A stretch of 64,000 bases of DNA from IMG/VR virus record IMGVR_UViG_3300037116_000081, positions 21,925 to 85,924 of that record. One strand, 5' to 3'. Made by a program: the position numbers and the translations under genes. The notes under the pieces are model-generated. The model was given only the letters and a program-made list of their open reading frames with translations. It made no database searches and was not told where the DNA came from. Below are positions 1-64,000 of this stretch, one piece after another; position 1 is the first letter of the stretch; every line of letters begins with the position of its first letter. Origin of the DNA: a virus.

Positions 1-43
1 ACCGGGCGACATAGGGCCGAGTGACGATCTTGCGGTAGCGGCG

Positions 44-670
44 ATGACCGCGAACCAATTGTTTCTGAGCGCGAATGAGCAGAACACGAACACCGGCGCG
101 GTGTACGTTTACACTCTCGTGGGCGGGCAATACCAGTTCACTCAGAAACTTGTTGGAGCTTCGGCCAATGATTTCTTCGGCGTTAATGTGAGCTGCGACG
201 GGAACACGCTGGTAATCGGCGGCGGCTTCAGTACCACTGGCAAAGCTTACGTCTACACCAAAGCTGGATCAGCATGGGCAATTTTGCAGACGCTCGTAGG
301 ATCAGACAGCTTGAGCGGAGACAGGTTCGGCGAAGGCGTTGCGGTATCTGGAACGTTGATGGCTGTAGGGGCTCCTATTGCTACGGTAGGCGGACATGCT
401 ATTGCCGGCGCGGCCTACGTCTTTCAATTGATCGCGGGGGTTTGGACCCAAACGCAAAAGCTCACAGCGCCCGTGCCGGCAGCCAACACCTATTTCGGTT
501 TGTCGGCAGGAGCCATTGCCGGATCACCTTCTTGGATCGCAGTGGGCGCTCCGGCGATCGCGAACGCGGCAGTAGAAGGCGCGGCGTACTTTTTCTACGG
601 CCCTGCAATCGCGCCTGTAGCTGATCCCTTCGTGACCCTGACATTCAAAGGACAGAAGGTGTACGCATGA
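44..670 (+). CDS. FG-GAP/integrin-alpha-like beta-propeller repeat protein (probably truncated at the 5' end by the window edge)
   Basis: Repeated units GAVYVY...QKL...DFFG / GDRFGEGVAVSG..AVGAP / GAAYVF. Confidence 0.75.
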   Translation: MTANQLFLSANEQNTNTGAVYVYTLVGGQYQFTQKLVGASANDFFGVNVSCDGNTLVIGGGFSTTGKAYVYTKAGSAWAILQTLVGSDSLSGDRFGEGVAVSGTLMAVGAPIATVGGHAIAGAAYVFQLIAGVWTQTQKLTAPVPAANTYFGLSAGAIAGSPSWIAVGAPAIANAAVEGAAYFFYGPAIAPVADPFVTLTFKGQKVYA

Positions 671-1293
671 GCGCAGGCGCTTACTGCACATTCCCGGCAC
701 TGCCGCCGTTCAACCCCCTTCGGCTCGCGTCAAATTATCGCGACGGCTACGGAGATCCGCACGCACTCTTGACCGAGCTTACGGACGCGGTCATCGCATC
801 TGGCTGCTACGTGCCGAGAATCTTTCACGCACCTGACACGTCTGTCGATAACGAGATTCTGCAAACCAACAGATTTCTCGAATACGCTTTGGCCTTACCG
901 ATCGGCTCTTTCATTCTGGCCTACCTACACGGATACACGGCGGCTCCCAGTGCGAACGTTACCGATCCTCCGGTCGCCTCAGGCTTTCGAGTTCAAATCA
1001 CGGACATCAAGCCGAACTATAAGTTTTTCGGCAAGCCGGTCCCTGAAGCATTCTTTCTGAATGACATCCCGAGCGCGAATCCGAACAGCGTGCTTTCGCC
1101 AAATTTGTTGTCAGTCCAAAACCAGAGCGCGCGATTGTTGACAGCTCCATATCCCGTGACGGCGCCTGGAATTTTCAAGATCGAATTCTGGAATATCCTC
1201 ACAACGGGGAATGTCTCGGCAACGTTGAACCCGAACGTCAGGCTGTCGTTTTTAGTTGCCATCCCTGACCCGGATTTGAAGGTGGGATCATAA
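667..1293 (+). CDS. hypothetical beta-rich virion protein (possible single jelly-roll fold)
   Basis: 208 aa; ATGA overlap with the upstream gene; fold is inferred from the alternating hydrophobic pattern only. Confidence 0.45.
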   Translation: MSAGAYCTFPALPPFNPLRLASNYRDGYGDPHALLTELTDAVIASGCYVPRIFHAPDTSVDNEILQTNRFLEYALALPIGSFILAYLHGYTAAPSANVTDPPVASGFRVQITDIKPNYKFFGKPVPEAFFLNDIPSANPNSVLSPNLLSVQNQSARLLTAPYPVTAPGIFKIEFWNILTTGNVSATLNPNVRLSFLVAIPDPDLKVGS

Positions 1294-1296
1294 ACC

Positions 1297-1797
1297 ATGG
1301 GCGCACTCTCGTTAGCAGACATCCAAAAAGACAAGCGCGATTGGGCAACGTCCTACGTTCCGCCAGAGCGGATCATTCCGATCCATCGTCTCCCGATCAC
1401 TGCGCTCGGCTCAGTTCTATCGCCGGCGTACGGGGTGCTGAATCAAACGCTGATAGTGACTTACACAGTGCGGGCGAATTGGGCGTGCCTTATAACTCAC
1501 ATCGTGCTCGGCTTCGCGGGACCCGCACCGGCTCCTCTGCCTGGTGACATTATCTGGTCGATTGACATTGATCGGAATCTAGGGAGTATGGCGGGATACT
1601 TCGAGAAGGACTACGGGAATATCAACATGCCGCTCGGGAGCTTCACGCACGGCTGGATGTGGCCCGTAGAATTTCAGCACCGGGACAATGAAATCATCCG
1701 GGTCAAGGCGTACACGAATCAGAACGTCGCGACGGGTCCGGGCGCGTTCATCACAGCCGCTCTGATCGGCTACGAATGGCCGGAGGATTCAGACTAA
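1297..1797 (+). CDS. hypothetical beta-rich virion protein (possible single jelly-roll capsid/penton-like)
   Basis: 166 aa, beta-strand pattern, ends ITAALIGYEWP; tightly packed in the operon. Confidence 0.45.
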   Translation: MGALSLADIQKDKRDWATSYVPPERIIPIHRLPITALGSVLSPAYGVLNQTLIVTYTVRANWACLITHIVLGFAGPAPAPLPGDIIWSIDIDRNLGSMAGYFEKDYGNINMPLGSFTHGWMWPVEFQHRDNEIIRVKAYTNQNVATGPGAFITAALIGYEWPEDSD

Positions 1798-2660
1798 TGA
1801 AACGTTATCTTCTAGCGGCCGCTCTCGCCGTTTCTGCCTACGCACAGGTCCCCGCTCCGGATTGCATCGCCAGCTTCACTCTGAGCGCGGCGGGCTCCCA
1901 AACTGGCTTTGCGAACCAGGGCTGCATCTTTTGGAACATGACGTATCGAAACTTCGGTTTCACGGGGCTCTCTCTGACTCTCCAGCAAGCTCCGGATGCG
2001 AACAACGCACCAGGTACGTGGAAGACTTTCGCGGGCACGGGCGAAGTGGGCTCGAATCCGTCAACGTCGATCACGGGCGCTTACTACACGATCATTGCAT
2101 TGGATACCGATCTTGCGGCGTGGGTGCGAGTGACGCTCTCCGGACTAACAGGAACCGGCTTCGTTACCGGCTACGCCTTCGGGTACAAGACTTACCCCGG
2201 CGCGTCAGGCGGCGGTGGCGGCGGTGGCGGCTGTACATCTCCCTGCGTTGTCATTGGACCGGACGCTACGGGTGTGACTCCTACTCAAGACCCGGTACAA
2301 ATCGCGACTACGGACGGCTCCGGGAACGTGGTCCGTCCAATGTACTGCTCACTCAGTGCGCCGATCACGGTTACAGGGTCCGGGCTTACTCAGATCGTGG
2401 CGCTCAGTGGTGGACAGCAAATTGAGATTTGCAACATCTCCGTTTCCTTCGCGTCGGGCGTGGATTTCCAGCTCGAAACCGGCACAGGCTCAAATTGCGC
2501 GGGCGCGACTACCGCACTTACGGGCGTATACAAGACAGTGCTTACGGTCGCACTCGATTTCACCAGCGGCACACTGAACGGTGTTGTCTCTCAAGCCCTC
2601 TGCATCAACCTTGGCGCGGGCGTCACAGGCGGCGGCGTCGTAAACTACGGCCTGAGGTAA
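1797..2660 (+). CDS. signal-peptide-bearing Gly/Thr-rich spike/fibre-like protein
   Basis: Start MKRYLLAAALAVSAYA-Q overlaps the upstream stop (TAATG); poly-Gly linker between two beta domains. Confidence 0.6.
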   Translation: MKRYLLAAALAVSAYAQVPAPDCIASFTLSAAGSQTGFANQGCIFWNMTYRNFGFTGLSLTLQQAPDANNAPGTWKTFAGTGEVGSNPSTSITGAYYTIIALDTDLAAWVRVTLSGLTGTGFVTGYAFGYKTYPGASGGGGGGGGCTSPCVVIGPDATGVTPTQDPVQIATTDGSGNVVRPMYCSLSAPITVTGSGLTQIVALSGGQQIEICNISVSFASGVDFQLETGTGSNCAGATTALTGVYKTVLTVALDFTSGTLNGVVSQALCINLGAGVTGGGVVNYGLR

Positions 2661-2661
2661 A

Positions 2662-4062
2662 ATGCTAAATCTGAAATCCAAGTGGGTTAAACTGTCTGCC
2701 GGTTTGATGGCCGGAGCTGCGCTTCTGTGGGCCTCAGGGATCGCGCCGCAAGCCTACAACCTGATCGTGGGCAACGGGACACCAGCCGGAAGAGGCAGCA
2801 CGCTTAGCTTTCCAAACACGGCATCGGTGAGCTGGTCCTGTTCGACTACAGGCATTGTTACCACGTGCCTTGCGACCGCATCCGGTGGCGGTGGAGGCAG
2901 CGGCGGGGGAATCGTCACGTATTCATCAGGCGCAGCATTGACGCCAGCCGGAACGCAATTCGTAGCTATCGGCGGCGGCGGGCAAGCATCCGCGACTGAA
3001 TCTGACGTTGAGATCGGCGCTCCATCAGCCGCGACGATTAGCTCGATGTTTGTCAATCTCGACCTTCCTGCGGGAACGGGTAATTCAATCGCGTTCATCT
3101 GGCGCAAGGCCGGGGCGGATCAAACTCTTACATGTACGATCTCCGGAGTTTCCGCGACGACCTGCAGCGACACGACCCACAGCTTCACTGTGGCGCAGGG
3201 CGATTTGATCGACATCAAATTGGTTACGACAGGCACGGTCATTGTAGCTCCCGGCCTGACCATCGCGACGGCCTACGGAGTCTCCGGATCGGCTGGGTAT
3301 TTGACCATTCAGAATAACGGTACTCCACTCGCGCAAGAGCCGGTGTTGAATCTTACGGACGGCACGAACACGACGATGGTCTGTGCCGACAATCCAGGTG
3401 TTGCAACAAACTGCCAAGTCAACGCATCGGGCGGAGGCGGTGGCACTTTCTCCGCTCTTCCGCCGTACTTGTATGACGGCACTAATTATTTCGCGCCTTC
3501 CTCCGCAGTTGTCAAGCCTGTGCCGGGTAACTTCACATGGCAGAATCAAGGCGGTGCTACGAACACGACCACTGCGAACGGGGCGATCTATCTGCTAGGG
3601 ACAAACGGGAGCCTTGACAACCGATTCTATGAAGAAGCTTGTCCGGGAAGCACCCCTTACACAATCACGGTTGCATTCATGCCCCAATTAACGGCTAACA
3701 CTTTCGCTTGGCTGGGTTTTGGATTCCGTGATCCCGTCGCCGGGAGACTTGAATATATGGCGCTGGAAGGCAACGGGGCTCAGATCGAAGTTGCTTTATG
3801 GGGCTCGATTGCGGGTTTTGCTGGACGAAGCGCTAACAGGTCAGTAGCAGCGGTTCCTTCTGTTCTGTGGTTTAGGGTGGGGAATGACGGTACAAATCTA
3901 ACTTTTTCCTGGAGCGTAGACGGTATCAATTTCTTTCAAATACTGGCCGATCCAATCTCCGGCGGTTTTCTGAACGCCACTCCTACACAATGCGGGTTCT
4001 TCTTGGTTAACAACGATTCGAGCCCTGCAATCAGCGCGATGACAGTCTTGAGTGTCCAATGA
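2662..4062 (+). CDS. signal-peptide-bearing spike/receptor-binding-like protein with C-terminal concanavalin/lectin-like domain
   Basis: Hydrophobic N-terminus, poly-Gly linkers, C-terminal WFRVGNDGTNLTFSWSVDGINF motif. Confidence 0.6.
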   Translation: MLNLKSKWVKLSAGLMAGAALLWASGIAPQAYNLIVGNGTPAGRGSTLSFPNTASVSWSCSTTGIVTTCLATASGGGGGSGGGIVTYSSGAALTPAGTQFVAIGGGGQASATESDVEIGAPSAATISSMFVNLDLPAGTGNSIAFIWRKAGADQTLTCTISGVSATTCSDTTHSFTVAQGDLIDIKLVTTGTVIVAPGLTIATAYGVSGSAGYLTIQNNGTPLAQEPVLNLTDGTNTTMVCADNPGVATNCQVNASGGGGGTFSALPPYLYDGTNYFAPSSAVVKPVPGNFTWQNQGGATNTTTANGAIYLLGTNGSLDNRFYEEACPGSTPYTITVAFMPQLTANTFAWLGFGFRDPVAGRLEYMALEGNGAQIEVALWGSIAGFAGRSANRSVAAVPSVLWFRVGNDGTNLTFSWSVDGINFFQILADPISGGFLNATPTQCGFFLVNNDSSPAISAMTVLSVQ

Positions 4063-4234
4063 AAATGTTCCTTTCAAACAATCCTGACGTAGCCGAACTC
4101 TTAGGCGCTGGGCTCATCGCTCTGTTCTTCATGCTGGGCGACTACTACGCTTCACGTGTGGAAGGCGGGTACACGATCGCGCGGTCAGTGGAAACGATTC
4201 GCGATATGTCGGCTTCAGTTCAAGAGGGCACACC

Positions 4235-4345
4235 ATGAAGTTGAGAGGCTGGATACTCATGGCTCTCTGGAGTGGTTTCTACAGAAGCATCTTGCGTTTT
4301 GTGCCGCACTGGAATTGCGGCACGGAGAAAGGTCGATCCGAATGA
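4235..4345 (+). CDS. mini-ORF running through hairpin L1 (MKLRGWILMALWSGFYRSILRFVPHWNCGTEKGRSE)
   Basis: GAGGG SD; stop overlaps the ATG of the next gene (ATGA); translated by hand. Confidence 0.5.
   Translation: MKLRGWILMALWSGFYRSILRFVPHWNCGTEKGRSE
4295..4330 (+). repeat. cassette left-end hairpin L1 (GTGCCGCA-CTGGAAT-TGCGGCAC)
   Basis: 8-bp perfect stem, conserved loop, preceded by CGTTTT and followed by GGAG. Confidence 0.85.
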
Positions 4346-4596
4346 ACGATAATCCGCTAGGCCCATTGCAGGGCACATCGAGTCAGCAGTTCCACCTGAA
4401 CACGCTGGATTTCCAGAAAGTCGGCCGCATGGTGCTAGTGCAGATCATCGGGCTCGGCCTGACGCTCGGGGTTCCGTGGTTGCTGAAGCTTTCCTACGTG
4501 TGGAAGGGCCACGATTACACGCCAGATGTCCTGATCGTGGTGAACTGCGTAGCTGAACTGGGGAGACGTTTTCTGACCGGGGCACCGAAGACCTGA
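4342..4596 (+). CDS. small membrane protein, holin-like; paralog of 24669-24923
   Basis: 84 aa from MNDNPLG; hydrophobic segments; near-identical protein on the minus strand at 24.7 kb. Confidence 0.65.
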   Translation: MNDNPLGPLQGTSSQQFHLNTLDFQKVGRMVLVQIIGLGLTLGVPWLLKLSYVWKGHDYTPDVLIVVNCVAELGRRFLTGAPKT

Positions 4597-4773
4597 AAGG
4601 AACCCATGAAAGATATCATTCAACGAGTGCTGCTTGAACAGACGAACCTCTCGGACGCAAAGGCGGAGTATGTGGCACGGGAAATCGTGAACGCGTTGGG
4701 GCCTTACGCGCGGAACGATGATATCGGCAGCAGAACCGAGTACGCGGAGTCCGCAACTTAAAAGTAGAGGCGT

Positions 4774-5181
4774 GTGTTAACCTTGATGTTGAATCCGTTC
4801 GCTGATTACCACTTCATCTTTGATATCATCTCTGGCGTTGCGGTTGTCGCGGGCTCCTACTTCGGGCTCATGATAAAGAACGCGCTCGGGGCCATCCGGC
4901 TAGAGCAGGCCAACGCGAAGTCCGAACTACTCTTACAGCAATCGCACACGAAAGCAGAACTACTCGCCCATCAGAACGAAGTCAAAGAGGAAATGCTCGA
5001 ACAGCATGACGTGGTTGTCGAAGGGCAGCACGATTTAAGGGCCGAGTTTGTGGATAAACACGCTGAAAACAAACAATCTCTTGCGGTTCACCTCAATGAC
5101 GATGACCGCCGATTTGAAGCCTTGAACACAGTGCTGGCGCGGATCGATAAGACGGTCGAGAAGATAGCCAACGGGCACTGA
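4774..5181 (+). CDS. N-terminal TM plus coiled-coil protein (holin/XhlA-like lysis accessory)
   Basis: One TM helix followed by a heptad-rich region; same layout as 63299-63655. Confidence 0.55.
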   Translation: MLTLMLNPFADYHFIFDIISGVAVVAGSYFGLMIKNALGAIRLEQANAKSELLLQQSHTKAELLAHQNEVKEEMLEQHDVVVEGQHDLRAEFVDKHAENKQSLAVHLNDDDRRFEALNTVLARIDKTVEKIANGH

Positions 5182-5187
5182 CGACAG

Positions 5188-5225
5188 CCCAACCTTTGGG
5201 CGGGGATACTCCAGATCCCCGCCGA
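5188..5225 (+). repeat. cassette right-end hairpin R1 (GGCGGGGAT-ACTCCAG-ATCCCCGCC)
   Basis: 9-bp perfect stem; preceded by the CCCAA-cct-TTGGG mini-hairpin. Confidence 0.85.
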
Positions 5226-5303
5226 CACCTGACTGAGCACATTTGAACAGTATCAAAACCCCTGAACTGGGGTATACTCCAATCTGAAGAGGAGAAAACG
5301 AAA

Positions 5304-5597
5304 ATGTCTACCAAGCCTGTTCCAGCAACGGATAAAAACGAGAAAACCATCTCGGTGAACGTGGAAGGAAAATCGCGCCAAGTCGTCATTCAGCGGCACG
5401 AAACCACCACACACATTCTCGATCGGCTGAACCTGAAGGGCTATCAGCTCTCCATGGGGCCGAGCACGCCACAGAAAACTAACGTGCTCAACGCCGGCGA
5501 TATCGTTTTTGACAACGTAGTAGAAAACGAAGGGCTCGTCGCGACTGCGGTTCCGCCTGTCGGAAGACCTGCGCAACCTCAGCCCGTCAAAAAGTAG
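5304..5597 (+). CDS. possible ubiquitin-like (beta-grasp) protein
   Basis: Strong SD GAGGAG; beta-beta-alpha pattern ISVNVEG..RQVVI....TTHILDRLNL. Confidence 0.4.
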   Translation: MSTKPVPATDKNEKTISVNVEGKSRQVVIQRHETTTHILDRLNLKGYQLSMGPSTPQKTNVLNAGDIVFDNVVENEGLVATAVPPVGRPAQPQPVKK

Positions 5598-5602
5598 GGA
5601 CT

Positions 5603-5806
5603 ATGTTCCCTGCCTTTCTGATCCAGATTGTCATTTGCCTCATCATCGTGGGGCTCCTGCTGTACGTGGTCAACCTTCTGCCGATTGAGCCGAACATCAA
5701 GCAGATTATCCGGGTGGTGGTGATTGTGTTCGTTGTCATCTGGTTACTCTATGCTTTGATGGGTGCGGCTCCTATGGCTCCTATGAGTTTGCCCCTTAGA
5801 CGTTGA
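5603..5806 (+). CDS. two-TM small membrane protein (Thivi_2564-like)
   Basis: LIIVGLLLYVVNLLPIEPNIKQIIRVVVIV pattern. Confidence 0.65.
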   Translation: MFPAFLIQIVICLIIVGLLLYVVNLLPIEPNIKQIIRVVVIVFVVIWLLYALMGAAPMAPMSLPLRR

Positions 5807-5832
5807 ATCACAGCCGGCTTTAGGCGTATACT
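5803..5832 (+). promoter_or_regulatory. sigma70-type promoter TTGAAT-18-TATACT, leaderless start at 5839
   Basis: Direct motif reading; ATG lies 6 nt after the -10 box. Confidence 0.55.
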
Positions 5833-5850
5833 TCTGACATGAGCATCCTC

Positions 5851-5885
5851 CGTTTCGTGCGGCATTGGAGTAGCCGCACGGAGGG
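5851..5885 (+). repeat. left-end hairpin L2 (CGTGCGGC-ATTGGAGTA-GCCGCACG) inside mini-ORF 5839-5895 MSILRFVRHWSSRTEGCR
   Basis: 8-bp stem, loop variant TTGGAGT; GGAGG SD for the methyltransferase. Confidence 0.85.
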
Positions 5886-5891
5886 CTGTCG

Positions 5892-6308
5892 ATGACACCG
5901 ACCTTGCAGGCGCGATCTGTACACTTCAGCTCCTCATCAGACCGTTGGGCCACCCCGCGGGCCGTTTACGATGCGCTCGACGCGGAGTTTGCTTTTGATT
6001 TTGACCCATGCCCGTTAGATGGAAGCGCAGACGGCCTAGCCAGCCTGTTTACGGAGTGGCGTGGAAGGCGGGTATTCTGCAACCCTCCGTATGGCCCCGG
6101 CCTCGGAAAGTGGCTGGAACGTGGCCTAGAAGCCGAACTAGCAGTCTTCCTCGTCCCTGCCCGCACTGATACGCGCTGGTTCCATGACATCGTGCTACCA
6201 AAAGCGGTGGAGATACGATTCCTGAAGGGCCGCCTGACATTCGGAGATGCCGTCAACCCGGCCCCGTTTCCTAGTATGGTAGTGATATTCCAGAGGGCAG
6301 GTCGATGA
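5892..6308 (+). CDS. phage DNA N6-adenine methyltransferase (Dam-like)
   Basis: WATP, FDFDPC, VFCNPPY, PARTDTRWFH and RFLKGRL motifs. Confidence 0.9.
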   Translation: MTPTLQARSVHFSSSSDRWATPRAVYDALDAEFAFDFDPCPLDGSADGLASLFTEWRGRRVFCNPPYGPGLGKWLERGLEAELAVFLVPARTDTRWFHDIVLPKAVEIRFLKGRLTFGDAVNPAPFPSMVVIFQRAGR

Positions 6309-6460
6309 CCCGGCTGCTACTCGCGGTGTGGTGGTCTGCCGCTGGTTGGATTGCCATGTGCGCGGGTGTTAGCTGGATTCTTTTTAACGGTTGGTTGCGG
6401 AAGACAGTTCAAACTCTTGGGCGGGGCTACTCCAAGTGCCCCGCCGAAACCCCAAAGTAG
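6305..6460 (+). CDS. small membrane peptide ending across hairpin R2
   Basis: ATGA-coupled to the methyltransferase; MTRLLLAVWW...LGRGYSKCPAETPK. Confidence 0.5.
   Translation: MTRLLLAVWWSAAGWIAMCAGVSWILFNGWLRKTVQTLGRGYSKCPAETPK
6412..6447 (+). repeat. right-end hairpin R2 (GGCGGGGC-TACTCCAAGT-GCCCCGCC)
   Basis: 8-bp stem, loop contains ACTCCAA. Confidence 0.85.
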
Positions 6461-6618
6461 CGTATGACACTACAGGTCTGTGACGTATGCCGATTAGTAG
6501 ACGGAGACTTGTCAGTGAAGTTGTGCGACTGGTGCCAATCCTGTAAAGCGTGGATATGTCAGAAGGACTGGAATAACTGGCCCCGGCGCTCGCTCGCGGC
6601 TATTCGGAGAATGAGACA

Positions 6619-7239
6619 ATGAACCCCCTCGGCACACCAGCTTACTTACCAGGCATCGACGTTTCGCACTTCCAGGGAGTCATAGACTGGCAGCGCGTGA
6701 AAGCGGCGGGCATCGGATTCGCATTTATCAAGGCGACGGATGGGACAGGCTTTGTGGACCCGCAACTGAACTACAATGCTCTTGCTTGCCAAGCGCTGAG
6801 TATCCCGTTCGGGCTTTACCATTTCTTCCGGCCCACCGCGGACTCTGCGTCACAGGCTCAGTTTTTCCTGGCCAACACCAAGCCCTATACCCCGTTGCTT
6901 CCGCCTGCGCTTGATCTGGAACTCGGCCCGGTGACAACGAGTCAAGCGGCTACATGGCTCGACATCGTAGACGTGGCGCTTGGCCGCGAATCTCTGGTGT
7001 ACACTGCCCCGGCTTTCGCGGCCGAGAATTTTAACGGCGAAAACTCAGGACTGATCAGCGTCTATCCCCTCTGGATTGCAGAGTACACAACCAAACCTGC
7101 CCCAACTGTGCCGGCCGCGTGGGAAGATTGGGAATTCTGGCAGCACACCCCGAGTGGACAAGTTGACGGAGTACCGAATGCAGTAGACTTAGATTGGTTC
7201 CATGGAACAGCCGACGATTTAAGGGCATGGGTGAAATGA
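6619..7239 (+). CDS. GH25 lysozyme (muramidase) endolysin
   Basis: GIDVSHFQG, FAFIKATDG, LYHFF, LDLE, LWIAEY, FWQ and VDLD motifs. Confidence 0.93.
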   Translation: MNPLGTPAYLPGIDVSHFQGVIDWQRVKAAGIGFAFIKATDGTGFVDPQLNYNALACQALSIPFGLYHFFRPTADSASQAQFFLANTKPYTPLLPPALDLELGPVTTSQAATWLDIVDVALGRESLVYTAPAFAAENFNGENSGLISVYPLWIAEYTTKPAPTVPAAWEDWEFWQHTPSGQVDGVPNAVDLDWFHGTADDLRAWVK

Positions 7240-7253
7240 CCGCGAGCATTTTG

Positions 7254-7290
7254 CGTTTCGTTTTGCACTGGGGTAGCAGGACGCTGGGAG
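7254..7290 (+). repeat. left-end hairpin L3 (CGTTTTGC-ACTGGGGTA-GCAGGACG) inside mini-ORF 7236-7298 MTASILRFVLHWGSRTLGDR
   Basis: Stem with two G-T wobbles on the coding strand; GGGAG SD. Confidence 0.85.
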
Positions 7291-7298
7291 ATCGATGA

Positions 7299-7676
7299 AT
7301 GGCGACTAAGCGTAAACAAGTTCGACCCACGAAAGGGGAACCCGCTCAACCGTCTCCCGCTGGTTTTGAAGCATGGGCTATTATCGAAATCTTTGGCCAC
7401 CAGAAATACGCGGGCAAGGTTTCGGAGTTCGCAATCGGCGGGTGTAATTTCGTGCGCGTCGATGTTCCCGAGCTGCCCACGCGCCGTCCACAGGAACCGG
7501 CCATGCCCGCGTTTACCAAGCTCTTTGGAAACGGAGCCGTGTATTCGATCACGCTTGTATCTGAGGACGTGGCCCGCGCGGTCGCTGCGACGATCCGGCC
7601 AGAGCCGCTCAACGTTTACATCCCGATAATCCCTGACCGCCAGTTGCGCTCCGGAGACGAGGACGGATTTCAGTGA
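7299..7676 (+). CDS. conserved phage hypothetical protein (WAIIEIFGHQ..AG family); cassette cargo, duplicated at 11865-12251
   Basis: Highly similar paralog in inverted orientation. Confidence 0.8.
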   Translation: MATKRKQVRPTKGEPAQPSPAGFEAWAIIEIFGHQKYAGKVSEFAIGGCNFVRVDVPELPTRRPQEPAMPAFTKLFGNGAVYSITLVSEDVARAVAATIRPEPLNVYIPIIPDRQLRSGDEDGFQ

Positions 7677-7694
7677 TGTCGCCGACCGTTCGGA

Positions 7695-7740
7695 ATCTTG
7701 GGCAGGGCTACTTCAGTGCCCTGCCGACAGCCCCTGGAAC
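7695..7740 (+). repeat. right-end hairpin R3 (GGCAGGGC-TACTTCAGT-GCCCTGCC)
   Basis: 8-bp stem with a compensatory change relative to R2. Confidence 0.85.
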
Positions 7741-7752
7741 CTGAAAAGATTC

Positions 7753-8286
7753 GTGTACCTCTACTACCAACCCCGGCGAAGAAGAGGCTTCGGTGATCTC
7801 TCAACCGTTGCGGCCGCGATTCAGCAAATTGAAGGTTGGGCGCCCGGTACACGATCTTACCGCAATAACAATCCTGGGAACCTGATGTACGCGGGGCAAC
7901 CCGGCGCGACTGGCCAAGATCCTCAAGGCTTCGCAATCTTTCCGGATTATCAAACCGGGCTCACGGCGCTCGACAATCAAATCACACTCGACGCTTCGCG
8001 CGGCCAGACCATTTCGCAGTTCACGTCCATCTATGCCCCGGCGTCAGACGGAAATAACCCCACGTCGTATGCGGCGCAAATAGCTTCAGCGGCCGGCCTC
8101 TCACCTTCAGACTCACTTTCAGCAGCAATCGCGGGCTCCAGCTCGGCGCCCGACGTTTCAAGCGGTATGGATCTCTCATCGCTGTTTCCGTCGCTCAGCC
8201 TTCCGTCAATCGACTTCACGGACCCGACGACAATTGCCGTAACGGTGGGGATCGGCCTGGCGCTGGCGTGGGCACTGAATGCGTAA
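7753..8286 (+). CDS. virion-associated lysozyme-like/transglycosylase protein with C-terminal TM anchor
   Basis: IEG..PGTRSYRNNNPGNL, FAIFP and YAPASDGNNP motifs; C-terminal hydrophobic helix. Confidence 0.7.
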   Translation: MYLYYQPRRRRGFGDLSTVAAAIQQIEGWAPGTRSYRNNNPGNLMYAGQPGATGQDPQGFAIFPDYQTGLTALDNQITLDASRGQTISQFTSIYAPASDGNNPTSYAAQIASAAGLSPSDSLSAAIAGSSSAPDVSSGMDLSSLFPSLSLPSIDFTDPTTIAVTVGIGLALAWALNA

Positions 8287-8293
8287 CTCTTTT

Positions 8294-8327
8294 CGTTTTG
8301 TGCTGCCCTGGAGTAGCAGCACGGAGA
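8294..8327 (+). repeat. left-end hairpin L4 (GTGCTGC-CCTGGAGTA-GCAGCAC) inside mini-ORF 8279-8347 MRNSFRFVLPWSSSTENGRQRG
   Basis: 7-bp stem plus conserved loop. Confidence 0.85.
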
Positions 8328-8346
8328 ATGGTCGGCAAAGGGGGTG

Positions 8347-8454
8347 ATGCACTTTGCAATCTGCGCACTTTGCGGCGGCTACCATGCAATCGGATGCTGT
8401 CCAACCCCGCAGTTTTGCCCGCGCGTGGACGTGGTAGCGCTAGCGGGCCGGTAA
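8347..8454 (+). CDS. 35-aa Cys/His-rich peptide (MHFAICALCGGYHAIGCCP...), cassette cargo
   Basis: SD AAGGGGG; TGATG coupling; translated by hand. Confidence 0.5.
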   Translation: MHFAICALCGGYHAIGCCPTPQFCPRVDVVALAGR

Positions 8455-8463
8455 AACCACGAT

Positions 8464-8506
8464 CTCCCAACCTCTTGGGCGGGGCTATTCCAGTGCCCCG
8501 CCGATA
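8464..8506 (+). repeat. right-end hairpin R4 (GGCGGGGC-TATTCCAGT-GCCCCGCC)
   Basis: 8-bp stem; preceded by CTCCCAACCTCTTG. Confidence 0.85.
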
Positions 8507-8527
8507 GCCCCTATAGTACTTTCCAAC

Positions 8528-8556
8528 TTGAATTAAACTGGTGTGTGCAGTAGACT
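8528..8556 (+). promoter_or_regulatory. promoter TTGAAT-17-TAGACT, leaderless GTG at 8564
   Basis: Direct motif reading. Confidence 0.6.
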
Positions 8557-8563
8557 CTTTATC

Positions 8564-8743
8564 GTGCCCGAAGAACTTGACGACACCAACGAACTCTGCC
8601 CTGAATGCGGAGAGTCGATTAATGAGTGCGAGTGCGACGACGACGATATTTGCTGTGAAGAGTGCGGAGAGCTGCTGGCTGAATGCATCTGCGATCCAGA
8701 CGAAGACGGCGAAGGAGACGAGGACAACGATGAAATCAGCTAA
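8564..8743 (+). CDS. very acidic Cys-rich small protein (two CxxC..CxC repeats)
   Basis: CPECGESINECEC / CEECGELLAECIC; Asp/Glu-rich. Confidence 0.6.
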   Translation: MPEELDDTNELCPECGESINECECDDDDICCEECGELLAECICDPDEDGEGDEDNDEIS

Positions 8744-8940
8744 CCCTTACATCGAAGTGAACCTTCAGATCGACTACGATCTACTCGAATCACAGCGCTG
8801 CTTGTGTGGCGACCACAAAACGATGGGGCAGAAGATGTGTAACGGCTGCTACGCGAGACTCCGCACGGGCCAGCAAGCCCAACTCGCGGCAATGCAGCCG
8901 GGGGACGGCGTTGCGAATGCAGTAGCAGGATTGGTGCGGC

Positions 8941-9168
8941 GTGGCTGATATCGTTCACATTGCCGCGATTCCCCAGGAGAAAGAGCAACGCTGCCTCCGT
9001 TGTCTGCGAAAGCTGATCGACATCGACCCGGTAACGCAAGCCAGCTTTACGCCCACAGCCTTCGTGATGCAAACAGCGGGCGGGCATTGCGAAATCCAAG
9101 AGTCGGACGCAGGGCCGGGACAGATCGCATGCAGGGGTCGGGGTAGGCCACGGGAGAAAAGCATATGA
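8941..9168 (+). CDS. small hypothetical Zn-finger protein
   Basis: CLRC motif; coupled with neighbouring genes. Confidence 0.5.
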   Translation: MADIVHIAAIPQEKEQRCLRCLRKLIDIDPVTQASFTPTAFVMQTAGGHCEIQESDAGPGQIACRGRGRPREKSI

Positions 9169-9578
9169 CGTGCCCGAAGTGCGGCGCGGAAGTCCCAGAA
9201 GGAAAGATCGCCTGCCAATGTTTCCTGGTGGCTGTCGATAACGAGATTGAAACGCGCGCGCTGAAAAACTTTGCGGAGGGTCCACCACACACTTCGCGCT
9301 TGTACCTGACAAGCTCCCCCTCTAGCGGCTACCACTTAATGCCGATGCCGCGGGACTGCTTGACGCTGTGTCGCAAGAAACGCTACGGCAGACCCGAGAC
9401 CCGCATAATCTTCGCCGACGAGATCCGGAAGAAAGGGCTCGATATCACAAGCGGAAAGAAACCCGATTGGTGCATGGGCTGTCTGATGAAAGCGCTTCAG
9501 AGCGCGAACGCGGGAAAGCCTCAGCCGGCGAAAGACAACTCCGAAGAGCGCCAACCCCAAAAGAGCCAATGCGAATAG
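9165..9578 (+). CDS. hypothetical Zn-ribbon protein
   Basis: CPKC..CQC, CMGC; GGAG SD. Confidence 0.6.
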   Translation: MTCPKCGAEVPEGKIACQCFLVAVDNEIETRALKNFAEGPPHTSRLYLTSSPSSGYHLMPMPRDCLTLCRKKRYGRPETRIIFADEIRKKGLDITSGKKPDWCMGCLMKALQSANAGKPQPAKDNSEERQPQKSQCE

Positions 9579-9962
9579 ATGTAACTCCTGGTGATGTTCA
9601 AGTAGCCTCAGTTGAGGTACGCCGGCATACTGGGGGGATCTACAGCGTCCAAATCCTGACGCCACACGAACGGCGGGCCGGATGCATCGCGCACGGATCA
9701 GTAACTGGCAAGAATGATCCGCGTTCCCAGATGGTCTACCTGTACGCCTTTGAGCCTGGTTTGGGCGTACTGAATGCCCCGACGCGAATTCTTTTCACGC
9801 CAGAATCAAACGATGAAGAAGAAGCTTTTTTACTAGGCCTCTTCGACGTACTGGACGATTGGTCGCGCTACACCGTGGCGCTCATTGCAATCCCGGCTTC
9901 AGTACTTGAAGAAGCTGAAGAAGCAGGAAGCTGGGAGCCACAAGGGCCAGTGGACTACTTGG

Positions 9963-10637
9963 CTACCTGAGACCCGAGATCCGTTCCAGCAATCCCATGA
10001 TCCTGTCCAGCTTGTCTATTATACATTCGCGCTCCTCTGAGCTGTCTTTCGTCGGCTGTTCCTTTTCCGCGTTCGCGCGCTGAGGCGGCACGGCGAACGC
10101 GGCGCTAGCCCTGAGATTGGGCAACACGTCCCCCTGTGAGTTGCCGGGGAAGTGTGGGCCGTCGTGTCCGACGTCGTACCCACACCGAATAATCCGCGCC
10201 CAATCATTCTGAAACCCAGCAGAACCGTGAGGAGTTGAGTAGAAGTACGGGCACTGTTCACGGTGCTTGGCGCATCCAGCAACACCAGGACAGTCGGGCT
10301 GATCATTGTACATTCGCGGGCCGGCATTCCCGCAAATTCCGCATGGCGAATCCGCATATGCTGAATGGGCTCCTGAGTGGCCATTATTCAACTCGCATGA
10401 ATTCCCGCCCATGGTGTCCCTCCCGCACTTTTCACGCGGCATAGCGCCCTCCTTGTTTACTAACTTGTGTGGACCGTAATGCCCTTCGACCATGACACAA
10501 CCCGTCTCGTGGCACCGCACCAACGGAGTGAATATGTGCTCTCCGTCATGGCCCCGATGGACCCTACATTGCGTGGTGCCTTCGTAGACCCCGCAACGCG
10601 CTGGATCATGCGGCATAGCGCCCTCCTTGCTGTCCAA
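9963..10637 (-). CDS. hypothetical protein with four C-x4-GH-x-G-x-H repeats
   Basis: CRVHRGHDGEH, CVMVEGHYGPH, CELNNGHSGAH, CGYDVGHDGPH; internal KEGAMP duplication. Confidence 0.6.
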   Translation of the reverse strand: MDSKEGAMPHDPARCGVYEGTTQCRVHRGHDGEHIFTPLVRCHETGCVMVEGHYGPHKLVNKEGAMPREKCGRDTMGGNSCELNNGHSGAHSAYADSPCGICGNAGPRMYNDQPDCPGVAGCAKHREQCPYFYSTPHGSAGFQNDWARIIRCGYDVGHDGPHFPGNSQGDVLPNLRASAAFAVPPQRANAEKEQPTKDSSEERECIIDKLDRIMGLLERISGLR

Positions 10638-11160
10638 TATACACCGAGATCCCGAGACTCTTGATGTCCGAAGGTGCGAACCTCACAGTATAGCCGATCG
10701 ACTTCCCGAAGGTCTCAGCAGCAGCGGCAGCGGCTACAGCGGTCTTTAGCGCGTCTTCGAGCCGGGTAGGAGGAATAGACGTTGGGATACCGTCCAAGGG
10801 CTCAGATTGGTCAAGAATCGTTGCTATGGCTGTTTTAGGAGCTATCTTCGTCTCGTGCGGCAATGGAGTAGCCGCACGTTGGGCCCCGTTGGCTATCCAG
10901 TTGAAAGTACGCCCGTTCTGGTGTTTCGTGATAGTAAACGGCTGTCCGGGCCTTACGCCCAGGTCTTCGATCTGTGGGCCTACTAACAGTGGCGTGTACA
11001 GCAAGTCACCGTTTGAGAGTATCCAGCGGAGCTGATCTCCCCAGGTGCCGGGCACTAGTTTCCCGGTCGGGTACCTCAGTGCGATGGTGTAGGGCTTGTT
11101 CGGCTCCAACTTTAGGATTGGCATGTTAGCGGCGAGCCCTTTCGAGTTCATCTTCAGCAT
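10606..11160 (-). CDS. hypothetical protein, possibly OB-fold/SSB-like
   Basis: Long ORF with a putative TTGACG promoter upstream; start uncertain. Confidence 0.45.
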   Translation of the reverse strand: MLKMNSKGLAANMPILKLEPNKPYTIALRYPTGKLVPGTWGDQLRWILSNGDLLYTPLLVGPQIEDLGVRPGQPFTITKHQNGRTFNWIANGAQRAATPLPHETKIAPKTAIATILDQSEPLDGIPTSIPPTRLEDALKTAVAAAAAAETFGKSIGYTVRFAPSDIKSLGISVYIGQQGGRYAA

Positions 11161-11407
11161 CGTCTTCTTCTTCGACCGGATCGGCCGCGCGGCTTTGTGC
11201 TTGGCTGTGATCTTCAAATCGCCTCTGCTGGTCGCGTGAATAACGGTAAGCGTCCTGTGCGTCAATCGCTCTTTGTTGTTCTAACCATGTTTGCATCATG
11301 GTTAAGTTTCGCCCGCAGACGTTGGGCGCGTCACTGGATCGAAGGTACCGAAATGAAAGGCGAAGATGCCTATGCCAAATCAGGTGTTTGTCCTAGTACC
11401 GAATCCT

Positions 11408-11442
11408 CAGGGCGCTGCATTCCAGAGCAGCGCGAGACGCAG
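11408..11442 (-). repeat. left-end hairpin L5 (minus: GCGCTGC-TCTGGAAT-GCAGCGC) in mini-ORF MIFLRLALLWNAAP; no partner found
   Basis: 7-bp stem, conserved loop, CGTCTC flank. Confidence 0.8.
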
Positions 11443-11447
11443 AAAAA

Positions 11448-11795
11448 TCATAAGCGAGTGAACGTAATCTGATCTCCTACTTCTGTTGAAAGTGCTCCCC
11501 CAGAAGGAAGCTCAAGCACAGAATTGGAGCCGGATACTTCGGCGATTCTGAACCCAGGCGGTGCCGCAACATGCTGAAGCACGCGCCCGCGATTGTCCAG
11601 GTACAGCACGTCAATCGGAAACTTCATCCCCACCGTATGAACGCTCTGGCACTTCAAAATCAGCAAGCCTTCGCCGGCCTGCATCGACGTTCGATCGAGT
11701 AGCCCGCGCGTTCGTTCCTGATCTGATTGAGCTACTTTACAGACTGAACAGAGGAGTATTTGTTTGGTTTGATTGAATACTCTAAGGTGGGCCAC
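11448..11795 (-). CDS. DUF192 family protein
   Basis: ERTRGLL, GEGLLI, VHTVGMKFPIDVLYLD and VLELPSG motifs. Confidence 0.85.
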   Translation of the reverse strand: MAHLRVFNQTKQILLCSVCKVAQSDQERTRGLLDRTSMQAGEGLLILKCQSVHTVGMKFPIDVLYLDNRGRVLQHVAAPPGFRIAEVSGSNSVLELPSGGALSTEVGDQITFTRL

Positions 11796-11800
11796 TTCAA

Positions 11801-11851
11801 TTTCCAGGAGTTATCGGCAGGGCACTGGAGTAGCCCTGCCCAAGAGGTTGG
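11801..11851 (-). repeat. right-end hairpin R5 (minus: GGCAGGGC-TACTCCAGT-GCCCTGCC)
   Basis: Near copy of R3, including the downstream CCTGGAA. Confidence 0.85.
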
Positions 11852-11864
11852 ACGGTCGTAGAGC

Positions 11865-12251
11865 TCACTGATAATCATCCTCGTCTCCTGAGTGCAACTG
11901 GCGGTCAGGGATTACCGGAATGTATATATTGAGCGGTTCAGGGCGAATCGTAGCGGCAACCGTGCGCGCTACGCCTTCAGATACAAGAGTGATCGAATAC
12001 ACAGCGCCGTTCCCAAAAAACTTGGTAAACGCGGGCATCGCGGATTCCTCGGGACGTCGCGCTGGCAACTCCGGAACATCGACGCGCACGAAGTTACATC
12101 CACCGATTGCGAACTCGGAAACCTTGCCGGCGTATTTTTGATGTCCAAAGATTTCGATAATCGCCCATGCTTCAAAAGCAGCGGGGGACGGTTGAGCAGG
12201 TTCGCCTACCCGTCCCCCTTTGGGGTGTTGAACTTGTTTGCGAGTGCCCAT
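11865..12251 (-). CDS. conserved phage hypothetical protein, paralog of 7299-7676
   Basis: Sequence alignment by eye. Confidence 0.8.
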   Translation of the reverse strand: MGTRKQVQHPKGGRVGEPAQPSPAAFEAWAIIEIFGHQKYAGKVSEFAIGGCNFVRVDVPELPARRPEESAMPAFTKFFGNGAVYSITLVSEGVARTVAATIRPEPLNIYIPVIPDRQLHSGDEDDYQ

Positions 12252-12260
12252 TTTTCATAA

Positions 12261-12298
12261 CTCCCAACGTCCTGCATTCCAGAGCAGGACGAAACGAA
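12261..12298 (-). repeat. left-end hairpin L6 (minus: CGTCCTGC-TCTGGAAT-GCAGGACG-TTGGGAG)
   Basis: 8-bp stem; in-frame IRFVLLWN in a mini-ORF. Confidence 0.85.
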
Positions 12299-12463
12299 TA
12301 AATCCCCGCGCCCGGCTCCGTTTCACCTTTTCTGATCACCCCCCGGTAATTTTCAAGGGAAGCGGAGCCAGACACGAGACGCCCCGAATCTCCGCCGCTC
12401 GGGACCACGCGGGTTGCAATCGACGCTCGCCCGGCTAAGGTTGCGGCGCCGATCCGGAACTTG

Positions 12464-13036
12464 TTAAAGCTTCTTAGCAGCCTTGGCTGTCGCTTGGGCT
12501 GCTGTGGTCGTCGCGGTGGTACTCGTAACGGGCGTCGCGACTCCGAACAAATCACCAACCGCCGTCGCTGCTGTCGGTGACACAGTAACGGTATCGGTCA
12601 ACGTTTCCGCCGTCGATCCGTCCTTGTTGAGCACCGTCACTGTACAACTGATGGGGACATTCGGCTGCGCGGGAGCGGAAGGCGTCGATACCACACCGCT
12701 AAGCATGGTGAAAGTGCCAGCCGGAACCGAAGCTGTAGCATCTGCCGGCCGCACCGCTACGGGTGATGCGTCAGGCGTCAACGCGACGGTGGCAGGGTCC
12801 GCCGATACAGCGCTAATGGTTTGACCAGGGCCGAGCAACGCGCCAAGAAACGGAGCGGTGCCGAAAATGTAGAAATTGTCTGTGTCCCCTACGGGAAGAA
12901 TCAATGGCATATTTTCTCCTTTTGACTTTGAAAACAGAATGCCGATCCGACTTGGAACCGGGTTAATTAACCGTCGAAGCTCCTTGAGTATTTCTCTTTC
13001 AAGCTCAAGAATTTCTCTAAGCTCTGCGGGCCACAT
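12464..13036 (-). CDS. Pro/Thr/Ala-rich Ig-like protein with N-terminal extension; paralog of 22621-23097
   Basis: Shared MPLILP.GDT..YIFGTAPFLGALLGPGQTIS sequence. Confidence 0.7.
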   Translation of the reverse strand: MWPAELREILELEREILKELRRLINPVPSRIGILFSKSKGENMPLILPVGDTDNFYIFGTAPFLGALLGPGQTISAVSADPATVALTPDASPVAVRPADATASVPAGTFTMLSGVVSTPSAPAQPNVPISCTVTVLNKDGSTAETLTDTVTVSPTAATAVGDLFGVATPVTSTTATTTAAQATAKAAKKL

Positions 13037-13038
13037 TT

Positions 13039-13257
13039 CTAGGCCGTGGGTGTTGCGGGCTTCGCCGCGGCGGTTTTTGCCGCTATCGCTGCCTGAAGTC
13101 CTTGAATGGCCGTCATGGCCGCAGTGTCATTGACGTCCGCCTGGGCGAGCACCATAATGGTAGTGCTGCCGTCCGGATGCACCAAGCTAAGAATCAGGTT
13201 CACGATCCCCGGAGCCTGACCGATCAATGTTGTGATGATTGGCAATATCAAGCCCAT
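13039..13257 (-). CDS. small amphipathic membrane protein; paralog of 23250-23465
   Basis: Paralogy and operon coupling. Confidence 0.65.
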   Translation of the reverse strand: MGLILPIITTLIGQAPGIVNLILSLVHPDGSTTIMVLAQADVNDTAAMTAIQGLQAAIAAKTAAAKPATPTA

Positions 13258-13737
13258 TTATGTCCCCACCTTTGCTTGGATTATTTGGAGCGTCACCACG
13301 AGACTGCTCAGCGCTGTCGTGATAGCCACCTTTGCGGCCGCGTTTTTGATATTGAAAACATCCCCGGAGGTGATCGACGCCTGCGCCTCTTGAATGATTG
13401 GGGTGATAATCGCCGCTATCGAGGTATTCCCCGCAGCCGCGAGCGTACTGATGGCTTTGGTTGCCGTCACAGCGCGCACATTGGCGTTGATGATGTCCGT
13501 CAGGAGCGCCGCTACCCTAGTTCCTTCAGCCGGCGTCATAGCGCCCTGGTTCACCAACGCCGTGCTCGTGTTGGCAACGATCGTCACGCCTTGGGGAATG
13601 GCCACTTCGGCATTGGCCACAATCTGAAGCGGTGTGAGCGCAGGCGCGCCGACCGAGCCTACTTTCGCGCATCCAGTCAACGCCACGAAAAAGATGAGCG
13701 GCAGGATCAGTGCCGCACGATGAAATTTAATAGGCAT
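13258..13737 (-). CDS. lipoprotein (LTG-C lipobox), helical; paralog of 23467-23959
   Basis: Signal peptide II pattern. Confidence 0.75.
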   Translation of the reverse strand: MPIKFHRAALILPLIFFVALTGCAKVGSVGAPALTPLQIVANAEVAIPQGVTIVANTSTALVNQGAMTPAEGTRVAALLTDIINANVRAVTATKAISTLAAAGNTSIAAIITPIIQEAQASITSGDVFNIKNAAAKVAITTALSSLVVTLQIIQAKVGT

Positions 13738-13738
13738 G

Positions 13739-14095
13739 TTAGCTCAGTACGTTTTGAATGCTCTCGCCGTTTGCCACGCGCACGATGATCATTCCTGCCG
13801 CCTCGTAGTTCCCAAAGGCTTCGATCCAGATTTGCAGGTACAGCAAATCGTTCGCCGGGTCCACTCCGAGCGTGGTCAGGTCTTGGTTCGGGTCCACCCA
13901 CGGGGCCGAGCCGTTATTCTGTGTGGTGTTGAGCGGGCACATGAGGTTTTGGCCCCCACCCGTTTCGTTAGCGAAGAGCGCGATCGGTTGGCCTTTGTCG
14001 ATACCGGCCGCGACGATTGAAGCTATCAGGGCTTGCGCCGCGTTCACGGTCACATTCAGCGAAGCGCGCCCCGCTGTGAATCCTTGAGTGTTCAT
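13739..14095 (-). CDS. hypothetical protein; paralog of 23961-24308
   Basis: SD AAGGAG; shared RASLN, PW.D..Q.L..LGV and YLQIW. Confidence 0.7.
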   Translation of the reverse strand: MNTQGFTAGRASLNVTVNAAQALIASIVAAGIDKGQPIALFANETGGGQNLMCPLNTTQNNGSAPWVDPNQDLTTLGVDPANDLLYLQIWIEAFGNYEAAGMIIVRVANGESIQNVLS

Positions 14096-14136
14096 GTATT
14101 TCTCCTTTTTATTTTACCGCTACCAGGTTCTCAACC

Positions 14137-14164
14137 ATCATACTGCAATTCAGATAAGAAGCAA
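14137..14164 (-). promoter_or_regulatory. promoter TTGCTT-16-TATGAT for the four-gene lipoprotein module
   Basis: Positional equivalent of the promoter at 24328-24358. Confidence 0.5.
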
Positions 14165-14185
14165 GTACCGGAGCGTACCAGGACC

Positions 14186-14356
14186 TTACTCCGTTTCGCG
14201 CTGAACTGGGGTTTCAGCGCGTGAGGATTTGCGGGCACGCCACCACAGTTCTGGATCTCCGCTGCGATTCTTGTGCCATTTACCTTTGTGCCCCTTAGGG
14301 AGCGAGCATTGAGTGCCCCCACGCTTTCCGAACTCAGTTGAACGGCAACGCCTCAC
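14186..14356 (-). CDS. 56-aa cassette cargo (CSLPKGHKGKWH motif) ending in RAETPVQRETE
   Basis: Not in the ORF track; GTG start 6 nt after the hairpin-derived GGAGG. Confidence 0.65.
   Translation of the reverse strand: MRRCRSTEFGKRGGTQCSLPKGHKGKWHKNRSGDPELWWRARKSSRAETPVQRETE
14192..14222 (-). repeat. right-end hairpin C1 (plus: CGTTT-CGCGCTGAA-CTGGGGT-TTCAGCGCG)
   Basis: 9-bp perfect stem. Confidence 0.9.
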
Positions 14357-14436
14357 GATTGACCTCCCAACGTGCTGCTACTCCAGATTGACCTCCCAAC
14401 GTGCTGCTACTCCTACTCCAGTGCAGCACGAGACGA
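14357..14436 (-). repeat. left-end hairpin L7 with a partial tandem duplication and duplicated loop bases
   Basis: GATTGACCTCCCAACGTGCTGCTACTCC occurs twice, then TACTCCAGTGCAGCACGAGACG. Confidence 0.85.
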
Positions 14437-14444
14437 ATATAACC

Positions 14445-15278
14445 TCACAGAAATCTTTGATTGACCCAGCTCTGTACTCCATCCAGAAACTCAATTGGCC
14501 CAAAAGGCGTCTCCTGCGTTTTCCCGCATTCGTAATCCCAAACAGGCTCCCAGAGCTGAACCGATAACAGATCCCGCAAGTCCCGCTCAATCTCCGCGCT
14601 GTGCGTTGCGATGTGCAAGCGCTTCACTTTCGCGTTGAGGTCATCCAGCCCTGCGCGGATCACGAGGTATTCCTGGCCCTGTATGTCCACGTCGATCACA
14701 TCGACTAACTGGTGAGGGCGCAGAAGATCGGCCAACGTGACGGTTTCAGTTGTTAGCCCTTCTTCATTGAGCGTAGCTATCCGTTGTCCGTACCACTCAG
14801 CCGGCCGGCCAGTCAGAAAGAGACATTCGCCCGGTGTGTCCGATACTGCGGCTTCGACTAATGTCGGAATGATGCAAGGCGCTATGCCGAGTCCGTTATC
14901 TCGGCAATGTTGCAACATCCATTGGTAATGCGTGGGCTCCGCCTCCACCGCTACCAATCGGGTTCGCTCTAGCCCAGCCGCAAACGCCGCCCGCACAGAC
15001 CAGCGGCCATATCCGGCGCCCAGCTCCATGAACGTATAAATTTCGTTCGCGGCCTGCACGGATTCCAGTAGATCAATCCACTCAAAGTACTCTTCGTTGA
15101 ACGCAGGAAGCCCAGCTACTCCTACGGCGCCCGGCCCTTCCCTCGTTGTCTGCGCGGTGAATTCCGCCCGCGAAACAGTTCCGAGGAAGCTGTCACTTAG
15201 AAAAACAGGATTGCCCCACATGCGTAGAGGAGCCGGCTTCCGCACGAAATGAGAGAAGACTGGGTGATGTTCAGGCAT
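14445..15278 (-). CDS. FkbM-family SAM methyltransferase
   Basis: FMELGAGYG, VAVEAEP and VDIQGQE motifs. Confidence 0.85.
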   Translation of the reverse strand: MPEHHPVFSHFVRKPAPLRMWGNPVFLSDSFLGTVSRAEFTAQTTREGPGAVGVAGLPAFNEEYFEWIDLLESVQAANEIYTFMELGAGYGRWSVRAAFAAGLERTRLVAVEAEPTHYQWMLQHCRDNGLGIAPCIIPTLVEAAVSDTPGECLFLTGRPAEWYGQRIATLNEEGLTTETVTLADLLRPHQLVDVIDVDIQGQEYLVIRAGLDDLNAKVKRLHIATHSAEIERDLRDLLSVQLWEPVWDYECGKTQETPFGPIEFLDGVQSWVNQRFL

Positions 15279-15281
15279 TGC

Positions 15282-15605
15282 TCAAATCGATTCCCAAAAC
15301 GATTCCCTTGTCTTGAATGGAGGAGACTCAACATTTTCCGTCCCGCGCTGAACTGGGGTTTCAGCGCGTTGAGCACTCATCCACTTACTGAGGGCCTTCG
15401 ATGCGCAGGGTTCGGAGCAGATGTGTTTTTCTACTGTGTCGTCACCCGCGTTTACAACCGTCGTATCCCATGGGATTAATATAAAGACATCGGCGATCAA
15501 CAAGCTCGGCGTTCGCTGTTGCGCGTACGGCCTTAACCTCCACCAGTGATTCGATTCCTGCTTTTGCTTCCCGCACCCATCGCACGAGTAGACTTCGGAT
15601 TTCAT
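15282..15605 (-). CDS. Zn-finger hypothetical protein; C-terminal part encoded by hairpin C2
   Basis: CDGC...HICSEPC; RAETPVQRGTE. Confidence 0.7.
   Translation of the reverse strand: MKSEVYSCDGCGKQKQESNHWWRLRPYAQQRTPSLLIADVFILIPWDTTVVNAGDDTVEKHICSEPCASKALSKWMSAQRAETPVQRGTENVESPPFKTRESFWESI
15339..15372 (-). repeat. right-end hairpin C2
   Basis: CGCGCTGAA-CTGGGGT-TTCAGCGCG. Confidence 0.9.
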
Positions 15606-15895
15606 TCCGCCATCCGTCCTTTACAGAACTCGCGATGCGCTCCCCGCTGGCCCTGAAGCAACATCACTTCCACGCAATTACAGCACAGCCCCGCGTGTTC
15701 ATCATTCGCGCCTGCGCTCAGTAGCGCGCCGCACTTCCGGCAATTGTGTGGTTCAAACAGCGGACGGAGACGCGTTCCCAGGTCCCTACAGAATCGCGCG
15801 AACTGAAACGGATCAGAAACAGCCAATCCCAAACCAAGCAACGCGAGCAGAGGGAAGAACAACACCAGGCCGACGTAATTGAATGCGCGTCTCAT
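15602..15895 (-). CDS. TM plus Zn-finger hypothetical protein
   Basis: N-terminal TM, CRKC..CCNC; ATGA coupling. Confidence 0.6.
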   Translation of the reverse strand: MRRAFNYVGLVLFFPLLALLGLGLAVSDPFQFARFCRDLGTRLRPLFEPHNCRKCGALLSAGANDEHAGLCCNCVEVMLLQGQRGAHREFCKGRMAE

Positions 15896-16077
15896 ATTGG
15901 CCTCGCTATTACATCGTGGCTATAATGGTCCCACCAGAAATCATGAAAGCGACTCGCGTTCAACTCGCCGGCATCGGCTTTTAGCTGATCGAAGTCGGGC
16001 TCGAGCAACTCCTGTTCTGACGTGGCAACAAGCGAAGGGAACGCGAGCGAGCACGATTTACAGAACAGTTCGAACAT
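15892..16077 (-). CDS. small hypothetical protein
   Basis: Coupled ORF with CKSC..H motif. Confidence 0.5.
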   Translation of the reverse strand: MFELFCKSCSLAFPSLVATSEQELLEPDFDQLKADAGELNASRFHDFWWDHYSHDVIARPI

Positions 16078-16719
16078 TTACGCGGCCCTTCGGCTCTTCC
16101 CCACGCCTGCGTTCACGTGAGCCAGCGCGGTTTTGAAAAGCTCATCGAAAGATTGCCCGTCTTTGCCGGCCGCGAGTACGGCCTCCTGCGCTTCAGCAAA
16201 AGGAACTTTCAGATTGCAGAGAGCAGAGAGCACATCTTGATGAACTGAAGAAAGCATTTCGCGGTATTGTACTACACTTCCACGTTTTGCGTTTCGCGCT
16301 GCACTGGAGTTGCAGCGCGTTGGGAGTTCTTTCCCGAAAACTTTGGCAGGACCTCCCACAGTTGCCCGGTTAGGCGACGTACCCGACCATTTCTGGCTGT
16401 GACTTACCCGTCCCTGTTGTGCCTGGACGCCGATGGATTCAGATTTCTCTGAACGGACGGACTCGCTCATCTCAAGGTCCTGGGTCTTGCGACCGCGCTT
16501 ATATGCGCCACTACTCCAGTGTGGCGCAAGACGAAAACTATCGAGATTCAAAAAGAGCCGGGCAACCTTACTGCAACCGATTGCCCGGACAAGAAGTACA
16601 TGCGAAATTACAGATACTCCAAAGCCTATCAGAAACATCCACCCAGGTAAAGAGCGAGTCGCAACCACGCAGAGGGAAACCAGGGCGACACCAGCGAGGA
16701 AGCTGTAGGCGTGTTTCAT
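16078..16719 (-). CDS. membrane protein with C-terminal RuvA domain III-like module
   Basis: Two N-terminal TMs; DVLSALCNL...EAQEAV......FDELFKTAL. Confidence 0.6.
   Translation of the reverse strand: MKHAYSFLAGVALVSLCVVATRSLPGWMFLIGFGVSVISHVLLVRAIGCSKVARLFLNLDSFRLAPHWSSGAYKRGRKTQDLEMSESVRSEKSESIGVQAQQGRVSHSQKWSGTSPNRATVGGPAKVFGKELPTRCNSSAARNAKRGSVVQYREMLSSVHQDVLSALCNLKVPFAEAQEAVLAAGKDGQSFDELFKTALAHVNAGVGKSRRAA
16290..16326 (+). repeat. hairpin-family member inside a CDS (CGTTT-CGCGCTGCA-CTGGAGT-TGCAGCGCG-TTGGGAG)
   Basis: 9-bp perfect stem with full L-type flanks, inverted relative to local transcription. Confidence 0.85.
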
Positions 16720-17021
16720 TTTAACACCTCAGCATTTTCCGTCTCGCGCTGAATTGGAGTCGGATCGTCAGGCAGAAGTTCCAGTTCGTTTAGCTCGAAT
16801 GGTATCGCCCCGCCGAGCATCATCTTGGGACCGAAGACCTCAAAGATATTCCAGAGCTGAGTTTCGATCAAGCCATCCCGCCAGCCGGAATAGACTGCGT
16901 CACAATATTTTTCCCCATCCTGGATGTGGCCGAACACCACACGCGAATAGAAATTAACGAGGATGTTTTGCCCGTGTCTGTTGAGCTTCACCCGGACTCG
17001 TCGGTTAAGGTTGATCTTCAT
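16716..17021 (-). CDS. conserved phage hypothetical protein; ends across half-hairpin C3 (16740-16760)
   Basis: INLNRRVRVKL..G...QLW..F.VFG; ends TPIQRETE. Confidence 0.7.
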   Translation of the reverse strand: MKINLNRRVRVKLNRHGQNILVNFYSRVVFGHIQDGEKYCDAVYSGWRDGLIETQLWNIFEVFGPKMMLGGAIPFELNELELLPDDPTPIQRETENAEVLK

Positions 17022-17095
17022 GATTTATTTTGTCCCGAAACCAGCCACAAAACAAGTAACCAAAGTACCATTCTTGTCGTAGTACGAAATCCCTA

Positions 17096-17125
17096 TGTGC
17101 TGCATTCCAGGGCAGCACAAGACGC
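17096..17125 (-). repeat. left-end hairpin L8 (minus: TGTGCTGC-CCTGGAAT-GCAGCACA)
   Basis: 8-bp stem, conserved loop. Confidence 0.85.
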
Positions 17126-17136
17126 AACCTGCCCAG

Positions 17137-17292
17137 TCAGCAATCGCCGAAATTAACAGTCCAGAGCGCTACAATCTTCTGCCAAAACGATCCATGGCCG
17201 GTCATCTGTATTTCACAGGTCCCGTACTTATAAGTAGTCGCCAGCAATGGCAGACCGCAGATCAGCACACCACATGCGAGAATGCGTTTCAT
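17137..17292 (-). CDS. 51-aa secreted peptide (MKRILACGVLICGLPLLA-TTYKYGTC...GDC); paralog at ~30046-30201
   Basis: AAGGAGG SD; signal peptide; translated by hand. Confidence 0.65.
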   Translation of the reverse strand: MKRILACGVLICGLPLLATTYKYGTCEIQMTGHGSFWQKIVALWTVNFGDC

Positions 17293-17317
17293 TTGCCTCC
17301 TTTCTCCCCATTTTCTT

Positions 17318-17351
17318 CGTCTCGCGCTGAACTGGGATTTTAGCGCGTTGA
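17318..17351 (-). repeat. right-end hairpin C4 (CGCGCTGAA-CTGGGAT-TTTAGCGCG)
   Basis: Variant of C1. Confidence 0.85.
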
Positions 17352-17355
17352 GCTT

Positions 17356-17637
17356 TCAGTCCGTGTGGCATCGAAAATACCAGCCACCGTTTTGAGACTT
17401 GGTCCTCGGGATATCCGGGTCTTTTCCGAAGCGCGGTTTTGCGCAACGCGCCTGTTCAAGCCAATCTCCCCGATCCGTCGCCGCAATAATCACCACCGGC
17501 TGAGATAATGGCATTTCCGCAAACACGATCAAACAAGCGCCTACCTGCGGAATGATAGACCGCTCATGGAAGCCTACGACAAGGTACCCGCGTTCCTGAA
17601 TCAGGAAGCTTGCAACTTCATCACCTTTGGTCATGAT
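17356..17637 (-). CDS. hypothetical cassette cargo protein
   Basis: Fills the space between L9 and C4; SD derives from the hairpin flank. Confidence 0.6.
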   Translation of the reverse strand: MMTKGDEVASFLIQERGYLVVGFHERSIIPQVGACLIVFAEMPLSQPVVIIAATDRGDWLEQARCAKPRFGKDPDIPRTKSQNGGWYFRCHTD

Positions 17638-17639
17638 GC

Positions 17640-18047
17640 TCAACCTCCCAACGTCCTGCTACTCCAGTGCAGGACGAAACGAATACCATTCCTCATAAGA
17701 ATAGCGGCTATAATCACCACTCCGAACCACAACATGGACGGCTCCGGAGTAATCGTTGGCGGTGGCACGTACGGCGGCGGCACAATTGTCTGTCCTGGAG
17801 GAATCACAGGAGGCCCCGGAGGGATGACCACGGCCACATACGCAGGCGGCTCCCACGTCTCCGCTTTCGGCGCGCACCATTGGATTGCAGGGTTCAGGAC
17901 CGAATTCTCACAGATAATTTTATCCGTCCCATAACCCGGAAAGTAGACTACCGTTGTCCAGGCGTCCTGTTGCAAGGTGATCACGAGATCGCCGTAGGTA
18001 AACGGTGTCGTACCGTTCCCCATTGGCTGCTGAAGATTGACACTCAT
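17640..18047 (-). CDS. PEP-CTERM-like protein, Pro-rich; C-terminus fused to hairpin L9; paralog of 29598-29957
   Basis: TPEPS followed by a TM helix; ends IRFVLHWSSRTLGG. Confidence 0.7.
   Translation of the reverse strand: MSVNLQQPMGNGTTPFTYGDLVITLQQDAWTTVVYFPGYGTDKIICENSVLNPAIQWCAPKAETWEPPAYVAVVIPPGPPVIPPGQTIVPPPYVPPPTITPEPSMLWFGVVIIAAILMRNGIRFVLHWSSRTLGG
17643..17684 (-). repeat. left-end hairpin L9 (plus: CCTCCCAA-CGTCCTGC-TACTCCAGT-GCAGGACG-AAACG)
   Basis: 8-bp stem. Confidence 0.9.
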
Positions 18048-18523
18048 TAGCATTCCTCCGTCTCGCGCTGAACTGGGGTTTCAGCGCGGGGAACCTCCGA
18101 CCAATCCCAGAGACTTAGCGCGCCTTTTGCAGGAATCGGAGTTTCGAACGCGCGCACATTTTTAAGTATCCAACCAAACCGATTCGGAGAATAGTCTCCG
18201 AATGCACGCTCTCTTTCCGTGTCCAGTTCAGGGTAATCGTCAAACACTCCCGAGAGGCAGCCGCGCGCCTCTGTCGGAAGAATGTCAATGAGTTCGCATG
18301 TTGCGATAATCTTCCCAATAGGAAGTTGTAACGCGGACACCACGGAAAGGGAAGAACGGAATGGCTCAATTAGAACGTAATCGCGGCAATCGGGCGGGAA
18401 GCCCTTCGCGGCGTGTATCGCAAGCGGCCCACGGTACGCGGTGCTCCAGGAGCGTGTCTCGATTCTCTTCGCCCCGAGTGCTACAAGCGTAGCCCATGGC
18501 TGAGTGAGAGTCAGGGCTTTCAT
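18047..18523 (-). CDS. ASCH-domain protein (cassette cargo)
   Basis: MKALTLTQPWATLV..GAKRIETRSW.T.YRGPLAIHA...KGALSLW; ends RAETPVQRETEEC. Confidence 0.9.
   Translation of the reverse strand: MKALTLTQPWATLVALGAKRIETRSWSTAYRGPLAIHAAKGFPPDCRDYVLIEPFRSSLSVVSALQLPIGKIIATCELIDILPTEARGCLSGVFDDYPELDTERERAFGDYSPNRFGWILKNVRAFETPIPAKGALSLWDWSEVPRAETPVQRETEEC
18059..18088 (-). repeat. right-end hairpin C5
   Basis: CGCGCTGAA-CTGGGGT-TTCAGCGCG. Confidence 0.9.
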
Positions 18524-18529
18524 GCGAGA

Positions 18530-18570
18530 CCTCCCAACGTGCTGCTACTCCAGTGCAGCACGAAACGAAT
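18530..18570 (-). repeat. left-end hairpin L10 inside mini-ORF 18520-18582 MRSSIRFVLHWSSSTLGGLA
   Basis: CGTGCTGC-TACTCCAGT-GCAGCACG-AAACG. Confidence 0.9.
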
Positions 18571-18571
18571 A

Positions 18572-18697
18572 CTACTCCTCATTCTTTGGCCATTTCGCAC
18601 GGTCAGTCTTAGGGTACTTTGCGTTCGACGTAAACACTTCGTACGCAGCCATCCCGAGCAGGCATACGATGAGGAGAAAGCATCCAAGTGCAATCAT
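18572..18697 (-). CDS. 41-aa membrane peptide; paralog of 30244-30444 lacking the Zn finger
   Basis: MIALGCFLLIVCL.GMAAYEV shared with the paralog. Confidence 0.6.
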   Translation of the reverse strand: MIALGCFLLIVCLLGMAAYEVFTSNAKYPKTDRAKWPKNEE

Positions 18698-19134
18698 GCG
18701 GCCCTCCGTTGAATCAACTGATCTCTAAGGTATTCCCCGCAGACACGGAAAGCTCTGAGAATCGCATTCTTGGCCCCATAGGCAACCGGATCTAGCAAGA
18801 ATTCTTGCCCTCTGTAAAGCGCATGCCAGTAACGCAAGCCTGCTTCTTCCTCACGTGGGACGATTACCAGCCGCGGCTTCTCTCTCAACTCCCGTAAAAT
18901 CTCCTGCACATCCAATTCGTAAGTCTGAATGAATCGCGGCCATCCGATCCGGTGTTGCTCTTCGTGATGCGCGGAGCACAGCGGCAACGTGTCCAGGTCA
19001 GAGCGCTTCTGTCCCATCCCGCGTGATCCCGGAGCGTGCGCCGCTTGGACTCCCCGCGTGCGGCCGCAACCTGGCACAGCGCAAGGAAGCGTGCGGATGA
19101 AGGCGAGATGTTCGGGAGAGCGTGTGGGAGTCAT
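18694..19134 (-). CDS. DUF968/HNH-like nuclease-fold protein
   Basis: RSPEHLAFIRTLPC..C....QAAH....GMGQK.SD..TLPLC..HH.EQH. Confidence 0.8.
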   Translation of the reverse strand: MTPTRSPEHLAFIRTLPCAVPGCGRTRGVQAAHAPGSRGMGQKRSDLDTLPLCSAHHEEQHRIGWPRFIQTYELDVQEILRELREKPRLVIVPREEEAGLRYWHALYRGQEFLLDPVAYGAKNAILRAFRVCGEYLRDQLIQRRAA

Positions 19135-19138
19135 GTGT

Positions 19139-19444
19139 CTACAAGAACCTCTGCGCTACCCAACCGACTCCCAGGATCATCAGCAGTCCACAAATTTCAT
19201 AGATTTCCCTAAAGTGAAAGGGATATTCTCTTTCGGGTTTGGGCTTCTTGAAATTACGCCGCCTGAACATCGCGACAAGGCAGGACACGCCAATACTTCT
19301 TGCTACACCCAACGGTCTGACGTCGGTATAGGAAACGATAAACCACAGCCAAAAAAAGCTGGTTACGTATCCGGCCAAAACAATACTGATAGGCACCAGC
19401 AATATCCCGACGCAGCCCCAAGCCGAATCTTTTGTTTCGCCCAT
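19139..19444 (-). CDS. multi-TM membrane protein
   Basis: Three hydrophobic segments. Confidence 0.55.
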   Translation of the reverse strand: MGETKDSAWGCVGILLVPISIVLAGYVTSFFWLWFIVSYTDVRPLGVARSIGVSCLVAMFRRRNFKKPKPEREYPFHFREIYEICGLLMILGVGWVAQRFL

Positions 19445-19498
19445 GCGTTAATCTTGCCTCAGCGCGCGCACGCCGTCAAGATCCGGAAGTACTAGGAC

Positions 19499-19699
19499 TC
19501 ACACGCCAGCATCATCTTCCGTTTCGCGCTGAACTGGGGTTTCAGCGCGTTGAAAGTTCGCAACAAAGAATTGGCGCGAATAAAATCCCACGTCGCCTGA
19601 GTCGAACTTCACCGCGACGTAATTGCATCCCAGATTCACCTTGGTGATTTCACCAACGCTCCGTCTCGTAACTTTGTCACCCACTTTGAAATCTTCCAT
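19499..19699 (-). CDS. small SH3/KOW-like protein ending across hairpin C6
   Basis: FKVGDKV...GEITKV....VAVKFD; RAETPVQRETE. Confidence 0.65.
   Translation of the reverse strand: MEDFKVGDKVTRRSVGEITKVNLGCNYVAVKFDSGDVGFYSRQFFVANFQRAETPVQRETEDDAGV
19520..19553 (-). repeat. right-end hairpin C6
   Basis: CGTTT-CGCGCTGAA-CTGGGGT-TTCAGCGCG-TTGA. Confidence 0.9.
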
Positions 19700-19700
19700 T

Positions 19701-19904
19701 TCACCAACCGTAGCGCTGAGCGTGCTCCATCATCCGTGGCCACCAACTGCCCGGCTGTTGGCTGGGTCCGTCGTAGCCGATCATCCAGTATTCCCGCGCG
19801 CCTTCGAGAATTCGCCTTGCTCCCCCGCTACCTCCCGGCATGTACCAACCTTCACGCATCGCGAGCGCTCGGTCCTTTCGTGGCAGGCTTACGATCTGCT
19901 TCAC
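19701..19904 (-). CDS. hypothetical protein, duplicated at 63687-63890
   Basis: Near-identical 67-aa copies. Confidence 0.7.
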   Translation of the reverse strand: MKQIVSLPRKDRALAMREGWYMPGGSGGARRILEGAREYWMIGYDGPSQQPGSWWPRMMEHAQRYGW

Positions 19905-20014
19905 TACTTTCCTTTGGCGAATGATTCACGGCAGTCCACTTGGCCGCCGTTTAAGATTGGAATTCCACCCTTGGCTATGCACGCATCGACTATCTTGGTC
20001 TGGATTTCCAGCAT
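19701..20014. repeat. direct repeat, copy 1 (copy 2 at 63687-64000)
   Basis: Aligned by eye: scattered mismatches on the left, identical over the last ~125 bp. Confidence 0.95.
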
Positions 20015-20211
20015 TCGTTTGTTTGATTCCATGCCGAATTGCAGGTCACGTGCGCTCTGTGCAGCCTTCGTCACTTCTTCGCTAGACGCGCAACTCTTGG
20101 TCAGTTGATCCCGAAGTGGCTGGTTCAAAATCGCACCGGCCATCCAGCCGCCAATCATCGCCCCGAGAATCCCTAGCAGCAAACTGCAAAGCAGGGTGGT
20201 TCGCAAGTTCA
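19904..20211 (-). CDS. N-terminal TM plus coiled-coil protein
   Basis: MNLRTTLLCSLLLGILG...; could be a spanin-like lysis factor. Confidence 0.55.
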
Positions 20212-20228
20212 TGTTAGGCTCACTTTCA

Positions 20229-20711
20229 TCATTCCAATCTAAAAACCGTTCCGTCAAACCAGATCGGATATTCCTGCCCTGGAACCAACGAACTCGCCGT
20301 CGGATCGTTCTTGCCCGTCTTGTCTTTGATGTTCACCGGCCCTACATTGTCGATGTTCAGTGAGCATACGCCCGTCGCGTTCGTCACGTCGGGCACCAGC
20401 CGCAAATGCATTCCTTTGGTGTACACCGTCAGAACTTGGCAACCGGCCGCACCGAAAGAGTACGTGTACGCTGGAGTCTTGTTGCTCGAAAACACCGCAT
20501 CACAGACGCCGGATTGCGCCGTGGCCTTCGTCAGAAGCGTTGCGGTGTTGGCATCAACGAACCAGCCTTTACCTGGCGTGAAATACTGAACAAGATTCTT
20601 GCCCATCTGAAGGCCTTGCATGGGATTGATTGCCGTCGAGGCGAGCGCGGCCGCAACGCAGAAGCCGACCGCGGCGCCGCAGAGGAACCCGCGGCTCAGT
20701 GACGATACCAT
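20229..20711 (-). CDS. signal-peptide-bearing tail-fibre-like domain protein
   Basis: YTKGMHLRLVP...N.TG..SLNIDNVG...IK...YPIWFDGTVF motif. Confidence 0.6.
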   Translation of the reverse strand: MVSSLSRGFLCGAAVGFCVAAALASTAINPMQGLQMGKNLVQYFTPGKGWFVDANTATLLTKATAQSGVCDAVFSSNKTPAYTYSFGAAGCQVLTVYTKGMHLRLVPDVTNATGVCSLNIDNVGPVNIKDKTGKNDPTASSLVPGQEYPIWFDGTVFRLE

Positions 20712-21310
20712 GCGACAAGTCCATCCGGAGTCGGAGTCGACTGGGGAATCGCACCGGCCAAGAACGTTATCGTGCTTCCCACCAGCGTGTAATCGATGCC
20801 CGCAGTTTGAAGTAGTCCGTTCCTGTGCAGCAAAAGGCTCCCGGCCGGCGAAGGCGCCGCGGCAAGCGTAAAGGTGGCGTTAACTCCGTTGACTGTTCCG
20901 CCTGGTACTTCACCATCCGAGTAGTTGACGCCGCTTCCTGCCGGTCCCTGTGGCCCAGCGGGTCCCGTTGCACCGATCGCTCCGGCCGGTCCAATTGCTC
21001 CAGCGGGTCCCACTGATCCGTTTACCCCAGCAGTTCCGGTTGCTCCTTGCGGTCCAGCCGGTCCAGCGATCGAGCATCCGGGAGCTAAAGCGTTGAATCC
21101 GATCTTGCCATGAGTTCCCGAAACAGTCGGGTAAGCCACAGTGATACAGGGTGAGCTGATGTCCAGCTCAACAATCGTGGCTGTTGGGGTAACCGCTAAA
21201 ATGGAGCCCGTCGCGATCGCTACCGATGCTTTGGTTTGCTGTTCGAGGCTCGGCTTCGTTTGAGCCCCGAGAGTTGCGAGAGCCGCGAAAAACAGGAGTA
21301 AGATGCGCAT
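20696..21310 (-). CDS. secreted collagen-like protein
   Basis: Signal peptide [16 protein letters not shown]; about 14 Gly-X-Y triplets; C-terminal NGLLQ..GIDYT domain. Confidence 0.8.
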
Positions 21311-21325
21311 GGGAAAAGTGTACTC

Positions 21326-21727
21326 CTATGCCGAGATTGGCGCAACCGAAGCGATGAGCGCCACCTCGAGGCCTCGCCTTGACACCAGGCCAGGAAGAAC
21401 ATTGCCGTGCCGATCGTGGACAAAATTCAGCAGCTCGGATTGCCCAAGCAAAACCTGTTCCAAGGTGTGATATCCGCAGTTATAGCCAAACGAGACGTAC
21501 GCCGCCGCCGCTATCATGGGTTCGGCTTCGACCAGCTTCAGCAGCGGAGCCGCGTCAGTTTGCAGCAACGAGCTGGCTGTGTCCATGGTGATCGAGTATT
21601 CCTCAACTACCTCCGGTCCGGTGTGACCGAAGCCTACAGTCCAAACTCCGCCTGTGTCCTGATAGGCGGTCAAGCGCACGCCTTCAAAGACCCGAATCAA
21701 AGCTGCTGCCAGCATCGCTACGTTCAT
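21326..21727 (-). CDS. GH24 (T4-like/RrrD) lysozyme
   Basis: FEGVRLTAYQDTGGVWTVGFGHT, SFGYNCG and LPGLVSRR motifs. Confidence 0.92.
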   Translation of the reverse strand: MNVAMLAAALIRVFEGVRLTAYQDTGGVWTVGFGHTGPEVVEEYSITMDTASSLLQTDAAPLLKLVEAEPMIAAAAYVSFGYNCGYHTLEQVLLGQSELLNFVHDRHGNVLPGLVSRRGLEVALIASVAPISA

Positions 21728-22107
21728 GGGTTTCTCCTCAGTCCGTGCTCACTTCGTAGAAATGGTCGTAATGATACAACGGGGCTTCTGCCGCGAAAAC
21801 ATCATCTGGATGAGCCTCCAGGTAGTCCCTAAGCGTCACTTCGCGTATGATTAACAGCGGCTGCGGCGTTACTTCTCGCCCACCAAGACCGAGCCTGAAA
21901 TGCTGAATCTCGACGGGAGGATGCCACACCTCGCCGACAGGTAAAGCACAATCGCAGTGAATTATCACAAGCCAACTCCTCAATCGCTGTAATCGAACGG
22001 CCAGCCTTTGAACCGGGAATCCTTGCGCCGCCCCGCGCTCTGGCAAGTTCCAAAGAAAACAACCAACGCGATCACTATGACCGCTATTCCAAACATCGCT
22101 GCGTAAT

Positions 22108-22326
22108 TCATCGTCTTGCCCTTTCCATTTCGTCTTCCGTGAGTGATTCTAGCTGTTTTTTCGCGCAGCCCTCGACACCTGGGCATTCGTCCATGTCATC
22201 GTAGAGCCTGCCACCTTGGTGTCCACAGACGCCACACTCTGGCCCGTAAAACAACCGCGCCTGCTCAACTGTCCGATAAACGACGCGTTCCCGACCCATC
22301 GCGTCTCGCTCTCTGTAGGCTTCCAT
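22108..22326 (-). CDS. small Cys-rich protein sharing the CG.CG..G...Y....CPGV.GCAK domain with 9963-10637
   Basis: Motif shared between the two ORFs. Confidence 0.6.
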   Translation of the reverse strand: MEAYRERDAMGRERVVYRTVEQARLFYGPECGVCGHQGGRLYDDMDECPGVEGCAKKQLESLTEDEMERARR

Positions 22327-22620
22327 GGTTTGATAGTACGCCCTGGTTTTGAAGCTGGGAATGGTACTGAAGGTTCAATTCGTCTAAGGTGAATCGCTGT
22401 AAGGTTGTGCCGGGGGTCTTCCTCTGTCCCCGGCGCCGGTGCAAACCCTGCTTCTGCTCCGTAGCGGTTTCAAGCTTTCCAGGGCGGAAATGTGCTGGGT
22501 TTATCCGGCCCGCCCAGCGTCGGGGTTAGCCGAGCCTTTCAGCTCAACCGGAAATGGTGTGGGCCACAACCTTGACCGACAATGCTGGTTGAAGGGTGTG
22601 GCCCCGTCCGGACTATATCG

Positions 22621-23097
22621 TTAAAGCCCTGTCGGATTCGTCTTTGGCTTCGCAGCAAGCTTAGCCGCCGCAACCTGAGCCGCTGTGCCGGTAGCGGTTG
22701 TGGTCGAACTGGTTACCGCCGTAGCGACTCCGAACAGATCACCGATCGCCGTCGCCGCTGTGCTGGAAGGTGTGACGGTATCGTTTAACGTCTCGGCTGT
22801 CGATCCATCGGCATTGAGCACCGTGGCCGTACAGGGAATTGCGACGTTCGGCTGTGCGGGAGCGTTCGGCGTGGAAACGACAAGGCTCATTATCGTGGGG
22901 GTACCGGCCGGAACCGCAGGAGTCGCATCCGCTGCACGAACCGCTATTGGTGAAGGATCGGGCGTTAGTATGACGCTGGCCGGATCCGCCGACACCAGGC
23001 TAATGGTTTGACCAGGGCCAAGCAATGCGCCAAGAAACGGAGCAGTGCCGAAAATGTATTCGTTTGATGTATCCCCTATGGGAAGAATGAGAGGCAT
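22621..23097 (-). CDS. Ig-like Pro/Thr-rich protein; paralog of 12464-12910
   Basis: AAGGAG SD; paralogy. Confidence 0.75.
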   Translation of the reverse strand: MPLILPIGDTSNEYIFGTAPFLGALLGPGQTISLVSADPASVILTPDPSPIAVRAADATPAVPAGTPTIMSLVVSTPNAPAQPNVAIPCTATVLNADGSTAETLNDTVTPSSTAATAIGDLFGVATAVTSSTTTATGTAAQVAAAKLAAKPKTNPTGL

Positions 23098-23249
23098 GTT
23101 AATTTTCTCCTTTTGGTTTCGAAAACAAATCGCCGATCTCGGTCGCTGGTGCGGGTTCTTCCGGGGTCAGCAGGTGAATCAATCGACGCAACTCCTTGAG
23201 GATTTCCTTCTCGGTGTGAAGAATCTCCCCAAGGTCGTCGGGCCACATT

Positions 23250-23465
23250 CTAAGCCGTGGGTGTTACGGGCTTCACTGTGGCGTTCTTTGCCGCCACCGC
23301 TGCCGAAAGTCCTTGAACGGCCGTTATGGCCGTGGCATCGCCTGCGTCCGCACCGGCGAGCGTAGCCATAATCGTGGTGCTGTTGTTCGGATGCAACAGG
23401 TTAACAATCAAGCTCACGAAACTCGGCGCTTCGCTGATAAGAGTCGTAATCAGAGCTGCTGCCAT
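23250..23465 (-). CDS. small amphipathic membrane protein
   Basis: Paralog of 13039-13257. Confidence 0.65.
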   Translation of the reverse strand: MAAALITTLISEAPSFVSLIVNLLHPNNSTTIMATLAGADAGDATAITAVQGLSAAVAAKNATVKPVTPTA

Positions 23466-23466
23466 G

Positions 23467-23959
23467 TTAGCCTACCTTTGCTTGGATGATTTGCAGTGTC
23501 ACAACCAGGCTAGTTAGCGCCGTCGTTATCGTTACCTTGGCGGTCGCGTTCTTGATATTGAAAACGTCCCCTGAGGCGATCGAGCCCTGAATCTCTTGGA
23601 TGATTGGGGTGATAACCGCCGCTATCGAGGCGTTCCCGGTAGTCGCCAATGTGCTGATGGCTCGGGTTGCCACCACCGCGCGCGCATTGGCGTCGATAAT
23701 ATCCGTCAGGATCTTCGCCACTGCCGCACCTTCAGCCGGCGACATACTACCCTGGTTCACCAATGCCGTGCTGGTGTTCGCAATCTGGGCTACCACCTGA
23801 GGGATATCGTTCTCAGCGTTCGCGACGATCTGAAGCGGAGTGAGCGCCGGCGCGACGGAGCCGACTTTCGCGCATCCTGCCAGCCCCATGGAAAGCAGCA
23901 ACGGTATCAGAACCAGTGCCGCACGCATTCGAGCAAGTCCAGTGTGTCCGATGGGCATG
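23467..23959 (-). CDS. lipoprotein (LAG-C lipobox)
   Basis: Paralog of 13258-13737. Confidence 0.75.
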
Positions 23960-23960
23960 G

Positions 23961-24308
23961 TTACTCCAGCGCCTCGTTGACCGTCTCGCCGCGGTTCAGA
24001 TCGGCAATGACGCCTGCGGCATCGTAGAAGCTTTTCTTCGCCGCTACCCAGATTTGTAGGTAGACCGGAAGCGCAGTCGGCACTCCGAGGTCCGCAAGAT
24101 TCTGAGTCTTGTCTATCCATGGAACGCTCGACACGTCTTCGGTTGCGTTGACGGGAATCAGAAATGATCCGGTCCCCATGCCTCCGATGTTTTCACAGAC
24201 CAGAACACCAGGCGTGTTGTTCGCCGCCAGTTTTGCGAGAACCCCCGCGGTCTGATCGAGACTGATATTCAGGCTCGCCCGCGGCGCTTGCAGATTTTCA
24301 AAGGGCAT
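23961..24308 (-). CDS. hypothetical protein
   Basis: GAGGAG SD; paralog of 13739-14095. Confidence 0.7.
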   Translation of the reverse strand: MPFENLQAPRASLNISLDQTAGVLAKLAANNTPGVLVCENIGGMGTGSFLIPVNATEDVSSVPWIDKTQNLADLGVPTALPVYLQIWVAAKKSFYDAAGVIADLNRGETVNEALE

Positions 24309-24327
24309 GTATTTCTCCTCACTGGGA

Positions 24328-24358
24328 ACCTTAGCACTTTCGTGCTACTTGCGCAAGT
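24328..24358 (-). promoter_or_regulatory. promoter/operator TTGCGC-17-TAAGGT within palindrome ACTTGCGCAAGT
   Basis: One of eight copies. Confidence 0.75.
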
Positions 24359-24477
24359 ACCAAAATGCCTCACCTATCAGAAACGCCACAAACACCCCAA
24401 CAATCAGTATCGCGATCGCCCTCAATGACCCAACCAGCAGCGTCCGCAATACGTGGCCTTTCACCGTCATCAGGTCT

Positions 24478-24672
24478 TTAAGGGGCCAGCATTTTCGCGA
24501 ACCGAGCCTTGGCCTCGATAAGCCGACGTTCTACTTCTTTGAGTTCGCTCCGCTTCTGGTACGCTTGCCGTTCCAAGTCCTGGATGTAGTTGAACTGCTC
24601 ATGTTCGTCCGCATCGGATACCTTGGCTGGCTTGTCAGTATGTTTCGTGTGGCTCATGTTTTTCCCTTTCAT
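24478..24672 (-). CDS. small coiled-coil protein
   Basis: ATGA-coupled ORF. Confidence 0.5.
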   Translation of the reverse strand: MKGKNMSHTKHTDKPAKVSDADEHEQFNYIQDLERQAYQKRSELKEVERRLIEAKARFAKMLAP

Positions 24673-24923
24673 GTCTTCGGCGCCCCGGTCAGAAATCGTC
24701 TCGCCAGCTCCGCGCCGGCGTTCACCACGATCAAAACTTCCGCGGTGTAATCATGGCCGTTCCAAACGTACGAGAGTTTCAGCAGCCATGGAACCCCGAG
24801 CGTCACGAAAAGTCCGATGATCTGCACCAGGACCATACGCCCGGCCTTCTGGAGATCGAGGCTATTGAGATGGAACTGCCGACTCGAAGTACCTTGGAGT
24901 GCGCCTAGCGGGTTTTCGTTCAC
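24669..24923 (-). CDS. holin-like membrane protein; paralog of 4342-4596
   Basis: Paralogy; TM segments. Confidence 0.65.
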   Translation of the reverse strand: MNENPLGALQGTSSRQFHLNSLDLQKAGRMVLVQIIGLFVTLGVPWLLKLSYVWNGHDYTAEVLIVVNAGAELARRFLTGAPKT

Positions 24924-25091
24924 TTAACCGCGCTCCCAAAAACAGCGAAGCCCAGGATGCCGATCAGGATGAAAATCAGAAGGCCGCCACCGCCCCAGCG
25001 AAACCACGGCTTTGAAGCATCGTAGCTGATCCAGTTGTAAAACAGGATCGCAATCACAAAGAAAACCCAGAACCAAATCGCCAGCGGCATG
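24920..25091 (-). CDS. two-TM small membrane protein
   Basis: MPLAIWFWVFFVIAILF...; AAGGAGG SD. Confidence 0.65.
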
Positions 25092-25281
25092 TTAAGCCTC
25101 CTTGCGGAGAATGGTATCACTTTTCTCGGCTAGGTATTCCGCCCGCCGTTCCTGCCAGGGTGTCGCATGGTTCTTCGCCGGCCCGCGGCGCTTGATCTCC
25201 CGCGGGGTCACGGGCGGCCCTAGCCACCATCGGAACTTGCTCTTTGGTCCCGGTCTGACGCTGTACTTTGTGCGCATCTCG

Positions 25282-25779
25282 TCAGCGTGCGCTTTTTGCC
25301 GATCGGTCATAGCCGGTCTCCTTTGCTGGTGGCTTCCTGAGCTTGTAGGCTCGCTCAGCAGCTTCGAGCTCCGCTCCGTTGCCGGTAGGGTACCCCTCAG
25401 CGTCTGCCCACGCAAAGAGCTCCAGAACCTCGGGGCTTGGGGTTTCGGTTTCCATGGGACGCTTGCGCCATATCTCTTCAGCAGTTCCTGCAACTCTATA
25501 AGGATAGCGGCCGGAAGCTTTGCCATAGCTTTGCCGTTGCTTCGCCGTAGCTTTGCCATTTTGGTCTGGAACTACTTGATAACTGGCAGGTTGCGGACCA
25601 CCCTGAGAAACAGCGACCAAACCGGCTTTTTTTAGTTCAGCAGTGTATCGATCAAGCTGCCTAAGACTGCAATTCAGGTGTTTGGCGATTGTCGATCGGT
25701 AGGGGTAGACTTCCTGAAAGTGTGCGGCGTACCACCTGAGAAGCTTCAGGTATCGCTGGGCACCACGCGAAAGAGTCAC
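25282..25779 (-). CDS. helix-turn-helix replication initiator-like protein
   Basis: VYPYRSTIAKHLNCSLRQLDRYTAELKKAGLV wHTH; internal iteron-like repeats. Confidence 0.7.
   Translation of the reverse strand: MTLSRGAQRYLKLLRWYAAHFQEVYPYRSTIAKHLNCSLRQLDRYTAELKKAGLVAVSQGGPQPASYQVVPDQNGKATAKQRQSYGKASGRYPYRVAGTAEEIWRKRPMETETPSPEVLELFAWADAEGYPTGNGAELEAAERAYKLRKPPAKETGYDRSAKSAR
25517..25560. repeat. 4 x 11-bp tandem repeat GCTTYGCCRTW, candidate origin iterons
   Basis: gctttgccata gctttgccgtt gcttcgccgta gctttgccatt, inside the initiator gene. Confidence 0.65.
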
Positions 25780-26003
25780 AGAAGTTTGTACCCCATGACA
25801 GCGGCGACCTTCCATCCTAGGTCGGCAATCTTTTCGATGTCTGGGTTTGGTGTGACACCCCGAGACTCCAGAGTCACCAGTTTCGAATGACAAAGAGCCG
25901 AGTCAATCTCTCCATTCAACTCGATCAACTTAGCATCGATTAACTCTTGGATTAGCAGCAGAGCTGCTGTAGCGTCGGCCTGCTCTTGCAGGGACATTGA
26001 CAT
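25776..26003 (-). CDS. hypothetical protein
   Basis: GAGGAGG SD. Confidence 0.6.
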   Translation of the reverse strand: MSMSLQEQADATAALLLIQELIDAKLIELNGEIDSALCHSKLVTLESRGVTPNPDIEKIADLGWKVAAVMGYKLL

Positions 26004-26095
26004 AGAGCCTCCTCGAAAGGCAGTGCAGCGTGGGCTGGAAGTTCGAGGCGACCAGCTCAGCGCTGCACGGGACTCTTACATCCGCGCCCCTTATT

Positions 26096-26485
26096 CTAAC
26101 TCAGAATCTGGTGGCGCATCAACCCGGACTTCTTGTAATATTCTCGAAATCCGTCGACGTCGTCCACCTTCAGCACCAGAGCTCCGCGATTGGTCTCGGT
26201 CACAGCCCAGAGCACCTGGTGTGGCAATGGCCCCTTTCCTGGTGCCTTGAACTCGATCCAGAGCACCTGGGCCGTGCAGGACGAAGGGGCAACTGAGCCA
26301 TACCGGATGAACAGGTAATCCGGCATTCCCACTTCCCCGAAGCCTTTACCCCGTGATCGATCGCTTACCGGGTCCGTTCGTATCGCTCGCCAGCCATCGA
26401 TCTCCAGCATCAGCACTACCGCTTGCTGAACGTCTGCCTCGCTTATTTTGAGTTTTGCAGTTTTGTGTACGCTTCGAGCCGGCAT
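26096..26485 (-). CDS. VRR-NUC-like (PD-(D/E)xK) nuclease
   Basis: SEADVQ, GMPDYL and LWIEFKAPG...HQ..W motifs. Confidence 0.85.
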   Translation of the reverse strand: MPARSVHKTAKLKISEADVQQAVVLMLEIDGWRAIRTDPVSDRSRGKGFGEVGMPDYLFIRYGSVAPSSCTAQVLWIEFKAPGKGPLPHQVLWAVTETNRGALVLKVDDVDGFREYYKKSGLMRHQILS

Positions 26486-26658
26486 GTTATGCAATACCTC
26501 TTTCTGAAGTCACAGAGCCACGCTGGAGATTTGTTGGGGCATGGGCTCCATCCAAGCAACCAGAACAGTAGCGCACGCATCATCGCGCCGCCAATGCCGC
26601 TGCGAAGCCCAGTATCACAGCAGCCACATAGCCCAGAAAGATTCCCCACTTCTGACGA

Positions 26659-27168
26659 CTAGTCATCGCCCTCAGTGTCCTTTGCTTGGCCTTCCGAAAT
26701 CAGCTTGTCCTGCTTGCCGTCGCCTTCCACTACTAGGTCGAGCATGGTCTGTTTGACGTAGCTCACGTTGAGCACACCCTTTCCTTCACCCACCGTGGTA
26801 ATGTACTCTTCGAGAAATTTGCAGGCCGTGGTGTCTGCGAACTCCACCTTGAAATGCAACTCCAGCCGGTGGCCTTTGTTCTTCTTGCCTTCGACTTCGT
26901 ACCGGACGCCCTCGAAGCCAGTAACCGCCGTGGCGTCGAATTCGATCTGGTACTTGGCGAGTGGCCCCTCTTTCGGCTGGAGACTCGCGTGAGTAGCTGA
27001 GAGCCGGCCTTCGAGCTTCGCCGAGGTAACACCGTTCTCGAGTGGCCCCCAGCCCATTGCATCGGCAACGGCCTTTGAGTAGTTGGCTGAGAAGCTGGAA
27101 ACGCCGCCCTTGGAAGAACGGCTGAAAGATTTCAGAACAACACCAGTGAATTGAATTGAGGTTGACAT
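26659..27168 (-). CDS. hypothetical protein, leaderless transcript
   Basis: ATG 7 nt after the -10 box. Confidence 0.7.
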   Translation of the reverse strand: MSTSIQFTGVVLKSFSRSSKGGVSSFSANYSKAVADAMGWGPLENGVTSAKLEGRLSATHASLQPKEGPLAKYQIEFDATAVTGFEGVRYEVEGKKNKGHRLELHFKVEFADTTACKFLEEYITTVGEGKGVLNVSYVKQTMLDLVVEGDGKQDKLISEGQAKDTEGDD

Positions 27169-27175
27169 GGGTTAC

Positions 27176-27206
27176 AGAATACTTCTTTCAGCGCAGTTGC
27201 GCAAGT
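27176..27206 (-). promoter_or_regulatory. promoter/operator TTGCGC-17-TATTCT
   Basis: Palindromic -35 copy. Confidence 0.75.
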
Positions 27207-27214
27207 ACCAAACT

Positions 27215-27352
27215 ACCGCTTCCAGTGAATCACTTGGCCATGCCACGGCTTCGAGTCCCGACCGCTTCCAGTGAATCACTTGGCCATGCCACGGCTTCGA
27301 GTCCCGACCGCTTCCAGTGAATCACTTGGCCATGCCACGGCTTCGAGTCCCG
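27215..27352. repeat. perfect 3 x 46-bp tandem repeat
   Basis: ACCGCTTCCAGTGAATCACTTGGCCATGCCACGGCTTCGAGTCCCG three times, no spacers. Confidence 0.95.
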
Positions 27353-27748
27353 CGCATCCGTCAGCCGCTTGCTCGCGATCCAGAACCGCGCCATGTCATC
27401 AAGTGACGCACGAAACACATCACCAGTGGGCATCCCGCCGATTGTCTTACCGTTCCTGAATCCGTCGCGCCAAGCGAACTGGCACGCTTCATCAAGGCTC
27501 AACGTCTGATCCGCTATCGTGACTCTCAGCGTGTACGAAATACCTATGCTGGTCAGGTCCAGCGTGATCGGTTCCACCTTAACGCAAGGCCAGCGCCCGA
27601 GCAGCCGCATGGTCTTCTGACGCGGATCAACGTAGCAGTGGCACATCTCGCCAACCTTCGGAGGATTCTTGCGAAAGCCCCTGACCGTGTGCGTCTTCGA
27701 GCCTTCCTCAACGAACTGCGCAAACTGACGCTGGAAACCTAGCAGCAT
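27230..27748 (-). CDS. ASCH/PUA-like phage protein
   Basis: F...F...VEEGSKTHTVR.....KVG...FAWRDGF...VIHW. Confidence 0.7.
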   Translation of the reverse strand: MLLGFQRQFAQFVEEGSKTHTVRGFRKNPPKVGEMCHCYVDPRQKTMRLLGRWPCVKVEPITLDLTSIGISYTLRVTIADQTLSLDEACQFAWRDGFRNGKTIGGMPTGDVFRASLDDMARFWIASKRLTDARDSKPWHGQVIHWKRSGLEAVAWPSDSLEAVGTRSRGMAK

Positions 27749-28459
27749 CTATTCAACCCTCAGGCTCATCTTATCGGTCACAAGGCTGCAACCTGGTACG
27801 CCTTGGTTTACTTTGCCGGTCGCGTTGCATTTAGGGCAGCCAGGCGCATCGGAGAATGGTGTCGTGCGGCCGATTCCGTGACACGCTGCGCACGCTATCT
27901 GCTGCTTCAACGCTTCGGCTATCCGGATTTTCATGGGCTCACGCTTCGGGTTCGAGAACGGTAGCGATTCTCCCAGGCGTTGGGCTTCAGGATCTTTAGA
28001 TTCGCGACATGCAGCTTTCAGCGTGATGACATCGGCCACGGTGAGCTTTAGCTCTGATGCGCAATACTCTGCGGGAACCAATTCCGGCTGGGCTATCTCT
28101 ACGCTTGCCGGACACTTCACCAGCCTCAGCGTATTCGAGTCTCCGTCCAACCGTGCTTTGCCGCTCATCAGCATGACCGACTTCACCAGCGTCTTTAATC
28201 GTTCGTGCCGAGCTTCCCACGCATCCGCCCTAGCCTTCAGCCGTTTCGCTTCTTCCTTTGCCGCGGCCGCGCGCGCTTCGAACTCTTTCAGGTAATACGC
28301 CACGCCGTCTACTTTCTTGATTTCTCGCCCGACGTATTCGCGAATCTCGATGTCCTTCTCAATAATCGAAAGACCTTCGGCCGCCAGTTCCTCACGTTCG
28401 AACATCAGCCGCATGAGCGTGGCTTCCAGGTTATACAGTGTTAGGTTTGCTGTGCTCAT
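27749..28459 (-). CDS. Siphovirus Gp157-like protein with an inserted DnaJ-type Zn finger
   Basis: TLYNL...KVDGVAYYLK coiled coil; CAACHGIG...CPKCNATG. Confidence 0.8.
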   Translation of the reverse strand: MSTANLTLYNLEATLMRLMFEREELAAEGLSIIEKDIEIREYVGREIKKVDGVAYYLKEFEARAAAAKEEAKRLKARADAWEARHERLKTLVKSVMLMSGKARLDGDSNTLRLVKCPASVEIAQPELVPAEYCASELKLTVADVITLKAACRESKDPEAQRLGESLPFSNPKREPMKIRIAEALKQQIACAACHGIGRTTPFSDAPGCPKCNATGKVNQGVPGCSLVTDKMSLRVE

Positions 28460-28653
28460 TTCTTTGGCTCCTGTAGGTCCAGCGTTCTCGATTGGCCGGC
28501 GTCACTGCGCTTCTTGCGCTTTGGCTGCGCTTCCATTAATTCACGTACGTCGATCACGCCTTGCGCCCACCACACGAATTCCATTACCTCTTTGAGTGGA
28601 GCTGTCCGGACAAACTCTTGACAGTCCCAGATTTCAACCTTCTTGTCAGGCAT
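28456..28653 (-). CDS. small hypothetical protein
   Basis: Coupled ORF with KRKKRSDAG motif. Confidence 0.55.
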   Translation of the reverse strand: MPDKKVEIWDCQEFVRTAPLKEVMEFVWWAQGVIDVRELMEAQPKRKKRSDAGQSRTLDLQEPKK

Positions 28654-28655
28654 GT

Positions 28656-28856
28656 TTATTTCGACAGTTCCTCTCTACGCAGTTGCTTGTCTTCGTACTC
28701 AATCGTTGCATCGTCGAGCGTTTGTTGGGTGGTCTCTCGATACCGAGCGTGAGCGATCGCGCACTCTGGTAGCCCGCAATGCTCGCTCCCAACAATCCGC
28801 TTGCAACGTCCCTTCCTGTTCGGAATAAATTCGTGCATGTGTCGCGGGTCAGCCAT
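28656..28856 (-). CDS. small His/Cys protein
   Basis: GGAGG SD. Confidence 0.55.
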   Translation of the reverse strand: MADPRHMHEFIPNRKGRCKRIVGSEHCGLPECAIAHARYRETTQQTLDDATIEYEDKQLRREELSK

Positions 28857-28865
28857 TCGTTCCTC

Positions 28866-29402
28866 CTAGAAAGGTACCCAGTCGTCGCTCGGTATGTCTC
28901 CGTCCGGTTCTTGCCCTTGCGTCTGTTGTTCGGCGTCTTCCGGCTTGCGATCCTTCACACGGATGTAATCCCGAACCTTCGGCGCTTCCATCGCTTTGGG
29001 TAGTCGCATGATCGTAGTGACGTTTGCGTACGTGTCACCTTCCTTGGTGACCTGCATCACGTTCAGCAAAGCTGGAGCACTCAGTAGCGTTTCGAGATCG
29101 AAGCCCTGAAGTTGTTCGTCGCTGAACGGTATACCACGCCACGATTCCAGATCCTTCAGCAGCGCTGCCTTCTTGTGCAGGCTTAACGTGTAGCGCTTTT
29201 GGACGATGTAAGGTTTGTTGTCCGCCATCACTTCCGCAATCTGCCAAACGATTCGAACCTTGTGCTGGCTTTTCTTTTTCCCGCCGTAGGAGACTTCAAG
29301 TACACCCATGTCCACAACGTCACAGCAAACCGCCGCATGGGCGCCGGCTGGCGCCGGGATGAAGTCTCGCCCGCCTCCAGTTGCTTTCGCCACGATAGCC
29401 AT
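28866..29402 (-). CDS. phage single-stranded DNA-binding-like protein
   Basis: PAPAG.H.A.C..VVD.G...YTLSLH.KA.L...LESWRG; acidic tail DDWVPF. Confidence 0.75.
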   Translation of the reverse strand: MAIVAKATGGGRDFIPAPAGAHAAVCCDVVDMGVLEVSYGGKKKSQHKVRIVWQIAEVMADNKPYIVQKRYTLSLHKKAALLKDLESWRGIPFSDEQLQGFDLETLLSAPALLNVMQVTKEGDTYANVTTIMRLPKAMEAPKVRDYIRVKDRKPEDAEQQTQGQEPDGDIPSDDWVPF

Positions 29403-29597
29403 TACGCACTCTCCTTTTCTTCGATCTCCGGATAGTCTTGATCGCGCTCCGCATTCGCCCAGGCTTTCGCGACTCGCTTCCGCATCGCTTGGGTAATTGC
29501 CGGCTGCGATTCTCGAAAGTCTAGATCCAGCTTTTCATCAGGTTCCATGCTTTCGATTCTGAACTGAGAACGTGTTTACAGCAATGGAACTGAGGTA

Positions 29598-29957
29598 CTA
29601 GCGCCGCTTTCGGTTACGTTTCAGCGCCATCCCGATAATCATCAAAGCTATCCCGAGTGTGAACATAAACATGGTCGGCTCCGGAGTGGTGGCAACGATC
29701 GGTGGTAGCGGTGGAGGTACGATCGTATGCCCCGGCGGAATGATCACCGCCTTGTACGCCAGCGGCACCCATGTCTCGGCCTTTGGAGCACACCACTGGA
29801 TCGCTGGATTCAGCACGGAATCCGCACAGATAATCTTATTCGACCCATTGGCGAAGTACACCGTCGCGGTCCACGCATCCTGCTGCATGGTGAGAAGAAG
29901 ATCCTGGTAGGCGAACGCCCCATCGCCGTTCCCGGTAGGCTGTTGATTGATAATCAT
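29598..29957 (-). CDS. PEP-CTERM-like protein
   Basis: TPEPT, TM helix, KRNRKRR basic tail. Confidence 0.75.
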   Translation of the reverse strand: MIINQQPTGNGDGAFAYQDLLLTMQQDAWTATVYFANGSNKIICADSVLNPAIQWCAPKAETWVPLAYKAVIIPPGHTIVPPPLPPIVATTPEPTMFMFTLGIALMIIGMALKRNRKRR

Positions 29958-30228
29958 GCGTCAGTTGAGCCCTCGCGAATGCGCCGTGCACGTTGCCCGC
30001 GAAGTTCTCACCGGGGCAACAAGAGACTTGGCGCATTCGTCAAAGCTCAGCAGTCGCCGAAATTAACAGTCCAGAGCGCGACGATCTTCTGCCACAACGA
30101 TCCATGGCCGGTCATCTGTATTTCACAGGTCCCGTACTTGTAAGTCGTCGCCAACAGTGGCAGACCGCAGATCAGCACACCACATGCGAGAATGCGTTTC
30201 ATTTTGTCTCCTTTCTCCCCATTTCTTT

Positions 30229-30254
30229 CGTCTTGCGCTGCTACTACTCCTCAT
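30229..30254 (-). repeat. collapsed/empty hairpin site (CGTCTTGCGCTGC-TACTACTCCTCAT)
   Basis: Left flank matches the flank of C4 (17290-17330); right flank matches the flank of L10 (18570-18582). Confidence 0.65.
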
Positions 30255-30444
30255 GAGAATAGCTCCCACATATCGGACAACGGCCCTGCCTTCCGGGTGC
30301 AGCGCAACCCCAGCATTGAAGTAGCTCATTCTTTGGCCATTTCGCACGGTCAGTCTTTGGGTACTTTGTCATTGACGTGAGCACTTCGTACGCAGCCATC
30401 CCGAACAGGCATACGATGAGGAGAAAGCAGCCAAGCGCGATCAT
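30244..30444 (-). CDS. membrane peptide with Zn finger
   Basis: Paralog of 18572-18697. Confidence 0.55.
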   Translation of the reverse strand: MIALGCFLLIVCLFGMAAYEVLTSMTKYPKTDRAKWPKNELLQCWGCAAPGRQGRCPICGSYSHEE

Positions 30445-30625
30445 CGCTTAATCCACTTCCACAGGCGTATCCACCAAGGAGCAGGTTGCGAATAAAAGAC
30501 ACAATTCAGGTAGATCGCCCGCGGCTCATCCAAAGACTGAACCGGAGGAAATTGAAACGCATCCCGGCCATTGCCGTAAAAGACGCAGCTAGTGAAAGCG
30601 GGGGTCTGCTGTTTTTCTGGTTCCA

Positions 30626-30961
30626 TCAGTACTCGATTTCCTGATTGCTCTTGCAGCCCACTTTATGGCACGATGCTTGCCCGTTGATGATTGGCTCCGC
30701 GCATTCAGGACAGAACTCCGTCCGTGGTTTCGGCGCGGCCTCGAACGCCACGCGCGCTTCGCGTTCCTGGTCTTCGGTCTGCTCTTCGTAGCCGGAATCC
30801 GTCAACTGCTCGCGAAGATTTGCAATTGCCGCGCTCTCCGTCGCGCCTCGGCCTACATGCCATTCTTCGCGCCCGTCGAGCCACGCGGACCAATCCATGG
30901 AACGAATAGGAATCGGTGGATAGTCGAAGTTGGTTTTTACTGTGGCGTTTCCGATTCTCAT
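30626..30961 (-). CDS. hypothetical early protein
   Basis: GAGGAGG SD; YPPIPIR..DWSA motif; C-terminal CxxC. Confidence 0.7.
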   Translation of the reverse strand: MRIGNATVKTNFDYPPIPIRSMDWSAWLDGREEWHVGRGATESAAIANLREQLTDSGYEEQTEDQEREARVAFEAAPKPRTEFCPECAEPIINGQASCHKVGCKSNQEIEY

Positions 30962-31146
30962 GCAACCTCCTCAAGATCCGGCTCGGCGTATTCCGCTTTC
31001 CAGTTCGCCTCTGCGATTTCAGAGAGGCGGTTTTGAAGTTGCTTGGCGTCTTCTGCCAAGCCGGTTTCGCGTAGCACGACAAGCTGCTTAATTAGCGTGT
31101 CCAACGTGTCGCCCGCGTCCTGCAAGAGCTGGTAGCGCGTCTTCAT
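30958..31146 (-). CDS. small helical early protein, leaderless
   Basis: ATG 6 nt after the -10 box. Confidence 0.65.
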   Translation of the reverse strand: MKTRYQLLQDAGDTLDTLIKQLVVLRETGLAEDAKQLQNRLSEIAEANWKAEYAEPDLEEVA

Positions 31147-31152
31147 GAACTG

Positions 31153-31183
31153 ATTATGCTTGAGAAACGGTAGTTGCGCAAGT
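31153..31183 (-). promoter_or_regulatory. promoter/operator TTGCGC-17-CATAAT
   Basis: Palindromic -35 copy. Confidence 0.8.
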
Positions 31184-31311
31184 AGGCAGAAAGTACCGAT
31201 TGTGACTTAGTACCGAGGTTCTAAGGGCTGGCTGCCTTATTTCCAGCCCCACTGCATTTGGCGCGCCCTCCGTGACCGAGACCGGGGTGGAAGCCCGAGC
31301 GCCAAAAAACT

Positions 31312-31488
31312 TTAAGCCCGGCGTCCGTCCATCGGCAATCCCCGCAGATGCCGTGTTGGGCTCTTTAACAGCAGCCGCACGCCCGTGGCTACCAGGACGC
31401 CGATGGTCGTTTTCTTGTCTTCTGCGAGCTTCGTAAGCTGCTGGTGATGCTCTGGAGTCACGAAGCCGGATACCTTGACGGGTTTCAC
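31312..31488 (-). CDS. ribbon-helix-helix-like DNA-binding protein (candidate repressor)
   Basis: MKPVKVSGFVTPEHHQQLTKLAEDKKTTIGVLVATGVRLLL fits an RHH pattern; leaderless GTG. Confidence 0.7.
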   Translation of the reverse strand: MKPVKVSGFVTPEHHQQLTKLAEDKKTTIGVLVATGVRLLLKSPTRHLRGLPMDGRRA

Positions 31489-31495
31489 AGACTTG

Positions 31496-31526
31496 ATTGT
31501 ATGGCAGGATGCAGAGTTGCGCAAGT
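31496..31526 (-). promoter_or_regulatory. promoter/operator TTGCGC-17-TACAAT
   Basis: Palindromic -35 copy. Confidence 0.8.
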
Positions 31527-31528
31527 TT

Positions 31529-31570
31529 CAAAAAGACCGGAGCGCCAGACATTCGCGAGAGCGCCCCGGT
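31529..31570 (-). terminator. intrinsic terminator
   Basis: Minus strand ACCGGGGCGC...GCGCTCCGGT followed by CTTTTT. Confidence 0.65.
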
Positions 31571-31604
31571 TGGCATGACAGTCCTCTAACGTCCTAACGC
31601 TGGA

Positions 31605-31635
31605 ATGCTATCACAGACTCAGTACTTGCGCAAGT
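31605..31635 (-). promoter_or_regulatory. promoter/operator TTGCGC-17-TAGCAT
   Basis: Perfect palindrome ACTTGCGCAAGT. Confidence 0.7.
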
Positions 31636-31641
31636 GCTAAC

Positions 31642-32841
31642 TTACCAGGCGTAGCTTCCGACTCCCCCGCATGTGTACGGTTTGCTTGGATCAAGGCTCA
31701 CCAGCTTCATCAGCGAAAACTGCGTACAATGGATTCCTGTCGATAACGCTTTAATCCCCCACTCCGCCGCCCCGATGTCCCCATCATTCCACGCCTGATT
31801 GTTTGACGGGTTTTTCTCGCTCAAGAACTGGTACGCCAGATACCCGAACATTGGCGGATAACTCGGCTCAACCGTGCTTCCTGAATCGATTAGCGTGGCA
31901 TTCGAGCCCATCTGAAACAACGTGACGGCCGGCCGCGTGTACCCGCCGATCTGCGCGCCACCGCCTGTTGGCCGGCAAACGAAGTTCAAGCCCAACCCGA
32001 GAATCAGCCCGTAGCAACGCGGCCGCGAAAAGCCAAACTGCTGCAAAGCTCCTACCGTATTGGGAACCATGTATGTCGTGTCACCGTCAGGGTAGTTGCC
32101 TGTCGGCCCATGCTCACTGACTGCCAGCACGTTCGTAGCGGCGCCGACAGGAGACCAGGGGTTTCCTCCGACACTCACGTTTGGAACGAAGCTATCAATC
32201 CGTGTGGCGCCCAGGAACCCGGTGAGCCCAGGTTGGGAATCTAGGATATAGTGATTTTGGATTGCCCAATTCTGATTCGGCGCGCGCCACACGAACGTGT
32301 CGATGAGCGTTAACGCTCCCGCACTGCCGTGCATGATCGGGTTACCCTCGTAGTGGACCAAAAAAGCTCCCGCGCCGATCTGCACTTCGAGCTTTCCCCA
32401 GATAGGCTGCTGACCAAGCGCGTAACTCGATACCGGGAACTGATTTGATGAGACGGCCAGGTCGATCGGTGCCGGCCCTCCGGTGTTCGTACCAAGTCTG
32501 AAATGCAGATAACCGCTGGTATCGATCAGCATTGAGCAGATGATTTGCCCCGTGTGTTGATTCGCCGCTTGCCAGATTTCCGCATTGCCCTGAATGACGG
32601 TCTGGGTTCCGTCGTTAAAAAACGCGATATCCGCAGCCCAGTACCACGGCTCCTGGAGATCATTTAGAGTGATGATGTGGTTCAGTGCGCCGAAAGAAGC
32701 GTTGAGCATCCAGTACGCGAAGCCTTGCCCGTCACGACCCACGATTGCCGTAGCCTGCGAAAACTCATTTACCTTGGTGTATTTGGTCCCTGTTCCGGGT
32801 GGATCGGTTACATTGCAGAGATCGTCAAGAAAGCGAAGCAT
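31642..32841 (-). CDS. tail-associated protein (lectin/concanavalin-like beta domains)
   Basis: Last gene of the tail cluster; beta-rich; GFLG..RID, PDGDTTY and W.......AEWGIK motifs. Confidence 0.65.
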   Translation of the reverse strand: MLRFLDDLCNVTDPPGTGTKYTKVNEFSQATAIVGRDGQGFAYWMLNASFGALNHIITLNDLQEPWYWAADIAFFNDGTQTVIQGNAEIWQAANQHTGQIICSMLIDTSGYLHFRLGTNTGGPAPIDLAVSSNQFPVSSYALGQQPIWGKLEVQIGAGAFLVHYEGNPIMHGSAGALTLIDTFVWRAPNQNWAIQNHYILDSQPGLTGFLGATRIDSFVPNVSVGGNPWSPVGAATNVLAVSEHGPTGNYPDGDTTYMVPNTVGALQQFGFSRPRCYGLILGLGLNFVCRPTGGGAQIGGYTRPAVTLFQMGSNATLIDSGSTVEPSYPPMFGYLAYQFLSEKNPSNNQAWNDGDIGAAEWGIKALSTGIHCTQFSLMKLVSLDPSKPYTCGGVGSYAW

Positions 32842-32851
32842 GGAATAGAAT

Positions 32852-32881
32852 GGCCCGGCTGTTACACCGGGCCTGTTTTTT
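32852..32881. terminator. GC hairpin GGCCCGG-n8-CCGGGCC, possible bidirectional terminator
   Basis: Stem followed by TGTTTTT on the plus strand. Confidence 0.5.
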
Positions 32882-32993
32882 ACTGCGATGATTTCTTGCG
32901 AAGATCGGCCAGCTCTTTGTCTTCTGCTGGTGTCTTATTGGCTTTGTTGACAAGCTCGGTGACCCGAGCGCTTTCTTTCGCGTTGAGATTCAT
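32880..32993 (-). CDS. 37-aa small basic protein
   Basis: AAGGAG SD before MNLNAKES. Confidence 0.5.
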   Translation of the reverse strand: MNLNAKESARVTELVNKANKTPAEDKELADLRKKSSQ

Positions 32994-33024
32994 GGCTGAA
33001 TCTCCTTTCGACAACAAGTCTACA

Positions 33025-35409
33025 TCACATCGCTGTTCTGACTTTGAGCGTGACGCCGCTCGCTGGCGTTGGGTTCGAGCCGAAAATGTTGTAGCTTGCG
33101 CTGATGTTCGAGACGTCGCCGGCAAAGACGTAGATTGGTATCGAGGTTGGTTGGTTGAACTGGAAGAGCTGATTCGCCGCGGCCGTCGCTGGAAGCGTGA
33201 TCGTCGCAATGGTCCGGTTGCCATCCGAAACCGTGAGCACCAAATCTTGTCCAGTCGGAGGAACCGAGGCCGCGAGCAGCAGTTGAACGAAAAGCCCGGT
33301 GCGTCCCCAGATGTACGGGTTAGTGATGTTGTTCGCACTCGCTACCGAAGCACCGGCGCCCAGCACAAAGACGGCTTCCTCGTATTGCAAGACAGGCAGC
33401 GGATTGACCGTGCGCCCTACCAACCGTTCGTACCATTTGATCCAGTTGCCCGGATCGAGATTTGTGGTCCCTTCCACTGCCCATGAAAACGCGGATCCCT
33501 TGTAGAGGTTCGGTGGAATCATCGTCCCGGTAACTTGCGTGACGAGGATTTGCTTGGCGTTAATCCCCGACAGCGGAATATCGACGCTCATAATCTGGCC
33601 CGGTCGAATTCCTGGGTAGCGCGTGGTGAAGTCGATCACAGTTGGAACCCCGCCAAGCCTCAGCAGTTCCGCGCCGGCGATCGCGTTCAAGTCGTCAATG
33701 GTCGAGACGTTCTGGAGTTGCATGACGCCTTCATAGATTCCAGAACCGCAGGTGCCCAGCGGGCTCCCGGAAGGACCGACAGGCGCAAGAGCATCACCGT
33801 ACTGCGCGTTGCTCGAATTGGTTGAGCTGGCTGGCACGTAGTCGATAACGATCACAGCATCCGCTGGAGGCTGGAAGGTCCACACAACCGTTGTGGTGCC
33901 GGGTCCGAAGAACCACAAGTAGTCGGTCAGTCCCGTTCGGACCTGTCCGGAAAACTGGGTGAAGTCGATAACGCTTTGTGGAGCGCCGTTCACCGTCATA
34001 CTCAGCACCGAGCCGATTCCCACACTCGTGTTGAACCCCGTCGCGATGAAAGTGTTCGTCGGCGAAAAGAATGTCTTGATGATTCCCGGCTGGCCCACTG
34101 CGAAATTCGGGTAATTATCCGTTATCCCCGTTTGTCCCGTTGTGCCGGATCCGCCTGAGCCTGAGCCTGGGAGAATGTTGAGATTCGAAACCGCGTACAG
34201 CTTGTTGTAGTAGTTCGTTGTGGTGACGGTGTTTCGGATCGTCAGATCCTTTTCAGGTCCCCAGTAGTTCGCCGAACTCTCAGTGAGCGAGAACGGCGCC
34301 GCGGGCAGGTTCGTCAGTGACGAGAAATGGAGCACGTAGTTTTCATCGATCCACCACACCATACCGTTATCGGTGCAGATTTGATCGAATGCCTGGGTGA
34401 CGGTCGGGAAGTTCCATGTGAGGTCCGCCGCGAGGTCTCCCAGGTTTCCAGGTGCGATTTCCGGACCCGGCACGATTCCCTCGCCGTTCAGGAAATTGTT
34501 GACAATATCGAGAATGACACCCGCCACGTCGGTCGGCAGTAACGAGATCGGATCAACCGCGGGGTAGGTGACGCCGACTACTACCCGATGATCACAGATT
34601 CCCGACTTGTCGGTAGCCGTGACGTGGAACGTGGTGGCGTTCGAGCTCTCTGTGCTCAAGAATCGGTCGGTGATTATCTGGGTGATGCAGCCTGAAAAGA
34701 TCCGCGCGCCGAAGTCGAGCATCAAAACCGTCTGGCCGAGGACCGGAATAAGCGACTGACTCTGGCCAGGCGGCTTCATGTTCATGTCGAAGGTAGCCGT
34801 CCAGCGTCCCAGGGTTTGGCTGGTAACCTGACAAGTGCCGTCAACGAAGCTCAGATAGGCTGAAGCGTCTTGGCCGGACAGAAACAGGAAGATACCCTGA
34901 TTGCCTCCGTTGAGAGTTGGGGTGTACCAGCGTTCGCCGGACGGGATCCCTACAACATTGAGCCACCGTGGGCTACCTTCCACTATCGGGGTAGGCCAAG
35001 ACTCGCCAGACGGTATCCCGGCTGACAGTGCAATCGTTTGGACGTTGGCCACTCGAGGGGGATACCAGGTCTCACCGCTCGGAATTGCCACCGTGGGAGG
35101 GCTTGCGGTACCCACCAGCACGGTTTGGCCCACCCGGATGGTAGGTGTAGGCCAAGATTCTCCTGAAGGGATGGCAGCCACCGTGATGGCTCCCGCAACC
35201 GCAGGGGTGAACCAGCGTTCCGAAGTGCCGATCGCAGGCAACGGCGGAATGACGGTATTGGCGCCCCCCGTGATGGTTGGGGTTCCCCAAGACTCACTGG
35301 AAGCGATAGCCGGCGCCGCGGGAGTGATGGTCTGCGGACCCGTTGAGGAGCTTTGCAGCGGTCCTATATCGAGGTTCGAGGTTTGAAGAGGCCCAATGTC
35401 AAGAGCCAT
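33025..35409 (-). CDS. tail tip/hub protein with N-terminal IPSGESW.TP repeats
   Basis: Position after the tape measure gene; about six copies of IPSGE.W..P; WWIDENYVLHF hub-like motif. Confidence 0.75.
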   Translation of the reverse strand: MALDIGPLQTSNLDIGPLQSSSTGPQTITPAAPAIASSESWGTPTITGGANTVIPPLPAIGTSERWFTPAVAGAITVAAIPSGESWPTPTIRVGQTVLVGTASPPTVAIPSGETWYPPRVANVQTIALSAGIPSGESWPTPIVEGSPRWLNVVGIPSGERWYTPTLNGGNQGIFLFLSGQDASAYLSFVDGTCQVTSQTLGRWTATFDMNMKPPGQSQSLIPVLGQTVLMLDFGARIFSGCITQIITDRFLSTESSNATTFHVTATDKSGICDHRVVVGVTYPAVDPISLLPTDVAGVILDIVNNFLNGEGIVPGPEIAPGNLGDLAADLTWNFPTVTQAFDQICTDNGMVWWIDENYVLHFSSLTNLPAAPFSLTESSANYWGPEKDLTIRNTVTTTNYYNKLYAVSNLNILPGSGSGGSGTTGQTGITDNYPNFAVGQPGIIKTFFSPTNTFIATGFNTSVGIGSVLSMTVNGAPQSVIDFTQFSGQVRTGLTDYLWFFGPGTTTVVWTFQPPADAVIVIDYVPASSTNSSNAQYGDALAPVGPSGSPLGTCGSGIYEGVMQLQNVSTIDDLNAIAGAELLRLGGVPTVIDFTTRYPGIRPGQIMSVDIPLSGINAKQILVTQVTGTMIPPNLYKGSAFSWAVEGTTNLDPGNWIKWYERLVGRTVNPLPVLQYEEAVFVLGAGASVASANNITNPYIWGRTGLFVQLLLAASVPPTGQDLVLTVSDGNRTIATITLPATAAANQLFQFNQPTSIPIYVFAGDVSNISASYNIFGSNPTPASGVTLKVRTAM

Positions 35410-35413
35410 GACG

Positions 35414-36688
35414 TTATGGGATTACCGTTGGGACGCCAGCCTGTTTGCAGGCCGCGCCTGCTCCCGACGTGTTGTTTAGCGAAAAGTCGCCACTAGATGC
35501 GTTCGTAAATGGATCGCCGGTCAAGGTCACGTCATCAACCCCAGGTCCGCATCCGCTATAGTTGCCGCCTGTGTTGGAGCCGAAAGCGTTGTTAGAAAAG
35601 AACTGTCCGGCAGCACTCCCGTTAGAGCGGATGGCAGGTGCCCCCTGTCCCCAAAAGATGCTGTTGATCACCTGAAGCGAGTTCGCGTTGTTCAGGTAAA
35701 TCCCGGAGTTTGTGTTTGCGTAAAACGCGCAATTGACGATGGACGGGGTATCTGCGTTTTGTTGAAACCACAGCCCCCCGAGACTTCCGCAGCCCTTGAA
35801 GACGCACCGCTCAAAAGAAGCGACCGCCCCTAAAAACCCGCTATTCCCGATGTTCACACCCTCGGCGGTCGTATCGTGAATGAAGCAGGCGAACATGCTG
35901 ATAGCTCCACAGTTCGCAATTCCGTTGATGGTCTGATTTTTGAACTCGCAGAACTGGCAGATAAGTCCCTGGATGGTGTACGGCGTGGTGTAATCTGCCC
36001 ACACCCCGTAAGTGCCCCCATCGAAAAGACAATTGGTAACGGTTATTTGGCCTACGTTTCCTCCGCTAGGCCGCACGGTGAGCAACGCTCCAGGTGTTCC
36101 TGCTGTGCACTCGAAATGAATATTGGCAAACTCAATTTGGTTGTTGTATAGGGTGACTAAATTGACAGAGTTCGTGGATGTCGTCCAGGTCACCTGTGTG
36201 CCGTCACCGCGCGTGGAGCCGTATCCGATGAATTGACAGTTGCCGGGAATGCCCGTTTGGGTAGCTGTGACGATGTAAGAACCGGAATTCTGGATATATA
36301 CGTCGTTACCAGGGACCATTTCTGCTATGGCTTGCGCAACCGTCGCAAGCGCGCCGCCGATATTTAGCGTCAACCCGGTGCCGGTTGTGGTGTTGCGGTC
36401 CACCACAATCGTTGTACTGTTGGTGAGGCTCTCGACCCAATACCAATTTCCATCGAAGTAGATGATGTTATCAACGATGGCCGAGGTGAAAGACGCCGTT
36501 ACGCTGACTATCGAGGTGGAACCAACCCCCACTCCGTCTGTGGTGCTTTGATTATTTCCACTGCCTGGGTTTTTGGAGTCCTGTTGGGAATAGTCCGTAC
36601 CCGAGCCACCCGAGATGAAGCCGCCGCCGTTGGTGTCATTGCCAACGGTTGGGCGAACCTCCCATACTGCTGTGGCTGGAAGCGCCAT
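35414..36688 (-). CDS. right-handed beta-helix (pectate-lyase-like) tail protein
   Basis: Asn/Cys ladder repeats NCLFD, NCAFY, NSIFW; DPF.NASSGDFSL. Confidence 0.75.
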   Translation of the reverse strand: MALPATAVWEVRPTVGNDTNGGGFISGGSGTDYSQQDSKNPGSGNNQSTTDGVGVGSTSIVSVTASFTSAIVDNIIYFDGNWYWVESLTNSTTIVVDRNTTTGTGLTLNIGGALATVAQAIAEMVPGNDVYIQNSGSYIVTATQTGIPGNCQFIGYGSTRGDGTQVTWTTSTNSVNLVTLYNNQIEFANIHFECTAGTPGALLTVRPSGGNVGQITVTNCLFDGGTYGVWADYTTPYTIQGLICQFCEFKNQTINGIANCGAISMFACFIHDTTAEGVNIGNSGFLGAVASFERCVFKGCGSLGGLWFQQNADTPSIVNCAFYANTNSGIYLNNANSLQVINSIFWGQGAPAIRSNGSAAGQFFSNNAFGSNTGGNYSGCGPGVDDVTLTGDPFTNASSGDFSLNNTSGAGAACKQAGVPTVIP

Positions 36689-36691
36689 GCA

Positions 36692-37222
36692 TTACGCCAG
36701 AACGATACGCGGTTCGGGAATCCAGATCCCGCCAGGTCCGAGCTTGGCCGGTATCCCAGCGACTTCACGGAACCACTCGAGAAGCTTTCGCGCGCGGCCT
36801 TTCTCTGATTCTGGCAATCCAGCAAAGAGAGTGAACACTTGGCCGGACGCCCACGCTACCGTGATGTCGCCACCATTCGGCGTCACAGGCAAACCGCTCG
36901 CGGTGTCGATCAGGCCAATGAGTGGTGACGTGCTCGAAGTCCCGCTATCCACGTATAGGGGAATATAGGAAGCTGTCGATCCCGACACGGACGTGAAGAT
37001 CACGTTAGCAGCCGATAGAGTTCCAGCAGATCCAGTACGGCTCGAAAGCGCCACCCCAGCAGCAACGATGTTGCCTCCGGAGATTGCCGAGTAAAATTGA
37101 TCCGTGGCCAGGTTCGGCGTGTAGCCGGTCGTCACGAGCGAAATTTTCAGCGCGTCCGTGAGTGCATCCGTTCCGCCTTCGAGAAACAACTCGCGGCCGT
37201 GTGCGTAAAGGCTATTCGCCAT
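36692..37222 (-). CDS. conserved tail-associated structural protein
   Basis: LKISLV..GYTP, LIGLID and PNGGDITVAW motifs. Confidence 0.65.
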   Translation of the reverse strand: MANSLYAHGRELFLEGGTDALTDALKISLVTTGYTPNLATDQFYSAISGGNIVAAGVALSSRTGSAGTLSAANVIFTSVSGSTASYIPLYVDSGTSSTSPLIGLIDTASGLPVTPNGGDITVAWASGQVFTLFAGLPESEKGRARKLLEWFREVAGIPAKLGPGGIWIPEPRIVLA

Positions 37223-37360
37223 CTTGCGGCTCCTTTGGTTGTGTCGCTATTACTTCTGCGATTATCTTCCTAGAATCCGCCACTGCTGTTTTTGGAGTTT
37301 TCGTGCCTCCCGCGCACATCAGCGCCGCCATGATGCAAATCATTTCAGGATCGATGCGTT

Positions 37361-37576
37361 TCATTGCTTAACTCCCAGATCCAACACTCTCGCGAGACTT
37401 GGCGGCCCAGCGGTCTGTCTGAAATGCTCTGCCCACTTCTTATCTCGGTACGGCGTCATCTTTCGGTTTTCGTTCCTCAGATCGTCCATTGCCCGCCTTC
37501 GTTCCATGATGTGCGCTTCCAATTCCTTGATGCTCATCGGCTCGACGTTCGCCAAAATGTCTTGTAGGTCTCTCAT
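37361..37576 (-). CDS. small coiled-coil protein
   Basis: ORF between the tape measure and tail genes. Confidence 0.5.
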   Translation of the reverse strand: MRDLQDILANVEPMSIKELEAHIMERRRAMDDLRNENRKMTPYRDKKWAEHFRQTAGPPSLARVLDLGVKQ

Positions 37577-37589
37577 CGTTCCCCCGATT

Positions 37590-40500
37590 CTACCGTATTT
37601 TCTGCCCGCCTACCTGCTGAAGTTTCGTTACCACGTTCTTCGACACCAGATCCGAGAATTGCTGGATCTGCGCATTGTTGTTCATCGCCACCACTCCCGG
37701 AGTGATATTGGTCTGAATGTTGAGAATGAGTTGCCCTGGATTCGTCAGAATGTTGTTCGACGTAAAGCTGTTCGAGCCGCCTGGCCCGCTGTTGCCGATG
37801 CCCGGAACATTCGCGGTTGGCAGGATCGGTGTGAAGCTGTTCGAGCCAGGCGAGTAAGCTACCGTAGCCGGCACAGGCGTTGCCTTGGTAATCGCGGTGA
37901 AGCTGGTCGCCACAGTGTTGGCCGCGGCTGTCACCGTAGTTCCCACAGCCGTCAGAGTCGTACCCAGCGTACTCGTAACCGTCGAGAGCGTTGCAAGACT
38001 CGTGCCTGTCGCGCTTGCCGCCGTCGCCACACCCTGCACTGACGCCCCAAGCCCGTATGGCCCGGCAAGATCCCCATCGAGCACTTTGAGATCTGCGCCG
38101 ATTTGATCGGCGAAGGATTGTAGCGCCGCGCCGCCAGATCCGCCTCCGCCGGCGCCGCCCGCCACCACAGCAGCCAGGATGTTGGTTAGCGTCTCATTCA
38201 TTGACTGGGTGAGTTCCATGATGGTCACGACATCGCCATGGATGTAGCCCAGGAATTCCGCTGACTTGCCGGTGTAAAACTGGATCGAACCGGATCCTGA
38301 GTCCCCCAAGTAGATGGCCATGCGCGCGGTTTCATGCTCGATATCCGATAGCAGGGTGTTGGTGTGCATCAACTCAATCGCGCTGAAGATGGAGGCGATT
38401 GCTGAGACGACAGACGCCACAGCCGTAAGCCCAGAAACCATCTGGCTTGCACTCTGACTTACCGAACTCGCCGCTGACTTCATTGAACTGCTCGCGGTGT
38501 TGGAAAACGACTTGACCGCATCCCCGGCTTGGCCAAAGTAGGTAATCGAAACCTGCGAGAAATCCTGAGCCGCTTGCCCGGCCGACTGCATGGCCGGTGC
38601 AATGATTCCACCTCCAGACGGTCCACCGAAGATCGCGTTGAACATCTTCCCGAAATCGCTCACTGCGTTCGTGTTCTGAAGAAACGCATCCTTGAGCTGA
38701 TTGAGAAGATACTGGGTTACAAGTTCCGCAATCTGCTGTTTCAGTGTGTCGAAAACTTTGGTCAGCGCAGCACCGAAGTTTTGACCGCTCACCATCGCAT
38801 CCCCGAGCCCTTTACCGAGATCAGTCCAAGCCGTTCCGAGCGCCTTCACCATGCCGGTGTACAAATTCGATAGGCCGATGGTCTGATCCTTCAGGACGTT
38901 CATCTGGGTCTGAACGGCAGTAAGCTGCTCGGTCCATTGCAACGTCTGCTGAGCCGTCGCACCGGTGGAATCCGCGATCTTAATTTGGAGCTGCGCTATC
39001 TGAGCCTGCACCGCTAACTGCTGCTGAAGCGGCGCGCCCATCTGTTCCATGGTTTGCAGGTTCCTCTGCATTGCCGCGAGTTGCTGTTCGTCGAGACTGA
39101 CATCGTCAATCTTCAGCGTCTTGAGCATCGCGTAGACGGCCCCAACTTTAGCGCCCCAAGTGGTAACGGTAGTCGAAGAGTCGATCCAGCTTTTGTTGAT
39201 CGCTTGGATGTTCGCCTCCATTTGGGTGGTGAACACTCCAGCATCCGCCAGTTGGCTAGTGAGCGATTTCCCGAAAGTGGTATCGAACGTAGCCCAGTCC
39301 TTTTGCATACTACTCGCGAGGTCATCAAAACCTTTCTGCATTGCCAGAAGGTTCTCTAAAATCTTCGCAGGGTCGTCGGTCTGTGCTGCTTGGTGTTGCG
39401 CCGCCGCAAACGCCGTCATGTCCTTAATCCATTCCTGAATGGCTGGGCTCATCTCAGCAACCTGTACGGGGAACTTATCCGCAAGCGTTTGGATTTTGTC
39501 GCCCAACTTGGTGAGATTATCGTCCTCAATGAAACCCTGGACCGTCATCTTCAGCGCGTTGAGTTGATCGATGTATTGCTGTATGCCCGCGATTTGCGCT
39601 GGAGTAAGACTGAAATTCGCCATGTCCTTCATGGCCAGCGCGAGAGCCTGATTGATCTGAGAAAGCATCTGGGTAGCTTTCTCGCCACCCTGCTGAAGTT
39701 GTATTAGGTAAGCATCCTCAGTAGCGGGAATGGAGTTCAGAAGACTCGCCACCGACTGGCCGAGCTTCGCAAGAGCGACCTGTATCTGCTGGCCGCTTTG
39801 GTCCGCCTTGACGCCTAACAATTTCAGCGCATCACCCACCTGGGAAGCTGAATATCCCATGGCGGCCAGCATCGTGCCGAGTTGAGTCGCCGCATAGCCT
39901 TCGTTCAGTAGCTCCTTGCCCATAGCAAAGGCGCTTGCGGTTACCCCGTCAGTGGACGTCTTCACATTGGTAGCCGTGGCGGCCCAGATTTGATCGATTA
40001 TTTTTCCGTTCGCTGCCCAATCAGCAGCCATCTTTTGCCCGGTATCGTGGATATCGCTCGCCACTGCGTTCCACCCGTTCGTGATGGCGCTCCACGCGCC
40101 GGCCCAATCCTGATTCGCCGCTGCGACCGCTGCTTTGCCGACGCTCATGAACACATCGACCGCAACCTTGCCGAGCCCCACGATGATATCGACGGCTTGC
40201 TGCACGTAGCCGATCAGCGCCACAACGAAAGTTTCAATGCCTTGAAGAGCTAGCTTGAAAACACCGACGCCGCCAGGTCCACCAATCAGTGCGAGCGAAT
40301 CGCCAATGTTGACGGCGGCCTCATGCACAGCGTTGGACATCTGCTGCCATGACCCGGTGACGTCGCCGGCCGTCGCTTGGGAGATTCCAGCGACTTTTTG
40401 AGTTGCGGCAACCAACACGTTCGCGCGTTCAGCGGCAGCTTCCGCATCGGTGCCGTAATTCGCGAAAGCGTTTTGAATATCTTTAACGCTGGCATTCGTC

Positions 40501-41582
40501 ATGCCCATGGCGTTCCCTAAATCGGTCATGCTCAAACCGGCCGCCACGAGAGACCTGGTCATCACCTTACCGGTAGCATCCATCCGCTCAAACGAAGATG
40601 CGACCGAATCGAAGTCATTGCCCGACGCGCGCGCCGCGTCACTAACAGCGGTGAGCAACGCCGGCATTTGTCCAAGAGTGACACCGAATAGAGCAAACTT
40701 CTGCTGCGCGGCTTCTAATGACGGGACTGCCTGGGCGAGAGAGTTGGCGAGTTCGGGTATCGCTTCGAGAGCGGCCGCGGCCCCTTCAGCATCCTTGGTT
40801 ATGGCGGCCAGAGCTTCGCCCGCACGCTGGAATTCAGCGAAGGCCTCTATAGATCCCATGAGCGCTTCTTTGAGAGCTTCAAGCGTTATAGCGATCCCAG
40901 CCAGTTCCAGTCCAGTCGCGAGCATTTCCGTAAAGCCTTCGCTTACGCTGCTCGATTCGGTCTCGACTTCGTGGAGTGCCGGTGGAATCTGTTCTATGTT
41001 GCCCGCAACTTCGCCAGCGCTAGTACCCATGCCGGACATGGACTCAGCCACACCGTCGAGCCCCTGAGCGGCCGTGTTAGCCTCATCGGCGATTCCCGCA
41101 ATTGCCTGCGTTGCCGCATTGGCTTCGTCTGGTATTTCACTGAGCCCGGAGGTACTACCGAACGCCTCGTTTACAGCGGTGCCAGCCTCTTCGGCCGCTT
41201 GGCTGATTTGAGCAAAGGATTGTGCAACCTCATCCCCTACACCACCAAGCGCAGCCTCAGTGGCTTGCGCGGCCTCTTCTGCAGCTACTGGAATAGCATC
41301 AAAGGCTTGCTGGGCTTGCTCGTCAATCCCGGTGAAGAGATCCGCCTGCCCAGCGAATGCATCCGCAACCTCCGCCGCGGCCGCCTGCGCAGCCTCAGGA
41401 ACCGCTGCGAAAGCCTCCTGGGCTTGCGTGCCGATATCCGCGAACAGGTTGTCTTGGCCGGCAAACGCGTCTTGGACGGCAGCGGCCGCCGCTTGCGCAG
41501 CTTCGGGGATTTGATCAAACGCGGCCTGGAGATCGGAGATGTCTCCGCCGACTGTGACGACTAAATTATCGAGATCTGCCAC
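37590..41582 (-). CDS. tape measure protein
   Basis: 1330 aa, Ala/Gln-rich helical; N-terminal LVVTVGGDISDL; follows the chaperone genes. Confidence 0.92.
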   Translation of the reverse strand: MADLDNLVVTVGGDISDLQAAFDQIPEAAQAAAAAVQDAFAGQDNLFADIGTQAQEAFAAVPEAAQAAAAEVADAFAGQADLFTGIDEQAQQAFDAIPVAAEEAAQATEAALGGVGDEVAQSFAQISQAAEEAGTAVNEAFGSTSGLSEIPDEANAATQAIAGIADEANTAAQGLDGVAESMSGMGTSAGEVAGNIEQIPPALHEVETESSSVSEGFTEMLATGLELAGIAITLEALKEALMGSIEAFAEFQRAGEALAAITKDAEGAAAALEAIPELANSLAQAVPSLEAAQQKFALFGVTLGQMPALLTAVSDAARASGNDFDSVASSFERMDATGKVMTRSLVAAGLSMTDLGNAMGMTNASVKDIQNAFANYGTDAEAAAERANVLVAATQKVAGISQATAGDVTGSWQQMSNAVHEAAVNIGDSLALIGGPGGVGVFKLALQGIETFVVALIGYVQQAVDIIVGLGKVAVDVFMSVGKAAVAAANQDWAGAWSAITNGWNAVASDIHDTGQKMAADWAANGKIIDQIWAATATNVKTSTDGVTASAFAMGKELLNEGYAATQLGTMLAAMGYSASQVGDALKLLGVKADQSGQQIQVALAKLGQSVASLLNSIPATEDAYLIQLQQGGEKATQMLSQINQALALAMKDMANFSLTPAQIAGIQQYIDQLNALKMTVQGFIEDDNLTKLGDKIQTLADKFPVQVAEMSPAIQEWIKDMTAFAAAQHQAAQTDDPAKILENLLAMQKGFDDLASSMQKDWATFDTTFGKSLTSQLADAGVFTTQMEANIQAINKSWIDSSTTVTTWGAKVGAVYAMLKTLKIDDVSLDEQQLAAMQRNLQTMEQMGAPLQQQLAVQAQIAQLQIKIADSTGATAQQTLQWTEQLTAVQTQMNVLKDQTIGLSNLYTGMVKALGTAWTDLGKGLGDAMVSGQNFGAALTKVFDTLKQQIAELVTQYLLNQLKDAFLQNTNAVSDFGKMFNAIFGGPSGGGIIAPAMQSAGQAAQDFSQVSITYFGQAGDAVKSFSNTASSSMKSAASSVSQSASQMVSGLTAVASVVSAIASIFSAIELMHTNTLLSDIEHETARMAIYLGDSGSGSIQFYTGKSAEFLGYIHGDVVTIMELTQSMNETLTNILAAVVAGGAGGGGSGGAALQSFADQIGADLKVLDGDLAGPYGLGASVQGVATAASATGTSLATLSTVTSTLGTTLTAVGTTVTAAANTVATSFTAITKATPVPATVAYSPGSNSFTPILPTANVPGIGNSGPGGSNSFTSNNILTNPGQLILNIQTNITPGVVAMNNNAQIQQFSDLVSKNVVTKLQQVGGQKIR

Positions 41583-41892
41583 CGAATCCGCCCATGAAGT
41601 TTTGAATCATTTCTATTTGTTCTTCTGGACTCCTCAACACCTTGCCGCTGGTCACAATCCGTTCCACTCGTTTGGAGTTGCGCCGCGGGAAAAGCTCGTC
41701 CAGGCTTTGCGCCGGTGCGTGCTCGGCTCGGTGCGCGTTGTAGTACATCGTGTAGAGCATTCCGATTCGTCGATCCGCCCGCTCCTCAGCATCCAGGTAT
41801 TGCTCCCACACCGCGAAAAACTCCCGCGGCGTCATTTCCCAAAACTCAGCGTCGGTCAGACCCAGTAATTTTCCCGACGCCCACGCGCCCAA
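41566..41892 (-). CDS. tail assembly chaperone, second (frameshift) part
   Basis: LGLTDAEFWEMTPREF motif; open in the -1 frame upstream, overlapping the previous gene. Confidence 0.8.
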   Translation of the reverse strand: MGAWASGKLLGLTDAEFWEMTPREFFAVWEQYLDAEERADRRIGMLYTMYYNAHRAEHAPAQSLDELFPRRNSKRVERIVTSGKVLRSPEEQIEMIQNFMGGFGGRSR

Positions 41893-41900
41893 AACCCTTT

Positions 41901-42254
41901 CTACTGGATCGAGGACTTCTCCGGTATCGGCTCCGGGTTCTCCTGGGGGGCAACTTTTAGGATCATGTTCTTGATGGCAGTTGCCACAGCGAGAGAGTCG
42001 CCGACGTCCAGTTTGTCGATCAACTGATCGGGCGTGAACTGCACGAAACCCGAAAGAGCAACGGATAATATCTTAGCGGTTTGCTCCATCGCTGCGAAGC
42101 CCTTTAGTTGCTCGATCTTGTCGAAAACATCAATACCGTGCAACTCTTTGAGCTTCTGAGCGTCACGCCACCGCAGGCGGATTGGATAGCTTACTCCCTC
42201 AATGGTAACGCGCGGATATTCACTTATCGGAACGGGACGGGGATCTGTTTCCAT
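41901..42254 (-). CDS. tail assembly chaperone
   Basis: Position between the tail tube and tape measure genes. Confidence 0.75.
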   Translation of the reverse strand: METDPRPVPISEYPRVTIEGVSYPIRLRWRDAQKLKELHGIDVFDKIEQLKGFAAMEQTAKILSVALSGFVQFTPDQLIDKLDVGDSLAVATAIKNMILKVAPQENPEPIPEKSSIQ

Positions 42255-42342
42255 AGTATTGCGGACATCGTACCACAAAAGCAAAACGCGAGAACCGAAT
42301 GCCCGCCACTCGATTCCCGCGTTTTGGATGGAATCACTTGAT

Positions 42343-42444
42343 CTACTTATCGTTAGGTTGTGTCGGAGTGTGCGGACCGGCCGGTGGATTGGCTGGACCG
42401 GTCGGCGGAGTCGTCGGCTTCGGATCAGTAGGGTGTTGCGACAT
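42343..42444 (-). CDS. 33-aa Pro-rich peptide MSQHPTDPKPTTPPTGPANPPAGPHTPTQPNDK
   Basis: AAGGAGG SD; translated by hand. Confidence 0.55.
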   Translation of the reverse strand: MSQHPTDPKPTTPPTGPANPPAGPHTPTQPNDK

Positions 42445-42479
42445 TTGGTTTTGCCTCCTTTCCACTTCTCAGTCTACCC

Positions 42480-42932
42480 TTATGCCGGGAAGGTTGGCTC
42501 ACCAGTGCCGCGGACGGACATGGCCGCCTTGATTACCCCATCCACCGTAGCGGAGATCTTGAACGTTGCGATGAAGCCGTTGAAAGTCCACACCGTGCCG
42601 GCAACATCCGAGAAAAGCAGCTTGAACGGAATTGGCAAGCCTGGTGTATTGTTGAGCCCACGCTGGGTGAACAACGCGAGTACAGCCTTTTGGCTTGTAT
42701 CGGCTGGGAGGAAGAACATATCGAGCGCAATGTGGCCAGCGTCCAAGAGCGTGATGATCCAGTCGCGCCACGGTGTTCCGGAATCCTGCGCGGTAACGTC
42801 CTCTTCCTTGCCAGCCATTTCGAGGCCAGTGAGTGAGCCTTGGCGAGAGATCACCGTGTAAACGGGCGGGCTCGATGTGTCGCCGTAAAAAAGTTGAGTG
42901 CCCTTCGAGGGAACTGCGAGAACGTTGCTCAT
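42480..42932 (-). CDS. major tail (tube) protein, lambda gpV-like
   Basis: KGTQL, EDVT..DS, L.DAG.I and TFNGFI...ISATVDG....SVRGTGEP motifs. Confidence 0.88.
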   Translation of the reverse strand: MSNVLAVPSKGTQLFYGDTSSPPVYTVISRQGSLTGLEMAGKEEDVTAQDSGTPWRDWIITLLDAGHIALDMFFLPADTSQKAVLALFTQRGLNNTPGLPIPFKLLFSDVAGTVWTFNGFIATFKISATVDGVIKAAMSVRGTGEPTFPA

Positions 42933-42944
42933 GAGATAGGCTCC

Positions 42945-43379
42945 TTATTGATCGATGTACCAAAGCTTTGCGTCAATGACGCACATGAAAATGGGCGGCT
43001 GGGTTTGCGGCTGAACCAGCATCCGTCTGCCGAGCACGTAATTCGGAGGCGTGCCGAGGAGTGGAGGCGATTGCACGAGCTGTCCGCAATTGAAAGTTTC
43101 GAGAGCTGCTGTGACGGCTTGAGCGAACGCTTCGCTCTGCTGTCCCGAGTTTGCGCCTTGAAAGAATCCGGTGATCTGAAACCGCACATACCCGAAAGTT
43201 CCCTGATTTGTGTTCTCTTGGGTGTAGAGAGGCACGGTCGCGATTCGCTGATACGCTGCGCTCGGATAGGTTGGGTTCTGAGGAAGCTGGACGAGAAAAA
43301 GATTATCGCCAATAATATCAGTGACACCAGACTGAGCCAGAAGACCCGCACGTAATTGCTGTTCGACTGAAACGCTCAC
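42945..43379 (-). CDS. tail terminator (DUF3168-like)
   Basis: LPQNPTYP...YQRI and VRFQI motifs; gene position. Confidence 0.8.
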   Translation of the reverse strand: MSVSVEQQLRAGLLAQSGVTDIIGDNLFLVQLPQNPTYPSAAYQRIATVPLYTQENTNQGTFGYVRFQITGFFQGANSGQQSEAFAQAVTAALETFNCGQLVQSPPLLGTPPNYVLGRRMLVQPQTQPPIFMCVIDAKLWYIDQ

Positions 43380-43816
43380 TGGCCTCCTACAACTGCATCG
43401 AGTTCCTGCAAAATGCCGTTCTTTATCGCATCAATTGCCGGCTGTTTCTGCGTCTCGTACGCGGGTCTCATGTAAGATTGTGCCGCCTGGTGATAATGCC
43501 GGCCCAGCGAATCTACTCCGATGAATCCCATCTCGATGCGCCTTGCATATGCTGGATCGAATCCCCATTTGTTTCCTGCTTCGACTGCGGGTGTCACGGT
43601 CTGCTCTTGGATCTCCGGTTCGTCCACTGTGTTTTCCGTGTGGATCGCATCTTGAAGATTGCCGCTCTCAACCGGCACAATCGCTTTCGCTTCCTGCTCG
43701 ACCAGTCCGGCGGCTTCAGAGACTCCAAACTTCAGCCCGGTCTGCGCAGCGGTCTTCATGTACTGCACTTTGAGCGAGAGAGCATCGAGCCCAGCGATCG
43801 CGACAGTAATATTCAT
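43376..43816 (-). CDS. HK97 gp10-like neck protein
   Basis: AKAIVPVESGNLQDAI, YARRIEMG and YMRPAY motifs. Confidence 0.85.
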   Translation of the reverse strand: MNITVAIAGLDALSLKVQYMKTAAQTGLKFGVSEAAGLVEQEAKAIVPVESGNLQDAIHTENTVDEPEIQEQTVTPAVEAGNKWGFDPAYARRIEMGFIGVDSLGRHYHQAAQSYMRPAYETQKQPAIDAIKNGILQELDAVVGGQ

Positions 43817-44232
43817 AGCTGGTACAACCTCACGGTCAACCTGGTTTGCTGCTTCTGCGAGTCCGACTCCACGCCGCCAGGTGTAATCGAATACTGCACG
43901 CCGTCCACGATGCACAGGTAGCGCTGAAGAACTTGCGGATACCAATCGTTCAACAGAATGTGCCGCTGCGAAGCTTCGAAGTTGTATTCCTGGGTTCGGC
44001 CGCCTTCCATCATCGCCTTGACCATGGAGACCGCCGCGATCATGCACGGAATGTCTACCAACCCCGCTACGTTCTCGTAGTCCGCGTCTGCCAGGTCTAC
44101 TTGACCCAGCGGATCGAGAACCGGAGTAGCGGCGCCGGCGCGATCCTGGAACGTGCAGAGCGATGGAAATAACCCAGTCACGACCGCGGCCGGCATCACA
44201 GCGTTGACCTCGTACAGTAACGATTGGTTCAC
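43813..44232 (-). CDS. head closure (stopper) protein
   Basis: Gene position; beta-rich; VDGVQYSI. Confidence 0.65.
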   Translation of the reverse strand: MNQSLLYEVNAVMPAAVVTGLFPSLCTFQDRAGAATPVLDPLGQVDLADADYENVAGLVDIPCMIAAVSMVKAMMEGGRTQEYNFEASQRHILLNDWYPQVLQRYLCIVDGVQYSITPGGVESDSQKQQTRLTVRLYQL

Positions 44233-44688
44233 GCGATCATCCCTCCGCTCTGCCGTTGAACCTGCTTCCAGAAACGGTCGCGGAATGACCATTCATCGTT
44301 AACCTGCTCAATGATCATGAACGCGCCGGAATTGTCCTCAACATCCCGGTACTCGCACGCCGTTGCACGAAGCTGAATCGAAGCATCCGAACTGTCGAGC
44401 TTCACATCCAGCAATTGCTTGATCGAAGCGAGCCGCGCCTTGTTGGCCGCGAGCGAATCGAGCAGCAGCGCCGAAACCCGGAGGTACGATACCGGACTGG
44501 TCGGAATATTCTGCCCCATCGGCGGGCTATAGAACTGGGCTGATTGAAATTGCGCCCCTTGGATCTGGTAAGCGCCGGTGATTTCAGAATCCTCGAAGAT
44601 GTGGTTCACATCCTGGGTGTCCGAGATCAGCAACCGCACGAAGTCGATCGTGTTGTTCGTGCCGTCACAATTATTGTAAGTGAACATC
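44229..44688 (-). CDS. head-tail adaptor
   Basis: FTY....IDFVRLLISDT....IFEDSEI motif; gene position. Confidence 0.75.
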
Positions 44689-44762
44689 AGGAAACCTAAA
44701 GCCAGCAGAACGCGCCCGCCACCTCCCCCGAGATTACCGAGCGCGTTCCACATAGCAACTCG

Positions 44763-46133
44763 TTACTGACCGAAGCTCGCGACGGTCGAACGTCCGTCGA
44801 TGTTGACTCCACCCATGACTCCGACAATTTTCATATCCTGGTCCATACTGTAGAAGTCGCCCATCATCGGATCGACGCCGCCGCCCATCCGCATGGTGTT
44901 CGGCACCTTCTGGAAAATCTGCGGAGTCTCGAACCCTTGCAAGAAGCCAACTTCGGTAGCGGGCCGGTTCTGAGAATTCGGATCAACCGTGATGCCCCAC
45001 ATTTTGTGCTGGACACCGGAAGCCGTACACACGATCGGGATGTAAGGGTCCATAACCAATTGCAGGTTTTGGACAATCCAGTTTCCGACTTTCACAGCCT
45101 GTGCCGGGAAGCCAGTCGCACCAGCTTGCGTACCACCCTGGACTGATACCGTGACTTCCAGCATCTTCATCAAGTTCATTGCGGTGGCGTAATAGGACGG
45201 CGGGTACCACAGAATCATCGTGCCAGTGATCAGGATCGGGTCACCTGTCGAGTCGCGCATTCCTGCCAAGATCGCGCAAGCATCCTGTAGCCCTTGGATC
45301 GAAAGAGGAGGATTGTCGGACGATGCGCCGTTGGCGAGGTTGATGAGGTTGCCGTAGCCGGAGTTGTACAGCGTGGCGTTTGGTCCATTCGCGTCAACGT
45401 AAAAGCCGGTGATGAACTTGCTGATCCCACGGTTGCCCTGGATCGCGAGACGATTCGAGAGATCCTTGAAAATCCCGAGATCGTCATTCACGAACGCGCG
45501 CCAGTTCACCGAGGTCATCGACTGATAGAGCAACGGCTGATACTGAATCGGCGCCGTCGAGGTGGCTGCGGTCGCTGGCACGGCTCCATCTTGCGGAGCC
45601 GGGCCAAACAGAGCTTTCTGCGGAGGCGGTGCCGCGGCATCCATGGCCGTGTAGGGAGTCACCGCGCCGTCAAGCAGGTAGCGCGAGACCAAACGGAAAT
45701 CTCGAAGCGTGTGGATCTTGACCAGCGATTTGTTGACGATCGGGTAGGCGTTGTAGAAGCCATAGTACATCCGATCCAGCACGTCCACATAGAGCGCCTG
45801 GTAATCGGTGACCGACATCGTTTCGCGCAATCCCAACTGCCGGCCTCCGGGGTCTCCATAGATGCCCGGATACTTCTCCATCAGGTGGCGCACGAAAACT
45901 TCGTTGCGCGGTTGAATCGCTTCCTTGATGAAGATCGGATCGATTCGCCCCGCGAGAGCATCGGCATAAAGCCGAGCCGCTTCGAGAACTCGCCGGTCAT
46001 GTCCCGGCCCGGCATTGCGCCGTGCGGCCGCGAAGCCTTGCATGGACTTGTCGTCAGCTACCGGCCCAGCCAGGACACTGGAGCTGTCGAACCCACGCCC
46101 AGCTTCGCTTGCAATCATTGTCATTTTCGACAT
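44763..46133 (-). CDS. major capsid protein (HK97 fold, Mu gpT-like)
   Basis: WRAFVNDDLG, LSIQGLQDA and EVGFLQGFETPQIF motifs. Confidence 0.88.
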   Translation of the reverse strand: MSKMTMIASEAGRGFDSSSVLAGPVADDKSMQGFAAARRNAGPGHDRRVLEAARLYADALAGRIDPIFIKEAIQPRNEVFVRHLMEKYPGIYGDPGGRQLGLRETMSVTDYQALYVDVLDRMYYGFYNAYPIVNKSLVKIHTLRDFRLVSRYLLDGAVTPYTAMDAAAPPPQKALFGPAPQDGAVPATAATSTAPIQYQPLLYQSMTSVNWRAFVNDDLGIFKDLSNRLAIQGNRGISKFITGFYVDANGPNATLYNSGYGNLINLANGASSDNPPLSIQGLQDACAILAGMRDSTGDPILITGTMILWYPPSYYATAMNLMKMLEVTVSVQGGTQAGATGFPAQAVKVGNWIVQNLQLVMDPYIPIVCTASGVQHKMWGITVDPNSQNRPATEVGFLQGFETPQIFQKVPNTMRMGGGVDPMMGDFYSMDQDMKIVGVMGGVNIDGRSTVASFGQ

Positions 46134-46138
46134 TGGTG

Positions 46139-46546
46139 TTAGCCTCCCGTCACAATCTCGACTACCGCTGTGGTGGAAGTCGTACCGCTGGTTACTGCCG
46201 GCGCGCTCGGATCAAGATTTCCGAAGAACGCGCCGCCGCTGGCAGCGTCGAGCGTGAACCCGTAAGTCACGTTCGTTGGGCCATCGGTTGTTCCGCCGTC
46301 CGCGTACACCTTGTCACCAGGATTGATCTGGTGGCCAGTTTGCGGAGACAACACCGTCGCTCCCACTACAGTGAGGTTAAAACTCCCGTTCAGCAGAAAC
46401 GTGGTGCCTCCGGTGTTGGCCTGGTAATTGTCCAACGCCACTGCCGGGATCTTGCCGAGCAGTACGGGTTGCCCTGCCACGATGCTCGAAGGACAAAGCG
46501 CAAAGCGCCGACTGGTCGGGGTTCCGGTAAATACTTGGTTCTTCAT
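46139..46546 (-). CDS. DUF2190-like head decoration/cement protein
   Basis: MKN.V..G, AGQPVLLG..PAVAL and GDKVY motifs. Confidence 0.8.
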   Translation of the reverse strand: MKNQVFTGTPTSRRFALCPSSIVAGQPVLLGKIPAVALDNYQANTGGTTFLLNGSFNLTVVGATVLSPQTGHQINPGDKVYADGGTTDGPTNVTYGFTLDAASGGAFFGNLDPSAPAVTSGTTSTTAVVEIVTGG

Positions 46547-48223
46547 TTAGGAAGCCCTCCCAGCTACCGCGAATTTCGCAGCTTCTTTGTTGCCCATCAG
46601 CTCTTCGAAAACACCGACCGATTCCTTAAAGGCTCGCTTGTCGGCTTTCCGTGCGGCCTTCTGATCGGCTTCGGTCATCTGCACAACCGGAGCGCCGCCC
46701 AAACCAGTGATCCGCCCCGCGCCGGTAAGCTCAGCGACATACTGACCCTCGGATTTGGCCTCAGCGTTCAGCCGTTCGGTGAACTTCGTCACGTCCAGCG
46801 CGCCGTCTTTCAACGGAAGCGCTTCGCGCAACACAGTCTCGATGACTTTGCGCTTGGACGATTCGGGGAGCGTGACGGATTCGAGAAGCTTGGTTGCTTC
46901 CTCCCGCGCATCGCCCTTCAATGCTCGCTCAGTGAGCGAGACAACAGGAGTTTGCACGGCAGCTAGCGCCGCGGTTACGGCTGCTGCTGTGGTGGTCTCC
47001 ACTAGCTTTTTGATTTCTTCGTCTGTCATAGTGCTCTCCTGTTGAGATTGCGGCTTAGCCGCCTCGGTCAAAATCATTCCACCGGCCCCAGCTCGCGTTA
47101 CGACATCCACGCTTTCGGCGCCGGTCAACTGTTTCAAGATCGGTACTCCGTCACGCATCTTGCCGGCTTCGGCTACTCCAGATGCTCGAATGCTCATGCC
47201 GGTAAAAGCTGCTTTCTCTTTCACGAGAGGAGCATAGTCGCTGGTGAACAGCGCGCTACCGTACAAGCCAGGTCCAGCTTTGCCGGCTTCATCGTAGTAG
47301 GCGTTCGACTCCAAAGCGCCCGCGAGTTTGTGCCAATCGCCTTCCGGCCGCGCCGATTCTTCCGCAGAGGTCGCATGGTTGATGTAGATGTGCGTGCCCT
47401 TCGTGAAAACGTTCGGCCCGTCGCGCTTCAAAACTTCGGCGGGATAGAAAGCTGAGGAACCTTTACCTGGAGCGATGAGCTTGATTGGCATCCGCACCGA
47501 GTCGCCAGCCGACTCGACCAGGTGCAACGCAGTTTCTTTTCTCCAATCGCTCGACTCGACAAGCTTCAGCGTGCCAGCCTCTGTGTGCGAAGTTTGGGAC
47601 TCGGTTGCGTCCGCTCCGTCTTGCCAAGCTTTGGGCAGGTATTTCGTCCAGCCCTTTTTCTTCGCAATCCGAATGATGCTCGACTTCAGCGAGTCGGTGC
47701 TCTTATTGTCCGAGCCAGCGCGCCCCATGGATCGCACAGCCGCCATCACATCCGCTGGTTTCAAGATTGGAAAGCTTTTGCCCTTGCCGGCGAAGTCCGA
47801 GGAGTCAGCGGCGTCACGTTCCGACTTCGCAATGAACCGCTCAGCGAAAAGCATCCGGCGCCCATCGTGATCCAACGCTTTCGCGCGCTTCGCCTCATCG
47901 GTTGACATCCCAACGTAATGATCTTCCTCGTCGGCTTCTTCGTCGTACACCGTCCGGGGAATCACATTGATGGCCTGGTCGTCGTCAATCGCCGTGGTGC
48001 GCTTGCCGTTCACCATTCCGATTTCATACGGAGCTTTCCAGGTGTCGGAATCGGCGTGGAAAACCACGTCGCCTGATTCATCGTCACCGTAGATGTCGCA
48101 CACGTAGCAGTACTCGCCTGGGAACATGTCGCGCAGCTCGTCCGAGAGCGCTGCGCAAATGTCTTTTTGGGAAAGTTCGAGAGCTTCCTGGAGAGCGAGC
48201 GCTTGGGTCCGGCTATACGCCAT
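46547..48223 (-). CDS. capsid maturation protease/scaffold with extra N-terminal domains
   Basis: LIAPGKGSSAFYPAEVL, YINH, GMSIRA and SVDVVTRAGAGG; internal DFAG...SFPI....DV.AA module. Confidence 0.82.
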   Translation of the reverse strand: MAYSRTQALALQEALELSQKDICAALSDELRDMFPGEYCYVCDIYGDDESGDVVFHADSDTWKAPYEIGMVNGKRTTAIDDDQAINVIPRTVYDEEADEEDHYVGMSTDEAKRAKALDHDGRRMLFAERFIAKSERDAADSSDFAGKGKSFPILKPADVMAAVRSMGRAGSDNKSTDSLKSSIIRIAKKKGWTKYLPKAWQDGADATESQTSHTEAGTLKLVESSDWRKETALHLVESAGDSVRMPIKLIAPGKGSSAFYPAEVLKRDGPNVFTKGTHIYINHATSAEESARPEGDWHKLAGALESNAYYDEAGKAGPGLYGSALFTSDYAPLVKEKAAFTGMSIRASGVAEAGKMRDGVPILKQLTGAESVDVVTRAGAGGMILTEAAKPQSQQESTMTDEEIKKLVETTTAAAVTAALAAVQTPVVSLTERALKGDAREEATKLLESVTLPESSKRKVIETVLREALPLKDGALDVTKFTERLNAEAKSEGQYVAELTGAGRITGLGGAPVVQMTEADQKAARKADKRAFKESVGVFEELMGNKEAAKFAVAGRAS

Positions 48224-48509
48224 AAGTCACGCTCACTTTGTCGCTCGATGTGCCGTACACGAAGACCTGATCGAGGTAGTAGCCTTGCTGGTCGAAGGCA
48301 CCGCGCGGCAGAGTTACTGAGGTGCCGGTCGGAACCACGATGCCACGCGCAGAGCCCACGTTTTTATCGCCTACCCGAATGCTTGTACCATTCGCGACGA
48401 TTGTAATCCAGATGGCTTTGATGCCCACGGGACCTAGCGCGGTAGCGACTCCGCCAGGGGTAATATCAGCTACAGTTCCCAGTTGCACGTTTTCATCATC
48501 TTGCGACAC
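48213..48509 (-). CDS. small beta-sandwich structural protein
   Basis: Coupled to the protease gene. Confidence 0.55.
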   Translation of the reverse strand: MSQDDENVQLGTVADITPGGVATALGPVGIKAIWITIVANGTSIRVGDKNVGSARGIVVPTGTSVTLPRGAFDQQGYYLDQVFVYGTSSDKVSVTYGV

Positions 48510-48625
48510 GCTACCCCTTGCGTACAAGCTTTGTTGCGCTACAATCTGAATGTGCTGGTTCTGGCGAAATTGGCAAACGCTACCTGGTCGCGACCGGTCA
48601 ACGCGACGAAAGGTGTACCACGATC

Positions 48626-48877
48626 ATGGTTGTAAAGGTTTCCGGTTCAAGCCCGGATAGCCAGCAAAAGAGCCGCGCCGCCTACTTCCGCCAACGCCGC
48701 GAAACACTTCGGAAAACACGCGGAATGCAGGAGAAGCGGCTATTTCAACAGGGTGTGGAAGCTTTGAGGAAAACAGCTATCGAGGTATTCCGAGGGATCG
48801 GATTAGGGGAGATGAACGGCTACACCGCAGCCGAAGTGGTCAAAGACCTGAAACTGGATGTTCCACGTGAAACGTAG
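48626..48877 (+). CDS. small basic counter-oriented protein
   Basis: Fills an otherwise empty gap; start uncertain. Confidence 0.45.
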   Translation: MVVKVSGSSPDSQQKSRAAYFRQRRETLRKTRGMQEKRLFQQGVEALRKTAIEVFRGIGLGEMNGYTAAEVVKDLKLDVPRET

Positions 48878-49736
48878 GCTTAAAGACTCTCGCAATATGC
48901 TGAGCCAGCGGAAAAGGAATCTTCGCGATTGCAGCAGAAGCAGCTTTACGGCCCGGTGATCTCGATGAGTACTTGTGTGTGAGACTTTCGGGATCGTGCC
49001 ACCATTCGCCGCCCTGCTTCGTGCCGGTGCTTTTCATCGCGTCTACGGCAGCGCCTTGGAAGCAACGGTTGGTATTCCCTTTGCCGTCGCGCCTCCATCC
49101 ACAATCACCAACTTTCATGGCTTGCCGGAGGGTGGGGATTGGCATCAGTGCTGGAAGATCGCCCCAAAGATAGTAGCTACCAAATTTCCACCGCGCCGCG
49201 CCAACCCACTTCTCAGCCCCGCGCACGTTCTCTACAATCAGCGGAATGTACCGCCCAGCCGCTTCCGATGCTTCCCGCTGCAATCGAAAGCACGTCTCAA
49301 ACAGCGTGTTATCCGGTGGCGCCTTCAGATGCTTTCTTCGCCAGATGGCCCACTCGGCCATGTCTTGCAATGTCATGCAGGGCGCGTCTCCGTCTTTACG
49401 TGCGTCCAGTGGCTTGTACTCCGGCAGTCTCCACCAACTCGGCTCCGGCAAGCCCACTTCTTCTGGCGTTAGAGCTTTCGACTGCTTCCACGGCATCGCT
49501 CGGTAGCTGTACGCCTGACATGGTGGGCTCGCCACGATCACATCAGCGTTGCGGAACTGCGAGCCGTGCAGCGTGGTAACGTCCTGCAAGACAAGTTGCC
49601 CTGGATACCCGCCAGTGCCGTAATCGTGGCGCTCAACATCAAACCCGATCACGTCCCAGCCTTCTGAGAGAAAGCCTTCCGCCCACCCACCGAGACCGCA
49701 GAACAGGTCAATCGCTAAAGGACGGATCTGGTTCAT
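48840..49736 (-). CDS. DNA cytosine-C5 methyltransferase-like protein
   Basis: IDLFCGLGG, ASPPCQ and ENV motifs. Confidence 0.85.
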   Translation of the reverse strand: MNQIRPLAIDLFCGLGGWAEGFLSEGWDVIGFDVERHDYGTGGYPGQLVLQDVTTLHGSQFRNADVIVASPPCQAYSYRAMPWKQSKALTPEEVGLPEPSWWRLPEYKPLDARKDGDAPCMTLQDMAEWAIWRRKHLKAPPDNTLFETCFRLQREASEAAGRYIPLIVENVRGAEKWVGAARWKFGSYYLWGDLPALMPIPTLRQAMKVGDCGWRRDGKGNTNRCFQGAAVDAMKSTGTKQGGEWWHDPESLTHKYSSRSPGRKAASAAIAKIPFPLAQHIARVFKPTFHVEHPVSGL

Positions 49737-50982
49737 AGCTGATTGAGCACCGACAATTCGGATGTGCGGGTGGCTCATCGTCTCCCGAATCAAACGGAGC
49801 TTCCGAGTCGATCGCTTCCATGTCGGCGTTGGCTTGGCAATCTTCGCAGGGATCGTCTTCCGTTTCCCAGGTCTTCAATACTGGCCCGTTGCCGCCGCGC
49901 CAGTCGTTTACGAAGTCCGCTGCGCCGCCGTGGTAAGCCTCCGACACTTCGTTGAGCGCCACGCTGTCAGCTCGCGAGTTTCCCGCCGCATCCGTTGTAG
50001 CCCATTCCTTGAACTGCGCCGCGACAAGTCCGAGAACCGCTGCGTGGGTCAGATCGCCGGCATAAGATCTGCTGATTGTGTCGCCCAATTGCTTTTGGGT
50101 CGTATCGTCCAGCTCGTCCTCGAGGTCCGTCACCGTTCTGGCGACTCCAGGAAGCGTCGGCAACGTTGGCTTAGCTTTCGCTTCCCGAGGTTTCGGCAGT
50201 TGCGCCTGGGCCAGCAGCGCGCCACTATCGTAGGCTTTAGCGACTACCGCTGCGTACATCCGGGAAAGGTTCGCATCCCGAATATGGAGCGCCGATCGCC
50301 AGTTATCCAAGCCGGCCGCTTTGATCGCCTTGGCCTGCTTTTTGAATCGCCCAACAACGGCTCTCTTGAGCTTCGCGACCAGCGGATCAATCACTTTGGC
50401 TCTGCTCGCGCGCCGCAAGTTCTCGGTGAGTTCCAAAGCTCCATCGGCTACCGCTTCCTCAGCCGCGCCTTCTCGAAGCTGCATGGCCAGCTTGGGAGTC
50501 AAGAACCAGCGAAAGCCGGTCAACGCCTCGTCACCTTCGATCACTTCCTTGTGATCGGTATTCACCATTGCCATCGAGCCGTGCGAGAAAAGATTGTGTC
50601 CAGCGTCGAATCCGAAACAGATCGCCGCGAGCATCGGCATTATGAGCGGATCGTGGGTCACGATCAGCACGCGGTAAGGATGCTCGGGATCTTCGTCCAC
50701 TCCGACACTGCGCACGATCCTACGCCACGCGTCGTTTGGGTTCCCATCAGGCTCCAACTGCGGAAATTCATACAGCGGCTCTTCGTCGGTCACTTCCACC
50801 ACGGTGTCAAACGCTCGCTCGAACGGACTACTGAACGTGAAGTCGAACTTCACTCCGAGGTCCTTCAGGTACTTTCGGATTGCCTTGCACTGCTCTTTCC
50901 CTAAATCAGTGAGTGTGCGATTCGGGTCCATCTGCGCGCCTGGTGTGCAGTGCGCATGACGCATCAAATAATATTTCGGCAC
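49708..50982 (-). CDS. SixA-like histidine phosphatase fused to a MuF-like minor head protein
   Basis: N-terminal YLMRHA, R.LT..G, SSPFERA..T, VLIVTH.P; C-terminal KTW...CEDC...PPAHPNCRC. Confidence 0.85.
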   Translation of the reverse strand: MPKYYLMRHAHCTPGAQMDPNRTLTDLGKEQCKAIRKYLKDLGVKFDFTFSSPFERAFDTVVEVTDEEPLYEFPQLEPDGNPNDAWRRIVRSVGVDEDPEHPYRVLIVTHDPLIMPMLAAICFGFDAGHNLFSHGSMAMVNTDHKEVIEGDEALTGFRWFLTPKLAMQLREGAAEEAVADGALELTENLRRASRAKVIDPLVAKLKRAVVGRFKKQAKAIKAAGLDNWRSALHIRDANLSRMYAAVVAKAYDSGALLAQAQLPKPREAKAKPTLPTLPGVARTVTDLEDELDDTTQKQLGDTISRSYAGDLTHAAVLGLVAAQFKEWATTDAAGNSRADSVALNEVSEAYHGGAADFVNDWRGGNGPVLKTWETEDDPCEDCQANADMEAIDSEAPFDSGDDEPPAHPNCRCSISYEPDPSFSD

Positions 50983-50988
50983 GTTCGG

Positions 50989-51019
50989 ATGTTACCGTGT
51001 CCCGCGTAGTTGCGCAAGT
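50989..51019 (-). promoter_or_regulatory. promoter/operator TTGCGC-17-TAACAT, leaderless
   Basis: GTG start 6 nt downstream of the -10 box. Confidence 0.8.
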
Positions 51020-51132
51020 ACTAAAGTTCTAGTTCTTAGACTCCCACACCAGTACCGGCCCGCGATTCGTCCACCACACCGTTGCCAGAAGTGTGCTGCA
51101 AAGATATTGCTCGCGGCGTGCAAAAAGTAGTT

Positions 51133-51324
51133 TCATAACCTCAGCATCTCGATGGTGGGGTACTGGCTCCAGTGCTTCACCGCTCCGCTGTAAATCTTCG
51201 GCTCCCACGCCATTCCGCATTCCGGACACTCAAAACTCTTTAGCTCCGGGTTCGCCTCAGCAGCTTCAGTAAGCGCGTGATTGCAGCACAGTTCCGAATC
51301 TTCCTCGAAGGTTTGCAGCATCAC
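51133..51324 (-). CDS. small Zn-ribbon protein
   Basis: CC...CPECG..W. Confidence 0.55.
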   Translation of the reverse strand: MMLQTFEEDSELCCNHALTEAAEANPELKSFECPECGMAWEPKIYSGAVKHWSQYPTIEMLRL

Positions 51325-51605
51325 GCCCCTGGTGGAAAGTCACCTTGATTGTAGTCCAGTAGTTTAAGCCAGACGTGCCAGCCACAGCCGCCGCCCGCCC
51401 ACCCTTGCACCGGAATCGCCTCAGTAGCGTGATAGTACGAAGCCGTTACCGTTCCATCCGCGTGAACGTGATGAGCCGCTGCCGTGTTTCTCTGGCCACA
51501 CCGGCAAACGATGATCGGTCGGCAAACTTTCCCGTCCCATGTGTGCGGTATCCAGCACGGCCCCGGAGTGCTGTAGTTACCTCTCGGGATTTCAGTGAGC
51601 ATCAT
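51321..51605 (-). CDS. small Cys/His protein (DUF6527-like)
   Basis: CRCG...H.V..DGTVTAS...CGWH. Confidence 0.6.
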   Translation of the reverse strand: MMLTEIPRGNYSTPGPCWIPHTWDGKVCRPIIVCRCGQRNTAAAHHVHADGTVTASYYHATEAIPVQGWAGGGCGWHVWLKLLDYNQGDFPPGA

Positions 51606-53584
51606 TTCCCGTTGACCGTCTCGTAAGCTTCCAGCGCGCCTTTCAGCTTGCTAAACGCCTCTTTGGTCGTAGCCCTCGGTTGCTGGCCCGGTTGCGGAAT
51701 GGCTGCCTGTTGCGGTGGTGGATCTATCCCGCCTGGCGCTTGCGGTGCGCCTCCAGGATCAGGCAACGCTTTCATGATCGGCGCCGGTAACGGTTCCTTC
51801 GTCCGGTCAGGATCGTACTCATCCTCGGGATACTGCTCTTCGGTCAACTCGTCGCCATTCTCCATCCCGAGCAATTCGTAGAGCCTTCGGACGCCCGCCT
51901 TCTCGTCAATGCCGACTACCTGCCCGCCTTTGTTGCCCAGCGTCATTGCGTCTGTCGTAGCCGTGATGAGCTGCGGGATGTCGCCCTCTCGAATCGCCGG
52001 AAAGCTCACCTTGACTTCAATCAAGTTCTTCTTTTTGGCGTCTGGATCAGCTTCCCACACCCACTGGCCGCGCTCGTTCTGGTAGCGCTTCATCTCAACG
52101 ATGCGTAACTTGACGCCGCCCGCCGCTTCTTTCAGCTTGCCGCCCGCCGCGCCGCTCGAAATCTTAAGCACGTATTTGGCGATGATCGTCAGATCCTCAC
52201 GCCATTCTTCCTGGAAAGCAAGAAATACCAACTCGGTCGGGCGATCCAACGTCGTCGCCGTCGCGAGGTTCCCGGTTGACACATCGCCGAGAAACGTTTC
52301 AGGAACGCCCTTGGTCATGCAGCACATCAGCTTATATTGCCTTACGTCTTCTGGATCACCTCCCCCACCCCGTGTGTTGAAAGCTTGCAAAGTAGTTCCC
52401 GGCCCGCTCGCGAAGATCGAAGCGTTTACTGCAGTTGGGTTCGTGTCCCAGATCGCGGCCGATGGCCCAACGGTTGTGCTCAATTGCTGCTTGGCGCCTT
52501 CCATGGCCTGCTGTCCACCCTTGGTAGTCAACGTAGCTACAATCTGAGCGAGCGATAGCCTGACGGTCATGCAGGCTTCAAGGAAGCGCCTCGCAGCGCG
52601 CGCCCAGTCGATTGCCGGGTACATCCTCGGACAGCCGAAAGTCCACTTGGCGACGTCGCCGCACTTGCGGTGATGCACCGGCGTGTCCCACATCACTGGG
52701 ATGCTATTGAAGCTCGCAGGCTTCGCGGTTGGCTCGTAGTTGAGCGCCGGGTAGTAAGCTTTTTGGCTCTTGAAATCCCAAATGCCGTTTGCTTCGTTCC
52801 AGAACTTCTGACTCCACACGCGAAGGAAATACCACTCAGTGTCCGAATCGTCCGGGTCTGAAACGATTTCCTGCATCTCGGTTGCGTCAATCGTGCGAAG
52901 CTTCACTTTGCCGGTGTTCACCTTGTCAGGAAAGAACGCGAAGAAGAGATTGCCGTCGTAGTCCTTCATTCTTTCCATCTTGGCCAAGCCGACTTGACCA
53001 AGGACAGCCGCGTTGTCTTCCCGGAACTCTTTCAGCACTTCATTGGCGGTTTCGTTTGTGCTCGACATCTCGACGCCACGCCCGAACACGTACGCCGCGC
53101 AAACATCGATCAGTCGGCGAAGGATCGGGTTCTTGATGTAGTAGAGCCGTGAAATCAGGATGATTTGCTGAATGCCCCATCGTGTGAATTCGAGCCACGA
53201 TAGATTGATCTGGCGTTGCCAATCCACGTTTTGAAGTGCCAACTCGATGTCTCCGAAAGCCCCTTGTGAGATTTGCGGGACACCTTCTCTCAACGGCACC
53301 GCGGATTCCTGAGCCATCGCCTGTTGAGCGCTCGCGATCAGACGATTACTTTGCTGGACTACTTCCTGTGAAATCTTCCACGGTCCCGAACCGGACATTC
53401 GTACAGCCTCAACCATCTCAGCAATGAGTTCCGCGCCGGCCTCACGTCGCTCGCGTTGCTTGGCGTCGAGCTCGATGTAGGCTTCAGCGATCGCACGCTC
53501 ACGAGCAGAAAGCGGAGGTTCAGGCTTTTGAGGAGAGAGGCGAAGGTAGAGCCGTTTGAGGAGAGCTAGAAACCATCGGCGCAT
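51602..53584 (-). CDS. portal protein
   Basis: 660 aa upstream of MuF; YYIKNP, DGNLF and GVPETFLGD.STGNLATA motifs. Confidence 0.88.
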   Translation of the reverse strand: MRRWFLALLKRLYLRLSPQKPEPPLSARERAIAEAYIELDAKQRERREAGAELIAEMVEAVRMSGSGPWKISQEVVQQSNRLIASAQQAMAQESAVPLREGVPQISQGAFGDIELALQNVDWQRQINLSWLEFTRWGIQQIILISRLYYIKNPILRRLIDVCAAYVFGRGVEMSSTNETANEVLKEFREDNAAVLGQVGLAKMERMKDYDGNLFFAFFPDKVNTGKVKLRTIDATEMQEIVSDPDDSDTEWYFLRVWSQKFWNEANGIWDFKSQKAYYPALNYEPTAKPASFNSIPVMWDTPVHHRKCGDVAKWTFGCPRMYPAIDWARAARRFLEACMTVRLSLAQIVATLTTKGGQQAMEGAKQQLSTTVGPSAAIWDTNPTAVNASIFASGPGTTLQAFNTRGGGGDPEDVRQYKLMCCMTKGVPETFLGDVSTGNLATATTLDRPTELVFLAFQEEWREDLTIIAKYVLKISSGAAGGKLKEAAGGVKLRIVEMKRYQNERGQWVWEADPDAKKKNLIEVKVSFPAIREGDIPQLITATTDAMTLGNKGGQVVGIDEKAGVRRLYELLGMENGDELTEEQYPEDEYDPDRTKEPLPAPIMKALPDPGGAPQAPGGIDPPPQQAAIPQPGQQPRATTKEAFSKLKGALEAYETVNGK

Positions 53585-53594
53585 TTACCGGGAA

Positions 53595-54524
53595 TCATAC
53601 CACGCCGAACAGATCGAGGCCTTTGAACGTCTCCGCGCCGCGCTCTGCTACTAACCGGCGAACTTCAGCTTCTTGCCACAGCGGCTCATTGTCCAAATGC
53701 TGGTCGAGATAGCGAATCATCAGATCCTTATACGGCGCCCACCACTCTGCTGGTACGTTCGCAAAGGTCCACTCTAGCGCCCACGCCGGCTGAAGTCCGT
53801 ACATGATCGAACAATCGTGCGGTGAACGCCAAAGATTGTATTGCCGTTCAATCTCGGCAGTTGCCCTCGCTGGCCAGCGCAACCGCTCAGTAACTTTGTA
53901 CAGCGCGTGCTTCGCCTTCAACCGTCGCTCGCTTACACCCCACAGGTGAAAGCTTCCGCCCTGCCCGTGCTTGATCGGCTGATACGGTCGCAACTTTCCG
54001 CCGCCTGGATATTCCGGTTCCCTGCTGTGAAACTTGTCGCCGCTCCACCTCAGCCGCGGATCATCCTGAAACGCTACCGAAAGCCAGCGGTTTCCCCAAA
54101 TGCCGTTAGCGTGATAGCGATCGAGTGAGCCGCGAAGCTGGCACATCGGGAGTTGAAGGCAAGAGCCTTTCGGCATGTTCGCCACTGTACGCCGGATTAG
54201 CGGATATCCGCCATTCGATTCCAGCAGATTCCCTGTCAGGATTTCATCTGCATCTACTATGGCTATGTGGGTTGCACCTGCACCGCGCGCGATCTCCAGC
54301 ATCTGCTGGCGATGCGCCATCTCTGTCCAGCATTCGTGCCGATGCGTGCGCACGATGATCCGCCCAGGGTTCTCGCCATGGATGTCGGCAACGATGCGCG
54401 TGCTCTCGTCCGTGCAGGCGTGAAGCAGCACCACAACCATATCGCACCACAGCAGCGCTGCCCGCAATGTCAACCCGAGACACCAGGCTTCGTTTCGTAC
54501 CGGCATAATTCCTACGAGTTTCAT
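53595..54524 (-). CDS. GT2-like glycosyltransferase
   Basis: MPVRNE, CTDES and VDADE motifs. Confidence 0.85.
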   Translation of the reverse strand: MKLVGIMPVRNEAWCLGLTLRAALLWCDMVVVLLHACTDESTRIVADIHGENPGRIIVRTHRHECWTEMAHRQQMLEIARGAGATHIAIVDADEILTGNLLESNGGYPLIRRTVANMPKGSCLQLPMCQLRGSLDRYHANGIWGNRWLSVAFQDDPRLRWSGDKFHSREPEYPGGGKLRPYQPIKHGQGGSFHLWGVSERRLKAKHALYKVTERLRWPARATAEIERQYNLWRSPHDCSIMYGLQPAWALEWTFANVPAEWWAPYKDLMIRYLDQHLDNEPLWQEAEVRRLVAERGAETFKGLDLFGVV

Positions 54525-54709
54525 TCAGGCCTCTGGTACGTCGCCAAGCCTTCCGCGGCCTCTTCAATTTCCGCGTCTGTCGCGCCGAGCACCTTCAGTG
54601 CCATATCGCGGAACCGTTCATCTTCAGCCCCTTGTTCCGGCCCGTAAGTTTCCCGCTGCGTAACTTCGTAGGCGTCCATCAGCTCGCGAATCGCTTGTAT
54701 TCTGTCCAT
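54521..54709 (-). CDS. small acidic protein
   Basis: TGATG-coupled to the sigma factor gene. Confidence 0.5.
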   Translation of the reverse strand: MDRIQAIRELMDAYEVTQRETYGPEQGAEDERFRDMALKVLGATDAEIEEAAEGLATYQRPE

Positions 54710-55236
54710 CAAATCACATCCCCCACTTTCCGCACGCCGCGCTTCCGCAAAATCGCTTTCATCTCCCGTAACGCTCGCTCCAGAATCTGACTCGCTCGTC
54801 CCTCGCTTACCCCGAACGCCGCCGCTATCTCGTTCATCGAGCAGTCTTCCTGGAATCGCATCATCAGGCAATCGCGCCAGCGTTCCGGTAATTCCGCCAT
54901 CGTCTCAGCTATCAAATGCGCCGCGCTGTTCGGAGCCTTCGCTTCATCAATCAGCAGATCCGGCCGGCGAAGCTGCCGTTCGCTTACTGGATACGTTCGT
55001 GTGCCTGGTGCCAGCGCCCGCAACGCATCACCGACCGCACCAGCCATCCTACCTCTAAGCCAAGTCTTGAACGTCCCAAGCGCCCGATCGTACCGAGTCG
55101 CGTCTTTCACGATCCGCACATAAACACACCCCACGATGTCATCGCGATCCACCTGCCATGGCAGCCCTTTCGCTCGAAGTTTCACGCCAGTGCGGATGTA
55201 AGAAAAATGCTCAGCCACCAAGTCTCCGTTTTTCAT
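54709..55236 (-). CDS. sigma-70 family factor, FliA/WhiG-like (regions 2 and 4)
   Basis: RYD....FKTW...RMAGAVGDALR; LPER......RF......EIA..FGVSEGRASQI. Confidence 0.88.
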   Translation of the reverse strand: MKNGDLVAEHFSYIRTGVKLRAKGLPWQVDRDDIVGCVYVRIVKDATRYDRALGTFKTWLRGRMAGAVGDALRALAPGTRTYPVSERQLRRPDLLIDEAKAPNSAAHLIAETMAELPERWRDCLMMRFQEDCSMNEIAAAFGVSEGRASQILERALREMKAILRKRGVRKVGDVI

Positions 55237-55835
55237 GCTTTCAAAGTTAACACCGAATCCCAGTGCCCAAACCAATCGCCCAGCTTCGCGCGCGGATGCT
55301 GAGCGATCCGATAATCCGGCAACCGTCGCCACAGATCCTCGAAGTACGCCAGATTCTTCGTTGCGTCCGCTCCATCGTGAAACTCGACGCTGATCTGTTT
55401 CGCGATCGGCCCGGGCCAATTCCATAGGATGTCGAACTCCGAACCTTCGCAGTCGAGCTTCACCACGTCCCAGCGCTTTACCTCGCAGTGGCGCATCAGT
55501 GTGGTGATGTCGATGCAGGGGACTTCGTAAATTTTGGCGTCGTAATACTTGTCACCTTCGATCAGCAGATTCCCTTCGCCATCCGAGTAAGATGCGTAGT
55601 TCGATTTAGTCTTGCCGTCTCCAACCAGCGCCATGTTCCAGAACATGCAGAACGTGAAGTTTAGCGGCCCCGCAATTTCTTTGTCTGGGTCCATCGCGAT
55701 CACGATAGCTCCCGGCCTGAGCTTCAGAATCGCTTCAGTGAAGTCGAAGCGCCGGCATCCGACATCGAGAACGATTGGGATTTCCGGCAAGAGATCCACG
55801 TCGATGGTGTGCTCAGCTAATTTTTGGAGGTTCAT
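55233..55835 (-). CDS. FkbM-family methyltransferase
   Basis: VLDVGC, VKLDCEGSE and QISVEFH motifs. Confidence 0.85.
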   Translation of the reverse strand: MNLQKLAEHTIDVDLLPEIPIVLDVGCRRFDFTEAILKLRPGAIVIAMDPDKEIAGPLNFTFCMFWNMALVGDGKTKSNYASYSDGEGNLLIEGDKYYDAKIYEVPCIDITTLMRHCEVKRWDVVKLDCEGSEFDILWNWPGPIAKQISVEFHDGADATKNLAYFEDLWRRLPDYRIAQHPRAKLGDWFGHWDSVLTLKA

Positions 55836-56466
55836 TAGGTTTCCTAAAATAGATCGGCGCCGGGTTCGTCGCTTCGAGGATCGCTTTCTTACATCCGGAG
55901 AGGTCGAAGTCGTCAACGATCACGTAGCCGCCTGGTGGGACAAGTGGGTATAGGTAGTCCATGCAGACCTTGGTGGAGCGGTAGAGATCGCCGTCGAGCC
56001 GAAGGACCGCGATACGCCAGCCTGGATCAAGCCGCCCAATGAGCGTGGCCGGCATTTCCATTGGTAAAACTTCCTGGAACCAGCCGGGATGATAGACCAG
56101 CAGTTCGTCTGGTATCCCCCAGTCCCGCATGTTCTTCTTGACGTCTTCGAGTGAGCATTTCGCCTCGCCGGCCGGCTTGTGCGCCAGCTCTGAATCTTCC
56201 GGCCCGGCCAACGGAATGCCCGCGAAGCTATCGAACAGATGGACACGCCGATTGTCGCTGAGCGCATACTCGCCACGGTTCGCAACGTGCTCCATGATTG
56301 CCTTCGCCATGATGGCCGAGCTGGCACCAGCGTAGACTCCGCATTCCACGAAGTCACCAGGTACACCGCGTTCGAGCGCCATGCGGCAAATGTCGTAGGT
56401 CATTTCCTGCGAGGTCCGATGGCCAAGCGAGTGGTAGCAAACTTTCTCCCACCAAGCGTTTGTCAT
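55813..56466 (-). CDS. TylF/MycF-family sugar O-methyltransferase
   Basis: PGDFVECGV, LFDSFAG, GWF, LRLDGDLY.ST and IVDD motifs. Confidence 0.92.
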   Translation of the reverse strand: MTNAWWEKVCYHSLGHRTSQEMTYDICRMALERGVPGDFVECGVYAGASSAIMAKAIMEHVANRGEYALSDNRRVHLFDSFAGIPLAGPEDSELAHKPAGEAKCSLEDVKKNMRDWGIPDELLVYHPGWFQEVLPMEMPATLIGRLDPGWRIAVLRLDGDLYRSTKVCMDYLYPLVPPGGYVIVDDFDLSGCKKAILEATNPAPIYFRKPNEPPKIS

Positions 56467-57266
56467 ATGTTCCTATAGACCGATCCGCTCAGATCCCGCT
56501 TGTCGCCTCGGCAGTCTTGCTGATGAAACATCTGCGGCCAGGTGTCCGTAGGCCATCCGCAACCTGGTGAAATCGGCCAGCCGAACTGGCACGCCTCCCG
56601 GTGCGGTTTAATGCCGTACTTGATCGCCAGCAAGCTCAACACCGATTGTTCGTTGGAATGCCGTTTGAAGCCAGGAAACTCTTCGGTGTAGCTGCTCCTG
56701 TAGAGCTTCTGGCACTCGCGATTCGTCGCGTAGGTCAGCCATTCAGCCAGGAATTGCTCGAGCCGCGGATCACCTTTCTTGAACATCGAGAAACGCCCGC
56801 ACGCCTGTATCTCCTCACCGGCCTGCTCACCGAGCCCCATGACCACGTAGGTATCTCGCCGCGTCCAGAACTTGTTGGGGCAGCCCTGCGCCTCGAACAG
56901 CACTATCCCTTCGCGGTCGCACAACTCGAAGATCGGCGTCAGATCCGCAATTGGATAAGTATCCGCATCGGTGTAGAGAACCAGGTCGCCAGTATTCAGC
57001 CGTTTCATCTCCTGCATGAGCATGTACGGTTTCCATGCGCACCATCCGAAACCCCAGTTGCGATGGTCGAATGCCGGATCTTCATCGGTGTGCCACAACC
57101 AATTGTTGATTTGGTAGAACGGCGTGGTCATCAGCCAGGCATCATCGTATACCCGCACTTCGTTGACACCAAAGCCAGGAGCCCGCGAGACAATGACGCC
57201 GGTGGTTTCATCGTACGCTTTGCCGCCGAATGTAACGTAGACACGCTTCATGTTTTCTCCATCCAC
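56463..57266 (-). CDS. putative glycosyltransferase (GT-A like)
   Basis: GW.AWKP, LYTDAD and HSNEQSVLSLL motifs. Confidence 0.75.
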   Translation of the reverse strand: MDGENMKRVYVTFGGKAYDETTGVIVSRAPGFGVNEVRVYDDAWLMTTPFYQINNWLWHTDEDPAFDHRNWGFGWCAWKPYMLMQEMKRLNTGDLVLYTDADTYPIADLTPIFELCDREGIVLFEAQGCPNKFWTRRDTYVVMGLGEQAGEEIQACGRFSMFKKGDPRLEQFLAEWLTYATNRECQKLYRSSYTEEFPGFKRHSNEQSVLSLLAIKYGIKPHREACQFGWPISPGCGWPTDTWPQMFHQQDCRGDKRDLSGSVYRNI

Positions 57267-57751
57267 ACCCGATCGGCCAGCTCGTCGCTGTTGGTAAGCG
57301 TCAATGTCGCTGGACTGAAGCGCTTGTCAACAAATTGATGCTTCCACAGATGCAGGATTGGTTCAAACGGTTTCATGATATCGGCCGCTCCCCAGTCATG
57401 CACCACAATATATGGTGCTGTTCGTGCGAAGATTTCCGCCGCTTCCGCTCGCTTATGTCCGTTGTGATCCAGAAAGACAACGGACCAAGGACCCTGCGCA
57501 ATTGTCTTCAATACGTCGCCCATAAAATCTAGATGGACGAAGCACGAACCGCAACGTTCTGCCCACTCTGCGTTTTCTTCTAGCGTCACAAACTCTCGCC
57601 GCGCGGTCTGACAAAAGGTTCGCAATAGTGGAGTACTCCACAACCCGGCACCGACCTCTAACACGGCTCCACTGGTGGCCATCAGCGCCGCGAACAATGA
57701 CGGCAAGTGCGAACCCCAGCATTGCTCAATTGGAACATCTTGCATATTCAT
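57248..57751 (-). CDS. class I SAM methyltransferase-like protein
   Basis: VLEVGAG.WST, VVFLD and IVVHD motifs. Confidence 0.75.
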   Translation of the reverse strand: MNMQDVPIEQCWGSHLPSLFAALMATSGAVLEVGAGLWSTPLLRTFCQTARREFVTLEENAEWAERCGSCFVHLDFMGDVLKTIAQGPWSVVFLDHNGHKRAEAAEIFARTAPYIVVHDWGAADIMKPFEPILHLWKHQFVDKRFSPATLTLTNSDELADRVWMEKT

Positions 57752-58368
57752 CCCTTCACCACGATCAGGTTAGTTCCGTTTGCATACGTGCATCGATATC
57801 CCCGCTTTGTCGCGGCCTTCAGTAGTTCGGTAGTCCGCTCATCGTGCTCAACGCAGATACATCGAGTGTCCCAGTCGAGCTCCATGATCCGCAGAAATAT
57901 TTCTCCGCTCACGCCTTCCGCGTCGATGTTGATAAAGTCGAAGCCACCGCATACTATCGAAATTATTTCAGGAGTGATCCCCGGAACAGACACGAGACCG
58001 TAATACGTGACATCGTCGCGTTTCGACGGATTGCCGAGAATGGTACTGCTCGGCTGGTCACTCACCCGAAGATCGTACAGACCCCGTTCGAGCGCTACGA
58101 CTGCCTGTATCAACCTGATCCGCGGCTCAAACTTGTATTCCAGCAGCAGCGCTTCCATGTAGCGCGGCGCCGGCTCGATCATCACCCCTGACCAGCCGAG
58201 CTCGAAGAGTGCGCGTGTGTTCGATTTGTCGAATGGATCGCCAGCGCCGATATCCAGAAACTTGCCGCTCTTTTGCGCAGCGTCCCGACCGCCGAAACCG
58301 TGGGATTCCTTCCATGGCGTGTCGAATGCGGCCAGGATGTGCCTCTCTTCGTCTTCTTGGGAATACAT
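57748..58368 (-). CDS. FkbM-family methyltransferase
   Basis: YSQ.DE, FLDIGA.D...SNT..L...GWSGVMIEP and IDAEG motifs. Confidence 0.88.
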   Translation of the reverse strand: MYSQEDEERHILAAFDTPWKESHGFGGRDAAQKSGKFLDIGAGDPFDKSNTRALFELGWSGVMIEPAPRYMEALLLEYKFEPRIRLIQAVVALERGLYDLRVSDQPSSTILGNPSKRDDVTYYGLVSVPGITPEIISIVCGGFDFINIDAEGVSGEIFLRIMELDWDTRCICVEHDERTTELLKAATKRGYRCTYANGTNLIVVKG

Positions 58369-58593
58369 CTACATGCTCCTGATTCCGTACTTGTCTCTCG
58401 AAGTCGGAGTTACGACCGCTCGCTTGTCCCACTTCTGCTCCGACCGTAGTTTCTTCCATTTCTTGTTCTCGAAGTGCGCCTCAACACGCGAGCGCTCAAT
58501 CTTCGCTTCCCATTCAGCCAGCGGCATCCCTTGAAAGTCTGGAGGAACGTCGGAGAGCTTGTAGCCACGGGGCTTCAGTTCAGAGAGCGTCAT
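58369..58593 (-). CDS. small basic hypothetical protein
   Basis: Coupled ORF. Confidence 0.5.
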   Translation of the reverse strand: MTLSELKPRGYKLSDVPPDFQGMPLAEWEAKIERSRVEAHFENKKWKKLRSEQKWDKRAVVTPTSRDKYGIRSM

Positions 58594-58814
58594 GGAGTTT
58601 TCTTGATCGCCTCAGCCAATACCGCATCCTGTAACTTCGCTACTGACCGCCACACCCACCAACCCGCCGAGCTAGAAACAGTGAATCCAGCGTTCGCCCA
58701 ACTGCTCTTAAGCTCTACCACTCGCTCGTCAGCCGCGGATGATGCGACGAACATACTGTCGACCCACCGTTCCCCTCTGGGTAGCCCTGCCATCACAACG
58801 TAAACATTTATCAC
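58590..58814 (-). CDS. small hypothetical protein
   Basis: Coupled ORF. Confidence 0.5.
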   Translation of the reverse strand: MINVYVVMAGLPRGERWVDSMFVASSAADERVVELKSSWANAGFTVSSSAGWWVWRSVAKLQDAVLAEAIKKTP

Positions 58815-59611
58815 GCTATCGGCTCACTTCCTGGAAAACCCGCTGCCTTCCGCTGATTGAAAAGCGTCTGCGTCCGCTTCCAGTTCTCTTGACTGTTCGC
58901 CTCTCGCAGAAACTCCGGAATATCCGATCGTTGCGCGAGCGACTTTCGGCCCCAATGCTCATGCCTGTGCGTCAGGTCTTCCCGTTGCCACAGCACCCCA
59001 AGCTTCTTCGAGACTTCAAACAACTCCTCATCGTCAAACATGTGCCGATACTCAGGCCAGAACGGACCGTTACCTTGATACATTCGCCGGCAGAATTCGC
59101 GACCGAGCCACGGTGACCCACAGATACGATCAATGCGGGAAGCTGGCCAGGCTTTGAGATCACCGATAGGCTGCATCACACCGAAGGTTGACCAATATTT
59201 CCAGCTTGGCGCATTACTGCCAGATCCGCCTGGTGCGGCAACGTCAAAGGGAATGTGGCTCCACTTCGGCTTGGCGGGCGGATAGGTCAACTCCACGGTA
59301 TTGTAAAAACGTCCACTACACTGCTGGGCGATTTCTTCGGCCCGTACGTTTGGATCGGGGTAGATATCGTCTGACGCCGCTACTACCCAGTCGCAAGCCT
59401 TGTCCATCGCGAAGACTTGCCGCGCAAGAAAGTTCATTGACGCGCCCCAGCCTTCATACTTAGTCGTCACAACGCGAACGCTCGCGGCTACGACAGGATC
59501 GCACGAATCACGCATGACCACACTGATGTACCCCATGTCATGCCACGCCTGTAGGACCTTGTTCGCCACTTCCGCTGGACGCTTTGATGGGAAACACACC
59601 CAAACACTCAC
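58811..59611 (-). CDS. glycosyltransferase (GT-A like)
   Basis: ASDDIYP DxD-like motif; YRHMFDDEEL; H.HW. Confidence 0.75.
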   Translation of the reverse strand: MSVWVCFPSKRPAEVANKVLQAWHDMGYISVVMRDSCDPVVAASVRVVTTKYEGWGASMNFLARQVFAMDKACDWVVAASDDIYPDPNVRAEEIAQQCSGRFYNTVELTYPPAKPKWSHIPFDVAAPGGSGSNAPSWKYWSTFGVMQPIGDLKAWPASRIDRICGSPWLGREFCRRMYQGNGPFWPEYRHMFDDEELFEVSKKLGVLWQREDLTHRHEHWGRKSLAQRSDIPEFLREANSQENWKRTQTLFNQRKAAGFPGSEPIA

Positions 59612-60357
59612 ACGTTTCCCTTCTCGTAGCTGTCTCCCATTGTCATCAAGATCCGTAGCCTCGTGTCCCAGCCGGTCTCTCGCTTCCATTCCAACGCTTC
59701 AGGCGTGACCTTGGCGTGCGTGTTGCCGCCGTGCAGCTCCGCTACCAGCATCGGCCGCCATGAGCCCTGTTGGTCCGGATTGTCGCCATACGATTGCAGC
59801 GACGTGCAAGCTGACGTCCGCTGGCCAAGCGTAAACAACCTGTCCTCGCCGGCACTTGTCGCCGTGAATGGATGCGTCTCCCAGTACTTCCGCCAATAAC
59901 AAAGGCTTGTCCCTACCGGTGATTTGTGATCCGCATGCCGCCACATCCACGCTTCCAATTTGAGTGAGTCCCAGAAGAGCAGATCGTTGTAACCTACGAT
60001 GTCGGCGTTCGAGGCTTGCAGCAGCCGAACCTGCTCTTCGATGCGATGCGGCGCCGACCAGTCGTCAGAGTCCCAGTGGATCAAAATGTCGGGGCCGTCG
60101 TCTCGCGCGTTGGCGCACACCCACAAATTTGCTTCGTTACGCAACGCCCCGATGGTTCGCCGCGGCGCATTCTCAGATCTCGCCAGTTCGATTCTCCCGC
60201 TGGCCAGCCGGTCCATCGCGTACGGCTTGATGCCTGTATCGTAGATCAGCAGCCGCGAATTCTCGTAGGTTTGACTCAAAAACGATTGCACGGCTCTGTC
60301 TGTATACGCCTGCCTGTCTGCCGTCAAGCAAACCGCTGTCACACTTAGGTTCTTCAA
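59608..60357 (-). CDS. GT2 glycosyltransferase
   Basis: SFLSQTY...LLIYD, IGALRN, HWDSDDW..P.RI..QV and GED motifs. Confidence 0.88.
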
Positions 60358-60863
60358 GCTGCCTCCTGTGGACGCTTCTGCCAGCGCCGTGGCCTTCTGT
60401 TGTTCGCCTGCTGAGTGTAGGTTGCCCACTGGCAATTTCCCGGAGAGTACGGACCATCATTATCCTTGCGATCCAACGTTACTCTTCCGACACGCGGCCC
60501 CATGTCTTCCACAAACGCCGTGAAGCTGTAACGCCACCGATCACACATTGTTACCCCGCGCCCACCGTAATCCGCATAACGGGGATCGGTTGGATTAAAG
60601 CAACGCTGCTTTGCAGAGTTCCACAATCGGTACAGTCTGGTCTTGCTCTGACCGTGTACCAGTCGCGCCGCTGCCGTCACCTCACGGCGCAAGCAACCAC
60701 AGCTCATGGTTTCGGCGCGCAACAATTGCCGTCCAACCGCTACCACTGAATTGCCGCACGAGCATAGACAATTCCATCTTGTCCTGGTTCCGAGATTGTC
60801 GGCTCTCGAAACAACCGTCAGCCGGCCGAACACGCGCCCGACAAGACTGAGCAGGTTAGGCAT
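60354..60863 (-). CDS. HNH homing endonuclease
   Basis: [24 protein letters not shown] and [20 protein letters not shown] motifs. Confidence 0.9.
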
Positions 60864-61257
60864 CAGATCGTCACCTCAAAAAACGTCGCAAGCGTTTGGA
60901 TGATGCGCCGCCGATTCTCTTTGGACAACGCCGTGAGTTGCTTGATAATCGCGAGCAGTAGTTCATCATCCGGATGCGATGTGCCCGCCTGCATCGCTGC
61001 GCGCCCAGCTCTCTCACCCACGCTTTGCCGCCTCAAAGTTCGGCTTGTCGTGGATCACCACTTGCAAAAGCTTTTCTCGCCACACCACAGGATGCCCATG
61101 TAGCCTGAAGCCTTCATCGATCAGCTTTTCAATTGCGGTTGCGCCCCGGCCATCAGCGGCAGTGGGATTCATTTCGAGTATTCTGATTTGCATTTCTCCC
61201 TTTCGTGGAGTTACACGAGGCGAGATCACTGACCCGCCTCGTTACTTTCAACAGTTA

Positions 61258-61344
61258 TTACCTGATCGGCTTTTCGGGCTTGTCCGGCTTATCCGGTTTG
61301 TCCGGTTTGTCCGGCTTTTCCGGAGGATCGGCAAAAGTTCGCAT
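61258..61344 (-). CDS. 28-aa peptide with KPD repeats (MRTFADPPEKPDKPDKPDKPDKPEKPIR)
   Basis: AAAGGAG SD; downstream of its own promoter; 9-bp tandem repeats. Confidence 0.55.
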   Translation of the reverse strand: MRTFADPPEKPDKPDKPDKPDKPEKPIR

Positions 61345-61436
61345 CGGTTTTCTCCTTTCGCACTGAGCAGCGGAGCTTCGCCCCAGCAGTCGGAGGAAAG
61401 CGGTACGAAGGAGGCCTCCGCTGCCAGTACGTTTGG

Positions 61437-61467
61437 ATATTACCGCAGTCTCAGCAGTTGCGCAAGT
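61437..61467 (-). promoter_or_regulatory. promoter/operator TTGCGC-17-TAATAT
   Basis: Palindromic -35 copy heading the GT island. Confidence 0.8.
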
Positions 61468-61482
61468 ACCAAAATGCTAGTA

Positions 61483-62946
61483 CTATATCGGGCTGATTTG
61501 CTCGATTGGCTGCATTACCATTCCGGTCTGCCGTGGCTGCACTCGACAGAACGCCATAATTTCAGCCTCCGCCCGATCCGGTGATGATAGCCCACGCTTG
61601 CGTGAATCGTCCTTCGATTCGATCTCAATCAATCCGCGCCCGGTTTCTCGATACTGAATCCCGCACAGTTGCGCTTCTGTCTCTTCATCGAGCGCATCGG
61701 GTAACGTGCAGACGTAATCGGCTTTGTACATATCCCGCAGCCGAAAGTGAGCCTCAGCTTTCATGTTGACGAACTGCTCTACATCGATCGGCTTGTACCC
61801 GGCATTGAATCCCACCACTCGAAAGCCCTGGTCGGCCAGATGCAACGCGAAGTTGTAGCCGATGCCCACGATGTCCACTACCACAGGACCAAGCTCGTAT
61901 CCAGTGCTCCTGAGCCCGTGCAGCCACTTCGCACACGCTGCCCGTGGATCAGCATCGGGCCACGCCGCACGCGCAACCTTGATGCCGTTCACCCGTGCTA
62001 CAGCGGTCGTCTCATCGTCGCCAGGCCCGGCAACGTCGATGCCTGCCTGGATAAAACAACCTTTGGCCCGTGCGAGTTCAATCTCGTTCGGCTCTCGCTT
62101 CGCCCGTTCAATCCATTCGAGCGAGAAAACCGCATACTCGGATTGCGTCGGAAACTCGCCCAGCACACGAGACAGATACCGCGGGTTGTTCGGTCCCCAT
62201 CGCAGATACTTGTCAAGCACCCACCAGCGGGTTACGAGAAACGGCGCCGGCGCATATTCCAGTTCTTCCGGCGAAAGCGCCTTCAGTTCCTCGATCGTGA
62301 ATGGATAACCTGTCTTTTCGTTTTGCAGGTTTGGCGTGTCGAACGCGCTGATCGTGATGCACTCGGTCATCGCACGCCCGCGGCCGAAGTCGTCAAAAAA
62401 TGGCCCACTCGGAACCGTGGGATTGCCGAGCTTCAAGATCCGGACGCGTCCGCCGGCGCGGATGCCCTCTATCGCGTCCCATACCTCGCCTGAGATGCCA
62501 GGCGATTCGTCGGTGATAATCAGCACGTCCTGACCGTGGAAGCCTTGCGCGTTTACGCCCTTCGCCGAACTGAACCCTATCCCGTAGCGTTCCTCAGTGA
62601 TTCGCAGGCCAGCCGTCGAGCACTCCGGAAATTGCAGCGCGGATCCGCGGCGCGCCAATTCGATTTCCTCCCACATGAGCTTGACTTGGCGAAGCGTCGG
62701 CGCAATTGTGATAGCTTTGCCTTGTGGGAAAACCGCCAGATGTCTCAGAACGCACCCCGAAGTCACGTAGGTTTTGCCGGAAGCATGGCAGCCTTTCACC
62801 GCTGTGCTGCGTTTTGTTGCGCAGGCGTTAGCGATATCCTGTTGACGCTTCCAGAGCTTGCGGTGCAGGATTGCTTGCTGGAAGTTTACCGGGTCGCTGG
62901 CCAGCCGCGCGCGCTCGCGTTTATCAAGGGGTGGTGCTGTCATCCG
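61483..62946 (-). CDS. terL: terminase large subunit
   Basis: Walker A GCHASGKT, Walker B IITDES, GNP, GIDVA..GDD and SPDRAEA motifs. Confidence 0.93.
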   Translation of the reverse strand, partial: RMTAPPLDKRERARLASDPVNFQQAILHRKLWKRQQDIANACATKRSTAVKGCHASGKTYVTSGCVLRHLAVFPQGKAITIAPTLRQVKLMWEEIELARRGSALQFPECSTAGLRITEERYGIGFSSAKGVNAQGFHGQDVLIITDESPGISGEVWDAIEGIRAGGRVRILKLGNPTVPSGPFFDDFGRGRAMTECITISAFDTPNLQNEKTGYPFTIEELKALSPEELEYAPAPFLVTRWWVLDKYLRWGPNNPRYLSRVLGEFPTQSEYAVFSLEWIERAKREPNEIELARAKGCFIQAGIDVAGPGDDETTAVARVNGIKVARAAWPDADPRAACAKWLHGLRSTGYELGPVVVDIVGIGYNFALHLADQGFRVVGFNAGYKPIDVEQFVNMKAEAHFRLRDMYKADYVCTLPDALDEETEAQLCGIQYRETGRGLIEIESKDDSRKRGLSSPDRAEAEIMAFCRVQPRQTGMVMQPIEQISPI

Positions 62947-63250
62947 TGTCACGAAGCACGGCGTCAAAGGCTTCGAGCGGTATCAGTGGCGCGCCGTCTT
63001 TGCCTGTGACTTCCAGGCTAGTTTGTCGAAGTTGGGGATGAACGTACTTGGCCAGTTCCGCGTGCATCCTCGCTCGAATTGGCAGATCCGCTGTGGGGTC
63101 CGCCGCAATCATTGCCATGCCTTCGATGGGATTGACGCCAAGTTTATCGAGCAGTCCCGCGACGTCGCGCGTGATCTTGTTCTTGCTCTTGAGTTTGCGC
63201 CCGCCAACTTTCGGATGCCCTGGTTGAAATGTTGTGCTTGCCTTAGCCAC
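62924..63250 (-). CDS. terS: terminase small subunit
   Basis: FQPG....GGR...SKNK; LAKYVHPQL; EVTGKDGAP; upstream of terL. Confidence 0.8.
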   Translation of the reverse strand: MAKASTTFQPGHPKVGGRKLKSKNKITRDVAGLLDKLGVNPIEGMAMIAADPTADLPIRARMHAELAKYVHPQLRQTSLEVTGKDGAPLIPLEAFDAVLRDTDDSTTP

Positions 63251-63288
63251 TATCCACTCACTAATTCCGGAGCTTCAGGATAGCACAC

Positions 63289-63300
63289 ACTTGCGCAACT
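63289..63300. promoter_or_regulatory. operator palindrome ACTTGCGCAACT upstream of terS
   Basis: Eighth copy; a possible extended -10 (TGcTATCCT) is adjacent. Confidence 0.6.
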
Positions 63301-63655
63301 AAACGGGCAACCGTTCTTCCATCCGCACTAGCTGCGCTTCAATGAGTTCCAGCCGTTTGGTGTTGGAATGGTGCATCGTGAGCGATTCGTTTCGGTTGAT
63401 GTAGGCGTTGCCGAGATTGTCCATGATGGACTTGTATAGTCCGGCGTGGTCTACCGCGAAGTCCGCGCGCATCTTCGCCATCTCAAGCTGCACTTTGCCC
63501 AGCTCGATCGTGAAACCCGCGCGCATCTCAGACATAGACCCGTTTACACGTAAGTTCATGATTAACATCAGGACAGTGCCTGCGGCTCCAAGGAAAGCTA
63601 GTATGATTGCTATTACATCACCAGTTGTGAGCGTCACTGGAATGGAGTCTAGCAC
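63299..63655 (-). CDS. TM plus coiled-coil protein
   Basis: N-terminal TM; same layout as 4774-5181. Confidence 0.6.
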   Translation of the reverse strand: MLDSIPVTLTTGDVIAIILAFLGAAGTVLMLIMNLRVNGSMSEMRAGFTIELGKVQLEMAKMRADFAVDHAGLYKSIMDNLGNAYINRNESLTMHHSNTKRLELIEAQLVRMEERLPV

Positions 63656-63686
63656 ACCGTAAGATGCTTCACGCGAGGCTTTTGTT

Positions 63687-64000
63687 TCACAATCCGTAGC
63701 GCTGAGCGTGCTCCATCATCCGTGGCCACCAACTACCAGGCTGAGGACGGGGTCCGTCGTAGCCGATCATCCAGTATTCCCGCGCGCCCTTGAGAAGTCG
63801 CCTTGCTCCCCCGCTGCCGCCCGGCATGTACCAACCTTCACGCATCGCGAGCGCTCGGTCCTTTCGTGGCAGACTTACGATCTGCTTCACTACTTTCCTT
63901 TGGCGAATGATTCACGGCAGTCCACTTGGCCGCCGTTTAAGATTGGAATTCCACCCTTGGCTATGCACGCATCGACTATCTTGGTCTGGATTTCCAGCAT
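63687..64000. repeat. direct repeat, copy 2 (includes CDS 63687-63890 on the minus strand)
   Basis: Matches 19701-20014 and runs off the window edge. Confidence 0.95.

What the first reader, a model, noticed from the sequence alone, without database searches (positions are those of the whole stretch)
7254..12298. The same cargo gene appears twice with both hairpin ends, inverted and among unrelated neighbours
The gene at 7299-7676 (+) and its paralog at 11865-12251 (-) are each flanked by an L hairpin (GCAGGACG arm) and an R hairpin (GGCAGGGC stem plus CCTGGAA). Similarity stops just outside the hairpins: the neighbours are GH25 lysozyme/transglycosylase for one copy and DUF192/Ig-like genes for the other. 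This is the best internal evidence that L-cargo-R moves as a unit.
Basis: seen in the sequence. Interest (0 to 1): 0.8.

Follow-up and report, generated by a model that had tools for sequence, protein, structure and literature searches.

The report
Hairpin-bracketed gene cassette, present twice
A small phage gene of unknown function sits twice in this peat-soil virus, each copy between two members of a large family of conserved DNA/RNA hairpins that mark where related viruses swap accessory genes, but the two copies are old and do not themselves prove that hairpin-gene-hairpin jumps as one piece.

Summary
Genes 7299-7676(+) and 11865-12251(-) are paralogues (87% aa; phrog_29525, function unknown). 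Each lies between an upstream hairpin carrying the ribosome-binding site and an inverted downstream hairpin, among unrelated neighbours.

The ends are not private to this gene. They belong to a family of about 31-36 sites in the first 41.5 kb of the contig. I parsed 153 sites across this contig, a 44-kb relative (G001) and 36 metagenome loci, with about 10 more in an unrelated Bryobacteraceae provirus.

The copies are old (dS 0.74). Only the inner half of L is more alike than any two family members, so the original breakpoints cannot be read. No target-site duplication was found.

Relatives show cassettes changing at the hairpins:
- The copy-B slot holds one solo hairpin in three relatives.
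- The copy-A slot holds other cargo in two.
- Another cargo sits in a different slot elsewhere.
- The exchanged units vary: L+cargo+R, L+cargo, or cargo+R.

No recombinase was found.

Best reading: self-contained expression cassettes punctuated by structured elements that also serve as recombination joints, as with T4 PeSLs. This scan noted similar hairpin-punctuated cassettes in other viruses.

The parts
7244..7298 (+). L_A: upstream element of copy A. Outer flank 7244-7258 (contains CGTTTCG), 5' arm 7259-7266, loop ACTGGGGTA 7267-7275, 3' arm GCAGGACG 7276-7283, Shine-Dalgarno GGGAG 7286-7290. The start codon follows at 7299.
   Evidence: (nhmmer E 1e-10). The stem has 6 Watson-Crick and 2 G.T pairs. 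It folds as RNA on the sense strand only: -12.6 kcal/mol, against no hairpin on the opposite strand.
7299..7676 (+). Cargo copy A, 125 aa. Family phrog_29525, function unknown.
   Evidence: no Pfam hit; phrog_29525, E 8e-12; 120 homologues. No match in PDB sequences.
7680..7750 (+). R_A: downstream element of copy A, a family member in the opposite orientation. Stem GGCAGGGC/GCCCTGCC 7701-7708 / 7718-7725, loop 7709-7717, outer flank with CCTGGAA 7733-7739.
   Evidence: (nhmmer E 0.1 on the - strand). RNA fold -22.1 kcal/mol.
12252..12306 (-). L_B: upstream element of copy B. Hairpin 12268-12291 (arms CGTCCTGC/GCAGGACG, loop TCTGGAAT), then TTGGGAG and the start codon at 12251.
   Evidence: (E 1e-8). 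RNA fold -19.2 kcal/mol, z -3.1.
11865..12251 (-). Cargo copy B, 128 aa. 87% aa identical to copy A, dN 0.061, dS 0.74.
   Evidence: (phrog_29525, E 6e-13).
11796..11860 (-). R_B: downstream element of copy B. Hairpin 11816-11840 (GGCAGGGC stem); the outer flank ends next to the DUF192 start codon at 11795.
   Evidence: (E 1e-5).
4285..19564 (.). The window's share of the hairpin family, about 25 sites. Each has a CGTYTCG flank, an 8-9 bp covarying stem, a loop with a CTGGRRT core, and on 5' copies TTGGGAG plus a start codon. Most alternate in orientation.
   Evidence: covariation: 0 of 500 shuffles reach it; 26 of 30 neighbour pairs are opposite across the whole contig.
6619..7239 (+). GH25 endolysin. 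Backbone gene left of the copy-A slot, conserved in G001 and L041.
7753..8286 (+). Transglycosylase-like gene. Backbone gene right of the copy-A slot.
11448..11795 (-). DUF192 gene. Backbone gene next to the copy-B slot, conserved in G001, L031 and L035.

Best explanation
The two genes are old paralogues, or separately acquired alleles, of a phage accessory gene. Each is packaged as a self-contained expression cassette.

How the cassette is built:
- The upstream element (L) is a structured 5' leader: a stable hairpin with a conserved 7-nt loop, followed by the Shine-Dalgarno sequence and the start codon.
- The downstream element (R) is a member of the same hairpin family in inverted orientation at the 3' end of the gene.

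How cassettes change:
- The roughly 50-bp elements are repeated about 30 times per genome.
- Because of that, they act as joints at which cassettes are gained, lost, replaced and copied to other slots when related or co-infecting phages recombine.
- This is a PeSL-like modular shuffling, by short-homology recombination or gene conversion rather than by a dedicated transposase.

Shown: the family, its base-pairing, its polarity relative to genes, and cassette differences between relatives that end at the elements.
Inferred: the RNA-level role, the recombination mechanism, and the history of copies A and B.
For: The family:
- nhmmer finds about 36 sites with E<0.1, all in contig positions 324-41488.
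- I parsed 153 sites with 55 different arm pairs in this contig, G001 and 36 metagenome loci.

Base-pairing:
- Of 1024 core-stem pairs in 128 unique sites, 997 are Watson-Crick.
- Covariation score is 0.457 against 0.162 shuffled, with 0 of 500 shuffles reaching it. The slid controls give 0.04-0.20.

Single-strand folding on the loop-CTGG strand:
- Stems hold 15 G.T against 6 A.C pairs.
- L_A folds only on the sense strand.
- Eleven sites extend the stem with T.G pairs.

Link to translation:
- 38 of 92 L-type sites have an SD, a start codon and an ORF of at least 30 codons within 45 nt on the 3' side. On the other side the figure is 15 of 92.
- The distance from stem to start peaks at 9-19 nt.

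Polarity: 26 of 30 neighbouring sites in G000 are opposite (p=3e-5), and 17 of 25 in G001.

Joints between relatives:
- The copy-B slot holds a solo hairpin in 3 relatives.
- The copy-A slot holds other cargo in 2 relatives.
- The 53-aa cassette is an empty L-42 nt-R doublet in G001, L015 and L047.
- The slot after the transglycosylase gene has three states.
- The ASCH-like cargo is in another slot in L031.
- Hairpin, or hairpin plus ORF, is inserted at an ATGA stop/start overlap of two coupled core genes.

Rearrangement junctions fall inside the hairpins:
- a half-site at 16729-16760;
- a collapsed site at 30222-30241;
- a tandem duplication starting in the loop at 14352-14409.

No enzyme: there is no integrase, transposase or HUH Pfam hit in 73 + 65 predicted proteins of the contig.

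Precedent: in T4-type phages a cassette flanked by PeSLs is replaced by a single PeSL in the sister phage, which the authors ascribe to recombination between PeSLs (PMC2839356, section 16 read).
Against: - No transcript ends are known. RNA-library contigs cover only scraps (11585-11721 and 11850-12019 at 100% identity in X23, none over copy A), and DNA carry-over is not excluded.
- L and R are inverted relative to each other. Simple recombination between them would invert rather than excise, unlike the direct PeSLs.
- A purely RNA-level role does not explain why R keeps the same loop sequence in the opposite orientation.
- Loop-loop pairing is not supported: 11 of 22 cassettes pair fully, against 10.5 on shuffling.
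- R hairpins lack a T-run, and neither sigma70-like promoters nor canonical terminators are enriched.
- Arms differ between sites yet stay paired. Crossovers inside the hairpin should leave mismatched hybrids, and few are seen.
- Genes inside short inward-facing intervals were not significantly less conserved than those outside (Fisher p 0.79 in G000, 0.07 in G001).
- The same hairpin family occurs in a provirus that shares almost no genes with this virus. That fits horizontal spread of the elements themselves.
Confidence: 0.5

Rival explanations
1. L-cargo-R is a true mobile element. The inverted hairpins are its terminal recognition sites, in the manner of a MITE/TIR, REP/RAYT or attC element. 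An enzyme not encoded on this contig, from the host or a missing part of the genome, cuts at or in the hairpins and moves cassettes between slots and between unrelated phages.
For: - The pattern of conserved loop plus covarying stems is what structure-specific enzymes acting on folded single strands produce.
- Pairs face inward with fixed polarity.
- Copy B replaces a solo hairpin exactly at the outer edges of the elements, with no homology between the A and B flanks.
- Empty L-R doublets look like MITEs.
- Several junctions lie in the loop.
- ATGA(G) stands on both sides of one insertion.
- The family, with a cargo homologue inside an L...R pair, occurs in a Bryobacteraceae provirus that otherwise shares almost no genes.
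Against: - No recombinase, transposase or HUH protein was found among 138 predicted proteins.
- There is no target-site duplication at copy A or B.
- The exchanged units are heterogeneous: L+cargo, cargo+R, or the coding sequence alone.
- L041 carries a messy duplication of backbone ends typical of illegitimate recombination.
- The host MAG shows no excess of the motif outside the prophage contig (20 matches against 13 control).
- L carries the ribosome-binding site at a fixed distance, a constraint that has nothing to do with transposition.
Confidence: 0.22
2. A and B were never moved as hairpin-bounded units. Two diverged alleles of a common phage gene were captured independently into pre-existing L...R expression slots, such as empty doublets or slots holding other cargo. 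All end similarity is family-level constraint, possibly with local gene conversion.
For: - dS is 0.74.
- Copy A is 92% identical to P0002 from another contig but only 87% to B, and the tree is unresolved.
- The outer half of L and all parts of R are at background similarity.
- L_A and L_B differ in outer-flank subtype and in loop.
- Empty doublets exist.
- The cargo family occurs without these hairpins in three other viral contigs.
- The paralogue pair 4343-4600 / 24922-24665 shares only the coding sequence.
Against: - The rare 3' arm GCAGGACG (3 of 153 sites) and the inner flank of L are shared by A and B, in the top 2.5% of pairs.
- Both R stems are the minority GGCAGGGC type.
- The distant homologue in G002 also lies inside an L...R pair whose two loops share the variant CTGAGGT.
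Confidence: 0.2
3. The hairpins are protein-binding operators on DNA or RNA for genome-wide regulation, and have no role in gene movement. Candidates are a repressor, a translational regulator recognising an anticodon-loop-like 7-nt loop, or a nuclease processing site. Cassette boundaries coincide with them only because they are intergenic.
For: - The loop is conserved (T, G and T invariant in 30 sites).
- L stands directly before the SD.
- Sites are also conserved at fixed places in the core module of G000, G001, L012, L020, L021 and L043.
Against: - Solo, doublet and filled states occur at the same slot in close relatives.
- There are half-sites and loop-internal duplications.
- There is no Rfam match.
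- The same family appears in an unrelated provirus.
Confidence: 0.08

Closest known systems
PeSL (promoter-early stem-loop) cassettes of T4-type phages (Arbiol et al. 2010, PMC2839356, abstract and sections 13 and 16 read; Comeau et al. 2014, PMC4122927, abstract read)
   Same: - A repeated intergenic motif of roughly 50-100 bp with a stem-loop, ending in the SD and start codon of the downstream accessory gene.
- It is concentrated in the variable regions.
- Insertions, deletions and replacements between relatives end at the motif.
- A flanked cassette in one phage corresponds to a single motif in the other.
   Different: - There is no sigma70-like promoter here.
- The loop is conserved and the stems covary, rather than the promoter boxes being conserved.
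- The 3' element is an inverted copy, so flanking elements are not direct repeats, and the mini-circle excision proposed for PeSLs does not follow.
- The elements are also shared with an unrelated provirus.
SAS / ESAS of Cluster K mycobacteriophages (Pope et al. 2011, PMC3203893, passages read)
   Same: A conserved motif containing the ribosome-binding site directly upstream of many start codons, in about half the cases preceded by an inverted repeat. Function unknown.
   Different: - ESAS arms have a conserved sequence and a variable spacer. Here the arms vary and the loop is conserved.
- SAS sites are nearly all in one orientation.
- SAS has no 3' partner and no reported role as a cassette boundary.
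Bacterial REP/BIME elements and RAYT transposases (from my own knowledge; no paper read here)
   Same: Short intergenic palindromes with covarying stems, several sequence classes, alternating orientation in pairs, and suspected roles in mRNA 3'-end protection.
   Different: - This family is found in phage genomes, not in the host MAG.
- No RAYT/Y1 HUH gene was found on the contig.
- The 5' copies carry the ribosome-binding site.
- The pairs bracket whole genes.
dif modules of Acinetobacter plasmids (search listing and abstracts only: PMC13141974, PMC6449649, PMC12907356)
   Same: Accessory gene modules bounded by inversely oriented short sites that alternate in orientation along the replicon. 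Modules are shuffled between replicons.
   Different: - pdif sites have conserved XerC/XerD arms and a variable 6-bp centre (recalled), the reverse of what is seen here.
- No Xer dependence can be tested.
Integron gene cassettes with attC (from my own knowledge)
   Same: Cassettes whose recombination site is recognised as a folded single strand, with structure conserved more than sequence.
   Different: - No IntI was found.
- There is one site at each end in inverted orientation, rather than one attC at the 3' end.
- Stems are perfect and the loop is conserved, rather than conserved core sites at the stem base with extrahelical bases.
Phage morons (from my own knowledge)
   Same: Extra genes with their own expression signals, inserted between genes that are adjacent in relatives. 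An example is the insertion at the ATGA overlap of two coupled core genes.
   Different: Morons carry ordinary promoters and terminators, not a shared structured repeat family.

Membership tests
PeSL (T4-type phages) | Strong sigma70-like promoter (-35/-10 with an AT-rich upstream region) inside the motif | tested here: not met
   Promoter-like sites in 4000-20000 number 6, against 7.9 +/- 3.1 in shuffles. None lies at an L element.
PeSL (T4-type phages) | Stem-loop acting as a terminator or attenuator | tested here: inconclusive
   Stable hairpins are present but have no T-run, and none was called by the terminator scan. No functional test was done.
PeSL (T4-type phages) | Indels and replacements between relatives end at the motif; a flanked cassette corresponds to a single motif elsewhere | tested here: met
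PeSL (T4-type phages) | Flanking motifs in direct orientation, allowing excision as a mini-circle | tested here: not met
   The flanking sites are inverted: 26 of 30 neighbour pairs are opposite.
Integron cassette / attC | IntI-type tyrosine recombinase with an attI site | tested here: not met
   No integrase family was found among 73 + 65 proteins of the contig. The contig may be incomplete.
Integron cassette / attC | A single attC at the 3' end of each cassette, all in one orientation; conserved core sites at the stem base | tested here: not met
   There are two inverted sites per cassette. Conservation lies in the loop and the flanks.
REP/BIME with RAYT | Short intergenic palindromes with covarying stems in inverted pairs | tested here: met
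REP/BIME with RAYT | Cognate Y1 HUH transposase (RAYT) in the same genome | tested here: not met
   No Y1_Tnp or other HUH family was found on the contig. I did not search the host MAG for the protein; it has no excess of the motif.
dif modules (XerCD) | Sites with conserved recombinase-binding arms and a variable central region | tested here: not met
   There are 55 different arm pairs in 153 sites, and the central CTGGRRT is conserved.
dif modules (XerCD) | Modules bounded by inversely oriented sites that alternate along the replicon | tested here: met
SAS/ESAS (Cluster K mycobacteriophages) | Conserved motif including the ribosome-binding site a few bases before the start codon | tested here: met
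   38 of 92 L-type sites meet it, against 15 of 92 on the control side; stem-to-start distance is 9-19 nt. TTGGGAG follows L_A and L_B.
SAS/ESAS (Cluster K mycobacteriophages) | Inverted repeats of conserved sequence with a variable spacer, in one orientation only | tested here: not met
   Arms vary and covary, the loop is conserved, and both orientations occur.
TIR transposon / MITE | Target-site duplication flanking the element | tested here: inconclusive
   There is none at copy A or B. ATGA(G) stands on both sides of one hairpin insertion, but it is also the stop/start overlap that selection would keep.
TIR transposon / MITE | Transposase, in cis or in trans | tested here: not met
   None on the contig. 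A trans-acting source is not testable here.

The most novel reading that the evidence does not exclude
The hairpins are the recognition sites of an undescribed structure-specific cassette-exchange system of soil phages. On this reading it would be a phage counterpart of integrons or dif modules. Inverted hairpins with a conserved CTGGRRT loop delimit genes. An enzyme still to be found, from the host or encoded elsewhere, breaks and joins at the loop. Cassettes then pass between slots and between unrelated phages of Acidobacteriota, such as the 44-kb virus group and the Bryobacteraceae provirus.
Probability: 0.2. Interest if true: 0.85.

Novelty: new variant of a known kind. Interest (0 to 1): 0.6.

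Why it matters
How phages gain and shuffle small accessory genes is largely explained by illegitimate recombination followed by selection. Documented cases of dedicated joints, such as PeSLs in T4-type phages, are few.

This case offers several things:
- A dense and sharply defined family of about 30 sites per 44 kb, with 55 arm variants that all stay paired and one conserved loop.
- Clear solo, doublet and filled states in natural relatives.
- Presence in two phage groups that share almost no genes.
- Abundance across many peat and permafrost samples.

That makes it a tractable natural system for two questions. Do structured punctuation elements only regulate expression? Or do they also direct recombination, and through which strand (RNA or single-stranded DNA)?

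The elements are also a practical marker. One 23-30 nt pattern retrieved 36 related metagenome stretches and a provirus in a Bryobacteraceae genome. That gives a host clue for an otherwise unassignable virus group.

Tried and rejected
Of 22 cassettes whose 5' end could be assigned, out of 40 inward-facing pairs, 11 have fully pairing 7-nt loops. Random re-pairing gives a mean of 10.5, and 1012 of 2000 shuffles are at least as high. The commonest R type (loop CTGGGGT) mismatches the commonest L loop. Not supported.

Long-range L-R pairing in the cassette RNA. The fold of 7240-7750 keeps the local R hairpin and is not unusually stable (z +1.2).

Known RNA families. Rfam at E<=1 over 1-21000 gave only a chance snoRNA match.

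Canonical promoters and terminators are not enriched.

Host REP-like origin.
- The genome-collection scan with a 23-nt pattern gave 6 stretches.
- Two came from a 41-kb contig and one from a 43-kb contig, both binned into MAGs. One came from a provirus in a Bryobacteraceae MAG. Two had no family flank, in Streptomyces and Rhodobacteraceae.
- A looser pattern in three MAGs was not enriched over the reversed control.

Test that genes inside short inward-facing intervals are less conserved than genes outside. Not significant, and it is confounded by a 3.9-kb 'inside' interval of core genes. I dropped no rows.

Cargo function.
- No Pfam hit.
- A PHROG of unknown function.
- No PDB sequence match with a 41-sequence profile.
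- The protein atlas returns only unnamed viral clusters.

Sequencing runs.
- The stretch is held by 23 listed runs from peat and permafrost. One of them may be the source.
- Two RNA libraries hold small shares. The contigs cannot show transcript ends, and DNA carry-over is possible.
- Parts without RNA cover, including copy A, are not evidence of silence.
- DNA contigs show joints at hairpins (for example 8334>8468, 14223>14390, 16719>17062, 4330>7683). The shorter side is only 20-46 letters, about one hairpin, so they may be cross-matches between family members. I do not use them as evidence.

Relatives of the cargo in viral contigs (L001-L003) have no such hairpins; there are only two weak nhmmer hits, E 0.04 and 0.09.

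Supplementary files of the papers were not opened. They may hold PeSL and ESAS alignments that bear on the comparison.

Full report
WHAT IS THERE

The window is positions 21925-85924 of a single 85,924-bp virus contig.

How they compare:
- They form the longest inverted repeat of the window: 412 nt, 84% complementary.
- blastn gives 80% over 519 nt, 7241-7745 vs 12310-11796.
- Both belong to phrog_29525, a family without known function, and have no Pfam hit.
- tblastn finds only these two copies in the contig.

The neighbours are unrelated. A GH25 endolysin and a transglycosylase-like gene flank copy A. DUF192 and an unannotated ORF flank copy B. The 'Ig-like' label was not confirmed.

Each copy is preceded by a hairpin with 3' arm GCAGGACG, then TTGGGAG or CTGGGAG and the start codon. 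Each is followed by a GGCAGGGC-stem hairpin and CCTGGAA.

THE ENDS ARE MEMBERS OF A LARGE FAMILY

A profile built from 26 seed hairpins finds about 36 sites with E<0.1. All lie in contig positions 324-41488, which is window positions up to 19564. Only a half-site remnant lies beyond that.

Anatomy of a site: an outer flank containing CGTYTCG, an 8-9 bp stem, and a loop with core CTGGRRT. On copies that precede genes, TTGGGAG (or GGAG) follows, with a start codon 9-19 nt after the stem. A second 3' type (stem CGCGCTGAA, loop CTGGGGT) serves the minus-strand cassettes.

Evidence for base-pairing:
- In a plain MAFFT alignment of 30 sites of this contig, the stem covaries strongly. 82% of cells are paired against 65% on shuffling, and the covariation score is 0.457 against 0.162, with 0 of 500 shuffles reaching it. 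Slid controls give 0.04-0.20.
- Across this contig, a 44-kb relative and 36 metagenome loci, I parsed 153 sites with 55 different arm pairs.
- 997 of 1024 core-stem pairs in 128 unique sites are Watson-Crick, with 15 G.T against 6 A.C.
- L_A pairs through two G.T wobbles and therefore folds only on the sense strand. This points to a single-stranded form, RNA or one DNA strand.

Sites alternate in orientation: 26 of 30 neighbour pairs in this contig (p=3e-5) and 17 of 25 in the relative. The side that carries the ribosome-binding site faces inward.

No Rfam family matches. Sigma70-like promoters and T-run terminators are not enriched.

DOES THE A/B PAIR SHOW THAT L-CARGO-R MOVES AS A UNIT?

Less than it seems.

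The copies are old. dN is 0.061 and dS is 0.74, with 42 of 125 third positions differing. Unconstrained flanks would no longer align whatever the original breakpoints were. Both copies are under purifying selection.

The hairpin similarity is mostly what any two family members share:
- The outer half of L is 0.70 identical between A and B, against a family mean of 0.68.
- Only the inner half (3' arm plus 16 nt) stands out, at 0.83 against 0.59, the top 2.5% of 406 pairs.
- The three parts of R lie within the spread of other R pairs.
- L_B's best partner overall is another site, at 17636-17689, not L_A.

What does link the ends to the gene is the shared rare arms. GCAGGACG is in 3 of 153 sites. 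GGCAGGGC is in 5 of 153, plus R_A.

So on the L side, the specific homology starts within the hairpin.

There is no target-site duplication.

Copy A is closer to an allele on another contig (P0002, 92% aa) than to copy B (87%), and the tree of 11 alleles is unresolved. B may therefore have arrived from a relative rather than by copying within this genome.

WHAT RELATIVES SHOW

A 21-nt degenerate L pattern found one viral contig, IMGVR_UViG_3300050821_008300 (G001). It is 44,054 bp with a 97-bp terminal repeat. G001 is syntenic at 65-88% nt with contig positions 2.4-41.5 kb and carries about 26-30 sites.

A 30-nt pattern found 36 metagenome stretches, several from contigs of 43-44 kb.

None of these encodes the cargo.

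Slot by slot:
- (i) Copy-B slot. G001, L031 and L035 have one solo hairpin of about 58 bp, oriented as a 3' element, exactly where this contig has L_B-cargo-R_B (about 512 bp). The backbone aligns up to both outer edges.
- (ii) Copy-A slot. G001 has a different L, a 64-aa membrane-like ORF and a different R. L041 has L-cargo-R, then a duplicated piece made of the transglycosylase start and the endolysin end, then a second L-cargo. That is a scar of unequal or illegitimate recombination.
- (iii) After the transglycosylase gene. G001 has a solo R. This contig has L, a small ORF and the same R. L027 has L, about 440 nt and a different R.
- (iv) The 53-aa cassette of the core region is an empty L-42 nt-R doublet in G001, L015 and L047.
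- (v) Between the 506-aa and 168-aa core genes, L is kept while cargo (+R) differs.
- (vi) At an ATGA stop/start overlap of two coupled core genes, G001 and L043 have nothing. This contig and L025 have a solo hairpin. L046 has the hairpin plus an ORF of about 105 aa. ATGA(G) stands on both sides.
- (vii) The 158-aa ASCH-like cargo with its L and R lies in another slot in L031.

Rearrangement junctions inside hairpins also occur:
- a half-site that ends after the loop (16729-16760);
- a collapsed junction that joins a 5' arm to the outer flank of another site (30222-30241, compared with 17323 and 18538);
- a tandem duplication that starts in the loop (14352-14409).

The elements are therefore joints of cassette change. 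The unit exchanged, however, is not uniform.

ENZYME AND HOST

Scanning 73 predicted proteins of the hairpin-rich part and 65 of the rest against Pfam gave no integrase, transposase, HUH or other recombinase. PHROGs gave none either among the first 25 of 41 families listed for the first part.

A 23-nt pattern also hit an 81-kb IMG/VR 'provirus' (G002). G002 is identical over 1,779 nt to a 311-kb contig of a Bryobacteraceae MAG.
- G002 has about 10 sites of the family in the same inward-facing arrangement.
- It has a cargo homologue (38% aa) inside an L...R pair together with a 112-aa ORF. Both loops of that pair carry the variant CTGAGGT.
- Otherwise G002 shares almost no genes with this contig or G001.
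- The host MAG has no excess of the motif outside the prophage contig.

The family is thus phage-borne, crosses phage lineages, and points to Acidobacteriota as host.

MECHANISM

Best supported (0.5):
- L is a 5' leader hairpin with the ribosome-binding site, and R is a 3' hairpin.
- Together they make moron-like, self-contained cassettes.
- Their repetition provides short homology at which cassettes are replaced, lost, gained or copied by recombination or gene conversion, as proposed for PeSLs (PMC2839356, sections 13 and 16).

Steps shown: the structure, the polarity, the link to start codons, and the boundaries of variation.
Steps inferred: the RNA function and the recombination route.

Unexplained by this reading:
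- why R keeps the same loop in inverted orientation;
- how arms stay paired if crossovers fall in the hairpin;
- how the family reached an unrelated provirus.

These three points keep alive a dedicated structure-specific system (0.22). Independent capture of two alleles into resident slots (0.2) is also open. A purely regulatory operator with no role in exchange seems least likely (0.08).

COMPARISON AND NOVELTY

The system works most like PeSLs. It fails two PeSL features: a sigma70 promoter and direct orientation.

It also resembles:
- SAS/ESAS in its link to start codons, but with the opposite conservation pattern (PMC3203893, passages read);
- REP/BIME in form;
- dif modules in the alternating inverted sites (abstracts only).

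It is not a member of any of these.

My literature searches found no description of this family or of an equivalent one in phages of soil bacteria. Those searches cover open-access full text only.

Other agents of this scan have reported analogous hairpin-punctuated cassettes in giant viruses and archaeal viruses. I did not check those.

VERDICT

This is a new variant of a known kind. Interest 0.6.

Noticed in passing
whole contig; window 19441-20414 and 63685-64000; contig 1-1910: The 85.9-kb contig looks like two units of about 42-44 kb joined at a shared repeat.
- Contig 1-1910 matches 41365-43186 in five pieces of 72-95% identity.
- The contig end, 85609-85924, matches 41623-41938 (95.6%), and 85618-85704 matches 600-686 (98.9%).
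- Unit 1 has all the hairpins and matches the 44-kb G001.
- Unit 2 (window 19.7-63.7 kb) has the tailed-phage head and tail genes: TerL 61483-62943, portal 51602-53398, protease 46547-48223, capsid-like 44763-46133 and a 1330-aa tape-measure-like gene 37590-41582.
- DNA contigs of other samples branch at 19699-19794.
Possible readings: an assembly chimera, a helper/satellite pair, or a two-part genome.
   Followed up: partly
window 24349, 27197, 31517, 51010, 61458: A different repeat marks unit 2: five copies of a 20-nt motif with the palindromic core TTGCGCAA (D17, D15, I24). It is a possible operator or promoter motif of the second unit, which has no hairpins of the family studied.
   Followed up: no
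window 27215-27352: Three perfect tandem copies of a 46-nt unit (D13).
   Followed up: no
window 61267-61329: A 9-nt periodic repeat (D14), probably a repetitive peptide in a coding region.
   Followed up: no
window 18047-18100; L031 3860-3960; G001 40718-40800: Several cargo ORFs read through their downstream hairpin, so the hairpin encodes the last residues of the protein. For example, the 158-aa ASCH-like protein ends with the same hairpin-encoded peptide in two genomes.
   Followed up: partly
alignment A5 of the cargo family: The cargo family has a conserved core and a variable acidic C-terminal tail. In some homologues the tail ends in I/V-P-F/Y/L. From memory this recalls the C-terminal tip of bacterial SSB, which is a lead only. 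Homologues occur in Paraburkholderia genomes.
   Followed up: no
G002 (IMGVR_UViG_3300005531_000248) 1-1779 = L052 1779-1: An 81-kb provirus in a Bryobacteraceae MAG carries the same hairpin family and a cargo homologue. It is the only host clue for this virus group. Contigs of 41 and 43 kb binned into Phycisphaerales and Terriglobia MAGs are distant relatives of unit 1.
   Followed up: partly
L041 (reverse complement) 7740-7870: About 27 nt of the transglycosylase start are fused to about 110 nt of the endolysin 3' end, duplicated between two cassettes. This is a footprint of unequal or illegitimate recombination that doubled the cassette slot.
   Followed up: yes
window 4343-4600 vs 24922-24665; 12515-13719 vs 22702-23925: Genes of unit 1 have paralogues in unit 2 (80% and 73% nt). 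For the first pair, homology is confined to the coding sequence, and the unit-2 copy has no hairpin.
   Followed up: partly
all sites: The 7-nt loop reads C-U-G-R-R-R-U. From memory it has the outline of an anticodon loop (U at the second place, a purine at the sixth), and it stands just before the SD, as in the thrS operator. This is an untested idea.
   Followed up: no
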